From NCBI GenBank assembly GCA_036172245.1, contig JAYWIR010000015.1, forward strand, positions 1,860,001 to 1,924,000: a stretch of DNA of 64,000 nucleotides, written 5' to 3'. The position numbers were made by a program, and so were the translations under genes. The notes beneath the pieces were generated by a model that saw only the letters and a list, made by a program, of their open reading frames with translations, did not search any database and was not told the origin of the DNA. Positions 1 to 64,000 of this stretch are shown piece after piece; the first letter of the stretch is position 1, and each line of letters starts with the position of its first letter. Origin of the DNA: Raillietiella orientalis. Its lineage: Eukaryota.

Positions 1-699
1 ATCCACTGTTCCCTATATCCCTGCGCTTCACACGTAGACGGCTGGTCACCATCCCTGAGGCTTGTCCCGACGCCGTTTCTCTCGTGTACTCAGCACTCAG
101 TTTCTCTCGCTTATTCCTAGCGACGAAATCGCGCCATCGTGAGGGAAGAAGAGTTTTTTTCTCTTTTGCAGGCCTCCCGGCAGCCCGCAGGACGGAAAGC
201 TCTCTGGATGGTGACCTCCTCCCCTCCCCTCATTCAGCGACGTCACCCCGTGCTCAGTTCGACGCGATAGCACCAAAGAATCTCCCACTTCCAGCTTGGG
301 AGTAAACTATTAAACTATTAGCTGGATATAGAAACTAAATTGCCGTCCTCGGGTCTCGAGCCCAAGGGTAGAGAAAAAAACACGCGGAGGCGTTCCCTCC
401 ACCCCCACATCTACGCCAAGCTGAAATGCCGTGCCCCTTCATTCACACTGAATCAGTTCAGCATGTCGTGCTAAATGCAGCATCCACGTGGAGATGGAAA
501 ACTAGAGCCGACGATGGAGCCTGCATGAAAAGTTCCCCGTGAGTCCAGCAGCCATGAACGAGAGAGACCGACGACAATCGTGATGATTAAGGAAGTTGGT
601 GCACCATCGATTTCTTCTGTGGGAGGGAATGTGAAGTTCATGTTATCGCCCTACCTGGCTTCAGACCAAGAAGAAACTTCCGTGCGCGTGGATAACCCG

Positions 700-1525
700 T
701 CAGCTCACGGACGCTGCGACCCCGCGTGTCTCGTGAAAAAAACTTTCACGTTAGGAATCGATCTGCTCGCAATCCCTCCGGAGGAGGTGAAGTGGCCCTC
801 AAAGTGCCGGAACAGTGACACCGTCTCCCTCGAGTGGCAGGGGTCGGCGTTGCTGGTGATGCATGGGGGAATCCCATGCAAAGCGTGCCTTTATTCTTGG
901 GTACGGGGAGCGTGGACATTCAGTACGGCAGATGCGGAGAGGAGGAGACTTTCTCGCACCTTCTGACATACTGCGCCGCCCTCCGACTCCTTTGGGCTCG
1001 TCTCTCGACGATCCTGGAAATCCCAGTAGCCGGCCCCAAGGGCATTTTTCGACGTCTCTTCATGAGTGGCGCTTGGCTGCCAGCAGCGTCTTTAGCAGTT
1101 CCCCTCTGTATCGGAGGAACCCTAGCAGCCTGAAACACGGGAATAAGAGGTCGGAATAGCAGGGACGCCATCCAGTGGGCGGCAGTCTTTTTGAAGACTG
1201 CCACCAGATGGCCCCACCTGGGTGAAGAAACAACGAAACTTGTCAGCATCTTGGACAGAACGTCTGGCACGAGACGAGAAGAGGACGTCTGGCGGCGAAA
1301 TGCGATCCCTTCCCCTATCCCGCCCCTCGCCTCAGAAAAAAACTCTCCCTCCTTTTCGGTTCTTTCTTCCCCGTCGCTGTGGAAAAAGACTTCGCCGGTC
1401 TACGTACCGGTCGTGGCAAGTTCCGAGCACGTAATACAACCAAGTGTTTTACCACACTTGAACATTCAAGTGTACTTTTATTATTATTTTTTAATAATAA
1501 ATACCCCGTGGGAACCGGGTGGAAA
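700..1525 (+). mobile_element. 5'-truncated L1/Tx1-type non-LTR retrotransposon copy (ORF2 C-terminus + 3'UTR), frameshifted
   Basis: Frames give WQGSALLVMHGGIPCKA, GRCGEEETFSHLLTYC (decayed CCHC finger) and KTATRWPHLG. These are followed by a pyrimidine-rich UTR, the CTACGT-loop hairpin (1394-1411) and terminal AATAAATACCCCGTGGGAACCGGGTGGAAAA. Closest to the copy at 47393-48285. 5' boundary approximate. Confidence 0.85.
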
Positions 1526-2852
1526 ATCTGACTTCAGGGAGACGATGATGTTGAGAAGCGCTACTTGAGTGGAGGGAACAGACATAATGGTTGAGGGAGT
1601 CCGGAGGTGGTCGAGCTGCGAGCTGGCTCAGTGCAGCACGGAGGGAAGTTGCGAATAGGCGAAGATTTCCGAAGTGACCCGCGCGCACGATTTTTGGTGA
1701 AGAAATGCCTGGAAACGAAGCTTCTCGACCGTGTTCTTTCGGGCAAGTCCATTTCTGACTCATTCTGGAAGCGGGACAAAAATTCTCCACGTTCCAGAAA
1801 GATGGGAGTTTTGAATACTCCGCTGGAAGGGAAAAAAAAAAAAGAGGCGAGCAAAAAAAATTTGCACGCAACTTTTGTCATAAGAAAAAAAAGAATTTCG
1901 TAGGTCGGCCAGCCAGAAAGCGGTCCCGAAATGCTCGCGCGCCTCTGCCGCTTGCCGTTTCCTAATGGAATGCACGAAAGTCTCAAACGATACTTCACCG
2001 TGTTCGCGCCGTGAGTTATGGATGGTGAAGTGAGAAGAGGGCAGATGCATTAACAAATCAAAATGAGGCTGCTATTAATCACCTTTCCTGGATCATGGGA
2101 GGCAGGCAAACAGATGATAATCTTCTGCAAGGAGAACAGGCTTCGTGATCGAATGACCGCGAGCCAGATAGGCTCGCTCGAGAGATGTAGTTTGCCTTTG
2201 TTCCTGGTCCAAGAGCTTTACAGAGTCCATTCACGCTGCTGTTCCAGAGAGAACAATATGCTGAGAGAATACCTCATGCCACCGGCGAGGCTACTATTAG
2301 CCACATGCAAGCGCACTGATGCTACCTCAGGAACTCCCCTGTGCCACCCAGACATTTTACAGCGTTTGCTTTGTGCCAGGGCAATGTCACAGACGAGGAG
2401 GGAACCGGAGACAGGGTTGTTGCTGGATGAGAACATATCCAGAAACCATTTCGAGCTCTCAGTACTTTGGTACTGAAAGCTTCCCCGTTGTTCCAGGATA
2501 GAAAACAGCCTGACTCAAATCACGTAGGATTTCTGGGACTGCTGCTACAACGATCTGTTCCCTGAAGATATCGAATTCAACATTGAGGTCGAAAAACCAC
2601 TACGTCCATTCAAAGCCTCCACAGGAATCACGCTGTCCTATCTTAGATAACTCGTTCTTCATTGTAAGCTCACGATCACCTTCCCATTCAATCACTGCCA
2701 ATGGAAACCCATTCCTCATCATCTGATCATGGGAAACACACCCTGGAAACCCCCATCGTGTAATCACTCCTACAAGATTGAAGAGACATGAGTTGTGAAG
2801 GATTTCTCTCCTCCTTTGAACTCGCCGCACGTTTCTCACCACAGCACTAAAG

Positions 2853-3252
2853 TGGATGCTTCAAAATTTCTCTGAAAGACACTTCCCGAAGGGAGCAGAG
2901 CGCTTCTTACACTCTGGAGAGGTGTCAACCAGCTACATGGTCTGCGATGCAGAATCCCTCTCCGGGGAAGGGGAGGGGGGATGGTTCCATTTTCACAACC
3001 GGATGAAAACCCCGAAGAGAACCGACTCTGTGATTCTTGGAAAGACCCCGGAGGGTAAACTTCCGATTCTGACCAGTCGATGGAGGCATCTGGTTTCCAT
3101 CAGTGCCAGCACCCGGATGAACCAGCCGGAGTCATCTTGCTGGGGGAACGCGAAACCCGCGATGCACCCCATTTCTCGGCGTTGATCCTTTTCCAGGCGG
3201 GATTCGAACCCGCAACGCTCTGGTGCCACGCCCGACAGCCGCGAATGCGGGC
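2853..3252 (-). mobile_element. tRNA-headed structured SINE-like element, copy 1 (5' part only)
   Basis: Minus strand has a perfect T-arm GCGGG-TTCGAAT-CCCGC (B-box GGTTCGAATCC at 3200-3210), a second B-box-like arm, then body sequence colinear with the copies at 21656 and 33034. Confidence 0.8.
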
Positions 3253-4458
3253 TGAAAAAATAAATTAGTCGTATCCACTGGAACTTTTTATTCACGCCGT
3301 TGTTTATAAAGCAGACTCTACCCGGCGCGGCCCACAAGGATGTGCCTTCAAGAAACGTTTCTCGAAGGCACTGGCCAAATTCCTCTTATCCTTTTTCCTC
3401 CAGCTGCACAACTTTCCCGTAGCCCAGCTCGTACTAATTGGAACGCCATCTCTCACAGTTCCGCACGAATTCCATTTCACGTGCGTAACAACTTGAAAAT
3501 CCATCCTCATCTGGCATTCGAACCCATAATGGTTACTCATAAATCCATTCTTCACATGAAGTTACAGCATCTGCTTATCATCTGTTAGTGAACAGGAACA
3601 TGAATTTGCCAGCATGTGATCACTAAGTGAGACTCACCCATGTTATTACTCCAACAAGGCCTTTTTTTCTTTTTTAACTCACCAGCATCTAAAAAGTGAA
3701 CATGAGTTTTCCTTTAAGTTGAACTTCGATGCTGAAGATGGCAACAGCTAGTACCTCGACTGAATTGACCACTTTTTTTTTCCAGTGAGATCCTGCAGTA
3801 CCATCCACTCAACTTATCGCTAGCCACAACATACGTTCGAACAACAGGACAACCCATAGTTCATTCCGAGATCAGTCTCCTTCCCGAGCAGGATCTCAGC
3901 AACTGAATCGAATTCCTCCCGAAGAACTCGTGGAAGAAGAGGATCCGCAAAACGTCAGCGAGGCGCCCAGAGGCAGGCAGCTGGATGACCTCCGACCTCG
4001 CAGCGCCGGGGACTGCAGCAATACCGAATCAGAAGCCAAGAAACCAGCGAAATGGAAGGAAGGTCGCGGCAAGCAGCTCACAAGACCAGTCAGAATCTTG
4101 ATCGATCGGCAAGTGACCCAATCTCGAGACCCGCACTGGATCAGCGCATACCACGTTTGTGTCTTCGCGACTTCAAGTTCACATCGCGATCTGGATCTTT
4201 CGAAACAACGTGGATGATAAGTTGCTGCGGGACACCGAACTTTATGGGGCAAGCAGGAATTTTTCTGGGATGATCCGAATTTCGGTAGGTATAAAAGGAG
4301 AGAGACACTCCCGTTTCATCAATCGCTAATGCTGCTGCACCCCGGAGGATAAGCAGTGGAAGATAAAGTACATTATAAAAGGTGCAGTCCTCCGAATTTT
4401 TACAAATCTGACGTCCACGCCTAGAGAAAGAAAGAAAGCACGCAAGCATCAGACAGCC

Positions 4459-4561
4459 ATCCCTTCGTCGAACTGCTGGTCCCATTTCATGGCCAAATTC
4501 AAATCATTTCTCGCTTGTTGGGAGGAGAACCTGCAATCACCTATTCAGTACTTGGAGGTGC
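4459..4561 (+). repeat. ~100-bp dispersed repeat, second copy at 11505-11607; weak piggyBac-like transposase hint
   Basis: Direct similarity of GGTCCCATTT..ATGGCCAAATTCAAA..TCTCGCTTGTTGGGAGGAGAACC..AATCACCTATTCAGTACTTGGAGGTGC at both loci. Translation ELLVPFHGQ resembles the piggyBac DE.LVPF.G motif (family assignment is weak). Confidence 0.6.
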
Positions 4562-6189
4562 TTAAAAAGAGCGGCTTCCGTTCCACAACTTTTTGGATCA
4601 CAGCAGTACCGTCATCCAAAACAGTTTTCCAACCAACTCCGAAAGTCACGTCGCGATGCGTGAGTTTGGCTATAAGAAGTCTGAAGCTCCATGTCGACGC
4701 CTCTACATCAACCTCGACGCATGTCCACAATCTTCTCAAGAGGAAGAGGAGAGTGATGACGACGACGACATTCCGCAGTCAGCCGAGCTGCCGCCGCGTT
4801 CAGAATGGCTCTGCGGACCAAACCGTGGGCATCCTTGCTAAACGGAGGCCATTTTTTAGCTGAAAACGGCTCACCCTCCGGGGTGCGACAGGCCTGACAG
4901 TCCAGAAGAATTGTAGATGCTTACAGGTTTCCGCGAGATCCATTTTTAGTGGAGCTCAGCTGGCGGCGGAAAGTGCCACCGCCGACCTCTTCGACTCGGG
5001 AAGATTACGGATGATTACGTCAACATAGCGTTCCGCGTGCTTCTCGGAACTGTTTCGCTTGCTCCCAAAGCGCAGGATGACCATTACGCCATTGGAGACG
5101 TGGATCGGAACCTTTCCTTCAGGACCTCTGACGGAGCGACGGGAGAGAAGAGGTCAGTCCACGTTTTTCCCTGCAAGCGAATTCGCACGCACGGCACGAG
5201 GAGGCGCGCTTCCGGTTCTCTCTCCAAGGAAATTGGGGATCGGCCTCCTTGGCTCTTTCGTCAAGGACGACGGCAAGCATGCTGCCAAGCTCTCTCACCT
5301 GCTGCGCACCCTCACGCGTCCTTGTTCGGGCGGCCGGCAGCACCGCGCTCGAAAGATGAAAGCGAATGAGACGATACCCTGCATCCAGACATGATCGGAC
5401 CAGCGCAGGAACGCAGGTCGGTGCTCTCCGAACTTCCGAATAACCACGCGGAGGGTTGCTCCCCACGGCAGATCGCGCGTCACTAGGGGTCGCGCTTTTG
5501 CCGTGATGCTGCTAGCGTTGTCACCACGGCAGGAGACTTCTATGGCCGGATGTTTCAGGCAAGGCTCGTCATTCGGGAGCTCATATGAAGGCATTGAAAG
5601 CTGGATATCGCGATCTCGCACCGCGAGCGAAACTGACGAGAACTGTTGAATTCTTTTACATCTTTCTCGCCTTACGCTGCTGGGTGGCATCGAGCGCTCA
5701 TCTAAAATGAGTAGAACGAGTCGTCCAGAGAGATAAGATTTCTATCCCTTTTCCCATCTCATGCCATGGGGAAGGAAGGAATGATACGAGTGGCTTCCTT
5801 AGTCCGTTCGTTGCCACAGCAAAAAGGAATGGCTTTTCCCTGCAGCGGAGACCGTTTCCTGAAAAATTCATCCGTTGCCAAGCTCAGCGCCTTCTTATCA
5901 TCAGCTCCTTTGACTGTTTGCTTGTTTTTGCTCTTGGTCCTTCCTTCTCTGCGTGATTCCTTTCTATTCAGAGGAAGGATCTAGGTTGTCCTGAGGGTGC
6001 TCTGACACTGCCTCTCTAGGGTTCTGGAGTTCCGGTGTCCCTAGCTGCTCCTACAGAGTGGACGCGCTCTTCTCAAAAAGCTCTGCAACTGCAAGGACGA
6101 CGAAGCAAAGGGAACGGGAATTCACACGCACCTCCACGGAAGAATTCGGGAGAACTCTTCCTCCGCAGAAGAATTCGGAGGGATTCTTC

Positions 6190-6517
6190 TGCAGTGGGAT
6201 AGTGAGCTCGACCAAAGGAACTGGCAAAGATTCATGCTTGCAAGTGCTCCAAGGAATTTATGGAAACTTGTCTTGTAAGCAATAAATTGGACGTTCGCCT
6301 AGTGCGCTTTATTCCTGACAAGTCCAGAAAACTCCTGCCTTCTGAACTCGGAGTCGCTCTTGATTTCTTGCAAATACCATTCTTTAAGGAAATTATCTCT
6401 TCGCCCGTGATGGGCGGAAAGCATTATGTTAATCTATTGCGCATAAAAAACGAAAGCGCTGCGTTCATCGGGATGCAGTTTAGAGCACTCTGTCGATGGA
6501 AGTTCGTTTTTTGCTGA
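6190..6517 (+). pseudogene. Possible relic of a D5-like superfamily-3 helicase (Polinton/DNA-virus type)
   Basis: STKGTGKDSCLQVLQGIYG (Walker A-like), then after a frameshift KSRKLLPSEL (Walker B-like) and FKEIISSPVMGGKHY (resembles KELTGGDxIxARxLY). Motif order and spacing fit, identity is low. Confidence 0.35.
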
Positions 6518-8611
6518 TGCTGAAGAAGAAGAGTTGCTTCTGGCTTCCGAAACCTGGAATCTCGAATTATGAGCTCCAGAAGTGCTTAAGGGTTGTGTTC
6601 ATCTTTGACGTGGACTAGGGAAAGCAGTTCGCTGGAGGTGGAATCCTGCTCGGAGACAGCACGGAGTTCGAAGAGGAGTTTCGGGAAGGTACAGCCCTTG
6701 GCTCTTGGAAAACTCGAGATCGATTTGAAATTTCACACGCGGCGCATCCTCGGTGCATTCCGCGGGCGTGCTCGCAAGGTGCTCTCTGGACACAGTGCTT
6801 ATCCTCCTCCTCCTCCATCTCGAATGGTACTGGGAGTGGATCACAGTTTTACAAAAAGAATACAATCCTGTTCATGTTCATGTAGGAGCTCTCTTAGATG
6901 CTTTCCAGTTCCCTATTCACCTTTTGTTTTGTTGAGTCTGCGACTACCATTCATAAGATATTTCGTTCTGACGCGAGCGCTACAGGGAAGAGCGAGGGAA
7001 GAAGAAAAAAAATCATTTCAGTCGAATCAACCAAGGATTTAGAGGTTAATAAATAACGACAGATTCAAATATAATCCGCGCAATCATAGCAGATGGATGA
7101 GAGATCTGGAAAACATTCAATTATTATGTGCAATATTATATAATACAATACACAATATCATAAAATAATGATCATGATCGACCACTGATTCAGCAATGAT
7201 AATGATATGCATCTTTGTTTTTTGCTGTCTACTTTTGATCTTCCGATGTTGCGCTCCTGACTGATTTGCAGCCCCGAGTTCTCAAACGCGAAAAGGGGTG
7301 CTCAAGGAATATGGCGGAAAAGGTAGCTGCTGTTCCCTTCTATCTCTACAATGCGCTCCAGTTTCTCCATGTTTCCATCTCTGGAAGGAAGCAGAGAAAA
7401 CAATTATGATGATGGATACCCCACTTCCACACAAGATCCATTGTAAAGCAACTTCTTAATGACACCAAACAACCTCTGCTCTTTCCGCGGGAATTACCAG
7501 TAGTCGCTTTGAAATCACTACTGTCCAACCAGCAATGATAGAGTGCCAGCAGCGGCGTTTCCTGACAACGAATGCATCACTCTACTATGAACTGAGTGGG
7601 AGGAGACACGCAGAAGATCAAAGGCGCTGTTAACATCCCGCTATGAAACGCACCTGATACATGAAGCTTGCAAACCCGATCTTTGAGAGCGAACGTCTGT
7701 TGCCATCGTGGTTTCGGTTCAGGAGGGACTCTTTTGGGTTTCGCGTGCTTCTGCTTAGATGATCTGCGGCCTCGGAACGTGGAAGCTGAACGATGTCCTG
7801 AGCAGGATAGAACGGAGATGCCAGAGATTCGACAGGATATCTCGGATACGGGCGACGCCGCTCTTGCCATGCTCTGATGACACAAGCGCAATCAAGTCCC
7901 CTTAGAAGCCGAGAGGGTTTAAAACGGAACCCTGCTCCCAGTTCCCGTAATTCGGTTGCAAGAACGAATTGAGTTACACCGAAATCGAATCAGTTTGGAT
8001 CCGGATGGCAAAAGTTAAAAGGATTCTGCTAGATCCTGATTCTATTTGGTATCTTTTGGCTTTCTCTCGGGTGCTGGAATCCAATTAATGTGAGGATGAC
8101 CTGCGATAAGAGGGAAAGCGAAGCGACGAAGATGAAAACGAAATCTTCAAGGAGAGTAACGCTGGAAACCATCCCGACTCAAGGGCGATCCCGAGCAGAA
8201 GCGAGGAGTATCTGTCATCGACCGCAGGCAAACCAAAAAGTGGTGGTGCAGTTTCATCTCTTTCCCATATAGCGGCATCCTAAAGGACTTCCCCAAGGAC
8301 AAAAGTGCGCAGAGGATGAAACACGGACCTTGCACTCGGCAGAGAGCGTTCCTGATTTTCTGAGCTGAAAATGCCGAGATTCTTCATTGCCTGTCGCTAT
8401 CCCTCTGCATGTTTTGGAACTTTTCTTCTATCGGAGAACGAAAAGTGGTACACGTTTCTGCGATGTACTCCCACTTACGTTTCGCCTAAACCATTTCTAG
8501 GATACAATCGACGTCATTCTGGGGGCTGACAAACCTTTCTTTTCTTTTTCTTTTTTTCGGAAAAAAAAGTGGCAACAGCTGACGCGAAAAATGAAACACA
8601 CATAGTCACAC

Positions 8612-10385
8612 GCCCACGTTGTCATCCGTGCGGCTGCGGTCTTCGCACGTGGCACCATGAGTTCAGGACTCGAATCCCAAACGAGGAAGGGTCGACGCCG
8701 AGAAATGGGAGGGAGGGGGGAGTGAGTAGTGGGTTTCGAGTTCCCCCCTCAAGATGACGCTGGTTGACCGGGTTATTCGGGTACTTCACTGATTGACATG
8801 AGCGGGCATTTATTTATAAACCTACATGTCTGTGGCAGGACGTTTGATCCTGCTACGTTACTTATGGATACGAAAAAGAACCTGCTGGGATCTGGCACGC
8901 AGGCCAGCAGGGTTCGTCTCGGCAGCACAGGAGAAGGGGAAACAAACAAAAAGAAAAAACAAAAACAAAAAATGCAGTCAAAAAATGGGGGGGAGGTTTG
9001 GTAAGGGAACACTGTGTGCTGGAGGGCGTCCTCTGCCTCCTTGTAAGGATACCGGCAAGTTCCTGTTTCAAGACTCCCAGATGGGACCATCTCGACGCTG
9101 TCCTCATGAAGAGGACAGCAAAATAGATGGCGTCCCTGTCGTTCTGGACTCATCTGGCGTTGCTCCATGCGGCAACGACCCCGCGTAGGCAGCAGAGTGC
9201 TGCTCCTAGGGATGCGGCCGGCGTGAGGGCATCTCGCAGGAAGAGGCTCTTTAAAACGTTCATGGTGTTGTTGCCGGAGGGTTCCCAGGACCGAGGCAAA
9301 GCGTCCTACAGGGGGCTGGAGGGTCACACAGTCCACTAGGAGGTGTGGGAAGAATTTTCGCTCCCTGCGCCTTGCACAGTTTGGATTCACTCCTCCCGTG
9401 TCCACAGATGCCTGCAGGCGTTGCACTAGAAGGCCCAGTGAAGCAGCATGAATGCCGACTCCTGTCACTTTAAAGGGAAGGTGCTGGTGTTCATGAGCAC
9501 CGGTACCTGCAGGTCTTCCTCCGGAATACCAATAACACACCCCAGCACAAAAGTCCACGAGCTCGAGCAATCGGGGTCGCAGCTTCGGTGAGCTGGCCCG
9601 TCGTCCACCCTCCAAGTAAGTCCTTTCCTCCTTACGGAAGCTTCCACAGTAACCTCCCACCTAGCCGTAAGGCTTTTGTTCATGTGTTCCCTGAGGGAGG
9701 GCAGCGCGGGGCGAGGAGGTTCTGCTTGCCCACGCACTCTTCACGGGATCTTCCAGGATCTACCGGGGCGTGCAGTTGTGGCTGAGCGCGTACAGGAAAC
9801 GTCTCACCTTTTACGTGGTTGGCTCCTAGATCCTCACTCACGTGTGAACGGTTTCCTGCAACCAGGCGCTACCGTTCGCGGGGGCGGCACGAGATCCATC
9901 CATTTTTCCTCGCCAGCGTGGCTACCTGCCGCAGGTGCAGTCCTCCGTGGATGAGACTGCATGGACGGCGCTCAAGGAAGGACGCACTGGTGCTGCACTG
10001 GTAGAATGCTCCCGTTGACTGTCTGGGAGTTGACCCACCCGGGTTCTACCAGGAATCGAGGACTGAATTCCCTTCGGCATCCCCTTCTGGTCGCAAAAGT
10101 GGAGCCATCCCTTCCTCCCCGGAAGACCCTCAGTCTGGTACCATGAAGACAGTTGATATCCCATTCGGGGAGTTGTCTCTCTAGAGTGTTAGGAAGTGCG
10201 CTGCTCCTTCCATGGACTGCCTCCAGAGAAATTCGGAAGCGCTCATTCGGAATTCTGTTCAGAGGAACAACAAGGAACATATACTTTCCGAAAGTACCTC
10301 CGAAGAAGAAATGAGTAGCCCCCCGCAAATCGGGAGTCCTTCTGGACAGAATGAGGAGGGGACCCCCTTCAGGGTTTCCCACCAA
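8612..10385 (+). mobile_element. tRNA-headed structured SINE-like element, copy 2 (head 8612-8792, body 9989-10385), split by a LINE insert
   Basis: Head CGTGGCACCATGAGTTCAGGACTCGAATCCC, second arm GGGTTTCGAGTTCCC, then AAGATGACGCTGGTTGAC. The body resumes at 9989 with GGGAGTTGACC..., colinear with the other copies. Confidence 0.8.
8793..9988 (-). mobile_element. 5'-truncated LINE copy inserted antisense in SINE copy 2
   Basis: NPNCARRRERKFFPHLLVDC (decayed finger) and VPVLMNTSTFPLK, matching 23790-24330. 3'UTR nearly the same as 48997-49198. Flanked by a degenerate 13-bp TSD: GGTACTTCACTGA (8780-8792) / GGTGCTGCACTGG (9989-10001). Confidence 0.85.
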
Positions 10386-11504
10386 GTACAACATAACATA
10401 ACATGAGATAGAAAAGAAAACGAGGTAGATGTTGAGTGATGGAGTTGCAGAAGGAATGCAGGCAACAAGAAACGAGATGGAGTGAAGATGAAGAGTGTAA
10501 ACGTGCCGTGGTTCTTTACAGAGAGTAGTTAATGCAGGTTCACCCCAGCTAAACGTTTCCCACTGGACCACAAAATATTCTTCAACGTCTTTATGTGGTG
10601 CATAGCATCCAAACGTGTGTGGGTGGTATGCGAAGGAACGGCATGCCGAGTGCTTTGCGATCGATGGGTATTTTCTCGTAGAAACGCACATTTTGCCTCG
10701 TGGGCCGGGTTCTTTTTCTCATGGTGAGTGGATTTTGAGGATAAAGCAAAGTTTCCGTGTGAAATGGAAATGCTCCTAGAAATGCAGAGAGCAAAGAATC
10801 TGTCAGTCTTTCAAGACGGTCGTGAAGGCGGCCGCCTTCACAACTGTCTTCCTATGAATTCAGGCAAACAGTAAAAAGGAGCTCCATGGTCCAGTCCTTT
10901 CCACGCAGCTCTGCGAACACATGGAAACCCTGATGGAGTATCAGTTTAAGACCGCAATAGACAAGCTCGGAAATGAGTTTCAGCAAACGGAAGCCACGTC
11001 CCTCTGTGGATCTCAGAACGCGGAAGGGGAAGTTGATTTTGTAGGTAAGTATAGCTTTGGGAGCATCAGAAGTCCATCGTAGGAGGAGAACAGAGAGTTC
11101 ATGATAAGAAAAGCCGAGGAAATTCACAAAGAGAGCAATCCGTAACTGATTGTCGCTTCCACAGCGTGTTGATTAGAACCGAACATCTGGACTGGAGAAC
11201 GAATTTGGAAACTGCTGGGAATAATCAGAGACAAACTATTAGTGTTTACCTAGGAAACTCTCCAAGAAAACAATGCCTTGAGTCAAATCAATTTGTTCCT
11301 GGAAGAAATGCCGCAATTGGTTAGATCCTATGCAATGAAGACATGGAAAGAAGAAACATCTCTGCTGCAAATGATTGGAGGTTTTAGAGGAAGTTTCACA
11401 TTAAACAGATTGTTTCTCCCAGTGTTTCTTTTATGAAAGAGCAGGTTGATGAGGGTGCAAAGTGGCCATTCCAAACAAGTATTCCTGGCTCCTGATCCTT
11501 GCTG

Positions 11505-11607
11505 ATCCCTTCGTTAAACTGCGGGTCCCATTTTATGGCCAAATTCAAACCACGTCTCGCTTGTTGGGAGGAGAACCCATAATCACCTATTCAGTACTTG
11601 GAGGTGC
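11505..11607 (+). repeat. Second copy of the ~100-bp repeat at 4459-4561
   Basis: Direct sequence similarity to 4459-4561. Confidence 0.7.
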
Positions 11608-12139
11608 CCAAGAAGATCGGCACCGAAGTCCCTCTGTGCTTCCCACAAGGTGCTCCCTTGTAGGGAGACACATCAGCAATACATTCTGATGCAAAAACTG
11701 ACGAACAGTTTTGTGGCGTTCGTAAGTGTTACAGTTGTTTCGTTGAGGGGAAGCTACTGCGAATGAAAAAGGGTGGATTCTGCGAGGTCAGTTGAGAACA
11801 TGATGGAAGGGCCAAACTAAAGAGAGACTTCCAAACCGCCTGCATATTAGCTAGAATTTTGGCAAGATGGCAGAAAATACAGAAGAAATTGAGACCAGTC
11901 CAATCGAAGACGTACTGGGTACCTACATGGAGGAGTATGGAACAAGTACCGTGAAGACTACACTGGACAAGGAACCAATAAGAATATCACCGGAAAACCA
12001 GACGAAATATCAATGAGCCAAATATGGAGTCATCAACTGAAGAAATGCGGGACAGAGAAGCACGAAGCATGGGAAACCAAAACGGGGAAAGTACCTCGTA
12101 TGGAAATGGACAGTGAGCGTGCACCAAGTTCGGAAACGA

Positions 12140-12540
12140 AAAAAAAAAAAAAAGGTTTCAAAATATGTGACTCGTTTTACAGAGGAACAGGAAGGTGACT
12201 GGGTGACCATAATGCAACCGCACCATCGTCGACCGAAAAGCGAAAGAGCGAAGAAGAGTCCACGGGGCGAGCACCAAATCAGGCGAGAACACTGATTATC
12301 CCGGCTTGCATGTTTGTTGTGTTGAGGGTTGTTTGGCCCTTGAAAAGTACCCTTCTCCAGGAGATTAGGACCGGCAGCGCTTTGCTGACCGCGAAGGATG
12401 ACCAGGCACTTCGACTCATTGCCAGGTTGCATGGCAAAGCCACCGATCTACGAAGCAACGTGGCCGCGAAGACTGCTCATAACCTTCTTGGAATGGCGCT
12501 GATGGTTGGGCAGTTCGCTCTGAAAGGCGTCTGATACCTG
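12140..12540 (+). pseudogene. Possible decayed gag-like ORF1 of a non-LTR element
   Basis: EGDWVTI followed by a basic patch, then EIRTGSALLTAKDDQALRLIARL...AHNLLG...KGV, which loosely fits the I-clade ORF1 pattern R.G.LL....Q...L....H..LN..KGV. No clear zinc knuckle seen. Confidence 0.25.
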
Positions 12541-13399
12541 AAAGGCTGAGAGATAGTCAGATTATCATTATTTCTAATGCTTATGATAGGATGTTTTGTC
12601 TTTGTGACCATCGCGTCCTCAATGAACTTCTCACTCATTAAGTGAGCAGCTGGACGCCTGATGGCTACGACTGATGGTTTTCCTCACTCCTACAAGGGAT
12701 AGGATGGATTTATTTCGAGCAGCAGGATTGCAGAACAGCGAACGAAACAAAGCAGCGCATAGGCAGTGCCTCACCCATAGGATGGCGGAATCCGAATTGT
12801 AGTGCTCCGGCTGCCCCCCGTACCTCCATATTCAGAGGGGCTGAGTCTGCCCTGAGCTTGGCCAGACACTCGGAGGTCTTGCAGGATGCACTTGAATGCT
12901 CAGGATGGAGCTCTTCCCCAATTTCGGATCCCGGATCGCCTTCTTCAAATCTCCTTCCAGTTTGTCGACGTCTGCCACATCTCTGCCTTGGTTCAGCTCC
13001 CCCATTCTTAGCTGTGACTCCAGTCAGACCTAAACGTTCGACCTTAACGCAAGCAGCTTCGGGCGTTTTCCGGAAAACAGATCTGCAGCCTCGCCACGAT
13101 GCTGTGTAGTTTGTAGCTCTCGTAGGCTAACGGACTTCTTCTCATTATCGAAAGCAGTCCTTTAGAATCATCTGATTTTCGCATCCAAAAGGATTCCTCC
13201 GCGCCTCTCACACCAAAATAGGGAAACGAAGCGTCCCAAGCTTCCTCCCAAACGATAGCACTCCCGTCGGTTTTTGGATCCAAAAACCCGGAAGTTTCGG
13301 AAGTTCCTGGTTCCTGCATTCTCGTTCTTCATCTTCACAGTACTTCTCGCAACGACCAGAAAAGCGCGGATTGGAATGCTTGGGACTCGGTTGAGCCTG

Positions 13400-14222
13400 C
13401 AGTGGCAGCCCGATCAAGCCCCAAACTCCCCTATCGCTCTCTGAAGAACTTGTGGTCCCTCCCCAGTGTCTGGACGCTTCTGCGTTCCTGCTCTCCTGGA
13501 AACAGGCCGCGCTGCTGTTCATGCACTGGGGACTCCAGTCCAATCAGCTCCTGCACCCTCATTTTCGGAGGGGTTGCACTCCCGAAATGTGCTAGGTGCA
13601 GGTAGGCGGAGTCGATCCTGCCGCATCTGCTTTCGGACGGCGGTGCCCTCCAGAAAGCGAAGCGCCAAGAACCGACGCAGCAGGTCGCTCAGTTCCTCGC
13701 GCCGGAAGTACTTCGGAAGGGAGCTGCGATCACAACCACGGCGGTGCCATCGTCACGGCCTGTCATGAGCTGGAGACGATGGCGCAGCGAAGGGAGGTCA
13801 CCGAGATGGCAATCGCCTACATGAGGACGGCTGTAGGGTGGCCTCGCTTGCAAGAGGAGATCGCTGGCATCCAGCTCCGGTTTTGAAGTAAGGGAACGGC
13901 GGACAGCGTTGATCCTTGTCCCCAGACCCCCGTTATTTATTTATTTATTTTTTCATTCTCCCTTTCGCGGTACCTTTCCCGATTTTTGTATGTTTATCCA
14001 GATGTACACGGAGAGAACCCAGAACCCCCTGCCCTATTCCCCGGAGTTTCCTCACTTTTGTTTCTGTTGTGCTCCTTCACCTCCCTACCGTTCCGGACTT
14101 TCGTGTATCCCGACCTGCGTGTCGGTGGACCCTCCCTCAGAACTTGTTTTCAATGGGGAACTCTCATATTCCTGACTGGTTTCCTTTTATGAAACCAAGC
14201 CTCCGGGCGTGATTCAGTGAAT
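13400..14222 (+). mobile_element. Old, diverged LINE 3' fragment (ORF2 C-terminus + 3'UTR)
   Basis: WKQAALLFMHWGLQSN and AYMRTAVGWPRLQEEIAGIQLRF* match the family C-terminus. Hairpin CCGAC-CTGCGT-GTCGG at 14110-14125. Degenerate terminal motif near 14197-14220. Confidence 0.7.
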
Positions 14223-15308
14223 CGCCACCGTAGTCTGCCGTAGACCTTAGACCACCGTAGACCCCTGAAGACGGTCGGTGGAGCGACCTGCTTTCCCTTG
14301 AGTGAGGAGACGGAGAGGGCAACGAAGGAACCCAATCATGGTCTCTCGGGAGCCGAGGAAGAGCGCCGGAAGCGAAAGGTGTCAGCACGACCCTACGAGA
14401 GCGCGCTGGTTTACTCGAGCGGGCAGTCGATGCGAGGACGCTCTCTGCCGTCGGACCCCGCGCAGCAGAGGGATGCGATGGAATTGAATGATGACCTCTG
14501 ACCAGGCGGGAAAAGATAAATCCGATGAATTTTGCAGCAGCCGTGATCCAAGGAGGAAACTCCCCCCCTTTCCCCCTCCCCGCGACGACGCTGTTATTTT
14601 ACCACAAAGCTGGCTGCTCTCATAGGAAGAGAAAAGAAAAAAATGCGGAGCACTGCTCTATGAATGAAAACTTCCTAAACATCTCTCCTTGCATTTATTA
14701 CCTCTGCAGACCGTCGTCCCGGGACGTCCTCGCGAACTTGGAAACGAAAAGGCCATAAAAAAGAGAAGCGAAAATTCCCATCCGGAAGCAGGAGTTTGGA
14801 ATTTTACAGGAGTCCCGAGGGACCCCTCGGACGAGGGTTCGCGGCAGATTTGGAAGAGAGCGAAGAAAACAATAAGATGCACTCATGCAAATTCCGCTAA
14901 GCGGGCGAAGCGTGGAATGGCAACGGCGGGATACAAAGAGGATTCCAATCTCTCTCCAGAGCACCGGGATGGGACCATACCCTGAGCTTCGGCACGCCGG
15001 CTCGGAAAGAGTTTCTTCGGCGCTTTCCCTCGCTGCGAGCAAAGGGATTTGCGTTCTTCAGCCTCGGATCTGCAATGCATCCGGCATCAACGGATGCCAC
15101 GTCGAGAACCAACTCGAGAGAAGGTGCTCCTCGCGCTCTGGTCCGCAAGTCAGAGATGCGGCTACCTCTGCCCTCCCTAAACGCGAAAGATTCCCAACTT
15201 TCCTTCCTGCAGCACGAGAGGAACGAAAAACAGCATCTAGGAGGATACGTTCCCCGTCCGAACTGGAACGGCCGTGACCGTTTCAGCTCGAGGCCCTCCT
15301 TCAACTTT

Positions 15309-15853
15309 AGCAGCGCGCATCTCCTGGCGTGGACTCGCTCCTTCGGAATTACCCGAGGTCCTTGTGTGTTTCTTTCTTTCTGGAAGGTCTGAAAGACCTG
15401 CATTTTCCGTGCTGAGACATTGACGGATGACTGCAAAGAGGCAAGGCTGGACGGGGCCACAGTTCGCCCTTGAGTTCCGGTTCTCACCCGGTCACGTCTG
15501 GCGTATGCGTTCATAAGAATAGACATAGAGGGGTCGGTGGCAGTTGTCAGCCGCCGATCAGACCGTTCCAGGGTCGAGGCTGGATCCAGGGACGGTGCGA
15601 AGGGAAGGTCATCATCATGTTGCTAGCGTCAGACTCCCCCTTCGAAGACACGGCGGCGGAGACTCCAGTGCTCTCTGGCTCAGTATGCCTGTGCTTCTCG
15701 AGCGCAGGATGCCAGCGAGGTTTTCCTGGAGTTTTTCCGGACGCATCCATCTCGCCGCGATCCGCGGGAAACGGGCGGCAAAGAGGATAGCTCCGCTGTC
15801 GCCGATGCCCTTGTCGGCTTCGTTCCTGGAGACGACGGACACCGCGCCGGCAC
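15309..15853 (+). repeat. 545-bp segment identical to 32426-32970 (decayed RT-like sequence)
   Basis: Base-for-base match by eye at offset 17117; identical ORFs at 15470 and 32587. Contains SPGVDSL...FWKV, like the start of an L1 RT. Confidence 0.95.
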
Positions 15854-16989
15854 ATCAGAGAGCTGTGATGGCGCGCGCGCCAGCTCGAGTGAGCTGCGAC
15901 TGCCTGGTCCTCCCTCCTTGATCGGGAAAAGATCCGCAACTTTCCTCCCTGCAATGGCCACGGGACAAACAGAACCGAGGAGGATCCGTTCCTTCCCTAA
16001 ACTAACACTGCCACGTGACTTGGGAGTCCCTGCCGTGTCGGCGCAACTTGCCTGTAATTGGGAAAGCATACAGAAACGTACCGTGGAAGTCCTTCGTTGC
16101 TATTTTTCCCTGCATCTCCGAGAGCCGATTGATATCCTCCATAATGAGCGTTCCACGATGTGAGAGACTTTCGAGTTGGATTCTCTTCTTCCTTCTTCTT
16201 CCATCTTGATTGCGGAATACCTGCAGCGGATCTCATGCTGCCGCTGATCTCCTTACTTGCAAATGGAGCCTGCTGTAGGGAGCGATTGATACGCGTTCAT
16301 GAGAAATGACCGAAGCGCGTGGCGCGAGTAATAATTAATGGGCCCAATAGCGTGAATCTGCCAGTCGCGTGAGTGCGGAATGGATGCGTGGACAAGTGGA
16401 TGATGGCAGTGTTGGAATGCAGGTGCAAATCGCATGGAGAAGCGAGTGGAAGAACGCTGCGGGCTCGGCGGCCAACGCTCAAAGACTTCGGTGGTTGGCT
16501 TGCCAGATCGGACCGATTCTGCATTCGAGTATGTAATTATTGTGACCGATGCGAAACTTCCTCTTCGCAGTAGCTCTTTGGTCCTCTTTCCTCGATTCGA
16601 CACGCGGGATCTCATCAGGTCAAGCAGGGGATTGGGGGGTGGATTTGTTGCCGTCTTCAGCTATAAAAATGCACAGTGAAAATGATGATAAAGATGCAGA
16701 GTGGAGTGCTGCGTTTCTACCAAAGTCCGAGGAGCTCTGGTTGAGCTCGCGGGAAGCCGGGCGACTTGCCATTCTCTCCGAGGAGAAAACGGAACTGGAA
16801 CCAAAAAAGGAAATAAAAGAAAGCATCCGATAGATTATGCGGAGGAAGAGGGCAAGGGAGGTTCGAATTCGATTACGTCGGGAAGTTCACTTTAAAAAAG
16901 AAATAAAATGCAAGTTAGAGGAAGAGAATCTTCTCAAGAAACAAGAAATACCTTCCCTTCCTCCTTAAAAAAAAAAGAAAAGTTTATAA

Positions 16990-17425
16990 GGGTGACCACC
17001 AGCACGCAGGTCGTCCTCAAAGAAGTAAGGAAAGGCACGTGGGCAGGAGGAAATTCCCTTGCCGCCACGCTGCCATCCCTGCGGGAGCATCTTGGCAGCA
17101 GCAATCTAACGGGGAAATGGAAAGTCTTCTGCAAGCTTTCATCTAGAAGCAGGGCTAGCTAACGGACGCCGTGACTCCCAGTCTCCAGCCTCCTCAAAGA
17201 TGCCTTGTGTGTTGCGGTGAGCTGCTGAGCATTCCCGGTGAGGATCTCGAGTGGCCCCATCGTTCCTGAACAACGGCACTCTCCCTCTCAAGTGGCAGCA
17301 GGCGACGTTGCTGCTGTTGCACTGGGGCCTCTAATGCCACATTTCCGATCCCATTGGACCCGGGGAACTGTGGATCTGGATTTCAGCAGGTGCGGGAAAT
17401 GGGAAACCCTCCAGCACCTGCTTCT
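16990..17425 (+). mobile_element. LINE ORF2 C-terminal fragment, cut off by an antisense copy at 17426
   Basis: WAGGNSLAATLPSLREHL...GKWKV and HWTRGTVDLDFSRCGKWETLQHLLL; it stops exactly at the 3' terminus of the minus-strand copy. Confidence 0.75.
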
Positions 17426-19170
17426 CACCCGGGTGCGCAGGGGCGTTTGTTACTAAACTATCAGGGAAACATGTTCCTGGACAAAGGGTACAGAAAGACG
17501 AAGGAAGGGAACTCCGACACGCAGATCGGTAAATCCGAAAGTCCGGAACGGAAGAGAGGGGACCATCAATAAATATATATAAAAAAATTTAAAAAATATA
17601 TTCAGGAGTTGGGGACAGGGGTCTTTGGTATCGGCCGTTCCATCCTTTTAGAACCGGCGTTGGATGCCGGAGATCTTCCTGACGTCTTCTGGAAGATAAG
17701 GCCACCTGGCAGCCGACGTCATGTTGTCATTGGCTATTCCAATGGCCTCTCCAAAATCGCCTGCGACTCCAGCTGTCGGTGGCCTTGCCGATGGCGCGGA
17801 TGCAACATACCTTTGCGACAACCGCACCCAACGAGAGACCACCTGACGTGAAGAAGAGGCGCATTAATGTCCTTTCAGTGTCCCCCTGGTGCAGGAGAGC
17901 TGATGCCAGCCTCCGCCACAGTCCTAGGAGGGCACCGCAGTCCAGGAGCAGGTGCGGGAGCGTTTCCACTTCCCCGCACCGCTTACAGTTTGGGGAGGCA
18001 CTCCCCTGGAAACAATGTTCGCTCGCTGGTTGCAATGGAAGCCCCAATGCACCAGCATGATGACGTCCTGTTTCCACGAAAGGGGGAACACAGAAGTGTC
18101 CACGCACGAAGGAGGGACCACAGATTCTTCGAGGGATACACTGAGAAGTTCGCTCCACCGAAGGAGTCCCTTCGGGATGTTGCGAGGCGTGGCGGCGTCC
18201 GCCAGCCCACCTTGCCGGTAGGCAACTGCCCTCTTTTGCCCTTAGGGAAGACAGCGCTGCGGCAAGGGGCGTGGCTTCCAGACTGGTCCACTTGCCTTGG
18301 TTTCGCATCACATCTTCCAAAGGAAGATAGGGAGAAAGGTGCACGCAACAAAGTTCAATGAGCGGCACATCCCGATGCCTTGCCCAGGACGATAAGGCTT
18401 CCTGCCTCCGGGCATTAAGGTTCGTTGGGCGGCAGGAGATCCAAGTGTGGGTTTCCAGGAGCCGGTAAAGCGGTTTCAAGGGGAAACCGAAGCTTTTCGT
18501 GGAGCGCTCCGTATGCGGCAGTCACGAAAGAAGTCCGTCGCTGCCGGTGCAGCGCCTGAGTAGCAGGCGTGCGGGAGCACACCACGGAGTGAACCAAAGG
18601 TTGGCGCAAAGGGTCAACATACGAAACTGCACCTGCAGTTCCGTTCTTTCCAACGTCAGGATGCCTAAGCCAGCATCCCGACGCGAAGCCGCCAAGTCCT
18701 TGAGGCGGATCCTGGACCTCGCGGGTCCCCACAGAGCGTTTCTCAACAGGCGTCTCGCCTGGAGCTTGGCCGAGTAGGGGGGCGGACAAACAAAAAACAG
18801 GGGGCAGAAGAGGGGACCAACGAAGGTGTTCCAAACGAAGGCACGCTCCGGCAGGACGAACCTGCCAAGTTGGAACGGGCCCAGAGCACTCAGCCCTCCG
18901 AAGGCAGTCCGACCACGCCTCCACTGGACTGATGTCCCCCAGCGGGACGTCTAGGTACTTCAAAGACCTGGCCGTCGGAATCCCCAGGAGGATCCAGTCG
19001 GACTGCTCCTCCCACGCCGCACCAACAGGAACGACCATACTCTTGCTCCAGTTTACGCTCACTCCCGCTCCCTGGCGAATCAGCTCGAGGAAATCCTCGA
19101 GACTAGACGCCGGGGTGGACATGGGTAAGAGGAGAAGCAGGTCATCGGCATAAGCCGCCACGGACGGTGT
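17426..19170 (-). mobile_element. 5'-truncated LINE copy A (RT YADD to 3' end)
   Basis: AAYADDLLLL, VSVNWSKS, LKYLDVPLG and CKRCGEVETLPHLLLDC; several frameshifts. Ends AAACGCCCCTGCGCACCCGGGTG with no tail. Confidence 0.9.
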
Positions 19171-19182
19171 ACCTGAACAAGG

Positions 19183-19785
19183 TTTTTCACCCGGGTAAGC
19201 CGGGGCTTTTATTATTAAAATTTTAACAAATAAAAATTCCATAATAAAGTCTAGTCTTCAAGTGAATTTTGAGGAAGAACACTTCTGTTAAGTTCTGACA
19301 GTCTTGAGGTACCTGTCCCTAACGACCCGCAGGCCGGTAAGGTCCTCTCCACTGGCGAAGGGGCGGGAAAAACAGAAAAAACAAAAAACAAAAAAACGGG
19401 GTACAATGTTTATGGGGAGGGGAGGGAAGGGAAGAGATCACTGTTCGCCGTGAGGAGGCCTCTGCATCCGGTTTTGGATACGAACAAGGGCCGACAGAAT
19501 TTTTCTCAGCCGGAGCCAACGGAAAGCCTTCTTCACAGAGAGGACTGCCCAGTGGATGGCATTCCGACTACTGCGGCCTCTCCTTGACGCGGTCCACTTA
19601 TCCAGGATTCCACGTATGCAGCAGAGAACTGCAGCACACGCGGCGGCTGGCAGGGCGTCCCGCATCAGGAGGTAACGAAAAATGTTTCTAGGGTCGCCCA
19701 CCGGGATGTTTAGGATCGACGAGAGTCGATCCCACATGAGGCGGAGGGCAACACACTCGATTATTAAGTGGAGGAGATGCCCTGG
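19183..19785 (-). mobile_element. Short 5'-truncated LINE copy B
   Basis: HLIIECVALRLMWDRLSSILNIPVGDPR...AFRWLRL, then 3'UTR and AATAAAAGCCCCGGCTTACCCGGGTG-A5. Confidence 0.9.
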
Positions 19786-21655
19786 ACATTAGGGAGTTTT
19801 CACCCGGTCACGCCGGGGCGTTTATTAAAAAACACTTTACATTTGCGGTACTAGGCCCCGCTACGGCCAATATTTCATGGGACCTGCCAGGAAGCCGGTT
19901 CTGAGGCCAGCTTGTCCTCCTCGGCAGCGGAGGGGATAGGGGGTAAAACAAAAAGAAAAATAAATGAAATAACAAAAAGAAACTATTTGGGGGGCCGGGA
20001 AGGGATCACAACCCGCTAGAGGAAGAGACTATCCTTTCCAGGATGCCCTCGAGGTCCCTCATCATAGCTCCCAGATGGGACCAGCCGATCGCGATTCGCA
20101 GGTAGCGACCCGCGTGTACGATGGGGTCCCTGTCGCTGCTTCCTCTGTTGGCTGCGCTCCAGGCGGCCACAATCCCTCGGAGGCAGCAGAGCGCTGCCAG
20201 GGTTGAGGCTGGTGGCAGGGCGTCTCGCACGAAGAGGAGTCTCACAACGTCTCTGGGGGTACTGCCGACCGGCATAGGGAGGGTCGTAGCATAACGTTCC
20301 CACAAGGACCGGAGGGCAGCGCAGTCCACTAACAGATGGGGGAGGGATTCCTTCTCCCCGCACACTGCACAGTTCTGTCCCACGTTCCCCAACGTCCAGT
20401 GGTGGCGGCGCGCGTTGCAGGGAAGACCCCAGTGCAACAACAGCGCCGTTTCCTGCCACTTGAGGGGAAGGATGAATGCGTCTCTAAATAACGGGGGTCA
20501 CTCTAGGTCATCCGCCGGGATGCCAAGCAGCTCGCCGCATCTCCGTATTCCATGAGGGCGAACGCTTGGGGTTGCGGCGTCTGCCAGTTCCCTCATTGTC
20601 CACCCGCTTAGATCCTTCTTCTTGCCTGCTATCCGGCAGGAGACTTGCCATCTCGGCTTCCGGCTGTTTTGAAGCGCCCTTCGTAGGAAGGGCAGCGCTG
20701 TGGCCAGTGGGGTCGTCTCCGCCCAAGTGCTTCTGGCGGGACACACGATCATGTTCCGCAGCGTGCAGCGGGTGTAGATGCCGGTGCGCAGGCGGTTGCA
20801 GGATTCTCCACTGATGTGTTTCAACTTTGCCCACGTTCCAACTGTTTCTTCCAGCCATGCGCTGGAGTTGGCGGGGCTGCAGGCCATCCACCCGTTCTCC
20901 TTTGCCAGGGTGGCCATGCGTCCCAGGAGAAGTCCGCATCTTCTTATTTTCCGGCCGGGGCACAGAAGAAAAGACGCGAGTCCTTCAGTCCCGGACACAC
21001 GTCTGGCGAGAAGGCGGGCTGGAACGCACCAAGGGGTGTTCCACATTTTCGCTGCGATGGCTAGAGTCCGCCACCGCAGCTGTGTTTCCATTCGCTTCAT
21101 CGTCAGGACGCTAAGACCTCCGTCCCGACGTGGAGCGCACAAATCCTTTAAAGGCACACGAGGCCTCCCGCCGCCCCACAGCGCGATGCGTAGGAGGTCC
21201 TTTGTTCTTTTTTTCAGTTCACGGGGTACGGGGCAAACAAAAAGCAGGGGGCGAAGGAGGGGCGCCGCGAACGCGTTCCATACCGCTTCCCGTTCCGGCA
21301 AGTGTAACTTGCCGTCCCGGAACGGGCCGATCGCCAACTCCACTTTTTGGAGACGGTCGGACCAGGCTTCTGCAGCGCAGAAGCCCCCCAACGGAACGCC
21401 AAGGTACTTGAAGTACCCGCCTGTGGGGATACCCTAGCGGCTCCAGTCCGACCGTTCTGCCCGCGACGAGTCCATGAAAATAAAGGACGACTTCGTCCTG
21501 TTCACCTCGAGGCCTGTGACGCAGCAACTCGAAGAAATCCTCAAGCGCCGATGCCGGGGTGGACCCGGGGAGCAGGAGCAGAAGGTCGTCGGTGTAGGCC
21601 GACACGGCAGGTATGCCAGACACGAGCTCGGCAGGGTTGCCAAAGACTCCCTATA

Positions 21656-22733
21656 GCCCGCGTCGGAGGCTTTGTGGTTAAGGCTTCCGCGCGTGGCACC
21701 ATGCGTCGCGGGTTCGAATACTTCGGCAGAAACTGACGCCATTGCGTCGTTGGGTTCCGAGTTTCTCCTGCAACGGCGCTGGTTGGCCGAGATATTCGGG
21801 AGTGACCCCGGCGGTGGATAAAGCCGGAGGCCCCCGATGAAGGCCGGAACAATGGGAGTTGACCTTCGGATCCTCCCAGGAATAAAGGAGTGGGGAGTTC
21901 CCCCTCCGGTGTGCAACGGAGAGTGGACCCCCTTCACCGGGGGAACGCCTCCGGTTTCAAGATGGAGCAGGAGCCCTCACGGGCACCTCTCCAGTTGTTC
22001 AAAGGAGCGGACCCCCCTGTTGGGGGGTCCCTCCGAGTCGTCGCTTCTTCACAGAGTGCACAAGGAAGCAAGCGAGAGCGATTCCCTGCGGGAAGCTGCA
22101 GCGCCCCTTCTGAGTTTCGGAAGCGTCCCTTCGGGGTTCTCCTCAGAGGAGTGAACAGGAGCGGTTCCCTTGCGGGTTCCCTGCGGAGAAGAAATTCCTA
22201 CTAGCGGATCCCTTCCGCATTCCCTTCGGAGAAGTTGAAATGGAGAGGACAGCCCCTACCCATTGGGGGTGTCCCTCCGGAGAGAATGAGGAAGGAGATT
22301 CCCTTCGGGATTCCCCTTCGGAGACAACCAGGGTGGAAGGTGCTATACCTCCCAGACGGAGGGAATCTCTCCCCAAGCGTGAGAGGAACGGACTCCGAGC
22401 CCTTCCTGGATTTATAGGGAGGACCGCCATCTTGGGGTGCTCCCTATCCTGAAGAATTACACTGAAGAATTACACGCCCCCCTGAGGGTTGCCGCGGGCT
22501 GAGAGGAGTGGAAACAAATCAGTGTGTTTAATGTTTAAAAAGAGCCTCGTTTCCCCGAGGCACGCGACCGGCTCTGAGGTACTTAGCGAACCAAAAAAAG
22601 AAAACTCTTTAAAAAAAAAAGCTGGAAGGAAAACAGCGAAGACAGAAGAAAAAGAAGAACCCAAGGATTTCCATCGTCCTAGGCCAATAGTAACGATCTC
22701 CTCGTGGGGTCGCTACTGGGCTTTAAATAAAAA
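21656..22733 (+). mobile_element. tRNA-headed structured SINE-like element, copy 3 (full length, ~1078 bp)
   Basis: A-box-like TGTGGTTAAGG, B-box GGTTCGAATA (21711-21720), second arm near 21751, hairpin array 21850-22570, purine-rich tract, 3' hairpin 22683-22721, A tail. Degenerate TSD AAAGACTCCCTATA (21642-21655) / AAAGTCTTCCTGCA (22734-22747). Confidence 0.85.
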
Positions 22734-22979
22734 AAAGTCTTCCTGCATGCTGTCAGCACCGAATCAAAGTAGATGCTGAAGAGCAGGGGGCTGAGGCTGT
22801 CTCCCTGCCGAATGCCACGACGAACTGGCGCGCCGTACACGTGCCGGCCGCTGAAATTAATGTTGATGTACGCGAAGCGCCAGCAGGAGCGCAGATAGGC
22901 CAGGAAGACGGCCGGAAATCCCAAGCGTTCCAGAATCTCCAGAAGGAGTTCCTCGTCGACGCAGTTGAAAGCTTTACGC

Positions 22980-24718
22980 TAAAGCTCCCTATGTCCACCC
23001 CGGCTTCGGCGGTCGAGTTCTTCGACCTGCTGAATCGGGGAACCGGACTTACTGTGAACAGGAAGAAGTCGTCCGTAATGCCAGTTGGTGCGGCGTGGGC
23101 AGGGCAGCAGGACTGGGTCCGTTTGGGGATCCCCATAGTGAGGTACTTCAAGTACCTTGATGTGCCATTGGGGGACTATTCCCCTGCAGAAGTGTAGTCC
23201 CGCTGCCTCCAAAAAGTAGAGACGGCGATCGGCCCGTTCCGAGGCGGCAGGTTTTTCCTGCCGGAACGGGCCGCGGTTTGGAACACGTTCGCGGCTTCTC
23301 TCCTCCGTTCCCTGCTTTTTGTTTGCCCTCCCACAGAGAGAATTAAAAAGCGGACGAAGGAACTCCTCCGCGTCGGGACGGCGGTCTCGGCCTCCTGACG
23401 TTGGAGCGGCTGGAGCTTCAGCTCCAGTTCCGTTTGATGGCCGTTGTGCCGGAGTTGTGGTGCACCTGCTGGTGCGTCCCTGCACGTCTCCTCGTCAAGA
23501 AAGCCACCGGGAAGACAGAACTCACGTCCTTTCTTTCACTCCATCGCTCCCGCATCAACCGATGTAGGCTCCAGCTGCGGAGGGTGGCTGCCTTGGTTCG
23601 GAAAAATCAAGGATGGATCACCTGTCGCCCCACGAACGGTAGTGCCTGGTTGCTGGAAAGTGCCTGGTTCGCACGTTGGCACAATGTGGCATGCAACGCG
23701 CCCAACAGGAACGACGGTTCCTGTTTGGGTGCTACAGAAGTTGCACACTCCGAGAGATCCTGGAGGATCCTGAGGAGAGAGAGTGGTCAGGAAAAATCCC
23801 CCTCGCTGCTGCTCTGGCTTCCTTAATGGAAGATTAGGACAGCGATTGCGGCGAAGTGGGAGGTTAGAATAACTATCTCTGGAAAGAAGAAGATAGGAAG
23901 TGGAAGACGGGCCAGTTAACAGACGCTGCGACCCCGAGTACGCCTCCCCATGGACTTCTGCACTGGGGTACGCTGCTCGATGTTCCGATTGAACATCTGA
24001 AGTTGCCCCGGTGCTCATGAACACTTCCATCCTCTCCTTAAAATGGCAGGAGTCGGCTCTACTGTTGCAGCACTGGGGAGTCCCCTGCTACGCCCGCCGA
24101 CACCACTGGACCTGGGGAGCGGTGGACCCCGATTGTGTTAGGTGTGGGGAACGGGAGTCCCTCCCCCACCTCCTTGTGGATTGTGTTGCCCTTCGGTCCC
24201 TTTGGTTCCTCTTTGCCGCGGCCATCGGAATTCCCTGCGGCAACCCCAGGGACGCTGTGAAAACCCTCTTCGTGTCCGACGCCCTTCGGCCTGCGGCCTC
24301 GTTAGCATTCCTGTGCTGCCTTCGCGGGATGTAGCTGCTTAGAGCAAGGCAACGGGAGGACCTCGCGATAAGGGTGCCATCCAATGTGCCGCCGAATTTT
24401 TGGAGAGGGCGACGCGATGGCCCCACCTGGATCCAGTAATACAGAGAGAGCTTGCCGGCATTCTGCGAAGGATGCAACGGCCCCAGCAGCAACAGTGATC
24501 CCTTTCCGCACCCTCCCACGTTTTCTTTTGTTTTTGTTTAGTTTTTTTGTTTGTCTCCCCTTCCCCCTGCTGCCGTGGTGCACCGTACTGGTCTGCGAAC
24601 TGGTGACCCAGCAGACTCTGTGTTTCTTCGTGCGTGGCTGGCGCAATGGTCCAGCCACTGCACGTCTTTGTTAAAGTTTGTTCTTATAATAAACGCCCCG
24701 GCGGAACTCGGGTGAAAA
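22980..24718 (+). mobile_element. 5'-truncated LINE copy inserted antisense in the host RT
   Basis: LTVNRKKS, YFKYLDVPLG and CVRCGERESLPHLLVDC; terminal AATAAACGCCCCGGCGGAACTCGGGTG-A4. 15-bp TSD TTGAAAGCTTTACGC (22965-22979) / TCGAAAGCGTTACGC (24719-24733) duplicates the host D.RKAFD codons. Confidence 0.92.
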
Positions 24719-25425
24719 TCGAAAGCGTTACGCAAATCGACTGCGACCGCTAAGGCACCCGGCATTTCCTCTGACCGTATGCACCTACGCCTGCCCGTGG
24801 CAGCCGTCGTTGTGGCTGCCTGGCTTTGGTGCGCGACGCGTCGTTGCAGCTCGCGAGGAACAGGCTCACTTCCATGGACCGTCCGGGAACTGCGTAGGAC
24901 TGCTCCGGACTTACCACGGATTCTGCGATCCTGCCTAGGCGCGCGACCCAGAGCTTGCAGAACAACTTGATGTCCGCATTCACCAAAGTGATCGGACGCC
25001 AGTTGCTTAAATAGCGCATGTCTCCGCCTTTCGGCAAGAGACGCACTCTTGCTGAGCGAAACGAGGCCGCGACATTGCCCGTCTCTCGCATCAGCGAAGA
25101 AATGCTGAGCAGCAGGGGGATGAGTTCCGCCGCGAAGCACTGGAAGAACTCCGTAGGCAGACCATCTCACCAGGCGCCTTACGCCTCTTGAGGCCCACTA
25201 TGGAAGAAGACACTTCTTCCACCGTGAAGGGCAAATCCAAAGTCGCACGTTCCTCCTCGTCGTCAGCAAGGGTATCCGCCGGCAGAAGCAGCTCGGGGAG
25301 ACTGCGTTCCGTAGGCTCCCTTGCATACAACGAGGAATAATAGCGTTTAAGGAGACGACTCACGTCAGTTGCGGGCCTATGGACCGGTAGCGGCAAGTGT
25401 GTCAAGACAGGCCGAAACAAATGTT

Positions 25426-25508
25426 CTGCCTGAACATAACTCAAAGACTTTGTTATGACCTTTTTATTGTAAAAATTTCAATAACAAATGCCCCGGCATA
25501 CCCGGGTG
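25426..25508 (+). mobile_element. 83-bp 3'-terminal LINE fragment inserted antisense in the host ORF2
   Basis: Ends AAATGCCCCGGCATACCCGGGTG. 9-bp TSD ACAAATGTT (25417-25425) / ACAAACGTT (25509-25517). Removing it restores the host frame EMLSRNQRLFRPVL. Confidence 0.85.
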
Positions 25509-27344
25509 ACAAACGTTGGTTGCGGCTGAGCATTTCCGGCCCTGATCGTCAAGCAGACAGCTGCTCCAGACTACCAGACCTGGCTCTCGGCCATGGACTT
25601 GTACTCCGCAAGATGCCCGACATCCGAACATAGGGAGAATGTGCAGTCCTGCAGAAACGCTCTGCTGTTGGCCACGCCTTTCCCAAAGCCGCGAGGGAGC
25701 AGGAGCAAAGGGAACCGGCAGCAGAACTCGCGGATCGATCTTTCCAGATCGTCCCAATCCACAAGTACCTGAACGACCAAGCCCCGGAGGTGCTGGCGGG
25801 GGTGCTCCGCCGCAACAGGATTTTTCAACCAGTCGATCGGCATGCTCCAGACGTGCGTCGGAGGGCCCTTGCCAGGCAGGAAGAGCTCAAACTCCAGCCT
25901 GTGTGGTCGGAAAGCCCGGACGGCATGAGACCTCTTCGACCCACTCGACAGAGCAGGTGATCATCGAGGAACGGATGGTCCGGCAACGCTCGCATCCCAG
26001 GATCGTCGGCCAGCAAATTCAAAGCGTGCACGGAAGCGCACACCTCGTTCACCAGTCTCTTCTCCCGGCGACGGTGAGTCTCGTCCGATAGCACGTGGAC
26101 GTTAAAGTCCCCGGCAACGAGGGTGAACCACCTTGGGGCCGGATTTGCTGAGCCAGCGGCTGCGCAGGCTGCCGAAAAACTCGAGTCTCTCGGTGTGACG
26201 CGCGGGACCGCTCGGCGCGTACACGTTCGTGATGGCAAGGTCGATCGATTCGGACCACTTGAGAAGAAGCTGGCCCACTCGACCTTTCCCATCGAAACGG
26301 ATATTCCGCACCGACCCCGCCACCCTGTCCCGGACAACGAATGCAACTCAGCAAGTATTTCGGCAGCCTTGCCGCCAGTGGAGCGCCCTGCCTGCACGAC
26401 CTTCAAGATCGGCCGCTTGCTGTTCGGAGATGCCGTGTATCTCCTGCAGCAGGACCAGATCGAAGTCGCGCAAGGCGTTAGCTATCAGCCGCCTCTTCTC
26501 GAAGTCCTGCAGCCCGTTAACGTTCCAACAGGCCACGCAGACGCGACGAGAAGCTGTGGACATGGTGGCGGATTCCTTGTCCCGTCCGGCGAGGGATCAG
26601 CTGGGAGTACGGCAGATTGGAGTACGCTCCCAGTATCCGCCGCGCCGCACGCGGCTGGCTCGGTGGAGTCGAGGACCATTGCCTCGGGCTCCGAGGAGCA
26701 TCGGGAGCCGTTCCCGGCATCAGTCTCGGGCCTGGAAAGTTTGCCTTGCGCGCGGCTCCGGGTTGCCCCGGGCCTTCGTGCACTTTCACACTGGCATCAG
26801 ACTGCACCTCGGAGTCGGAAGGCCGCGCGCGAGATAGTCGTTTGGCCTGCTTTTTTCCTTGCTGGCAGCTCGATGCTGTTCCAGCGTTGGCGGCGGTTGC
26901 CGCCGTCACCGAAGCCGCTTTCGCCTTCGTAGCTTCGGCGTCAGTCACCTCCCGCTGGCTTCGGGCGACAGCGACGGCACACGAGACTGCGGCTGAAGCT
27001 TTTTTCTGCGCCTTTTTTGGCATGCGGAGCTGCTTTTTCAGCCTGCCTACCTGTATGATGGGAAAGTGAGAAGGATCCCTTCCTTTCTTCTTCTGCTTCT
27101 CCTCCCTCTGCTTCCCTTTTACCAAAGTCCAGCCCTCATCGCTGTCCTCTGGCGTTCCTTCCTTGGACGCGAGAGCCTCCAGAGCCCTTTGCATCCTTGC
27201 TAAAGGCTCCTTTTTGGCGACCGCGACCAGAAGCAGTCTCGCCACATCGCTTTTTGAGCCTCCTTACCGGAAGGTGCGGGCAAAGTGGAGGAATGATCCG
27301 GATTCGCGCGAGGCTTCGTAGCCTTTCCCGCAGTTTCTAGACAG

Positions 27345-28047
27345 TAAGCTGCTTCCCCTCAATCAGTGGCAGCAATCGGCGCTACTGATACTGCACTAGG
27401 GTCTCCCGTGCAATGCGCGCCGGCACCACTGGACCAGGGGAAGCGCTTCGCCGAACTGTGCCCGGTGGAGAGAAGGAGACCTTCCTTACCTCTTATTTCA
27501 GTGCGTCGCTCTCCGGGACTTGTGGGAACGTTTCTCTGCGTCCCTTTCTCACCCTGTGGGCGATCCCAGAGAATCCTCGGGCCCCTCTTCTCGCGGGGCG
27601 CTATGATATCCACAGCCGCAATCGCAGAGCTGTGCTGCGTGCGCGGTATCGTCGCGGCGAAATGTGACGCAGAGAGATGCCGGAGCGACAAGTGGGTGTC
27701 CTGCACGCCATCCGCTTTGTTCAGATAGCTTTGAGGTGGCCCCACATGGAAAGGAAGGAGGAGCTTGCCGACATCCTTCAACGGATACAGAGACCTCACC
27801 CACCACGAAATGCGATCCCCTCTCTTCCGCCACAACTAATTTTTTTGCTAGTTTTTATTGTTTATTATAGTTTGTTCTCTTTTTTTCTATTTCTGTGTCA
27901 TCCTCATTCCCCCTAGTGGACGTGATATAGCTCCCCCCCCCCTTTACTGTAGTAATCGGAATCGGTGGACCTTTGGGCTCCATTGATTCCTGTAAATGTT
28001 ATTTTTCCATAAGAAAAATAAATGCCCCGGCGCACCTGGGTGTGAAA
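27345..28047 (+). mobile_element. 5'-truncated LINE copy
   Basis: WQQSALLILHWGLPCNARRHHWTRG and IALRWPHM; T-rich UTR; terminal AATAAATGCCCCGGCGCACCTGGGTGTGAAA. Confidence 0.88.
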
Positions 28048-29699
28048 TCGCGGAGCCTGCCTTCTGCCCACCTTTAGTGAAGAAGCGCCGCAACGAGTCC
28101 AAAGCGGGGGGGGGGGAGTCTGCCGTCGATGGAGCGCCGAAGGGAGTCTTCGCCGCGAGTCCTCCAGGCACCGCAGTTCATCATAAGGTGCGGGGCGATT
28201 CCGTCGTCCCGCACCTGGAACGGTTAGGGTAGGAAGCCCCTCAGGGCAAGGGAGGGAAAGTCGGCGGATTCCCATCCGCGTCCTGCTCAGGATGCGGGCG
28301 AGAATTCCACGCTCGAGTTTACCAGACGAGGCTCCTGAAAAAGCAGCTCCTCGTCGTGGCGCCGTCCCCGTCGCACTTTGTTCCGCCCTGCGCTCGAAGC
28401 GATCACCCAGAATCGTAGCTCCTAGCACGCTCCGGCAGTCCTCCCTCGCGGAGCACCCTAGTTCCCGACCGACGGTGATGGAGGAATCCAGACGCCTCAG
28501 CGGCAACGGCGGCGGACTGCCTCACGGAGGGCTGCGGTCCATTCGCGCCCGAGGAAGACCTTCTCCACTCTCCCATGCGCGGAGATCTATGCAGTGGTTG
28601 CACCACGGACGGTGGGCAAGGGAGGCCGCTTATCGGGAACACCTATGACGGACGACCCAACTTACTGCGGGACATGGATGGCACACCATTCAGATGACAT
28701 GTTCAGTATGCTTCCGGGTCTCCTGGAACTTCTTGCACGGGGGTGAGCGAAAACTTCTCCGGAACTTGAAGACTCTGCTCCCTACGTATCTTGAAGTGGA
28801 TGCTCATGACGGGAATTTTAAATCCCGGGGCAGCAAACCGATCCAGCACGGGACGAACGGCGCGCGTGCAAGCTGTTAAACTTCACCTCGCGTCCCGTGA
28901 GCATTCAGACATTTCGACGGGCTACGAGGTCCGACTAAGAGGAGGGAGGATGATTATTGGTTTCGAGGCTAAGAAAGAGGACTTTCCAACGAAAGATCTT
29001 TCCTGTACCTTCGTCTGAGAGACGTATCTCCGGAGTTTGGGAAGAACCATTGGCCGCGGATGCCATCAGGAGTTGTTTGTCAGCATCGTGGCGGGGGGAG
29101 CCCTTCCAGGAAACCCGGGGGTAGGGGGGGAACCGGACTCGTGAGGAAGTTGGGCTGCAGGCAACCCCAACTTCCTCACGAGACAGGTGCTCCTGAACGA
29201 TTCACTCCTCGCTGCAGCACGGGAACTTCCCACAGCGCCGAAATGAATGCATGCGCTCTCATTCCTGGAGTTCTAATAGATTAATCTCAAGTTCCCTATG
29301 AACTGAAAGAAATTATGGAGATTGTATTGATCAACGTAACTTACGACAGGTGCTCCTGTTTTTGAAAGGTGACCAAGGACATCACTTCTTCGTTCAGCTG
29401 GAAACCACGGAGCGCATCTATAAGAGCCCTGCTTTCCCACAGGAAATCGATTCGAATTCTGGATGCTCCTCACCTCCCCAACACTGTAGGGAGATTCCTT
29501 GACAGTTCAGCGCCACACTGTGCTTCGGAAGAGTCAGCAGGTATTCAATGTGATTCCATTTCTCTGAGACGGTCAATACAAGTCGCTTGCTGCAAGTGAA
29601 TCTTACAGTACATCTGGTTAATTACCGGAAAGCCGCAGAGCATGAAAAGTGCGTCAGAGAAGAGGGGCAGCACTCAGCACAAAACACTCGGCTCAAGAG

Positions 29700-31213
29700 G
29701 AAGCACGCGTCGGGAATCATCAGTCGGTGGGAAGACGCTTTTGTGGTCCATCCGTGTGGCACGACTCGACCTTCCGTCCGTTCACACAGGACCTGCCAGA
29801 GACGGCACCGGTCGCGGTGTGCGGACGGTGGGAGAGATGCCACGTTGCGCCGCCCTCGACGGGTGCGTCGACGACCGAACCGCCACGACTATCGCGAAGA
29901 GGCACAGGGAGATGGTGATCCGGGTCAAAAGGGGAACTATGCCCTCAGGCAGCCGGGAGCCGACAATCAAACTGCTTCCGTGGGAAACTGGAGACTCCGA
30001 GCTGTGCTCCGGCACGCCTCACCCTTTGCCGATGCGCTAGAAGCGAAGGACTTCTCTCGCTGCTGCCGACAGCAGTCATAGGATCAGTGGATTTGGCTAC
30101 CCCCTGAGACTGGAAGACCATCCGTGGATCTCCTGCCTCCCAAAAAACTGGGATGGATGGAGGCAGGAGACACGGGAGTCCCGGGTCGACTTTCTGCAAT
30201 AGTTCCCAAAGGAACGTCGACCGCTGCAGAATCTCCTATGCAAACATCTAGGGGAAGTTCCGCAGGATTAGACGCAGTGGTGCTTGAGAACCGTTTCGTC
30301 CGTTGCCACAGGGCTGTCTTTTTTCATAGCAAGCAATGACAGCAGCCAACAGGCGGGGCGAGAGTTGTCCTGCAAGATTGCAGGAGTCGAGAAACTCCTT
30401 GACGGCTGCAAGACGAGCGGGTGGGTTGGTGAACGCCACCGCTCGTCGCTTCCGGGCGAAGGGACTCCTTCGGTGAGACGAACTGCTCCTTATGCCCCCG
30501 GAAAGCCTGCAGTCCTTTCCGTGTTCCCGCTCGCTTGAATTCGGAATACCGGGATCACCAATGCCGTTTCTGCATTGGTGAATCCGGTGCAACCGGCGCA
30601 GACGTCTGTTTTCCGGAAGAATTGTCTCCCCGAACCGTTTGAGGTGAAGGGAGATAGAATCGTTCCCGCACCTCTTGTTGGACTGCGGTGCCCTGGAGGA
30701 TATCTGGCGGAAACTCGCTTCGGCGCTCCGTTGACCGCAGGACCGTCCCGCTTTGGACTTACTGGGGCGCTTCTTCACTCAAGGAGTTCTGAAGGCGGGC
30801 GCTGTGATCGCCACCACCATGGTGACGGTCCTCCATGTGTTGGAGCCTGGCTCGCAGAGAAGGGAGGCCACCAGGATGACATCTGGCTTCATGAGGACGG
30901 CTGAAAGGAGGCCTTACCTGCAAGACGCCGTCAAGAAGATCGCCACCATCCACAGCCGCTTTTGATAAGGAAGGAACGTGTTATACCAAAGGTCCCCTGT
31001 ACCTTCCCTACCGTGTTTTTTTTTCTTCTTTGCTCATCGACCTCTCCTTCGTTCCTCACTTCTCAGAAACCGGCCTGCATGTCGGTGTTCATCCTCAGTG
31101 AACTTCTTGTTTTGCTGTTGCTGTTCTGCACCGGAACCCAGGGGACACTCAGGGCTCCCCTGATTTGTGGTTTGTTTATTTTTAGAGAAACGTCCCTGCG
31201 TGACCGGGTACAA
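29700..31213 (+). mobile_element. Old diverged LINE 3' portion (same subfamily as 13400-14222)
   Basis: ESFPHLLLDCGALEDIWRKLA and FMRTAERRPYLQDAVKKIATIHSRF*; hairpin ACCGGC-CTGCAT-GTCGGT near 31066-31087; terminal AAACGTCCCTGCGTGACCGGGTACAAA. 5' boundary uncertain. Confidence 0.7.
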
Positions 31214-31259
31214 ACGAGACTGTTTCGGCTGGAGCCAAGTCCAAAGGGAAGGTCAGAAT

Positions 31260-33000
31260 CGTGCTGCAGGTGCCACGTGGTTCCTTCGAAGATGCAGCGG
31301 CGGCAACGCGCCAGAAGAGGCGAGGGCTAGCTCTCCGCTTCGTCCCCAAGCCGTTGCTTGCGACCACGAGAATACTTCTGAAAGGGCGTCTTGGATCTGG
31401 GGATGTGGCCGACAACGAAGTGCTGAGAGAGCTGAAGATTCCGGAGAGACAATGGAAACGAATGGCGAGGGAAATGAATGGTATTCTCGAACACCAGGCA
31501 TTCCCGGGATGTACATCAATGGAGTCGGGTGGATCGCAACCGGACTGAGAACACCCTCAAAAGCTTCAGCTCCATCATGATGGTGGACGGCAGTGGATGA
31601 AGTGGAGGATTGGAGGAGAGTCCATGGTGCGATGGATACGGGAAGACTGCATGTCGCCGTTCCTGCCGTCCCTGCTCAAGAGTGGGATCCAAGGCGGAGT
31701 TCGGACAGGAAATGCCAGGTGCGTTTCATTTTCATTTCCATGTTTCCGCTGGTCTCGAACGGGAGCGCCTCCTTGTGGGACATTGCCTCGATTCTGGCGA
31801 CCTTGGTAGGGTCATCACCGGAGCATTCGGAAGGAAGCTGTGCAGACCGAGTTCACGGACGGATTATCCCTCGCACGATCCAGATCGCAGCTGCGAAGAC
31901 CACGTATGGTTCGAACACAGAGGTTCCTGGACTCTTTCGGATTATGGGGAGATCGACTCTTCTGGGTTTGCTCGGGAAACGAAGACAGGACGCGGGATCC
32001 AATGAGCATGCTGAGAGAGCGCCGAAGCTTCCGGGTTGCGCGGCCGGACAGTTGGACAGTTGTCCAAGGCTGGATTCGGAAGCGGGAAAGGTCGAGTAGC
32101 GAAAAACGAGGGTAATAGGGTATTCCGGAGGATTTGGCACCCGAGAACGACTGAGATCTGCCATCCTCAGCATCCGGATTTCCCAGTGCGAGCGATCGTG
32201 AAACTCTGAAGTCCCGGACGGAGAGGTTGTTTGACCGAAAACTCAGTCTAGCCCGTCCGATCTTACGCTCGACGCACAAGCCTTTGCAGAGAGAGAGAAG
32301 GCATCGCAATACGCAATCGGGTGACCTTTCGGAGGCACCCCGTGAGCAGGAAGCAGATCTCTTCTCTCGTCAGGAAAGAATGGGGAACGCCGCAAAATCG
32401 CAAAGAGGATCTCGTGTTGTACGGGAGCAGCGCGCATCTCCTGGCGTGGACTCGCTCCTTCGGAATTACCCGAGGTCCTTGTGTGTTTCTTTCTTTCTGG
32501 AAGGTCTGAAAGACCTGCATTTTCCGTGCTGAGACATTGACGGATGACTGCAAAGAGGCAAGGCTGGACGGGGCCACAGTTCGCCCTTGAGTTCCGGTTC
32601 TCACCCGGTCACGTCTGGCGTATGCGTTCATAAGAATAGACATAGAGGGGTCGGTGGCAGTTGTCAGCCGCCGATCAGACCGTTCCAGGGTCGAGGCTGG
32701 ATCCAGGGACGGTGCGAAGGGAAGGTCATCATCATGTTGCTAGCGTCAGACTCCCCCTTCGAAGACACGGCGGCGGAGACTCCAGTGCTCTCTGGCTCAG
32801 TATGCCTGTGCTTCTCGAGCGCAGGATGCCAGCGAGGTTTTCCTGGAGTTTTTCCGGACGCATCCATCTCGCCGCGATCCGCGGGAAACGGGCGGCAAAG
32901 AGGATAGCTCCGCTGTCGCCGATGCCCTTGTCGGCTTCGTTCCTGGAGACGACGGACACCGCGCCGGCACCGAAGCGCTGCTGTGGAGGCTGCGAGAAGC
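31260..33000 (+). mobile_element. Heavily decayed LINE 5' portion (ORF1/APE/RT-start remnants)
   Basis: VADNEVLRELK...FPG..INGVGWIATGLR (ORF1 RRM-like), VITGAF (GDFN-like), DRLFWV and SPGVDSL occur in the expected order but are very degenerate. Confidence 0.4.
32426..32970 (+). repeat. 545-bp segment identical to 15309-15853
   Basis: Direct identity by eye, offset 17117. Confidence 0.95.
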
Positions 33001-33033
33001 ATGGCATCCCGTACAAAGAGGGGATTCAAAGAG

Positions 33034-33705
33034 ACCCGCATTGGAGGCCATCTGCTTGCAGTCCCCGCGCGTATCACCAGACGTCGCGGATTGGAATACT
33101 CGGAAAGAAGCGACACCGGGGGCGATGGGGGTGCGTCGTGGGTTCGAGTTCTCCCGAAAGATGGCGCTGGCCGACCTGCCTTCGTGTGCGGCACTGGTAA
33201 CGAATAAAACTGGATGCCCCGATGAGTGGCTGAAATTGGGAGTCGACCTCCGGGTCCTTACAGGAAACAGAATCGAGGAGTGGGTAGTAACCCTCCGGTT
33301 GTGCAAAGGAACGAACCCCAGAGGGGTCCGTGTCTACCATGGAATATCTCCAGAGGGTAGAGAAGCGCCAGTCCCTTCAGGGAGAGCCCTTCTAAGAAAT
33401 TTCAGAAGCATCCCTTCGGGGTTCTCTTCGGAGGAGGAGTAAATAGGAGCTGTTCCTTTGCGGGTTCCCTCAGGAGAAGAGATTCCTGATAGCGGATCCT
33501 TTACGGGTTCCCTTCGGAGTTGAAAAATGGAGCCGACCCATCCGGAGGTCCCTTCAGAGAGAATAAGGATGAAGGATTTTCTCGGAGGTTCCCTTCAGAG
33601 ATATCTCTCCAGGTGCGAGAGGAGCGGACTCCCTTCTCCGGAGCCCTTCCTGGATTTATAGGGTAGTCTTCTCCCGGGGTACTTTCCATCCTGAAGAATT
33701 GACGA
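33034..33705 (+). mobile_element. tRNA-headed structured SINE-like element, copy 4 (3' part missing)
   Basis: Starts CCCGCATTGGAGGCC, has GGGTTCGAGTTCTCC, an empty target site GTGCGGCACTGG near 33186-33197, and a body colinear with copy 3 up to ATCCTGAAGAATT. Confidence 0.85.
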
Positions 33706-36700
33706 TGCTTAGGCGATCTTCGATTGTAGGGCTGGCCGAGGACGAACAGAGATGGTCGAAGGACGTCACCTGAGAGCCGCTTTGAAGGTCTGCGGAGGTA
33801 GACTCGCGCAAGCCATCTGACAAGTCACGTTTCCGAAAGAGAAGCGCATCTTTGCCGGAAGTGCGCGCTGTTCAAGGAATTCGTGGGTCAGCGGTCAGCA
33901 CCCCTCGTGAGCATCTTATCTTGCTCCTGATCTCCGTTACCGTACCATGTTGCCAAGGGACAGCGCTTGTGAGATGCTAGCTCGGCGCGGAACTTTCCCG
34001 CGATCTCGGCCGGAAACGTGCGGGTCCCTGCTGGGCGGATTCCGTCTTCAGCTCCGCGGTCACAGGGCACGAAAACAGCGACCGCTTCGCCGTGTCCCTG
34101 CTAGGGGAGGATGGGAGGGAGGGACTTACCGCTGTCTTTTTCCTCTCCTCCATGGAAATTTCCGGCCACGCCTTTTTTTACGGGGGAAGGGGGAGGGGGA
34201 AGCAAGCACAAGGCGGGTCACTGAGAAGCCGTTTGTTCGACCTCCACCAGGGTCTTCCTGGTAGCTGTTCTCTCCAGCAGCCACTCTCCTACAAATCCCC
34301 GCGTGATGACCGCGCTCGTGAGAGTCAGCGAAAGTCGGCGAAGAGTCAGCTGATGTGGCCTGTTCTTCCTCGACATGGGAGTTCACTGTATGCACGGAGT
34401 GAGGGGGTTGATGGAAGATGGTGGCTCCTTCGTGGACATCTTTGGCTTGAAGAACCAACTGCTCCTGGAAGCAATCTGGTTCCGCTGCATTCTCTGCCGA
34501 AGGAGGGTCTGAGCATCGGACCAAGAATCGGCGTTACCAGCCCATCCCTGTTTCGGGATGTGGATAAACGCCAACAGTTCCTGAACTCATTCAGTTCGGA
34601 TAAATAGGGATTTATCCCTGTCCGGTAATAACAGGAAAGCTCACATACTTGGGACAGCCAAGTTTCCGTCAGTGCTCCGTCCGCCTCAGGCCGTGTGGAC
34701 AGGTTTTCTGACAGTAGTAATCCTAGGTTCCCCCGCGCTTCCCTGAAACTCTCTCAACAGAAGCCCGTTCACGCTCCCAAGAAAACTTCGAACTGCATCA
34801 CGAGTGCTGGGAGTGACTCCACACTCTCGCCGCCACAAGGAATATCCATTTGAAGGATTATTCATCGTTTCCAGCAGTATACGGTTCCCCGAATTTCAAC
34901 CGATTCTTTCGCAGAGCTGCAGAACAGCCACCCTGTTCCCACCGCTGTGGCCTTTATGGACGCCGCTACTCAAGCCTGAACTCAAACTGGAGTCCGGGAC
35001 CACCGTTTTTCTGCTTTGCTTCCAACAAGTCTCTGGTCCTATTGAGCTCCGCTAATTTGCGGCCGTCTTTCGTAGCCAGAGTGAAGCCCTCCTTTGTATG
35101 TTGCCAGCACCTTTTATGAAAGAGATATGGATCAACAGATAGAGTAAATCAGCACGAATATCAAATGTACAGTTCTTATAGCAATTTTTCATCTTTGTGT
35201 TGAGGCAGCCGCGTGTGGCCTTTGGAAATTCCGAACAGGGAGTCTCCCTCTTTCAGCGAGGAACTAACATCATAAATACGATTAACACCATGAACACTTC
35301 TTTCACTCTTGTTAGTGTCTCTCCTGCAGATTTCATAATTCAGGCACACAGTCATCATTAAGTGAGTTCCCCTGACGAATGACCCTGCAGCACATGCCAG
35401 CATGCCTCCTGTGGCTGCTTCTCTCAGAAAAGAGCTCAAACTTGGAGGGTTTCAATATGACAAACTGGGGTACCAAGAATTCAGGATCAGATACAGGATC
35501 AAAATGCAAAATGCAAAAAAAAAAAAAAAAAAAAAAAAAAGAAACTATTCTTCCTTCCCTGGTTATGCGAATGGTTGCAAACAAATCCATGGGGAAAGTT
35601 GGTGGCAGTTTAACTACTCGAACAGTTGAAACGGTACATGCAGGAGGAAAAGGAATCACGACTGATCAAGAATCAGTTGAACAACATAACAGTTTAAGGG
35701 TACCGATGTTTCCTCTTAAAAGTCTCAAAATATCCTGTAGGAAAGCATACTGGCAACGGTGGCTGTGAGCAACACAATTCAGATGATCCGCTACCAGTAA
35801 AAGTTTATCATGAACGTTTAAAGAATAACTTGAAAAAAGGGATATTTGAGAAACATTGCGTATTTTCATGAAACATTCTAATCAGTTCTCTTTTACTCCA
35901 TTTGATAAAAGTCTTTTCTGTCACCAAAAATTTGCAAGATTGCACTTATCATCAAATGAATGAATTAAAATTTGGTCAGAAAATGAACGTTGTGCTGGCA
36001 ATCCTCACTCTTAATTAAGAATGGAACTGAGCAGAGTCACATGTTGGGTTTCCTCCTCGTGCTGATATGAAGGAGGAACGCAATGTCATTACATTACATC
36101 CGAAGCTTTGCTTCAAACCCCGTGGCATCAAGGAGCACATAAAAACATATGGCGACATGTGATGTAGGACTCACAGGAACGAAAGGATACGCTTGCTGCT
36201 TGCGTGCTCTTTCAAAGGACAATGTATACACATACACATATACATGCGTACACACATATATATGACGACAGAACGAATTAAACGACGAAGGGGCTCTAAG
36301 CAGAAATGGGTTCCATCTTTAAAAAACAAAAGGGATGGCGCTTTATTTCCCAGGAGGCAGGCCAAGCAGCTGAGGTGGAAGCCATCTTTCTGTCACTTCC
36401 AAATTCGCGCATTTTCATCTCCCCGAGAGCATCACCTGGAAGGAAGGATGCAGGCTGAAAACGAGACAAAATCGAACCTAGGAAGATACAGTGCGGGAAA
36501 ACTCGTGGAAAGGCGTTTCCAGGACGACTAGGGATGTCAGTACGCGCACTTTAAGCTCACTCGAGTACCTCTCTGATGCTCTCCGGAGCGATTCGTGATC
36601 GGCCGACGGGGGGCTCTCAAGCACAGAGACGATGAAGATGTGAAAGAATCCGGGAGGACCCCTCTTCCAGGTGTAAGCGCCGAGGGGACAATGAATTGCT

Positions 36701-39290
36701 CAGGCATTGTGGGTGGCTCCTAGGGAACTCACCAAGCTTGGGAGACAAAAAGGAGGCTGAGGAATCTGTGCATTGCTGACGAGCTTTCGGGTCCGAGGAT
36801 CTTCAGGCCTTTCGTAAGTCCCAGGATTCCTACGTTTCCCTTCTCCACCCTTTAGGATGCTTCAGTCCACTCATGATCCCTTAAATGTCTGTCAGTTTCG
36901 GGAAGTCGGAAAATCATTACTGAATTCTGCTTTGATGAAATAGTGCCGTTTGATCGTACTGAAGAGGTGACCTGCCTGTAGGTAAGACCGCGGATGTTCC
37001 AGCAGCCGAAGCACCACGATACAGGAAAAGTTCGATCGTGGCAAGACAAAATGCAAGAAAAATGGAAGCTTTCGAATGAACTGACAAGAGCCAAAATTGG
37101 CACGTAACAAAAAAAGGGAAACAGCAGGTCTCCATGGTGGAGATCCGGATGATGTGCTTGCAATGCGTTGCCTGTCACAGTCTCCGAAGGCATGAAACCA
37201 TCATTATTTCAGGCAGCACGAGTGAAACAGAATCCATACGGAGGATTCAAAGTGTAAAGACTGATGCAAAGGGTATGCAAATTAATTAAGGATCTTATGA
37301 TGACTAGAAATTTGGTTGGAACACCACAATTAATTTCAATGAGTCATGCATTAATTTGATTCTTTGCGCTTCCTAGCAAGAGACAGTTCGCCATTGAAGA
37401 GACCCCGAAAGGATGGTTTTTCATTATAGCGGAGGGAATGTAAATCTAATCATCAATCTTTATCATTCATTTTAATCAGTCATGTACCATTTGAATTGCG
37501 CATTCCAGAATACATCTAGCATTTGAGATTAATACATTAGTCAGGTTCCATTTTGCTGATGATGCAGTAACATATTCTTATGATTGATGGCATGGTATCC
37601 GTGAAACGCATCCCAAGCAGCGAAAAACGTGTAGCTTTCTGCACATTTCATTTGCTGTTCTACTTGCTTGTTCTATTCCTCGCATGCTATCTACGAAAAG
37701 CAGACGGTAGAGCTCTGGTTTACGTATAAACACGTGTGGCACCATACAGCCGGAAACTGCTTTGAACTGTTTGTCTCGGTTGTCTTTCCATGAGATGGGA
37801 GGGGTCACGTTAGCGGTCGGACAATTCCATGGCAAAGTCTTTGATCCAACGTTCAGGTCAAGCAAAAATGCAAGGTCAATGCAATCTTAGATGGAAAGCG
37901 TGGAAAATCAGTGATCTGGCATTTAGAAATTTAAGCCAATTTGAACGTAAAAATGATGCTTTTGGATGGCTAGATTGGAAGAAAGAAGCATTAGATAAAC
38001 TAGAACTTCATTCTTTAATATATGTGATTTGCTCTCTCCGTACATATGATCAAGCGTGTGATCAGTAATATTTTCTAAATCATACATAAGGATGCGGACT
38101 GATGATTTCTGATTAAAAAAAATAAAGCGCACGTGACTCCATGACATCGTTGAAATGCTTTCTGGGATCCTGGAATGCCGATTGGGCACGAAATGAATCA
38201 GAATATCGGAAACTTGTCCGTACATTATCAAGATGCTATCTTATTCTTATCTAGGGTTCCAATGAAAAAATTCTTAGCAGCTCAGCATCGTCTTGAGATA
38301 CTTGGGCATGATATCTGTAAACTGTTTTTCGCATCTGGCGTTGGATCGAATCTGAAAATCAGGTTCTCAGTTATCCGAACTCACGTTCACTTCTTTGAGA
38401 TGCATGGAACCAGATGTTTCTCAGGGGCCATTCGTCGAATATAGTCTTATCTGAGTTACATTCCGAGTACAATGCAGAGTGCTACACAGATACTCGGCAA
38501 AGACAAAATAAATACACCAAGCAAACTAAGTAAATACGATTCCGGGTCAAGCGGGCACTGCCTCGAGGAATCAGAAGTGGTGAAATTTACAAGAAAAAAG
38601 GAAACGGCGCTCGTCAGCCAACATCATCGGTTCAAAATTTGGCACTCGCAGAGGTCCCCGAAGAATCGTACTTTTTTTTTTTTTTCCAGCAATGAAACCT
38701 AGCAGCTCCGACAGAAGCAACTATACCATAGGAATAAGAAATCATGCAAGACCAAGCAGGCCTGGATACCTCCGCAACTGACAGATATTTTGATATCTCG
38801 ATGGATGCATAATAATGATAATAGGGTAGCAGATTAGCATGTCTATAATTGGATAGTAAAATGGATCCTGCGCCTAATACGTGAAAACGATTTTTGAAGC
38901 AGATTTGTGAAGTATTTCTTGCCTGCCCTGAAGCTGCAGCACTTCAGGCTTCTTCATAACCGATGCACCTCTGAAATTCACCCTCCTCAATTTGTTTTTT
39001 TCGATTTTCTAATTATCCCGAATCCCAATCGGATTTCCAATTGACAGATCGATGGCATAAGAGACGTTTTCCTCCCCTCTCTTTAAATCACTTATATTCA
39101 AAGAAAAAACTTTTATTGCTGCCTCGATTTATCGGGAAAGCTCTCGAAGTCAAGTGCTCCCCAGACCTGCGCTCTCACGTAACGGTTGCCACCATTCTGT
39201 TTTTCTTCATGGACGTCTTCACTGAGAATGCCGCCGCCATCCGGTTCTTTCCATGTGGCAACATCCGGTTCTGCCAACGGCACCCTCGCT

Positions 39291-39332
39291 CTGGGACCAG
39301 CACTGGAACCAGCACTGGAACCAGCACTGGAA
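39291..39332. repeat. 12-bp minisatellite (CTGGAACCAGCA) x ~3.5
   Basis: Direct tandem repeat visible in the sequence. Confidence 0.9.
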
Positions 39333-40635
39333 GGCCGTCGGAAGTGACGTCAGCAATCAATCTTCTAATCTCCTAATGACCACCGGGCCATTGTACGTCA
39401 TCGCAAAGTCAAAGCGGCTCTCACCGCTGGAGTTTGCCGGTCCACAGATAGAAAGCGTACTTCGAAAATTGCTTGGAGCGAAATGGCAAGATGAGGTATA
39501 GCCGGGTACGTGATGGCGACTAAGAACTGACGGAGAGGGTTCGACGGACCACTCTGAGGTCACCGTAGGAAATCCCTAGCTGTAAGAAGCTTCAAGAGTT
39601 GAGAAAAAGCAGCCCTGTGAAGACTCTGCCACAGCAACCGAGGACTTCTGTGGCTTTGTTTGTTCACAAACCAAGCGGTAAAGAAAACCCGGAGAACTTC
39701 CCTTTGCTGGACCCGTCTTTCGTTAGGAAACGGTTCCGCACATCCTACATCTGGATGCCGACATCCTGCTGCCTCCCTGGCTGGAAAGGGTGGTTTCCCT
39801 GAGGAGGAACGGTCTACCGCCTTTCCTCCTCACACGGATGCGACATGCGTTCGGATCGTGCATTTTCGGAGGACGACGCCACCACGCGCGCGTGCAGAAA
39901 TCCTAGCAAGACTTTCAGCACGGTGGGTTTTTCGAATTTTTCGCATCCCCGCGTCCCCTTTTTCAGCTGGGGTCGTTCCCGCGATTCCTGCGGAACCTTC
40001 CGCAGTCGATGTGCCTGGCCGTGAGCCGTTTGCCACTCTGAGATTCGGCTGCGTCCCCGCCGAACGATTTCCTTCCCGGGTGGGAGTCGCATCCAACCCG
40101 TCTTCGCGGCCTCCGGCCAAGACCCACCTCGCCCCCCGGCGCCGTCTTTTACCGCGAACGGGATTGCGTGGAGCGGGGACGGCACTTCCTTGCGAATGCT
40201 CAGCTCCCACGTACGATGATGCCTGCTGCAGAAATCGCGAGGAGCCGTGGTACCCGAATACCCGTCCCGTATTTATTGGTTCCCGTGAGATCGCAGGCTG
40301 CAGGAAGTCGTTCGCTTGTACACACGTGGAAACTTGTCGCGTATTGCCCAATGTGTACAGTAGGCAAGCGCGCAACCTGACATCAATTCTTTGCGTTCGG
40401 CGAAGATTCATTGCTGTTTCATTCACAGCTTTTGCCAAATCCCGGGACATGAGAGCGCTGGTCCGGATGTCCTTGCGAATTGCAACAGTGATCTTAGAAT
40501 CCCGCTTGCGGACACGTTGAGCTGCAGAGCGGCGATCCGTGTTTTTTTCCAACGGAACATGTGTTTCACGGGAATGGTGGTGTAGACAACGTGCTCCTTA
40601 ATCATCCCAAGAAAATGGGCTAATCCGACCCTGGA

Positions 40636-40735
40636 ATGGAAATTGCTGAAATTGGAAATGCGTGCCGGTTGGTCTGCGTTGTGGTCATCTACTCGTGTGC
40701 CGGTCTTTGCTACAAGACCACTGACTTTTTTCACG
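40636..40735 (+). CDS. dpr/zig-8-like two-Ig protein, putative coding exon 1 (signal peptide)
   Basis: ATG...MEIAEIGNACRLVCVVVIYSCAGLCYKTTDFFH with a hydrophobic core; donor G|GTAAG in phase 1, matching exon 2. Confidence 0.65.
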
Positions 40736-43492
40736 GTAAGCAAGGATCTTGTGAAAATCCGGGGGTCAGATTTTACCGGCGCTTGCGAAACCGAGAGCAC
40801 CCAGGAAAGCTCGTGACCTTGGAAACGGGGTCTCTTTGCCAGCCGAATTGGCACCGAAGCCACCCGCATCTCATTTGGTTCCAATCATCCGACGACACCG
40901 GAAGTTTTCTTCTTCTTTTTTTTTTTTCTCTTGAAAACGGTCTTTTGGACGTATGATCGATCTCCCTTCTTTGAGCCTCGGCACACCTCATCCCACTCGG
41001 CTCATCTTTTAGGTCGAATACACGTGTGTGCTCGAGACCTGAGATTACGATCTGTGACACGCCCTGAACATCCAAGGCACCCCACCCACTTCGTTGTCCT
41101 TCCCTTGTTCCTCGCACTTTTTCATTCTGGCGTTCGTCCCTTTTCCAAGAAAGCTAAAACAAAAGCGGAAACATCGTTAACGGAAGCGGAAGCCTCAAAC
41201 AATGAGCGGAAATGATCGAGAAGAAAAGAAAGAAAGAAAAAAAACGGGAAGGTCATCAAAGGGAAGGGGGCATAAAACTTCTTAAAAGGGAACGAGGGCT
41301 CGTACGTGTTCGTTTTAGCGATGACTGGAGCTCTGCTCCTCGGGACGCGCCACAGAGACCACCTCCGGAAACGAGGCTCGCGTGGGTTCCTCGGCGTGGC
41401 TCGCGGTGCGCCTGGAGCCACTCGCCCTTTCCTCCCTGCCCGCCACCGCGATCCCCCGACCGCGTCCCGTGCAGGTGTCCACGCAGGCGATCCCGGCTCG
41501 CAAGCCGGGAATCACCTCTCCTCTCCCGGCTTCCCGCTTCCGCCGCTAGGGGCGACGCGCGGCGGCGGAACGCGCGCACACCTAACGCGCGGACGACTCC
41601 AATCAGGGCTACCAGCTCCGGGAGAACGCGGAACCGCTCGACGAGACGGATCGTTTGATGCCGTAGCTGCTGTTTTTCCTCCTCTGCGAAATTGGAATTT
41701 TCAAGACAAATTGCCGCGTCTGAGTGACGTTCGTGCTTAATTGTACAAGTAGAGACTCTATTCAGGAGACGAAGCCAACGACAGCTCCACATAAATGAAT
41801 CACAGCAGCGTTTCCCGCGTGGAAAAGTTCGGGATAATCACCGAATTCTTATCCCTCTCGATCATCGAGAAACTTAGGAGACCAATCTGGATTCTGTCTG
41901 TTGGTCGAACTCCGTCACGCTGAAGTGCTTCTTACCCACTCTTCCCCTAATCGAGCGTTTTCTTCGCCAAGACACGGGAATGGATGAAAGGCTGTTCAGC
42001 TCGTAAGAAGTGGGGGAGAAAACGAGGAACTCATCCTGGGTGGGAACGCTTGGGGCTCACTTAAAGGGAGGGCTGACAGGAGGCGAATAAAGTCAACGTG
42101 ACCCAAACCGGGGTTCCTCATCCACGAGAAGCCCCAACTCTTGGGCGGAGAAAAACCTCGGCCCACCGCTTGGTTCAAGGAAGATGAGAGCATTGCAAAG
42201 ATGAGGAGAGGAGAGGAGAACGTAGGAATGCTGGCAGAGATGCCGCGTGTTGAAAAACCGCAGTAGAATGCGGTCGCTTTGGTTACGAACGGTGACGGAC
42301 GCAGGAAGTGTCCCGCCGTTGGAACGAACGAAGGATTGCAGCGTCAACACACTTGCGAACACACACACAAGCGTGGCACATTCACGCGCGCGTGCGTTCT
42401 GCTGCCTTCGTTGCTTGGAGTACTCGAGAGATGGTTTCTGATTTGACTGCACTTACAGTGGGTAGCATACGGCACGAGTCGGTCCCGGAATCTCCTGGGC
42501 AGTCCCCCTTCTCCCCCCCCCCACACCAGAAAACGCTCCCACTGGAACCAAAAACAGATCGTGCGGTGCTTGAGTTCATCTCTCCCAGCAAACGAGCCCC
42601 TGAGGGTGTCCGCGATGCACGCAGATGCGAACCGACAGGCGGACGCACCTTTGCGAATTCGTTTTGCTGCTGTCTCGGTTGCCGTCCTTTGGGATGAAGC
42701 AGCTCGTCGTGGATCCAGTTTTTCCCTCCTACAAAGCAAGAAAACTCCCAGTTTTTGCCCTGGGGTGCTTCCTCCTTCCCGCCCTCCCCCTCTCTCGAAA
42801 TCAGAGTCTTGATCCCGATGGATGCTGTTTGCTCCGATAAAAGTCCTGCTGCCAGAAGCTCGCCTTGCAAAGCAGTGGAAACGCTGGAATGTGGCTGGGG
42901 GGCCAGAATGGAGTGCGTCCCGGCCACAAACGACTTGAGGTTCCTCCCAGTTATCTGCTAAGAGTTCGAGCAATCATTCCCAGCATTCCTTCCTTGGAAA
43001 CCTGCGAGCTGCATCTGCAAGAGGAGATCCACGGGTGCTTGATTTATATTCGGCCTCTTCATTTTCTGTGTATGTTCGTCGCCACTGTACTCCTGAGCGG
43101 TTTCCCAGGGTACCCTGGGTTTGAGAAATATCCTCCGCTGAATTTCCATGCTTTCATCCCAATTGCGCATCCATCTCTCTGTTGATTTTCAGCGTAGAAA
43201 TTATCTCGGTCATTTCTGAAATTCCATGCATGACGAATGGGAGCTTTTTCTTCGGGCAGACATCGAGTATTTGTCCACTGTCCAACAGAGTGAATACGAC
43301 CACCTGAAAAACTCGGCAATGCATCATTGGATGCTTTGCAGCCGCGTGTCTCGCCGAAGCGCAGCCCTCAAATCAAAGCACACCAAAAAAAAAAGTGTTC
43401 TTTTTTTTTTTTTTTCCTAGCAAATTCATCAATGATGAAGAAGTTACATCGGTGACGCAGAAGTGTCAGGGCAAACTTTTCTTTCACGTCTT

Positions 43493-43525
<33 letters not shown>

Positions 43526-45722
43526 GCTATGAATGTGAAAGCGGGCACGACCCTCGACGTGGACGGTTTTATTATCCAGTCGAGTGATGTTTCTGGGGAC
43601 TTGAAATATCACCTTCTGTTAGCTGCTTGAAGTCTCATGAAGACGTTGGTACCGTACAGAATATTTGTAGAAATTCCACGAAAACAGGAAAAGGAAATCC
43701 CCTTCCGAATGAGTATAGGGTTCAAACCAGATATCGGCAGCTCTGCAGCAGGGCCAAGGGCTAGACAAGCCGTGTTTTCAGCTTCCAATGGAGGATCAAA
43801 CCTCTTCGTTTGCAAAATCTCACACAGGATGCTTTACGCGATTCCATCTTCACTATAGAGACGACCTCGAAATCAGCCCTTAACTATGCATTTTTCTTTT
43901 TTTCGGAACCATTCGCGTAGGAAGCGGATGACCATCTCAGACGCACCAAGTAGGAAATTGCAGCAGCCTGCATTCAAACCAACTAACCGCTCTCCATACC
44001 AACAAAAAGCCAAAATATCAATTCACTGACCGTGCTCCTTTCGCTCTCCTGGATGGCAGGCTGTCCCGTTTCCTGCATCCTTAACAGCGACAAAGTTTGC
44101 CTCATGTGTCTTGCATGCGATGCACGCGCTCACCACTGTTATCCACCTCATAAACAGCCGAAGACAATAAACCGCTGCTGCAACGCTCTGGACCTGTTCT
44201 GTGCTCCTGTTCCCTGTTTTCCTTCCCTTAATGGCCGTTCTTACCTGAAGAATATTCCTGTAACTATGTGCTGAAGACAGGGATGTGAACTGGCAGCTCT
44301 CTCTCAATCCATCACTCTCGAAACCGCAGCTATGATTTTCCAGCGCTGCTCGTGCACGGTGCATCTCCTTCTTGGCGGCTCATTTTTCCCTCAAACCGAA
44401 TGAGAAATTGAACTTCCAGTGGCTGCCTCGAAATCTCTTCACTGATTTCTTGAGTTACTTTTTCTCGGGGCAGAGGGGGAGGGAGGAACAGAATAAACGG
44501 TGGTTGCAAACATTGGAAACACTGGATTTGCGTGCGCTTCCTTCCCTACGGTGTGCCCAAATCATGACGTGCATCAGCGACACAGCAAGTAAAAAGACGT
44601 CGCTACTTTTGCAAAGGGCATGCAGGGGGGGTCTGTGAAAGCACTGTACCCGCGATGGTCCATAGGAAGGACATTTCTTTGCAGCTTCCCTGCTTGCCGA
44701 AATTTTCGAGCTTCCTCAGCACTGCGTGCTCTGGGACACTTGTTCCTTCCTTCATGTGCTCGCGTTTATCGTTGCACCATGGTGATTTCCACTTCCGTTA
44801 TCTCTTACGCAAGTCGGCAACCATCTTTCTGTTAGACCGCTAGGAAATGAAGCGCTGGCCCCTAAAAGGGACATGGGTAACCTCCGTGCAATCTGGGTGT
44901 TTCTCTTTCGCAAATCTTGCTTCTGCTTTCATTGCACTCAAATGGTTCAGCACGTACCCTTGTGGTTGCCATTTCCGAATGCACTAAGTCACGGTGATTT
45001 TCATATCGATATTTTGGAGGATGCTGTGAAAACTCGGACTCATGGCCATCCTCCTGGTCCCGAAATGAACGAGAGCAAGGTCGATTTTCGCTCGCATGGG
45101 GGCGGCACGACACCAGAAGCATTTCTTTTTGCCCTGTTGACTGGCAGCAATTTGGAAAAGCGAGCTTTCTAATGTGTGCGACGATGTCCTCGTTCTGTAT
45201 TGCTAACAAGGAAGCACTCGTTGCTAAGTGCATCCCGGAAATTCCATCCGATGCTGATGACCCATTCGGAAAATTCACGCTCCACGCGAATTCTTTCGGA
45301 AGGCACTGAGGGTGCTGTAATGATGGTGGAAAGATCCATGTGATAGGAAAAGGTCTGTGCACTCCTCCACGGGTGAGAGCGGAAGATCTCCAAAGATCAG
45401 CTCCCTCTCGCATGGGGTGGTCTTTAAGATAGGCAGGAAGTATTCTCCGGAAAAATTTTCTCGGGAGAAGCTCGCTTTGCTCCACGATTCGGCTTTGGGA
45501 ATTTCATCTGCACCTCCGCTCGTCGCTGGTGGACCGATCTCCACGTTTTCACCGTCCGGTAAAGACGCAACTATGGTTCCTACGCCCGTCTGGAATGGTC
45601 CGCCCAGCTTCTTGCACTTCTCTTGTTCGATGGAGCTTTCCTTCACCTGAGTTTCATTTCTCGCTCGAAGTAACTGCAGCGGATCGATGCCCATCCGTTG
45701 CGAGTTTCACTGCAGCTCAGAC

Positions 45723-46300
45723 TTTTTTTTTTTTGGTTCGCTAAGAACAACCGTTCGACTACCTGAGAAGGGGGGGGGGGGTCATGAAGCTCTTTAAGAC
45801 TGCCCACATCACCCGCGGTTGCATGTAACTCTTAAAGTTAAAGGGGTGATCCGGAAGGCTCCGGAAGAAGGGATCCGTTGCTCTCACGCCTGGTCTGACT
45901 ATCTCCCAAGGGAACGCCCGAGGGAACTTTTTTCTCATTCTCTCTGAAGGCGTTCCCCAGAGTGGGACGCTTTTCTAAAGAGAATCCCGAAGGGACGCTT
46001 CCAAATTTCTCGAAAGGGATCATCGCGCTTCTGAAGCTCTGGAGAGGCAACCCCCCGAGGGGATTAAAACCACCTTTATGGTACGAGATGGAGGGATCCT
46101 CTCCGTAGGAGGGGATGCCTCCATCTCCGCAACAACCGGAGGGGGAGCCTCGGAGAGAAGCAGGTCCTCGATTCCCGGAAGGACACCGGAGTGTCATCTT
46201 CCGATCCCGGAGGCCAGTCGGTGGTGAGATCCCAGACTTCAGCGGTGACTCGACTGCGACAAGGCGCGCGCTTACCACGCGGACGCCAGTCATTCGCGGT
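45723..46300 (-). mobile_element. Structured SINE-like element, copy 5 (diverged head, ends at A12)
   Basis: Body colinear with copy 3 (GGAAGCGTCCCTTCGGG, GCGTGAGAG.AACGGA, CTTAGCGAACC-An). Lies in intron 1 of the Ig gene. Confidence 0.8.
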
Positions 46301-47098
46301 CTTTTCCCTGCTCTGCTTGGCGAGGCGAAGCGGCCAAAGAAGGTGTCTGCTCTTCATCCGCATGGACCTCGGAACTCTGCAGGCGCAGTGATCGCAGCAG
46401 AGCAGCTCCTGCAAAGGAGAACATTACGATGTCCAGCGCACTGGCCGCGAAGCTGCTGCAATCTTTCATCTGGAGCCTTGACGGTTCAGGGCTTGGTACA
46501 GTATGGCTCGAGTTTCGGCTGCAGCAGAATCCTTGAGATCTGTACCAGTCAAAGGAATGGGAAGATGCTCATCTCTGATGCGCATTTTCCGAATATGCGC
46601 ACTGTGAGACGAAAAAATGGCTTCGGATCACTCGCTCGATGACCTCAAAAGATGGCGCTTTGCTACGCGCTTCCATTCCTCCAGTCCTCGCACCCTTCAG
46701 CTTTCTCACACGGTGCCGAATTGCCCCAATCGGAAATAGCAGGAGGAACACCGTTGAGGAAGAAGCGATCTGCTTAGGGGTGAAGGAGGAAGTTTGTAGA
46801 CTCGCAGCTGCCAGAGCTTCCGAACGCTAGAACCCGCTGTTGCCTCGAAACCTCATCGTCAATCGGAACACCGGCGGTGCAACGCTTTCCGCGATCCCCG
46901 TTGTTACGAAACTCGGCCGCCCTTCGATGCGCGTCTCATGCGAGATGACGAGCAAGGGGCAGCCTCGCAATCTTTGCTCCCGTAGGGGTCTGCCTTTTCC
47001 GGTGAGTTGGACTGTTTGTATAAGAGGGTGAGTTCAGTCCTTTGAAAATTTCGGAGGTCTCCGAAATCCAATGTACGGATCAGAGGATTTCCTTCCAG

Positions 47099-47283
47099 AC
47101 CTGAAGGAGGCAAACATCACCTCGGTGGACAGGCTGCTGCATCACAATGAGGATTTCTACCTCCAGTTCGGTTTGTCCAAGGACGAAGTCCACTTCGACA
47201 ATCCGAACGTGTCCACGTTGATTGGGTACCTCCACGGTGAAGTCTGCCTGCACTGCATTGTCAGGAACCTCGGATCGAACGTG
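47099..47283 (+). CDS. dpr/zig-8-like protein exon 2 (start of Ig1)
   Basis: Acceptor TTTCCTTCCAG, donor GTAAGT. Encodes HFDNPNVSTLIGYLHGEVCLHCIVRNLGSNV, matching the dpr pattern FD.....L.C.V.NLG.. Confidence 0.9.
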
Positions 47284-47392
47284 GTAAGTGATTTCTGCAC
47301 TTCTTTCTCGTTTCGCCTCTTTTTTTTTAAAAAAAAAAAAAAAGGCTAGTAGGGACCTATCGGGAAGATCTCATCGGGTCACTACTGGCTTA

Positions 47393-48285
47393 CCACCCGA
47401 TTATGCCGGGGCATTTCTTAAGTAATAAAAGTACATTGGTGTGGTAGGACCTTTGGTTCTACCACGTGCAATGAATCTGCCGAAAGCCGGTTCGCAGACT
47501 GGCGAGGTCCACTTCGGCAGCGTGGGGGAAGGGTGGGGAAAAATAAACACACAAAACCTGGGTGGGAAAATTTTACACGGGGAGGGGGGAGACCGAGGAA
47601 GGGATCACAGTACGCTGCTAAGCTGCCCGACGTCTCCGGCATCCTGTTCAGGATGCTGACAAGTTCCGTCCATATGGAGCCCAGGTGGGACCGTTTCGAG
47701 GCAGTCTTCAGGAAGATCCGTGCCCAGAGGATGGTGTACCTGTCATTTCGCCATCTTTTTCTGGCATTCCAGGCCCCCGTGATCCCACAGAGACAGCAGG
47801 GAACTGCGAGAAACGCGGCTGGCGGCAGCGCGGCACGCACGAAGAGGTGTTTCATGATGTCCCTGGGGCCGCCCGCCGGGATTTCTAAAATGGTCGCGAG
47901 GCGATCCCAAAGGGGCCAGAAGGTGGCACAATCCAACAGCAGGTGCGAGAGGGCGTCCTTCCCGCACCTGCCACACTGAACGTCCACGCTCCCTCGTGTC
48001 CAATGGTGAAGGTGCGCTTTGCACGGGATTCCTCCGTGCACCACCAGCAATGCCAACTCCTCCTGCTACTTGAAGAAGGGGAGGAGCCACTGTCCCAGCA
48101 CGCTGGGAGCCACTTCACCTCCGGAGGGACGCCGAGCAGCTCTCCCCAGCGTACAAGCTTGGGGCAGGATAACTCGGAGTCACTTCTTGAAATGAAAAAC
48201 TTCCATTCGCCTGGAAGTTTCGCCCTTGCTGCTGCTGTGCAGAACGTCCCTTTCCACCTTGCCGGCATCACGCTGTCCCTCGCTT
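47393..48285 (-). mobile_element. 5'-truncated LINE copy inside SINE copy 6 (same orientation)
   Basis: LLVVHGGIPCKAHLHHWTRG..QCGRCGKDALSHLLLDC; 3'UTR hairpins; terminal AAATGCCCCGGCATAATCGGGTG. Confidence 0.88.
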
Positions 48286-48996
48286 CGGATGGTGGGAATC
48301 ATTTGAGCTTCTTTTCTGTTTCACTGCTTCCTTTCCAGCTTTTTTTTTTCCTTTCAGGTTTTCCTTTTCTTTCTTCTAGGTTTTGCAAAGTGCTGAAGAA
48401 CTGTCTGCCTCCTTAGGGGCACATCAGGGAGCTCTTTAACACCGCCCACACCACCAGGGGTACGTGTTACTCTTCAAGTTAGGGTGTAACCCCGGAGAAA
48501 TCACCGTGTGAATTCAGGAAACGCTTCGGAGGAAGGAGTCCGTTCCTCTTGCGCTTGGTAGGGGAACCCTCCTTACTGGTTGTCTCCGAAGGGAACCCTG
48601 AAAGGAACCTCTTCCTTATTCTCTCTGGTTGGACTCCCCAGAGGAGGTCACTCCATTGTTTCTTTCGGAAGGGAACCCGTAAAGCATCCGAGAATTTCCT
48701 CTCCAGAGAAAACCCGGATGGGAAGTGCTCTCTGCTCCTCCTCTAGAGAGAACCCTGAAGGAACGCTTCCGAATTTTCTCTGGAGGATCGCTCCCGAAGG
48801 GGACAGTGCGCTTCTTGACCCTCTGGAGAGGTATCGGTCCACCAGCTCCATGGCAGCGATGCAGGGTTGTCCCTTGAAGGGGGGACGGCTCCATTCTCAT
48901 AGCCGAAGGGGAACTTCGAAGGGAACTATCTCCTTGATGCCTGGGCGAATCCCGGGGGGTCAGTGGAGGACATCCGGAATCCACCAGTGCAGCACT

Positions 48997-49198
48997 GCCC
49001 CCCTCCCCCATTTTTTTGACTGCATTTTTTGTTTTGTTTGTTTCCCCTTCCCCTGTGCTGCCGGGGCGAACCCTGCTGGTCTGCGTGCCAGATCCCAGCA
49101 GGTTCCTTTTCGTATTCATAAGTAACGTGGCAGGATCCAGCGTCCTGCCACAGACATGTAGGTTTAGAAATAAGCGCCCCGGTGTGACCGGCTGTCAG
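48997..49198 (+). mobile_element. 202-bp LINE 3'UTR-only insert, antisense in SINE copy 6
   Basis: Perfect 13-bp TSD CCAGTGCAGCACT (48984-48996 / 49199-49211). Sequence matches the 3'UTR of 8793-9000. Confidence 0.92.
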
Positions 49199-51744
49199 CC
49201 AGTGCAGCACTCGAATACGTCAACCAGCGTCATCTTGCGAAGGGAACTCGACACCCGCGACGCACCCCATTTCTCATCGCCGATCTTTCCCCGGGTGAGA
49301 TTCGAACTCGCGACGCCCGGTAACACGTTCGAAGACTCCGGCCACGCATGGCCTCCAACGCGGGCTTCACCTCTTTTCTCACGCGTGCAAGCGGTGCCCT
49401 CACTTTCCCCACGTCAGCTTCTGCAGGCAAAGAGGCGTGCTTTCGTTCGGATCCGCCGATTGGGGCTAAAGGGAGCGTTTGCGGTTGTGCCCAATGCATT
49501 GACCCACCCGCCCACCTTCGAAGAGCACCTGAAACGGTAGGCACCGCCGCCTCTGACGCTACTTTTACGCCTTTTCCACACGGCCCGGTTCGCGTCTGAT
49601 GCCCTCTGTCTTGGTGGTGTGGGCGGCGACGTGATTTGTCAAAGTCCCTTTTCGAGGTTTACTCTTAGTCTGCACGCCGGTGTGCCTGGGTATGCCCGCT
49701 CGTAAACCTGTAACTATGTAGGAAACGTCACCAGGAAGCGCTTTCGTCACATGGATTGCATGTGGACATGACATGTTCGATGTCGCGTTAATGTTGATAA
49801 ATGTCTTCGTAAAGTTGCGCTGACTGACACGCGCTGTCCATTATCTGATCGGCGCTTCTACACTTGTGACCTCATGCGGATGACCTATAACAACCCATTC
49901 CCCTTTTCGTTGCAGAATTGCGTCTTCTTTCCTTTAGGTGGCCGCCGTGTGCTCCCCTTTAACGATAGCGGTGGCACGCACAGCTCGTGCACATACCTTG
50001 GGTCTTTTTCCTTAATCGTTTGTTGGTGTCTTCGCCATCAGCTGCTCCGGGGGATCATGCTTCTCCTCCTTACTTTAGTCTCAGGGTCTACCTAGCTACC
50101 GTTTTCTTCCTAGGTCTTGCGCTCTTTCGTTTCCCTCGCTATAGAACGACGTCAGATGCACATTAGACACGGATTCCCTCATGAAACTCCTGGTGGCCTT
50201 TTTCGCTCTCTTGATGGAGCTTCACCTCATCTGCAGCTGGCGTACGCTGCACCCATGGAAACAACCAGCACATGAGTTGGTTGCTCTCGACACAAAGTGA
50301 GACAGGAACCAATGCAAGAGTACCGCACGTGTATTCTCGAACTTTCCGGCAGTTTTCTCCAGCAATTACTTTGGTGATCCACAAGAAGCACGAAGGCTGC
50401 TCGTCTTGGTCCGTCAAGATCCGGAAAGTTCAGTTCCTGGGTGGTATAGGAACCTTCGGGATATGCCACTACGCCACTAAATGCCTTTCAAAAGCTATCT
50501 GGAGGATACGTTCAGCTCGACATTTTGACAGTCCACGACGAATCCAGATGCTGGAGCACCAGAGGCACTACTCGAAGCAAAGTGCCGTGGCATGTTTGGG
50601 GTATCCTGCTGTCCCACTTTACAGCCCAAATGGATCCGGAAGACGATTCGGTGGACCCGTTTCGCTCTTCTAAGGGAATTGTACCGGTGCGTTCTTTCGT
50701 AGATGAGAACACTGAGAAGATGAGATATAGCCGGAGAGATCGATGCTCGTAACTGGGGAGCACGTTCCCTGTCGTCCAGCGCCGCCGGCATTGGCTGCAA
50801 GGAAGGTCCCATCGCAGGGATCCGCGTGTGGCCACCTGAGGGGCAGCGCAGAACCTCTCAAAGGGCACCACTGGCACGTCTTGGAGAATGTCGAGATCGT
50901 CTTTCTACCGGCGCACTCCTCGGGCGCGGGCACTAGGCGTCGCGGTGTCCGAAAGTTGTGGAACCGACCACCAGTCTGGTAGCGGAGACCTCGGCTGCTG
51001 TCATCGCGCTCCCACAGAGAGGGCAGCTCTGCGGATAGGAGCGTGGCTGTGCGCTCTTCTTGGGGTGTGATGGTGGCTCTTCCTGTGGGGGTGGTGTCCC
51101 GAGGTCGCGTAGGACGGGGCGAAGCAGCTCTGGGCTGGCCCGCGAGATGCCTGAGCCAGTATCCGGAGCTTCGCCTTCGTGGGAGGAGCGGTGGGCCCGC
51201 GAATGGGCAGCAAGAGCGAGGAAAGCTCTCGTCTAGGTGTGGGGGGAGGAGTTGGGTTGGCAGCGGCAGGATTCAAACGCTCAACCTTCCGCAGCTTGGA
51301 GCACGTGAGGTTTCCTCCGCTGCTATGCTACGCGCGCCCGGAGAGCCTTCTCGAGTGCCGTCGCCCGAGTGCTGCTCGAGTGCGCAGGTACGCACTTGCT
51401 TGGCCGACGTCCCCGCTGCGTACGACGCCGTCGTGCCGCCGAGCTGCTTCTCAAGATTTCGGCTCCTTTTGGGGCGGCGGGGCTCCTTTCAGAGCACCGC
51501 CGCTCTCGCCGCCGTCCCGGCATCCCCACGAGCAGAACGACGGGCATGCGACCCCTGGTTCTTGGGCTGCTGACATCGTGCATCCCCACTGCCTCATCCC
51601 TGCAGCGAAGAACTGGAAATAGGGTTCCTGCATGGCCTTTTCCCTCTTTCTGGAGAGTCTCCCCGCGTCTCTCCATCCGCTGGGCTTCCAGAGAGGATGG
51701 GGCTCTCGTGAACTTGCGTTCCTCACCGACCCGTCTTCCCGTAG

Positions 51745-51846
51745 GTCTCCTGGATCCGACTGAGCGACTACCAACTGCTCACCGTGGGAACACAGCTGCA
51801 CAGCAGGGATGAGCGCTTCCAGATCCACTTCTACCAGCACTCCCAG
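51745..51846 (+). CDS. dpr/zig-8-like protein exon 3
   Basis: Acceptor CTTCCCGTAG, donor CAG|GTAGG, phase 0-0. Encodes VSWIRLSDYQLLTVGTQLHSRDERFQIHFYQHSQ (hallmark dpr VSWIR..D..LT.G......D.RF). Confidence 0.93.
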
Positions 51847-52774
51847 GTAGGGTCTGCCGTTCGCATTCTGTTGGCCGCGGCCGCCACAGGCTCGACCCGC
51901 TGCCGGAGGCTGCGCTTTCCTCTTCTTCACGTGGAGATGAAGCCAGCTTTCCCCCAGCTGCTGGCTGTCAGCCGCCCGCCCGGAAGAGGGAGAGGGGAGA
52001 AGGAGGAAGGAAGTTCGACATCCCGGAAAAGTCTCCTCTTCCTCAGCGGCGCCTTCCTGCTCCTCCCGAGCTTCCCTTCCCTCTCCTTCCTTCGCCCGGG
52101 CGGCGCGGACGTCTCGGAGGGGAAAGCGAAAGGAAACGGAACGGACTCTTTGCGGCTTGAGATGCTTTGAGCTCCGACGCTCCTCATCTTTCCGCCGCAT
52201 CTTCCCATCTTCCGGGTTTCCGCTTCCGGAGAACCGTTTCTCCTCCTCCCGGACCGCTCCGGCTTCCGAAGGGAACTTGAAGATCCTGGCTGCGCTTCCT
52301 GGATCGGAACCGGACGGGGGGGAGCAGCGAGCGTTCGAACTGGGGGAATTTCCATTCGGCTCCGGAGTCATTCGGAGGAGAAGAGAGGAGAAGGATCGCT
52401 TCGCTTCTCGGGACCTCGGGAGAGAAGCACCAGGGGTTCGCTCCCGGACACTAGCTGAAAAGCGGCACCAAAGAAGCTGGTGGGAGATCTCCTTGGCCCG
52501 GATCAAGGAGGACACCGGGGAGGGACGAGCGCGCGCTCAGCACGCGGAAGGGTCGCGGAATGTCCTGCCTTGCGGCAACTCGCCAAGATGCAGGACGAGC
52601 GCAGCTGCTCAGCGAACGACCGCCCGGCCGCAGAGACCTTTGGCGTCACGAGTGCCACGACGTGCCTCTGGAAAGCAGCCAGATTCCTCCTCGGAGGGCA
52701 GTGACGCGGGAAGCGGCGACAGACAAAGCACAACGCTTCCTTCCGGAGAGCGAAGCAGCGCCGCAGTCGTTCCA

Positions 52775-53065
52775 ACGTAGGGAGCGCCCTTCCCGGACCG
52801 CCGTGGAGACTTTCCGAGGAGAAACTGCGCGGTAACCTAGTAACGCGTCCGGTCGGGACAGCCCTGGTTTCTCTAGGGCGCTTCATTCGAGAGAGAAGCA
52901 AAGAGGAGCGGCAAGCCGATTTCTGCGCAAAGCATAGAGTGCGTCGAGGCCACCGACTCCTGGGGCAGCTGAGGAAGGAAGACGAAAGAGCAAGCAGGAG
53001 GAGGCCATAAACAGAAATGATGAGCAAATAAACAGAGGAGCGAGGGCGTGAAGGGTGAAGGTGGG
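52775..53065 (-). repeat. ~290-bp diverged repeat (second copy 55065-55350), resembling an old LINE 3'UTR plus shared downstream flank
   Basis: Shared identical core GAGGCCATAAACAGAAATGATGAGCAAATAAACAGAGGAGCGAGGGCGTGA. Minus strand has AAGCGCCCTAGAGAAACCAGGG, a variant of the terminal hairpin. Confidence 0.8.
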
Positions 53066-55064
53066 TGGGGGAAGGGTCTCCGGCAGCAGAGAAGACGCCC
53101 CCAAAGTCAGCGGCGGAGTCTACGGTCTCCTCGCCTCTTCCTGGCTCACCCCCGTAGCGGAGCAGGCGTGGGTGGGTGGGGACAGGGTCATCAGGCAAAG
53201 CCACGAAGGTGCGCGAAGCAGCCCTTGGCGATGCGTCCAGAAGGAGGAGCGGGAGTCTAGCGGCCTCCTCCTCGTCGAACGGCGGACCTTTGTAGGCGTC
53301 GTTCCAAGCGCTGGAGAGTCCTAAATCCACGAAGGCCAATCATGGCACTCAGTTGATCCGGAGGATGGACCGGCAAGTGCGAGGACCAAATGCATACAGT
53401 CGATCCACAGGCCGTATGCATTTGGTCGTGTGCTTCCTCTGGACCCTAGGCCCTGGGCAGCAAACATCCTGTCCAGGGGCTCGCGGAATGCACTCGAGCT
53501 CTGCCCTCAGCGACCCGACCAGCTGGGAACCTCGGATTCCTTCCTCATCTGAGATTCCTCGCGTTCCTCCTCACGTTTCCGTTTGATCCCCTGAACCCTC
53601 TGGGGTGATGGCTCCTTCCTAGTCGATCGCCCGCAGCATCCTCGGTCCTCTGGTCGCTGTCGGCTCGTTTCCAAGGCGGATACACGAAAACCCTCTCTAG
53701 CCTCGGAGATTCGAGCCTACAGGGGAGGGACGGGTCGCAGGAGCTCTGCGCGACGTTTTGTTGGCGCTTCGATGCCTCGGAGGAGCTCTGGGAGTTGCGT
53801 GCCCTTGGGCTTTCGTCTCCATCCAACCCGAAAGGACGGACTCTACGGCAGCGATGTCAGCGCTCACCGGCAGCGGCTATGGAAAGCCAAAACCAACGCG
53901 CGGCTGCGAGTTGCGTGCATTCCTGGGCAAGCCGGAAGACGTCTTTGCCCCTGCGCTTAAGTGTAGGGGTTCCTTCAGAGCGGCGTTGTCGCCACTGTCC
54001 ACTCGACATTCCCTCCTCCTCCCCCCCTTCCCCCGAACTCCGGGATCGCTTGAGTGCTCGGTGAGGTTACCAAATCGGAGCGGAGTCTTCCTGAAAAACA
54101 GGAATGAAAAATCGCGCGCCCGCATCCGCTCCGGAGACGGTTGTCTTCCCTGCTAGCAGAGAAAAATAGTCCTCCTTTCCTTCAGGAGTGGCAGCAAATG
54201 AAAATTATGGAAGTTGGAAATGCTCCAGGCACCAAATGCAGCAGATGCTCAGCCTACTGGGAGCAGGAATTCTTTCCTTTGGTGCTCCGCGAACGGAAAG
54301 GACGGCTTTTCTCAGGAGGATCCATCTTTTCGCGCTCTTCCCTCTGGGTCGAAGCCGCCGGATTCCTCTTGTCGCGAGAAACGCCCTCTGGACTCGGCGG
54401 AGGATCGCTTGGGGAAAGATGGGTTTGACCGTTCCACAGGGGAGGTCGGCCTCGCCATCCCTCCTGGCCTTCACCCAGGGGGCTTCGACCTCGCAGCACA
54501 GCTCTGCCCTAACTGCGGTAGAGACCGTTCCTCGGCGACGCTGGGCGACGCCAAACCATCGCACCCGGGAGTGAGGAGGAATCTGAGTGAGGAAGGGGTG
54601 GCATTTCTCTAGGCGCTTTCTCATCTTTTATGGGTGAAGTGTCTTGTGGATGCAGGAGGGATTTTCCGTCCCGGAAGACCATCCTTGAAATTCGCAGAAT
54701 GTGCTCCGGAAGCAGGAAGGTCAGGAACGGACAGGATGTGAGATGGGGCGGAGGAGAGACTGAATTAAATCTCCTCTCTAAATGAACCAGTTGGCAGATC
54801 CTGGAGGAGAAAAAACACTTCAAGTAGCCAGAAGTCTTAGGTCCCCGGCCAGTAATCATTAGCACGTTGCTGGCATTCCTGATCGAATTCAGAAGCTGCG
54901 GAATGCAACTGTTACGAAAATAGGTTGCCAACTTGCTGAAATCATCAAAAAGACGATGATGACCTTATTCTTGATTGATGAAGAATAGAAAGAAGGAAAG
55001 CTGGTTCTCTTCGGTTCTCTCTACTCTCCGTTGACCCTCCACATGACTCAACTATCAGCTAACG

Positions 55065-55350
55065 ATAGAGGGAACCCTTCCTGGACCGCCATGGGGACTT
55101 TCCGAGGAGGAACCCGCGGCAGCCTAGCAACGCGTCCGATCGAGGCAGACCTGGTCTTTCCAGGGCGCTTCTTCATCCGAGAGAGAAGCGAAGAAGAGCG
55201 GCAAAGTCGATTGCTACGCAACTCGGAGAGTGCAGCGAGGCCACCTACTCGTGGGGCAACTGCGGGAGGACGAAAGGGCAAGCAGGATGAGGCCATAAAC
55301 AGAAATGATGAGCAAATAAACAGAGGAGCGAGGGCGTGAGGGGTGGAAGG
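55065..55350 (-). repeat. Second copy of the repeat at 52775-53065
   Basis: Direct similarity; near-identical peptides HALAPLFICSSFLFMASSCL in ORFs at both loci. Confidence 0.8.
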
Positions 55351-58294
55351 GAGGGTGATGCCGAGTTTTCTTTGGCTGCTTCTGCTTCGCCAACGTGACA
55401 GGAAACACCGCATCTAAGAGTGGAGTATCCAAAAGAAAAGCTGACGTGACCGACCCAGCTGTCTTCAAGCAGCTGTCTGGAAACCGTTCGTAGCCCTGGA
55501 AGCTTGGCGAACTCTCCACACCTGAGGGGACTCCTAAACAACGCTCCCACGGGATTGACGTGCATGGGCAAGGCAAGACACAAGTGAAAAGAACGCGCGA
55601 CAACCTCCTTTGGAGTTCCTGTCTCTTTATTTTCAGTGACTCTGTGACCATTTTGATCTCAAGCAAGAATGCAGAAGGGTGGAGTGGCAACCTGGACCCA
55701 CCCCGAAATCCCTTCCGTTTCTGATATTTAGTTTCGGGGATTTTCGTGCAGAACTGCGAAGATCTGGGAGTTCCAAATCAACATCCTCACCTTGGCATCA
55801 GCCTCCAAAGATCGGAAACAGCGTATGCCTCTTCGGAAGAGCTCTTTCCTGATTGTCGAGGATCTCTCGCTCCACTAAACGCTATGGAAAGATTGAAATT
55901 CATCGATTTATTTATCCTTTGGCTTATGGACAAGTAAAAAAGGAAAGGAATTTACCGCTCACGGAGGTTGCAGCGCCCCGATCAATTCGTTGGGGTTTCC
56001 CTCATTCAGAAGAAATTCGTTGCACGAGTGGAGACGGCCACTTTCGCTGCCTGTAAAAAAAAAAAAAAAGGGACAGGAACACAATACGGGTGCGCTCTCC
56101 AGAGGAAGCAGCTCTCCGAAAAATCAAATCTGGAAGCCAGGAGACGAGAGCGAGCTTACCGAGCGTAAGTGAAGTGCTGCTCGCGCACCAGAGGAGCCGA
56201 CCCACGAAGAAAGCCACGCTCTGCCGCAGCTTTGCAGTCGGAGGAGAGGGAAGCGGGAAGCCGGAACCGATGAAACTGGATCCACGACGGCGAACAAGGC
56301 AAGAAAGTCCAGGGGAGAGTTACCCCGGAGACCTGTAGCGATCCCGCGTTTCTTCAAAATGCATTGTCTTCAAATGACCGCGGGTGTCTGAAGGAATAGT
56401 CACTTGGGTATCTTCATAACAAGAATCCCACCCATCCCACTTCTTGCTCATCGCTATTACTGTTGCTTCTTCCCTGATATCGAGAGTGCATTTTAGAATT
56501 GGCTCTTCGGAAACTGGAGTCTCAGTTCAGGTACTGATTGAAAGTGACACAACCGTGGAGCTCTTTTTCGACCAAAGGCAAGAAAAGTTTTCTCATGCCG
56601 TGGCGCTCTTCGGAGCAAGGCGCGGAGGGTCCCCAGGAGGGATGGGCGGAAAAGCGGCCGAGTTCGCAACGGTCAACAGTGGTCCGTCTGTCGAGGAGCG
56701 AACGACGAAACGTCTCCCGCGACCGGGGAACGCGAAGCGTGACCTTGCTCCTGCGTGCTCCCATCATCAAAGAGGTTGAGGTGGCTCCAATTCCGATTGT
56801 TGCAGCAAAAATGGAAGAAGAGCGGTTGTGGAACTTCTCGATTGATCGCCGAGGCAACCATTTATGAAACGGAAATTGATTCTTCCAGCTTGCTGTTGCA
56901 TTGTAGCCGGTCCATTGTGTTTCCCCTTTCGTGAAGCGAACTTGCCTTTCCCTTTGGTGGGAGGGAGACCTCCGTTCCATTAGAATATTCGGAAAAGGAA
57001 ATCGGAAGATCAGTTTGATTCTCTGCTCATCCTTCCCTTCTTTTCCAAAACAGTCGATTTCTTCAATTTCGGTAATGGCTTTAGGCATCGTCTTTCTTAT
57101 CCAGCGAAAAGCGTGGACACGCCGTGCACGCAGTTCGTCTGATGATCATTTCATTGGGTTCCGACGATCAGTACGATCTCTTAGTTGATGTGACCTCGAC
57201 CTTCATCCAAAGCAGACGAGAATTGTCACTCCATGGTTCTCTTCCGCAATTGGAAATTTCGTTCGTCCCTCATAGGAGCGTTCATTGATCGCTCGTTCGG
57301 AAGCACAAGAACGCGCCCACAAATCTGCAGTAACACTTCAACCACACCACATGGGTGGGCTGTCCAGCCGATTCGTCTATCCATGATTCGGTTTTCAGCC
57401 ACCGGTCTCGGATTTCCTTGTTCTGCACCGTGACTGCCCATCGCTTCGTGGCCGTGTAGTCTGTGGGAGAGCTCTCGTGCTCACGTGAGTGTGCACCTCC
57501 ACGGGATTGTCAAAAAGAGAAAACAAAAGTGTGCAGAAAATAGGTGTTGAGGTGTTGTCACCTGCTGGCCAAAGTGACTCACTGAGCCACTCTTTCTTTC
57601 GAAACAAAAAACAAAAAAAAAGGTCAAGAAGATCAGAGAGATATTCCAGTTTGCTAGTGTTCCCGAAAATAGCCACTCTTCAGGAAGAGCTTGACCCCAG
57701 GACTAACAAGGGAATGTGCGAGATGCAGCGAGCGACATAGCCTCCTTCGAAACATCCTGCAGGGGCGAGAAGATGAAAACAGGCTCGGGATGTTCCCCAT
57801 AAAATATCCATGAAATCGATGAGATCTCTCCTAGTCCAAAACGAAACAGTAGGTAGGGGATTTTATCTTGCCTCGCTCGAGAGAAAGGGTAGAAATGGAC
57901 TTTTCCTGTTCCATGAGTGCTGCCGAGGAATTCCACGGATACCGGGAAGGAATTGCGAAAGTGAGAATCACGGAAAACAACTGGAACGCAGTCTGTGGTC
58001 CTGATCGAAGGAAGAAGAGGGGTCTCAAGCATGGGAGAGTCTCTTCTGAAAATAGGAAGGATGGGTCCGTCATCCGTGTTTCCTGATGTGACTTTCTTGT
58101 GTATGAAATCTTTTTCGAGAAAACGGAGCACGGCCGCCGCATGCTTTCCCTCGTCCGCGACGTTGGATCCGCGGGGCGAGGTCCACCTAGCGATTCTATC
58201 CGTTTTATAGGAAATCACTAGAATTTTTCGGAAATTGAGTTTTCGCAATGTTGTAGATGAGTTTTCCCTCCAATTTAATAAATACATTTTGAAG

Positions 58295-58403
58295 GACTGG
58301 AAGCTGAAAATAATTGATCTCCAATTGTCAGATGATGGAATATACGAATGCCACGTTTCCACCGATCCACCGTCCAGTATATTCGTTGAGCTCATAGTGA
58401 AAG
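58295..58403 (+). CDS. dpr/zig-8-like protein exon 4 (end of Ig1)
   Basis: DWKLKIIDLQLSDDGIYECHVSTDPPSSIFVELIVK (W.L.I...D.G.YEC.VST.P); acceptor TTTTGAAG, donor G|GTAAT, phase 0-1. Confidence 0.93.
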
Positions 58404-60854
58404 GTAATGTAATTTTCCATTTTTTTTTTATTTCCCCTCAGATCTTTCACATCGCCGCGGCTTGAGTTAAAACTGATGTTTCCTTTCGGCGAGCTCGCTC
58501 TTCCAGCACTAAGGGCAATGACTAAAGTGTTTCGACGCTGCTCGTTCCCGTGATTTACTTGGGATTCACTCCCGTAAATGAGCGTGTTCCGATGTTTCGG
58601 TAAATGATGGGCGAGGGTGCTGCCAAATGCTTCCGACTGCCGCGTGTTGCAGGATCGCATTCGGTCCTTGCAAAAGCGGCTCACTAGATGGAGTCCGTCT
58701 TCGCCGACCTTGCCAAAGACACGCGGCGTAGAGATCACCTCCCGGGAGAAAAAAAAAAAAGAAACTCTGCTTCGTTATTCGCACATCAGCATCGGAGTTT
58801 CCCGCCCTTCCAGGCGTCCCCTTTTCCCTGCATCGAAAAAAAAGCGCCGGGAATGCGTTCGCGTAGACGAACTAGAAGATTTCCTCCTGCTTCGTTTCCC
58901 AGCTTGCAGGCATAGTGGACCACCCTAACGCGGGCGCGTTTGAAAGAGAAGTCGCACCTGCGAACGGCATCGTTTCGCTCCCACGCGCAAGACTATCGCT
59001 CAGGTCTTCCTAAGCTGCGTTCGTAGGAGCAATCTGTAAAAGAGCTCGCAGATCCCTTCCGAACCTTCCCTCATCGGAAAAGGGAACCTCTTTGCCTTGA
59101 GGTTACCCGAATCGACCACTCTTTTCCTAGCTCTTTTCCCAAGAGCACGGAAGCGCGCTGCCGCCGGCTGACGTGAGTGAACCTGCGTTGAGAGGAACAG
59201 CAGCAGCAGGCAGAGCTTCTTGGGTTCTTCCTCGTGCGGGGGGTGGTGGTTTTCTTAGCGGACTGTCTGGGAGAACAAAGCAGGGCCGTTCTCGGAGCAC
59301 TTGAAGGCTGGAGTGCTTCTGCCCAGTCTGCAAGAGACGCAGTCGGCTCTCTCCGTCCTCCAGAAATCACGAGTAATCCGCTCCCCTACCGAAATCTGGA
59401 GGCGGTGGCTTTTCGACGCTGCAAACGGATCACTGCTCCTCCAGCTTGCAGTTTCTGGGATCAGCTGTGGACTTGGATAAGTTCCCAGATGCATGAGAGC
59501 AAAGAAGGGAAATCTTCCACCGGTCCCGAGAAGATCGCCTGTAACCGGGGCCTAGTGTGCATGCTCGTGAGCTCGGACCTCGTTTTGCCTACGAGAAGGC
59601 GGTCTTGGGGAAGGATTGGAGTCCCCTCTCAGTCGCCATGTTTTTTTGGCTTGCGTCTAATCCGCTTTTAGTACGAGGTGCTTGTGTTACTCGGTCGGAC
59701 TTTTCTTTGCTGAGCGCGGCCACGAGCCTCATCGTTCACGTCACGTGTATGACCAAGCGAAATCTCCGAACTTTCGGTTGTCCTCACTCTCCCGTGTCCC
59801 ATCTTGGTACCTTCATCGTGCCGGGAAGAAGGCATGAGCCGTGGAAGAATGCGGGTGGCTTACCGACCGGCGAGGAGAACGCGCTTCTGGTACTCACAGA
59901 GCACAAGGCAGCTGCCGGCAGATGCTGAAGTGAAGACAGACTCAAGTTTTCCTCAGCTGAGCCCTTTTGTTCAACAGCCGGGGTTCTGGGCGTTGTCTGA
60001 GAGACCAGCCAAGCTTTGGTGCGAGCAGCCTCGGAAAGAAAACCGAGCGCCTCCAGGGTCTTCGTGGTCTTCTTCTGTCCGAGCTGGATTTGCAGGTCTC
60101 GGAGTACAACACGCGCTGCCCGATTCGAACAGAAGCGCTTCTGTCCTCTGCGTCGGAGCACCTGAAATCGCAGTGTCACAACACCTCAAGACCGGCAAAG
60201 GACCGCCGATTGCGTGCGTCTCTGCCAGCATGCCAGAACGCCGTTGCAGCGCCCTGCGTTCTCTCATCTTGCGCTTCGCATACGCGCCGAGATAACTGCC
60301 TGTGGTGCGTAGGCGGAAAGCATCTCTCAGTAGCACCCTCTTTTCTGGATGATCCAAGCTTCTTCCCCGTGCTTCCGAGACGGCCTCTGGGCTGCAGAGG
60401 AGACAGACTTCCGTCTGAATGGAGAAAGTGAGGTCTCTGTGGAAACTCCACGCACCCCGTGTTCTCCATTCGCGTCGTGACTGCGAGTCAAGGTACCGAG
60501 AAGATCAGGTTAAATACTGAGAGGAACGCGATCGAGAGTTCTCGATCCAGTCAGAGCGGCTGCTTTCCTCAAGCCCACGATTCTTGCAGCATCTGCTCCT
60601 CCTTTTTGTCTTGCGTTTCTTGTAGGCAAGCCCAAACTCCAAACGGTGGGTCGCTTCGGCGAAGGCGCACGGTGAGATTGTTCCCCGCGACGCGCGCATG
60701 CTGGTGGCAATCCTGACGTGGACACGAGGCGCCGTGATACACAATCTTCGCCCGGTTTGATTTTCATATAAGATGTGTGTCAGGCTCTGATAGAAAGAAC
60801 GAACGAAGACGCGTCTTATTACCCTATGCACGTGACCCCAAACTCTCTTTGCAG

Positions 60855-61127
60855 AACCCAAGACGGTCATCCACGGCAACCAAGAAAAATATGTTAAGAA
60901 AGGAAGCCATTTTTCTTTGGACTGCGAGGTTCAGATACCAGTGGCACCGGTGCAGTTTCGATGGTCTCTCAATAACCGCTCGTTATCTGCTGCGGACGGC
61001 TTGGAAGTGTCGTCTGGGAATTACGCGAGTCTTCTAGAAGTCACGAAAGCAACGAAAAATCATTCTGGTGTATACGCCTGTACTGTGCTCTCGGAAACTG
61101 CGACTGCCACCGTGCATATCATCAATG
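60855..61127 (+). CDS. dpr/zig-8-like protein exon 5 (Ig2)
   Basis: Acceptor CTCTTTGCAG. Encodes PKTVIHGNQEKYVKKGSHFSLDC...FRW...SLLEVTKATKNHSGVYAC...TVHIIN; donor G|GTAAT, phase 1-1. Confidence 0.93.
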
Positions 61128-63680
61128 GTAATCCCTTTTTTCTATTTCACAGTCGTCTCATCCTTTTCATCATAAAACACCGATTCCGAGTGAGAGTCTA
61201 AATTAGATTAGACACTTACAAACATCGTGGGTTAGAAAGCAAGTCTGATGAAAAAAAACATCTTCACCCCAATTCCTTTATGAACAACTCATCTTTATCC
61301 CCTGCTTTGAAAGCATTAATAAGGATTAACAAAACGCAGAGCTATTTCCACTTAGATTTATGGCTGTTATTAGTTATTTCCATAGCGATTGTAGCTGTGT
61401 TCGTTCTGTTTTTATAATCTTCGTGGATCAAGTCGGCTGCGCAAGAGGAATGGTCAGTAGGAATCGAGAGGACACTTTTCATCATCAACTAAAAATTCCA
61501 TCACGGTCCCTGTAACAACAGCGCTTGCCAAGTACAACTTGCGTGCAAGGCATCTGCAAAAGCACCGAGAAGTATTTTCGTTGTACAGTGTACTTTGCCG
61601 CAGATTGCAGGTGTCCCTCTCCGTGCATTCTCCAGTGTCCATCACTTCCGTTGCATGGAAGGACGAAGGTGGAGGATTCATCATATATGGTTGTCTCCTT
61701 GGTGCAAGCAGTTGCTGAGGATTCAGTGCAAATCTTCAGCAATTGCTTGCACCAACAGATACAACGGTGCAGCCCATACAATCCCCGATAGAACCGAGAA
61801 TTGTCTGCGCGGCCTGCAAGGCTCCCGCGCCACCTATTTGGTCGTGGCAAGGCGTGGCCAAGTCGGAGACTGGCGCTTATCTGCCCTCAAAAGCGCCAGC
61901 ATTGTCCCAGCGCTGATCCCACCGCTCTGCCGTTGTAGCCACTTTCTTCATGGACTCATGCGGAACTGATCGGTAAATTACTTTTCATCCATAGAGGGGC
62001 AGCACGAAATGCGTCAAGAATGTTCTGAGTGCTTGACGCCATTATGGATTGGCGGTTCGTGTTCGAACTGAATGCGTACGGGTATAAAACCCCAAGCTAA
62101 TCTAAAAGATGAGTACGTCGAACGAGCGTAGACAGAAGTGATAATTCTCACTCCCTCCAAAGAAAAAAGGGAAAAAAAAAAAAAAAAGACCATACTTTGA
62201 AAATGTTGGTGCATATTTATTTGGGTCGGTTCCAAGTTCAGGCGCCTGTCTGCCCATTTTATAGACTGGACCCTTCCAGATATGGGACAGATCTGGCTCA
62301 TTCACTGCCTTCGGGAAAAATACCCGTGGTATCTTCTTGAAGGCTCCGCCGATGCTTTCATTCCAATTCGTCGTGGCTGAGAATCGAACTCACGTACCCA
62401 GAATCCTTTCTTGCCCCGTTCGGCACGAGGCGGGGCAAGGAGCATGGAGTGTTTCGCGTCGGAGCGTCAGTTCGACAACGTTCAGCGCCCCTGGTGTCGT
62501 CGCCTCTCTGTAGACAACTGCCGCGACCTTATCAGCGACAGTGTGTTGGAATCACGAGGAAATCTTGCATAAAAGACTAATCAATCCTCATCCCATTTTT
62601 GCTGCGGTCCCTCTTCGTGGAAGAAAAACCGGGCTCATCCGCTTTAAACAGCCTGAGTCAGCAGAAACACCACGTACATTCTCCGTACACCAGAACGACT
62701 CGATAAGACAGCTTGCGTCCTGCTGCACCTCGTGGCGGTGCGAAGCGGACGAAAAAAAAACAAGCAAACCAAGAGAGGACTGCAGATCCGAGATGTTTCC
62801 TGAGAAAAGCTTGGATGCGTCAGGCGCATCCAGGCAGGAAGATGTCCTCCAGGGAAGGAGCGGAAAGCGGAGGAAATGAAGAAAATTCCGGCTCGCGCTG
62901 AGACCATGCACCTCTCTAACTGCGTTAATCCTCCCTGAATCAACTCTCTGGCGACCTTAATTTCTGGAGGAGGAACGGAGCAAGAAAATTGGCGTTCTCC
63001 GTCCTTTCGGCCAGTTGGTTTCCAAGGGACGCGGGCACGGGCGGGATTCGGAACGCACTCCTCGCGTAAGAGCAGGTTCCTGCTCACATCCTCGTGAATG
63101 CACGCAAAGATGATCACCTCCTAGCAGAGGAAAGTGGGTGGACGATGGGTCACACTCGCTGTTTCCGTTTCCTACCCATATCAAATCTCATCACAAAAAG
63201 CATTAAGAATTTCGCGTCAGGCAAACCACAGTTACAGTGCGACCGGACGAACCATCGACAAAGAATTCTGAGCCCGTGGGTCGTCGGCATGATCCCTACT
63301 AAAGGATTTTTGTGTTGCTAAAAAAGAGCCCAGCACTGCACTACTGGTTTTCAGCATCCTTTCGAGGGTAGCACGAGGACCGTCTTCGAGGTGAACCGAG
63401 CATGAGGAATGGAGCTTACTGGGTCCCCCAGGAAAGAGGACACAAAAGCACGGCTATGTTCAGGAAACAAATCAGCCTCTTCCTCTCCGTTTCCAAGGTG
63501 TGCACGAGACCGGGTCTTCCGGGTGCAGGAATCCTGAGCGAGTGAGAGAAAAAAAGAATCTTCGAGCAGATTGGACAACACACCTCTGTTCGGTGCCGTG
63601 TGCACGAGGATGGTTGAACACTTCTATGGGAAGCATGCGTGCAGCTGAAGACGAGCACAAGCCTTGAGCTCTGCCTGGAG

Positions 63681-63778
63681 AGATTCCAGTAGCTATGACT
63701 ACCAGACCTCTACCTTTCTTCGCGAAATCTTCATTGTACCTGACTTCAGTCTTGGTCCCGCTTAATCTTCGATATTGA
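63681..63778 (+). CDS. dpr/zig-8-like protein, putative last exon (GPI-signal-like tail)
   Basis: EIPVAMTTRPLPFFAKSSLYLTSVLVPLNLRY* fits the dpr post-Ig2 GE.P.AM motif and is in frame with the phase-1 exon 5, but needs a weak GAG acceptor. Confidence 0.55.
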
Positions 63779-64000
63779 TCCTCCGAACTTGAGGACGCGC
63801 GAAGAGCATCTTGGCAGCGACCTTCATCAAAACACCGATTAGCATCTGTCACGGGCTTGCTCAAGACCAGAGCTTTGCTGGAAGAAGTCTCTTTCAAAAA
63901 GGAGAGGAACCTTCCTGCTTTTGTTACTTTCCGACAGCCGCGTGCTACGCTCCGCAATCGCATTAGCATACCAAATTCAGTGCGTTACTATAGCAACCGA

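Follow-up and report, generated by a model that had tools for sequence, protein, structure and literature searches.

Two antisense LINE fragments at the same 13-bp site of a SINE-like retroposon suggest a site preference

Passages of Kojima 2015 (PMC4494074) place the Tx1 clade in animals and report that many of its families show a target preference, so that a LINE at a fixed place of another mobile element is already known. According to these passages Tx1L (also given as Tx1) inserts into the piggyBac-type element Tx1D, Tx1-Mar into Mariner-N4_AMi, Tx1-9_AMi at a point about 300 bp into Harbinger elements, and both Tx1-8_Crp and Tx1-4_AMi into LTR elements. Keno is assigned there to U2 snRNA genes, Kibi and Koshi to microsatellites, and '5S' is named in a figure legend. 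The same source states that read-through transcripts may aid R2-type targeting.

Here we describe two LINE fragments that lie at the same position in two decayed copies, c2 and c6, separated by 40 kb, of a SINE-like retroposon within one window (the whole stretch of DNA that was analysed, 64 kb in length). With moderate confidence we attribute them to two separate events of target-primed reverse transcription (TPRT), in which one LINE subfamily of the L1 superfamily entered a preferred 13-bp site of the SINE-like element. As far as the passages cited above describe them, the transposon-targeting LINEs of the Tx1 clade are closely comparable: like the LINE in c2 and c6, which probably has an APE-type endonuclease as they do, they belong to the L1 superfamily and are found repeatedly at one position of a mobile element, and they too leave 5'-truncated copies without poly(A)-dependent randomness. 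The LINE in c2 and c6 differs from them in that the target is a SINE-like retroposon, the insertion is antisense, the site is a near palindrome of 13 bp and the number of events is two. Mutsu is a Tx1-clade family with 5S rDNA as its target. Like the LINE in c2 and c6, Mutsu, Keno, Kibi and Koshi have sequence-selected multicopy targets; theirs are simple repeats or RNA genes of the host, whereas the target in our case is a retroposon. In the rDNA-specific LINEs R1 and R2 the junctions are likewise precise and recur, and the two cuts lie at a fixed offset. In the open-access text that was searched we found no case of a LINE targeting a SINE, and it is probable that the LINE in c2 and c6 adds to the transposon-targeting LINEs.

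The window is eukaryotic and repeat-rich with 53% G+C and observed/expected ratios of 0.92 for CpG and 0.48 for TpA. Using the insert-free sequences of c2 and c6 as the query, nhmmer detected one repeat with six copies: c1 (3247-2831, minus strand), c2 (8610-10500, plus), c3 (21652-22420, plus), c4 (33030-33664, plus), c5 (46203-45806, minus) and c6 (49450-48500, minus). Together they occupy roughly a tenth of the window. The pairwise identities lie between 67 and 81% (for pairs with more than 100 aligned positions) and thus point to old copies with a star-like relationship. For c3, c5 and c6 the alignment extends into the tails beyond the nhmmer matches, and these tails show A runs at the end; the repeat is non-coding and has a length of ∼1.0-1.1 kb. 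For two copies the full extent could be delimited: c3 runs from 21655 to ∼22745 on the plus strand and is flanked by AAAGACTCCCT and AAAGTCTTCCT (9/11 identical), and c6 runs from 49366 to ∼47324 on the minus strand with the flanks AAAAGAGGTGA (49367-49377) and AAAAGAGGCGA (47313-47323), which agree at 10 of 11 positions. In c2 the nhmmer matches with the other copies and the alignment define a head upstream of the target site (8611..8779, plus) and a body (10002..10395, plus), the likeness to the other copies fading past ∼10395. The corresponding parts of c6 on the minus strand are the head (49212..49366), the body with the first part of the tail (48299..48983) and, after a further LINE described below, the remaining tail (47324..47409), which ends T15 A9.

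The flanking repeats of c3 and c6, the A-run ends and the lack of coding sequence identify the repeat as a retroposon with target-site duplications. It is also dispersed, and the MAFFT alignment of the six copies shows that c5 is 5'-truncated, so that all the general traits of a SINE or non-autonomous retroposon were found. The original prediction had called it a SINE with a tRNA-like head. The retroposon traits bear out the first part of this description with the qualification that a length of ∼1.0-1.1 kb exceeds the usual range of SINEs and the element is not a typical short SINE. The tRNA-like head proved to be weak, as ARAGORN reported 0 tRNAs and Rfam gave no tRNA match with E ≤ 5 in the window; a tRNA-derived head with A and B boxes was thus not detected by these two programs. 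The sole Rfam tRNA match in the head of c1 is a 17-base T-arm (GGTTCGAATCC) with 12.1 bits and E = 5.4, where the gathering score is 29, and for the head of c3 Rfam returned no tRNA match.

The target site is (R)GTGCTGCACTGG, a near-palindromic sequence with the core AGTGC-T-GCACT located ∼170 bp into the retroposon. In the MAFFT alignment an antisense LINE breaks into c2 and c6 at one and the same column, in agreement with the original prediction, and the predicted duplications of the 13-mer were also recovered. In c6 the sequence CCAGTGCAGCACT is found on both sides of the 202-bp insert with 13/13 identical bases, at 48984-48996 on the LINE 5' side and, read on the plus strand, at 49199-49211 on the LINE 3' side. 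In c2 the 1196-bp insert lies between a decayed copy, ggtacttcactga at 8780-8792, and an intact copy, ggtgctgcactgg at 9989-10001, which share 10 of 13 bases. Single empty sites are present in c1 (3100-3113, minus, GGTGCTGGCACTGA), which has one extra base, and in c4 (33185-33197, plus, TGTGCGGCACTGG), which matches the target at 12/13 positions. The site region is degenerate in c3 and c5 is truncated near the site. A further look-alike of the target (11/12) at 1628 is unoccupied. Two inserts of the same orientation at a homologous column together with a flush 13/13 repeat are unexpected from random insertion, and chance is excluded as their explanation.

One junction of c2 could also be compared with the reads of run X1. 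A contig of 151 bases from this run spans the 8792/8793 junction and matches 8704-8853 with 0 differences. The run has a low coverage, containing 0.10 of the sampled words, and for the region 8400-10400 at 80% likeness it yielded 95 short contigs with no joints, leaving 9941-10400 uncovered. A loose end at 8766 (4 contigs with the consensus ...ATTCGGGGACGGCACTGGTT and an agreement of 0.68) corresponds to further SINE copies with the site. Run X1 may be the source run of the assembly.

The c2 insert (8793-9988, minus) is the 3' fragment of a 5'-truncated LINE, as established with nhmmer against the LINE copies A to D, tblastn with the protein P0001 and the list of open reading frames. It consists of the C-terminal region of ORF2, including a degenerate CCHC motif, and the 3'UTR. 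In the nhmmer comparison 8793-9988 gives alignments of 850-1170 bases with each of five further LINE copies in the window, with E-values between 1e-114 and 2e-24; a Pfam search of the open reading frames of the insert returned 0 families. The c6 insert (48997-49198, plus), antisense to c6, is a 5'-truncated fragment that essentially equals the 3'UTR. In c2 the LINE homology begins at most 5 bases from 9988 and both 5' truncations are flush with the duplication. A tblastn match that continues past 9988 into the SINE (10051-9881) reaches 2 residues beyond the junction and was dismissed as a chance extension. At the other end, the LINE in c2 finishes at 8793 with ...TGTCAA and the fragment in c6 with ...TGTCAG, so the TGTCA(G/A) junction reported for both inserts, unlike the GGGTG(A)AAA of other subfamilies, was found as described. 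The two fragments also belong to one 3'UTR subfamily as had been claimed, with 170 of 189 aligned bases identical (90%). No other LINE copy in the window represents this TGTCAR subfamily, and both of its copies (2/2) sit at the target site.

The wider LINE family is abundant and nested in the window. Searching with the c2 insert, nhmmer located LINE A (23525-24696, plus, E = 1e-114), LINE B (20975-19816, minus), LINE C (48264-47409, minus) and LINE D (18444-17442, minus), and further fragments at 671-1457, at 27345-27888 and elsewhere. An older copy, LINE F (minus, ∼27400-19816), is broken by LINE A and by the retroposon copy c3. We rejected the idea that c3 and LINE A form a template-switch SINE-LINE chimera, given that c3 is bounded by a flanking repeat of its own and that both lie inside LINE F. 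The same holds for c6 and LINE C, where the tail of c6 resumes beyond the LINE. The LINE C element (47410..48298, minus, with an uncertain 5' limit at 48300-48140) belongs to another subfamily, is oriented in the sense of c6 and sits within its tail at ...GAAGC^CAGTAGTGAC. Most LINE copies terminate in ...AATAAACGCCCCGGCGTGACCGGGTG(A)AAA; the 3' ends of the other subfamilies (A at 24697, B at 19816, D at 17442, E at ∼1526 and G at ∼28046) read GGGTG(A)AAA and have unrelated flanks.

We classified the family through its relatives. An open reading frame of 311 residues at 20501-21433 (minus) is 57% identical to P0001, a 619-residue protein with an intact reverse transcriptase, and tblastn with P0001 places reverse transcriptase pieces on the LINE copies of the window. 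For the same reading frame the ESM Atlas returned unnamed eukaryotic clusters only. P0001 matches human L1 ORF2p with E = 7e-40 compared to 7e-17 for R2, an element with a restriction-like endonuclease, and among solved structures its best reverse transcriptase matches are those of human L1 (8c8j, 8uw3). Many of the long relatives of P0001 among the 120 listed carry RVT_1, Exo_endo_phos (PF03372) and zf-RVT. In the window itself the corresponding Pfam matches remain below the thresholds: Exo_endo_phos in LINE F (25828-26481, minus) scores 21.7 bits (E = 1.9e-4, cut-off 24.5), RVT_1 in LINE F is sub-threshold as well, and zf-RVT reaches 21.9 bits in LINE A (E = 2.9e-4) and 20.2 bits in LINE B (E = 9.5e-4) with a cut-off of 27.5. 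The pattern of the C-terminal zinc knuckle, C-x2-C-x7-H-x4-C, is discernible in LINE A and degenerate in c2. Judged by the similarity of the reverse transcriptase and the domain make-up of the P0001 relatives, the family is a member of the L1 superfamily. Human L1 carries a poly(A) tail, prefers TTTT/AA loosely and makes duplications of variable length, whereas the LINE family studied here ends in a hairpin followed by GGGTG(A)AAA or TGTCAR. The named matches among the relatives of P0001 bear generic titles ('Reverse transcriptase domain-containing protein'), and one Vitis protein carries the label 'Transposon TX1', which is automatic and not a clade assignment. An endonuclease of the subfamily in c2 and c6 is absent from the window, as both copies are 5'-truncated and lack the reverse transcriptase core, and therefore the specificity is not tied to any protein feature.

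There are several possible reasons for the coincidence of the two inserts. One of them, that the two loci are a single segmental duplication, which the original prediction had named among its refuting conditions, is extremely improbable and was refuted: BLAST and nhmmer found no likeness outside the repeat, the outer flanks of c2 and c6 being unrelated, the carriers are 74% identical and the inserts differ in length. It is also improbable, though less so, that one LINE insertion took place in a SINE master and was amplified with it, followed by an internal deletion toward c6 from 1196 to 202 bp, a history that the original prediction had put forward beside independent insertion. The common site and 13-bp repeat agree with such a composite, and so does the atypical TGTCA(A/G) end in place of the GGGTG(A)AAA of the family, although membership in one LINE subfamily predicts the TGTCAR end just as well. 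Had the two parts been copied together as one composite, their divergence ought to be the same. We observed instead that the LINE parts of c2 and c6 are 90% identical, as given above, whereas the SINE parts agree at 381 of 517 positions (74%; Fisher p = 1.8e-6), which speaks against a composite. The alignment of the SINE body is gap-rich and may understate this identity; for the head alone, which is the safer comparison, the value is 116/152 (76%) and the difference from the 90% of the LINE remains (p = 0.001). A faster decay of CpG in the SINE is no explanation for its lower identity, since CpG is not depleted in the window. The proposed deletion would moreover have to stop within ∼1 base of the border between the LINE and the duplication while leaving the 13-mer intact at 13/13 positions.

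The relationships of the carriers point in the same direction with less force. In the maximum likelihood tree of the six copies the sole supported group is c3 with c4 (100/99). The copy c2 pairs with c5 (62/57) and not with c6, and an indel of ∼15 bases is common to c2 and c5 and missing in c6 and c1. The path between c2 and c6 on this tree amounts to 0.56 changes per site, and a clade of the two appears in 3% of 200 bootstrap trees. The AU test nevertheless does not reject that clade (p = 0.166), which is compatible with a composite, and the tree by itself is thus not decisive. The transcription signals can be read both ways. In the sense of the SINE the c2 insert contains four runs of at least four Ts (9355, 9674, 9809 and 9903), which, on the assumption that Pol III transcribes the SINE, would stop the polymerase and hinder the copying of a composite of the c2 type; the 202-bp insert of c6 has no such run. 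In addition, c6 is flanked by its 10/11 repeat together with its inserts and they may have been copied together. It follows that the 202-bp insert may already have been present in a master of which c6 is a young copy, and that the entry of the LINE may predate the retroposition of c6. Such a scenario would still leave the events in c2 and c6 separate. Overall these sequence comparisons favour independent insertion over one ancestral composite. The claim of independence in the original prediction is hence supported by the 90% versus 74% identity, the differing flush truncations and carriers that are not sisters in the best tree; the claim that the insertions were also sequence-specific has a basis of two copies. 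The ancestral composite is disfavoured by the same identities and by the pairing of c2 with c5, with the AU test among the results on its side.

Two further accounts concern the way in which the site was found. A spread guided by homology, either by a read-through 3' tag that anneals to nicked SINEs or by ectopic gene conversion, needs no endonuclease specificity. It would account for the identical 3' junction and orientation, passages of PMC4494074 state that co-transcription with the target strengthens R2-type integration, and ∼40 bases of the SINE head beside the junction show good conservation between the two carriers. This stretch is, however, conserved in all copies, and the SINE sequence on the far side of the insert is poorly conserved between c2 and c6. 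Annealing at the 3' end also leaves the 5' joins at the same base and the equal 13-bp duplication unexplained, and gene conversion would give inserts of equal length. We therefore regard this route as unlikely. We give a similarly low probability to independent insertions guided by a weak preference for a short motif such as ACTGG, with the coincidence arising from the density of the SINE copies. The share of the window taken up by these copies fits this account, as do the empty site of c4 and the empty look-alike at 1628. At the site of LINE C the primer strand ...CACTACTGG(C)^ resembles the ...GCACTGG^ of the main site, which is a weak hint in the same direction. The window contains 131 ACTGG/CCAGT sites, and the site region survives in no more than 5 SINE copies. 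With a mere 5-base preference, the chance of finding both copies at the SINE site is by our estimate ∼(5/131)^2 = 0.0015, and recognition of more than 5 bases is therefore likely. The equal 13-bp stagger, seen twice, points to a fixed second cut.

Returning to two separate insertions at a preferred site, we note that c2 and c6 are alike in site, orientation and 13-bp stagger, that their 5' truncations differ and that the inserts are closer to each other than their carriers. The sharing of target sequence, orientation and junction that characterises a target-specific LINE was found in 2/2 window copies, the site selectivity thus resting on two copies. The empty site of c4 (12/13) and the empty look-alike at 1628 (11/12) count as evidence against the preference. 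The near palindrome and the equal stagger in both events suggest that both cuts are placed by sequence. From this we infer that the coincidence stems from an endonuclease that recognises more than a few bases, with both of the nicks fixed in position. The mechanism would involve an L1-superfamily LINE that encodes a reverse transcriptase together with a predicted APE-type endonuclease and a predicted C-terminal CCHC motif. Its endonuclease would nick the sense strand of the SINE after ...GCACTGG, and the freed 3'-OH would prime the cDNA on the 3' end of the LINE RNA (...TGTCAR). The opposite strand would then be cut 13 bp away, after ...GCAGCACT, and the cDNA, variably truncated, would be joined at this second cut. 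If the insertion is site-selective in this manner, the 3' flanks of the subfamily would mostly read CCAGTGCAGCAC. Searches in other collections gave no additional copies: exact scans with a 22-mer or a 19-mer of the shared 3'UTR had 0 matches in metagenome, viral and prokaryote contig collections, and an alignment-based search for related loci produced 91 pattern matches and no relative, in metagenome and prokaryote contigs alike. A more far-reaching reading, which we put forward only tentatively, is that of an L1-superfamily lineage with strict antisense integration at the near-palindromic 13-bp site of the SINE-like element, with both cuts fixed and the retroposon serving as a safe harbour, in a genome without CpG depletion.

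In its present form the finding is a two-copy observation that is consistent with the known behaviour of Tx1-type elements. If the preference is real, a retroposon of the SINE type joins the landing pads of target-specific APE-type LINEs. The compact, near-palindromic 13-bp site with its fixed 13-bp stagger would then also be a convenient endonuclease substrate, suited to studies of sequence recognition by an L1-like endonuclease and of the positioning of the second-strand cut. A real preference would further mean that one retroposon family inactivates another by antisense insertion just behind the promoter region.

Across the whole window the G+C content is 53%, and because the CpG observed/expected ratio is 0.92 (TpA 0.48) we see no indication of CpG depletion. 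Most of this DNA is made up of fragments that are LINE or SINE-like. None of the 161 long ORFs scanned in the window matched Pfam at the curated cut-off, and the sub-threshold matches were all to LINE domains.

Two RNA-like matches were also encountered. Adjoining SINE copy c1, positions 2367-2500 (+) resemble U4 snRNA over the entire model length (26.6 bits, E 0.052, compared to a gathering score of 46); this stretch may be a U4 pseudogene or retrocopy that has decayed. The hairpin at 61700-61755 (+) matched Rfam mir-1992 with 33.7 bits (E 4.5e-4), well under the gathering score of 70, and is probably a mere inverted repeat.

The LINE family shares a conserved hairpin-like motif at its 3' terminus, AATAAA-CGCCCCGG-N5-CCGGG-TG(A)AAA, with 3' ends at 24697, 19816, 47410, 17442, ~1526 and ~28046. 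In the subfamily inserted into SINE copies c2 and c6 the final bases are replaced by TGTCAR, and the c2 insert lacks 8 bases of the hairpin.

LINE and SINE copies are nested at 19816-27400, where an older minus-strand LINE (F) is broken up by LINE A (22968-24697, +) and SINE copy c3 (21655 to ~22745, +). The putative endonuclease of F lies at ~26481-25828 (-) and its RT pieces at 25381-24849, 22978-22724 and 21611-20726 (-).

An empty 11/12 match to the 13-bp target of the c2 and c6 inserts, TCAGTGCAGCAC, was observed at 1628-1639 (+), not within any recognised SINE copy. The c6 element (49366-47324) holds a second LINE fragment, copy C (47410-48298, -), which belongs to a different subfamily from the c2/c6 inserts and is oriented sense to the SINE. 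It splits the c6 tail, which picks up again beyond it and terminates in T15 A9. The junction reads ...GGGTGGTAA|GCCAGTAGTGAC, and its opening resembles the CCAGTG of the main target.

Follow-up and report, generated by a model that had tools for sequence, protein, structure and literature searches.

The element is an unusually long SINE-like retroposon and appears to be a new length and architecture of a known kind of element. Its six copies in the window (the whole stretch of DNA analysed, 64 kb) probably belong to an old family of long (~1.08 kb), non-coding and non-autonomous non-LTR retroposons of SINE-like build, in which the hairpins are mostly a by-product of repeats. The assignment as a retroposon follows from target-site duplications (TSDs), tails, 5' truncation, the splitting of a LINE reverse-transcriptase gene by copy C3, and the lack of a coding signal. 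From 5' to 3' the element would consist of a tRNA-derived 5' end, a body of ~600 nt, an A-rich stretch, a terminal hairpin and a T/A tail (Table 1).

Copies, termini and LINE context

Six homologous copies had been listed in an earlier note, and 6/6 were recovered by nhmmer, with nothing else, when 21656-22733 (copy C3) was used as query in the 64-kb window (E 1e-46 to 1e-4): C1, 2851-3252(-); C2, 8612-8805 plus 9923-10408(+); C4, 33034-33721(+); C5, 45690-46255(-); C6, 48261-49023 plus 49176-49365(-). A profile search with all copies gave no seventh copy in the window (single extra match, 45 nt, E 0.09). Plain blastn with C3 returned pieces of just two other copies, and for this reason the family is considered old; C3 and C5 are members of different subfamilies. 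The copies lie in both orientations and in different contexts, the flanks differ for all of them, and the family takes up about 10% of the window, interleaved with one LINE family. A LINE-rich coccidian had been considered as the source of the DNA, but this was given up once an Ig-domain exon came to light; the LINE endonuclease piece, searched in a protein atlas, yielded no taxon. A 22-letter degenerate pattern of the best-conserved module, searched against metagenomes, gave 3 loci, 0 of them element-related (nhmmer, E<=10).

Table 1. Positions of the copies, of the parts of copy C3 and of the adjoining LINE sequences (numbering of the window)
Feature	Position	Strand	Basis and remarks
C1: head and first modules	2853..3252	-	missing or interrupted beyond element position ~380 (3' side)
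C2	8612..10408	+	SINE parts 8612-8796 and 9986-10408; antisense LINE 3' piece (~8797-9985) between; 3'-truncated
C3: full-length unit, 1081-1082 nt, GCCCGCG start to A8 tail	21655..22736	+	ends set by TSD
C4: element positions 2-803	33034..33721	+	3' end missing
C5: 5'-truncated, A12 end	45723..46230	-	flanks AAGTCTGGG / AAGTCTGAG
C6: full unit, 12-nt TSD	47320..49365	-	two LINE 3' pieces inside
LINE pieces interrupting C6	~48996-49198 (antisense); ~47394-48281 (sense)		C6 lies on the minus strand
C3 upstream TSD, contains AAAGACTCCCT	21642..21654	+	sequence and element-end coordinates
Box-A-like stretch, then TTAAGGC; resembles D-arm of a long-arm tRNA	21667..21677	+	by eye, against the consensus
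Box-B / T-arm-like stretch GGTTCGAATAC	21711..21721	+	alignment of heads
Second T-arm-like segment, partial head duplication	21737..21770	+	common core
Body: degenerate, hairpin-rich tandem array of ~40-nt modules on TCCCTTCGG core	21840..22440	+	spacing, z, internal repeat
Hairpin A, sole stem with clear compensatory changes	21854..21877	+	shuffle test; p<=0.05 in 3/6 copies
Module-C hairpin, true counterpart of the long C5 hairpin	21917..21953	+	alignment; p<=0.05 in 4/6 copies
C3-only 87-nt segment with hairpin 22004-22034	21999..22085	+	partial tandem duplicate of preceding module
Internal A-rich stretch	22590..22660	+	its first A-run is the end of copy C5
Terminal hairpin just 5' of TTTAAATA8 tail	22682..22721	+	predicted fold
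C3 downstream TSD AAAGTCTTCCT, overlapping the A-run	22733..22744	+	9/11 letters as in upstream copy
Decayed host LINE, C3 inserted between its RT motifs	19798..26481	-
Exo_endo_phos domain of host LINE	25828-26481
RVT_1 of host LINE	24753-25166 and 22682-22978
zf-RVT of host LINE	20009-20497

The TSDs are AAAGACTCCCT / AAAGTCTTCCT for C3 (9/11 letters equal), AAAAGAGGTGAA / AAAAGAGGCGAA for C6 (11/12 letters equal) and AAGTCTGGG / AAGTCTGAG for the 5'-truncated C5; the tails are A8 (C3), A12 (C5) and A9 (C6). The TSD-bounded unit of ~1.08 kb proposed previously is thereby confirmed (1081 nt in C3; TSDs in C3 and C6, C5 also flanked), as is the extent 47324-49365 proposed for C6, which is backed by its 11/12 TSD. 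The letters GCCCGCG directly after the TSD are the common start of the copies having a 5' end. At the other end, C6 carries the same terminal hairpin as C3, followed by T15A9; AATAAA was seen by eye inside the C3 tail. A conserved ORF had been denied, in agreement with what was found: 0/14 ORFs of the element match Pfam at E<=0.1, stops occur in all three sense frames, and the indel runs are mostly frame-breaking (44/59 are not multiples of 3 in the copy pairs compared).

The copies were inserted by target-primed reverse transcription, presumably with LINE enzymes: the TSDs measure 9-12 nt, the tails are of A, one copy is 5'-truncated and the copies are dispersed in both orientations. Beyond C3 the host LINE takes up its reverse-transcriptase frame again, and a YTDD-type motif was read by eye just left of C3, in the third frame. 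A search for the 3' end of a partner LINE with the element tail (nhmmer, 22440-22733, in the window) gave the C5 and C6 tails only and no LINE 3' ends. That the unit is itself a piece of an autonomous LINE, from its 5' UTR or its 3' part, or that the copies are segmental duplicates, is most improbable: the copies are interleaved with LINE fragments, C4 adjoins a piece of LINE 3' UTR and LINE pieces lie within C6, but in C3 and C6 it is the 1.08-kb unit itself that the TSDs enclose, all flanks differ, no similarity of the unit or its tail to the LINE fragments of the window was detected by nhmmer, and none of the SINE-like copies precedes an endonuclease/RT ORF.

Near-identical LINE 3' ends were found at the same site (GTGCTGCACTGG) in two much more diverged SINE-like copies. 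These same-site insertions are perhaps a more testable lead and could reveal a sequence-specific LINE.

Tandem modules and hairpins of the body

The body consists of ~40-nt modules in a decayed tandem array, with a 12-13-nt sub-repeat; the partly self-complementary TCCCTTCGG core lies between purine-rich spacers, and the copies differ in how many modules they have. With <=2 changes allowed, TCCCTTCGG occurs 47 times in sense vs 7 times in antisense in 3817 nt of element; background counts on the two strands are 138 and 125 in 57,427 nt. C3 contains 13 such cores, their spacings clustering at 12-13 and 39-44 nt, and the spacings in C4 are 39, 12, 43, 43, 40, 41 and 40; an internal repeat was detected in the body (70% identity, E 3e-4). 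The 87-nt segment particular to C3 is missing in 5/5 other copies (alignment); when it is aligned with 21912-21998, 20 of the first 32 columns agree. Within the element, contigs of sequencing run X1 (94 short DNA contigs, 90-99% alike, used for module-skipping joints only) skip 87, 77, 102, 176 and 69 nt, with the 87-nt skip of one contig falling at 21999..22085; a second run, X2, gave nothing.

A hairpin-rich body had been described as well, and this stands for C3 (local-fold z -4.4 vs dinucleotide shuffles, compared with a mean of +0.4 and sd of 1.2 for 12 control segments) and for C5 (z -3.0), but not for the four remaining copies, which are at about -1 (sense strand). The antisense strand is nearly as foldable (C3, z -3.9). 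Hairpins with p<=0.05 were obtained for 8/12 modules of C3 and for 7/45 module-by-copy cells outside C3; at modules A, C and I the hairpins of both C3 and C5 are significantly stable and are built from different stem letters. The MFE fold makes up a negligible share of the ensemble, and other registers compete with it. Counts of G-U pairs were tried as a strand test and dropped as inconsistent (sense higher in 4 copies, antisense in 2). C-TNCG-G is an RNA-specific stable loop type, and 32 motifs of this kind were counted in sense vs 10 in antisense. The CTTCGG-like loops reported for the stems were not borne out, the motifs being almost never closed tetraloops in the predicted folds (cUNCGg in 0/19 hairpins of C3, one in C5). 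Nothing points to the suggested ribozyme-containing or IRES-like RNA: Rfam 15 gave 0 families at gathering score in the 64-kb window, and the 6 rows within the element (E 0.6-6.4) are all far under the gathering score and at chance level.

Covariation of the stems between copies, claimed from two cited hairpins, holds for those two and is absent from the other 172 pairs. The cited helices were chosen post hoc; they show 8 both-side-changed pairs vs 4.0±1.4 in shuffles (2/500) and a covariation score of 0.235 vs 0.148 (0/500). Hairpin A together with a 4-bp neighbouring helix has 7 both-side-changed pairs vs 2.4±1.3, 0/500 shuffles being as high. After exclusion of the two hairpins the score is 0.058, equal to the shuffle mean of 0.058 (245/500; 26 helices, 172 pairs), so that 26/28 helices are at chance; for the C3-derived structure as a whole, the values slightly exceed those of the shuffles (73.9 vs 71.9% paired, 0/500; 21 vs 14.0 pairs, 5/500). 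The second stem pair, as originally cited, was a mismatched comparison, since the C3-only duplicated module had been set against the module of the other copies.

A fold under selection in several master copies, as had been supposed, is not supported. Stem retention between copies equals the independent-substitution expectation (z -0.84 to +1.07, 30 ordered copy pairs), although an alignment by sequence of six copies in decay is of low power and shifted stems may go unseen in it. RNAalifold was run block by block (the all-fragment alignment is too gapped and gave no pairs); the covariation term was zero or a penalty in all four blocks (+0.2, +0.07, +0.8, +1.5), and the column-shuffle z by block was -3.1, -0.7, -1.6, -1.6, -1.0, -1.15, -3.3, -0.4, the ninth block having too few rows. 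A large selected fold has no support; only hairpin A and the module-C position appear to be maintained by compensatory change, and short local stems may have mattered for the source RNAs.

It is unlikely that the unit is a large structured RNA with hairpins selected in source copies (e.g., as a protein-binding scaffold aiding stability or LINE capture), the missing covariation being noise of neutral decay. Such an RNA would be consistent with hairpins A and C covarying beyond shuffles, with the stable hairpins in 8/12 modules of C3 and the strong hairpins of C5 built from different letters (A, C, I), with the body z values of these two copies and with the sense bias of C-TNCG-G; against this stand the equality of every measure with shuffles outside two post-hoc helices, the small number of significant cells outside C3, an antisense strand that folds as well, the negligible ensemble frequency of the MFE fold, CTTCGG motifs that do not form closed tetraloops, and the lack of an Rfam match. 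Template switching, in the excerpted text of PMC8794818, can moreover yield paired changes without selection.

On the preferred reading of the hairpins as a by-product of repeats, most of the hairpin potential would arise because pyrimidine blocks can pair, in many registers, with the purine blocks next to them; processes of replication or template switching within the repeats may contribute. The case calls for caution: C-run/G-run arms in hairpin-rich repeats give eye-catching "compensatory" pairs that are mostly gone under controls.

The tRNA-like head and transcription

Of its tRNA parts, the 5' end would retain only a box-A-like stretch and a T-arm/box-B segment in duplicate. The box-A stretch was compared with the consensus TRGCNNAGTGG; the box-B-like letters match the box-B consensus at 8-11/11 positions in five heads (by eye on the alignment), and the core GCRTCG-CGGGT is common to both T-arm-like segments in C1, C3 and C6. 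In C1 the Rfam tRNA model matched nothing but the T-arm (12.1 bits vs gathering 29), and it gave no row for C3 or C6. ARAGORN at default settings found 0 tRNA genes in the window; at relaxed -ps80 a cloverleaf was obtained in 3/5 heads, with a weak tRNA-Leu at the C3 head. A functional tRNA gene is therefore not recognised (no complete cloverleaf by ARAGORN default, T-arm only by Rfam), and of the tRNA head claimed earlier, the T-arm/box-B-like segment, present twice, is retained, but default tRNA detectors reject the head.

We lean slightly towards Pol III transcription from the head through the body, which is without T4 runs in C3. The absence of TTTT from C3 had been considered as a Pol III argument and was discarded as not significant (P(0)=0.26). 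A Pol II-transcribed composite of SVA type (head relic, VNTR-like array and tail) or a read-through product, with the head a fossil and of no promoter role, is doubtful. In its favour, the unit of 1081 nt is too long for the SINE definition (<700 bp), its middle resembles a VNTR in which the module number varies, AATAAA lies in the C3 tail, a T15 run precedes the A-run of C6, tRNA detectors reject the head and the lack of TTTT has no significance; the constant GCCCGCG start right after the TSD, however, fits a transcript from an internal promoter, five heads retain the box-B-like letters, and an upstream promoter could not travel with the copies.

If the head drives Pol III through ~1.1 kb, the accepted size limit of SINEs would be stretched, and the element would be a tRNA-headed counterpart to VNTR-bearing composites like SVA that could help in studying what sets the length limit of LINE-mobilised RNA. 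A further combination, quite improbable as a whole, is a Pol III-driven retroposon of >1 kb in which a few selected hairpins (A, C, perhaps I; UNCG-type caps) within an expandable array dock LINE proteins or stabilise the RNA, and which is also the preferred landing site of a young LINE subfamily; if the landing-site part were true, the SINE and the LINE would each be a parasite of the other. For the present, the value of the family as an SINE-like retroposon lies mainly in the annotation of the window.

Comparison with known elements

In the excerpted text of the SINEBase paper, SINEs are defined as <700 bp, the 175 consensus sequences span 75-662 nt (mean 253), and a body of unknown origin is the commonest pattern, with 41% of families (PMC3531059). 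As far as that excerpt describes tRNA-derived SINEs, the element is like them in its head-body-tail build, putatively tRNA-related 5' end with box-B-like letters, body of obscure origin, A-rich tail, TSDs, 5' truncation and lack of an ORF, and unlike them in its 1081 nt, which lie above the range of 75-662 nt and outside the size definition. It differs further in that its recognisable tRNA part is the duplicated T-arm only, its body is a decayed tandem array, a second A-rich stretch and a terminal hairpin are present, and no partner LINE tail was found in the window.

The SVA and LAVA elements of primates are non-autonomous, exceed 1 kb, contain a GC-rich VNTR-like array of variable unit number, and are mobilised by LINEs, with TSDs and an A tail. 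The present element is likewise >1 kb and non-autonomous, with a central VNTR of variable unit number, TSDs and an A tail; its repeat unit is ~40 nt with a 12-13-nt sub-repeat, and it is set apart by description in having a tRNA-like head and no Alu-like, hexamer or retroviral-derived parts. In the 7SL-derived SINEs (Alu/B1), stems are kept by compensatory change and the fold is a protein-binding domain covering the element; hairpins A and C of the present element similarly change on both sides between subfamilies, whereas 26/28 helices are without compensatory signal.

Stringent LINE/SINE pairs share a 3' stem-loop, according to the excerpt of PMC5135761. In both the element and the co-resident LINE, a few bases separate a final hairpin from the tail, but, unlike in stringent pairs, no sequence common to the two hairpins was detected (tail search, window). 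Template switching in replication, as described for other RNAs in the excerpt of PMC8794818, creates and keeps hairpins; to the extent covered there, perfect stems and paired changes arising in one step fit the near-perfect palindromes of the element, e.g., 22004-22034.

Copies of the element and of the LINE family

The non-coding SINE-like element was searched in the window by nhmmer (query 21656–22733), and exactly six places on both strands were obtained (E 1e-46 to 1e-4); thus all six copies of the earlier note, and no others, were recovered (C1–C6, C3 being the full-length reference). An all-copy profile gave no seventh copy in the window (sole extra match 45 nt, E 0.09). Ordinary blastn of the window detected fragments of two other copies only, and the copies are therefore old. 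In one sequencing run, 94 short DNA contigs were 90–99% like LINE flank plus SINE (region 21300–23100), so closer relatives of C3 than the other five window copies exist in some genome.

Coordinates of the features in the window
Feature	Positions	Strand	Remark
C1	2853-3252	-	nhmmer
C2	8612-10408	+	nhmmer
C3	21655-22736	+	nhmmer query region
C4	33034-33721	+	nhmmer
C5	45723-46230	-	nhmmer
C6	47320-49365	-	nhmmer
Hairpin A	21854-21877		in C3
Module C hairpin	21917-21953		true C3 counterpart of module C of other copies
87-nt segment	21999-22085		C3 only, missing from other five copies
13-nt tandem doublet	22449-22475	+	C3 tail region
T15 run	47329-47343	-	C6 tail
LINE, main piece	19798-26481	-	
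LINE fragments	669-1318, 15706-15866, 17010-18448, 19294-19776, 23525-24707, 27345-27811, 30124-30930, 32822-33032, 47384-48264		
Exo_endo_phos	25828-26481	-	C3 host element
RVT_1	24753-25166 and 22682-22978	-	C3 host element
zf-RVT	20009-20497	-	C3 host element
V-set piece, weak	58211-58462	+	23.2 bits, cut-off 26; upstream of Ig ORF
Ig_3 exon-like ORF	60836-61198	+	E 2.8e-10; also I-set, Ig_2, ig

The host of C3 is a decayed minus-strand non-LTR element, the reverse-transcriptase frame of which is broken off at one edge of C3 and resumed with the downstream RT region beyond the other; the flanks, AAAGACTCCCT and AAAGTCTTCCT, are identical at 9 of 11 positions. C6 starts directly after AAAAGAGGTGAA and, behind a terminal hairpin and T15A9, ends at AAAAGAGGCGAA; its long extent in the earlier note was correct, the tail being split by a sense-oriented LINE 3' fragment (~47394–48281). 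C5 is 5'-truncated and stops with A12 at an A-run inside the element; AAGTCTGGG and AAGTCTGAG lie on its two sides. Flanks of different copies are unrelated. None of the 14 ORFs over the copies matched Pfam, stops occur in all sense frames, and of the 59 indel runs separating the compared copies 44 have a length not divisible by three; the ~1.08-kb unit without conserved ORF proposed earlier was thus confirmed (1081 nt, flanked by duplications). From the flanking repeats, unrelated flanks and lack of coding capacity it follows that the unit is a 1081-nt non-autonomous, LINE-mobilised retroposon; insertion of the element by target-primed reverse transcription is shown.

Much of the window is occupied by a single decayed LINE family with APE-type endonuclease, RT and zf-RVT; at the end of its 3' UTR stand a T-rich tract, stem-loops, a terminal hairpin and GTGAAAA, in place of a long poly(A). 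LINE 3' ends in C2 (~8797–9985) and C6 (~48996–49198) occupy the same SINE site (target GTGCTGCACTGG), both antisense, with different 5' truncation (lengths ~1185 nt and ~200 nt, respectively). These pieces are 92.3% identical (167/181; 12 of 14 mismatches transitions), as against 74.5% (120/161) for the adjoining SINE heads and 58% (216/371) for the bodies; by this measure, the LINE pieces are far younger than the copies that carry them. Other LINE 3' ends of the window are only 59–65% like them. As judged from the sequences, this suggests either that a young LINE subfamily preferring this site inserted twice, independently, or that gene conversion took place. In the former case the insertions would be reminiscent of Tx1-type LINEs, which are sequence-specific.

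The DNA of the window (GC ~0.45–0.62) is eukaryotic. The immunoglobulin-domain signal was the sole non-transposon coding signal found in the window; the Ig_3/I-set ORF and the weak V-set piece, which are probably part of an Ig-superfamily gene, indicate an animal genome.

The body as a decayed tandem array

The ~600-nt body of the element was built as a tandem array and has since decayed. In 3817 nt of copies, the core TCCCTTCGG (≤2 changes) was found 47 times in sense and 7 times in antisense (background: 138 and 125 in 57,427 nt), with spacings clustered at 12–13 and 39–44 nt (C4: 39, 12, 43, 43, 40, 41, 40 nt); Tandem Repeats Finder gave 12–13-nt doublets. C3 has an internal repeat of 70% identity (E 3e-4), and the first part of its 87-nt segment repeats the preceding module (20/32 first columns identical). 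Stretches of 87, 77, 102, 176 and 69 nt of the element are skipped in the short DNA contigs, so the number of modules also differs between copies elsewhere. The exact 13-nt doublet of the C3 tail region (CTGAAGAATTACA × 2) is present as one unit in other copies.

Local-fold energy of the body was 4.4 sd (C3) and 3.0 sd (C5) below dinucleotide shuffles; for C1, C2, C4 and C6 z was −1.0 to −1.3, and for 12 control segments +0.4 on average (sd 1.2). Antisense values were about the same as sense (C3 −3.9, C5 −2.0, C1 −2.7), and G-U counts of the two strands of the copies gave no consistent preference. Values of p ≤ 0.05 were obtained in 15/57 module-by-copy cells (8/12 in C3, 7/45 elsewhere, chiefly in modules A, C and I); the global MFE had negligible ensemble frequency. 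The hairpins with CTTCGG-like loops described earlier were hardly reproduced in predicted folds: closed C(UNCG)G loops occurred in 0/19 predicted hairpins of C3 and almost never overall, because the pyrimidine cores are also able to pair with purine spacers.

Covariation

Stems predicted in one copy were mapped to another through the E-INS-i alignment; 51–73% of pairs were kept, as expected for independent substitution (z −0.84 to +1.07, 30 ordered comparisons). RNAalifold gave −10.1 (block I; only hairpin A and a 4-bp helix), −0.03 (II), −7.3 (III) and −6.45 kcal/mol (IV), no block with a covariation bonus (terms +0.2, +0.07, +0.8, +1.5) and column-shuffle z of −0.4 to −3.3.

Pair counts against 500 shuffles (related sequences; structure taken from one aligned row)
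Structure	Quantity	Observed vs shuffles	As high
Hairpin A + small helix	pairs changed on both sides	7 vs 2.4±1.3	0/500
C3 local fold, six-copy alignment (195 pairs, 28 helices)	% cells paired	73.9 vs 71.9±0.6	0/500
same	pairs changed on both sides	21 vs 14.0±2.7	5/500
same	further pair types	62 vs 59.0	96/500
Two hairpins of the earlier note, chosen post hoc from 28 helices	pairs changed on both sides	8 vs 4.0±1.4	2/500
same	covariation score	0.235 vs 0.148	0/500
Other 26 helices (172 pairs)	pairs changed on both sides	13 vs 9.9±2.2	63/500
same	further pair types	46 vs 46.4	338/500
same	covariation score	0.058 vs 0.058	245/500

Covariation of stems between copies, as claimed earlier, thus held for the two hairpins cited, which exceed shuffles, and not for the other 26 helices, which match them; in the second example a C3-only duplicated module had been set against module C of other copies. 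Source RNAs may have kept two or three short hairpins; on these alignments, the array in its entirety does not behave as a covarying fold. According to PMC8794818, paired changes in palindromic repeats can come from template switching without selection. No Rfam family reached gathering score in the 64-kb window, and a ribozyme, IRES or large selected scaffold found no support.

Head, transcription and relation to known systems

Five copies have a GCCCGCG-like start and a box-B-like stretch (8–11 of 11 letters as in the consensus GGTTCGANNCC, alignment judged by eye); in C3 a box-A-like stretch is followed by TTAAGGC. ARAGORN found no tRNA gene in the window at default settings, and weak cloverleaves in 3/5 heads at relaxed threshold. 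With the Rfam tRNA model the sole match was to the T-arm in C1 (model positions 47–63, 12.1 bits vs gathering score 29, E 6.6), no tRNA row being obtained for C3 or C6. In C1, C3 and C6, behind the first T-arm-like segment stands another with the same core. The head passed none of the tRNA detectors at default settings; "tRNA-headed" is on this evidence a fair label with weak support.

Transcription by Pol III from a putative internal promoter in the head appears slightly the better reading; a Pol II or read-through transcript, like those of SVA-type composites, is the rival possibility. TTTT is absent from the C3 sense strand (chance expectation of absence 26%). C6 has T15 between the terminal hairpin and A9, where C3 has only TTT; the T15 run would terminate Pol III transcription ahead of the A tail. 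No partner LINE was found in the window, the last 294 nt of the element matching the C5 and C6 tails only; the co-resident LINE 3' end has its own hairpin (…CCCCGGCGTGACCGGGTGAAAA).

In SINEBase, SINEs are defined as <700 bp (consensus lengths 75–662 nt, mean 253, 175 families), and the 1081-nt unit falls outside them on length. Repeat databases may already list the element for its genome. It shares build and mobility with tRNA-derived SINEs, but differs by its excess length and only T-arm-like head. SVA/LAVA composites have a VNTR-bearing middle, and the VNTR-like middle of the element recalls theirs.
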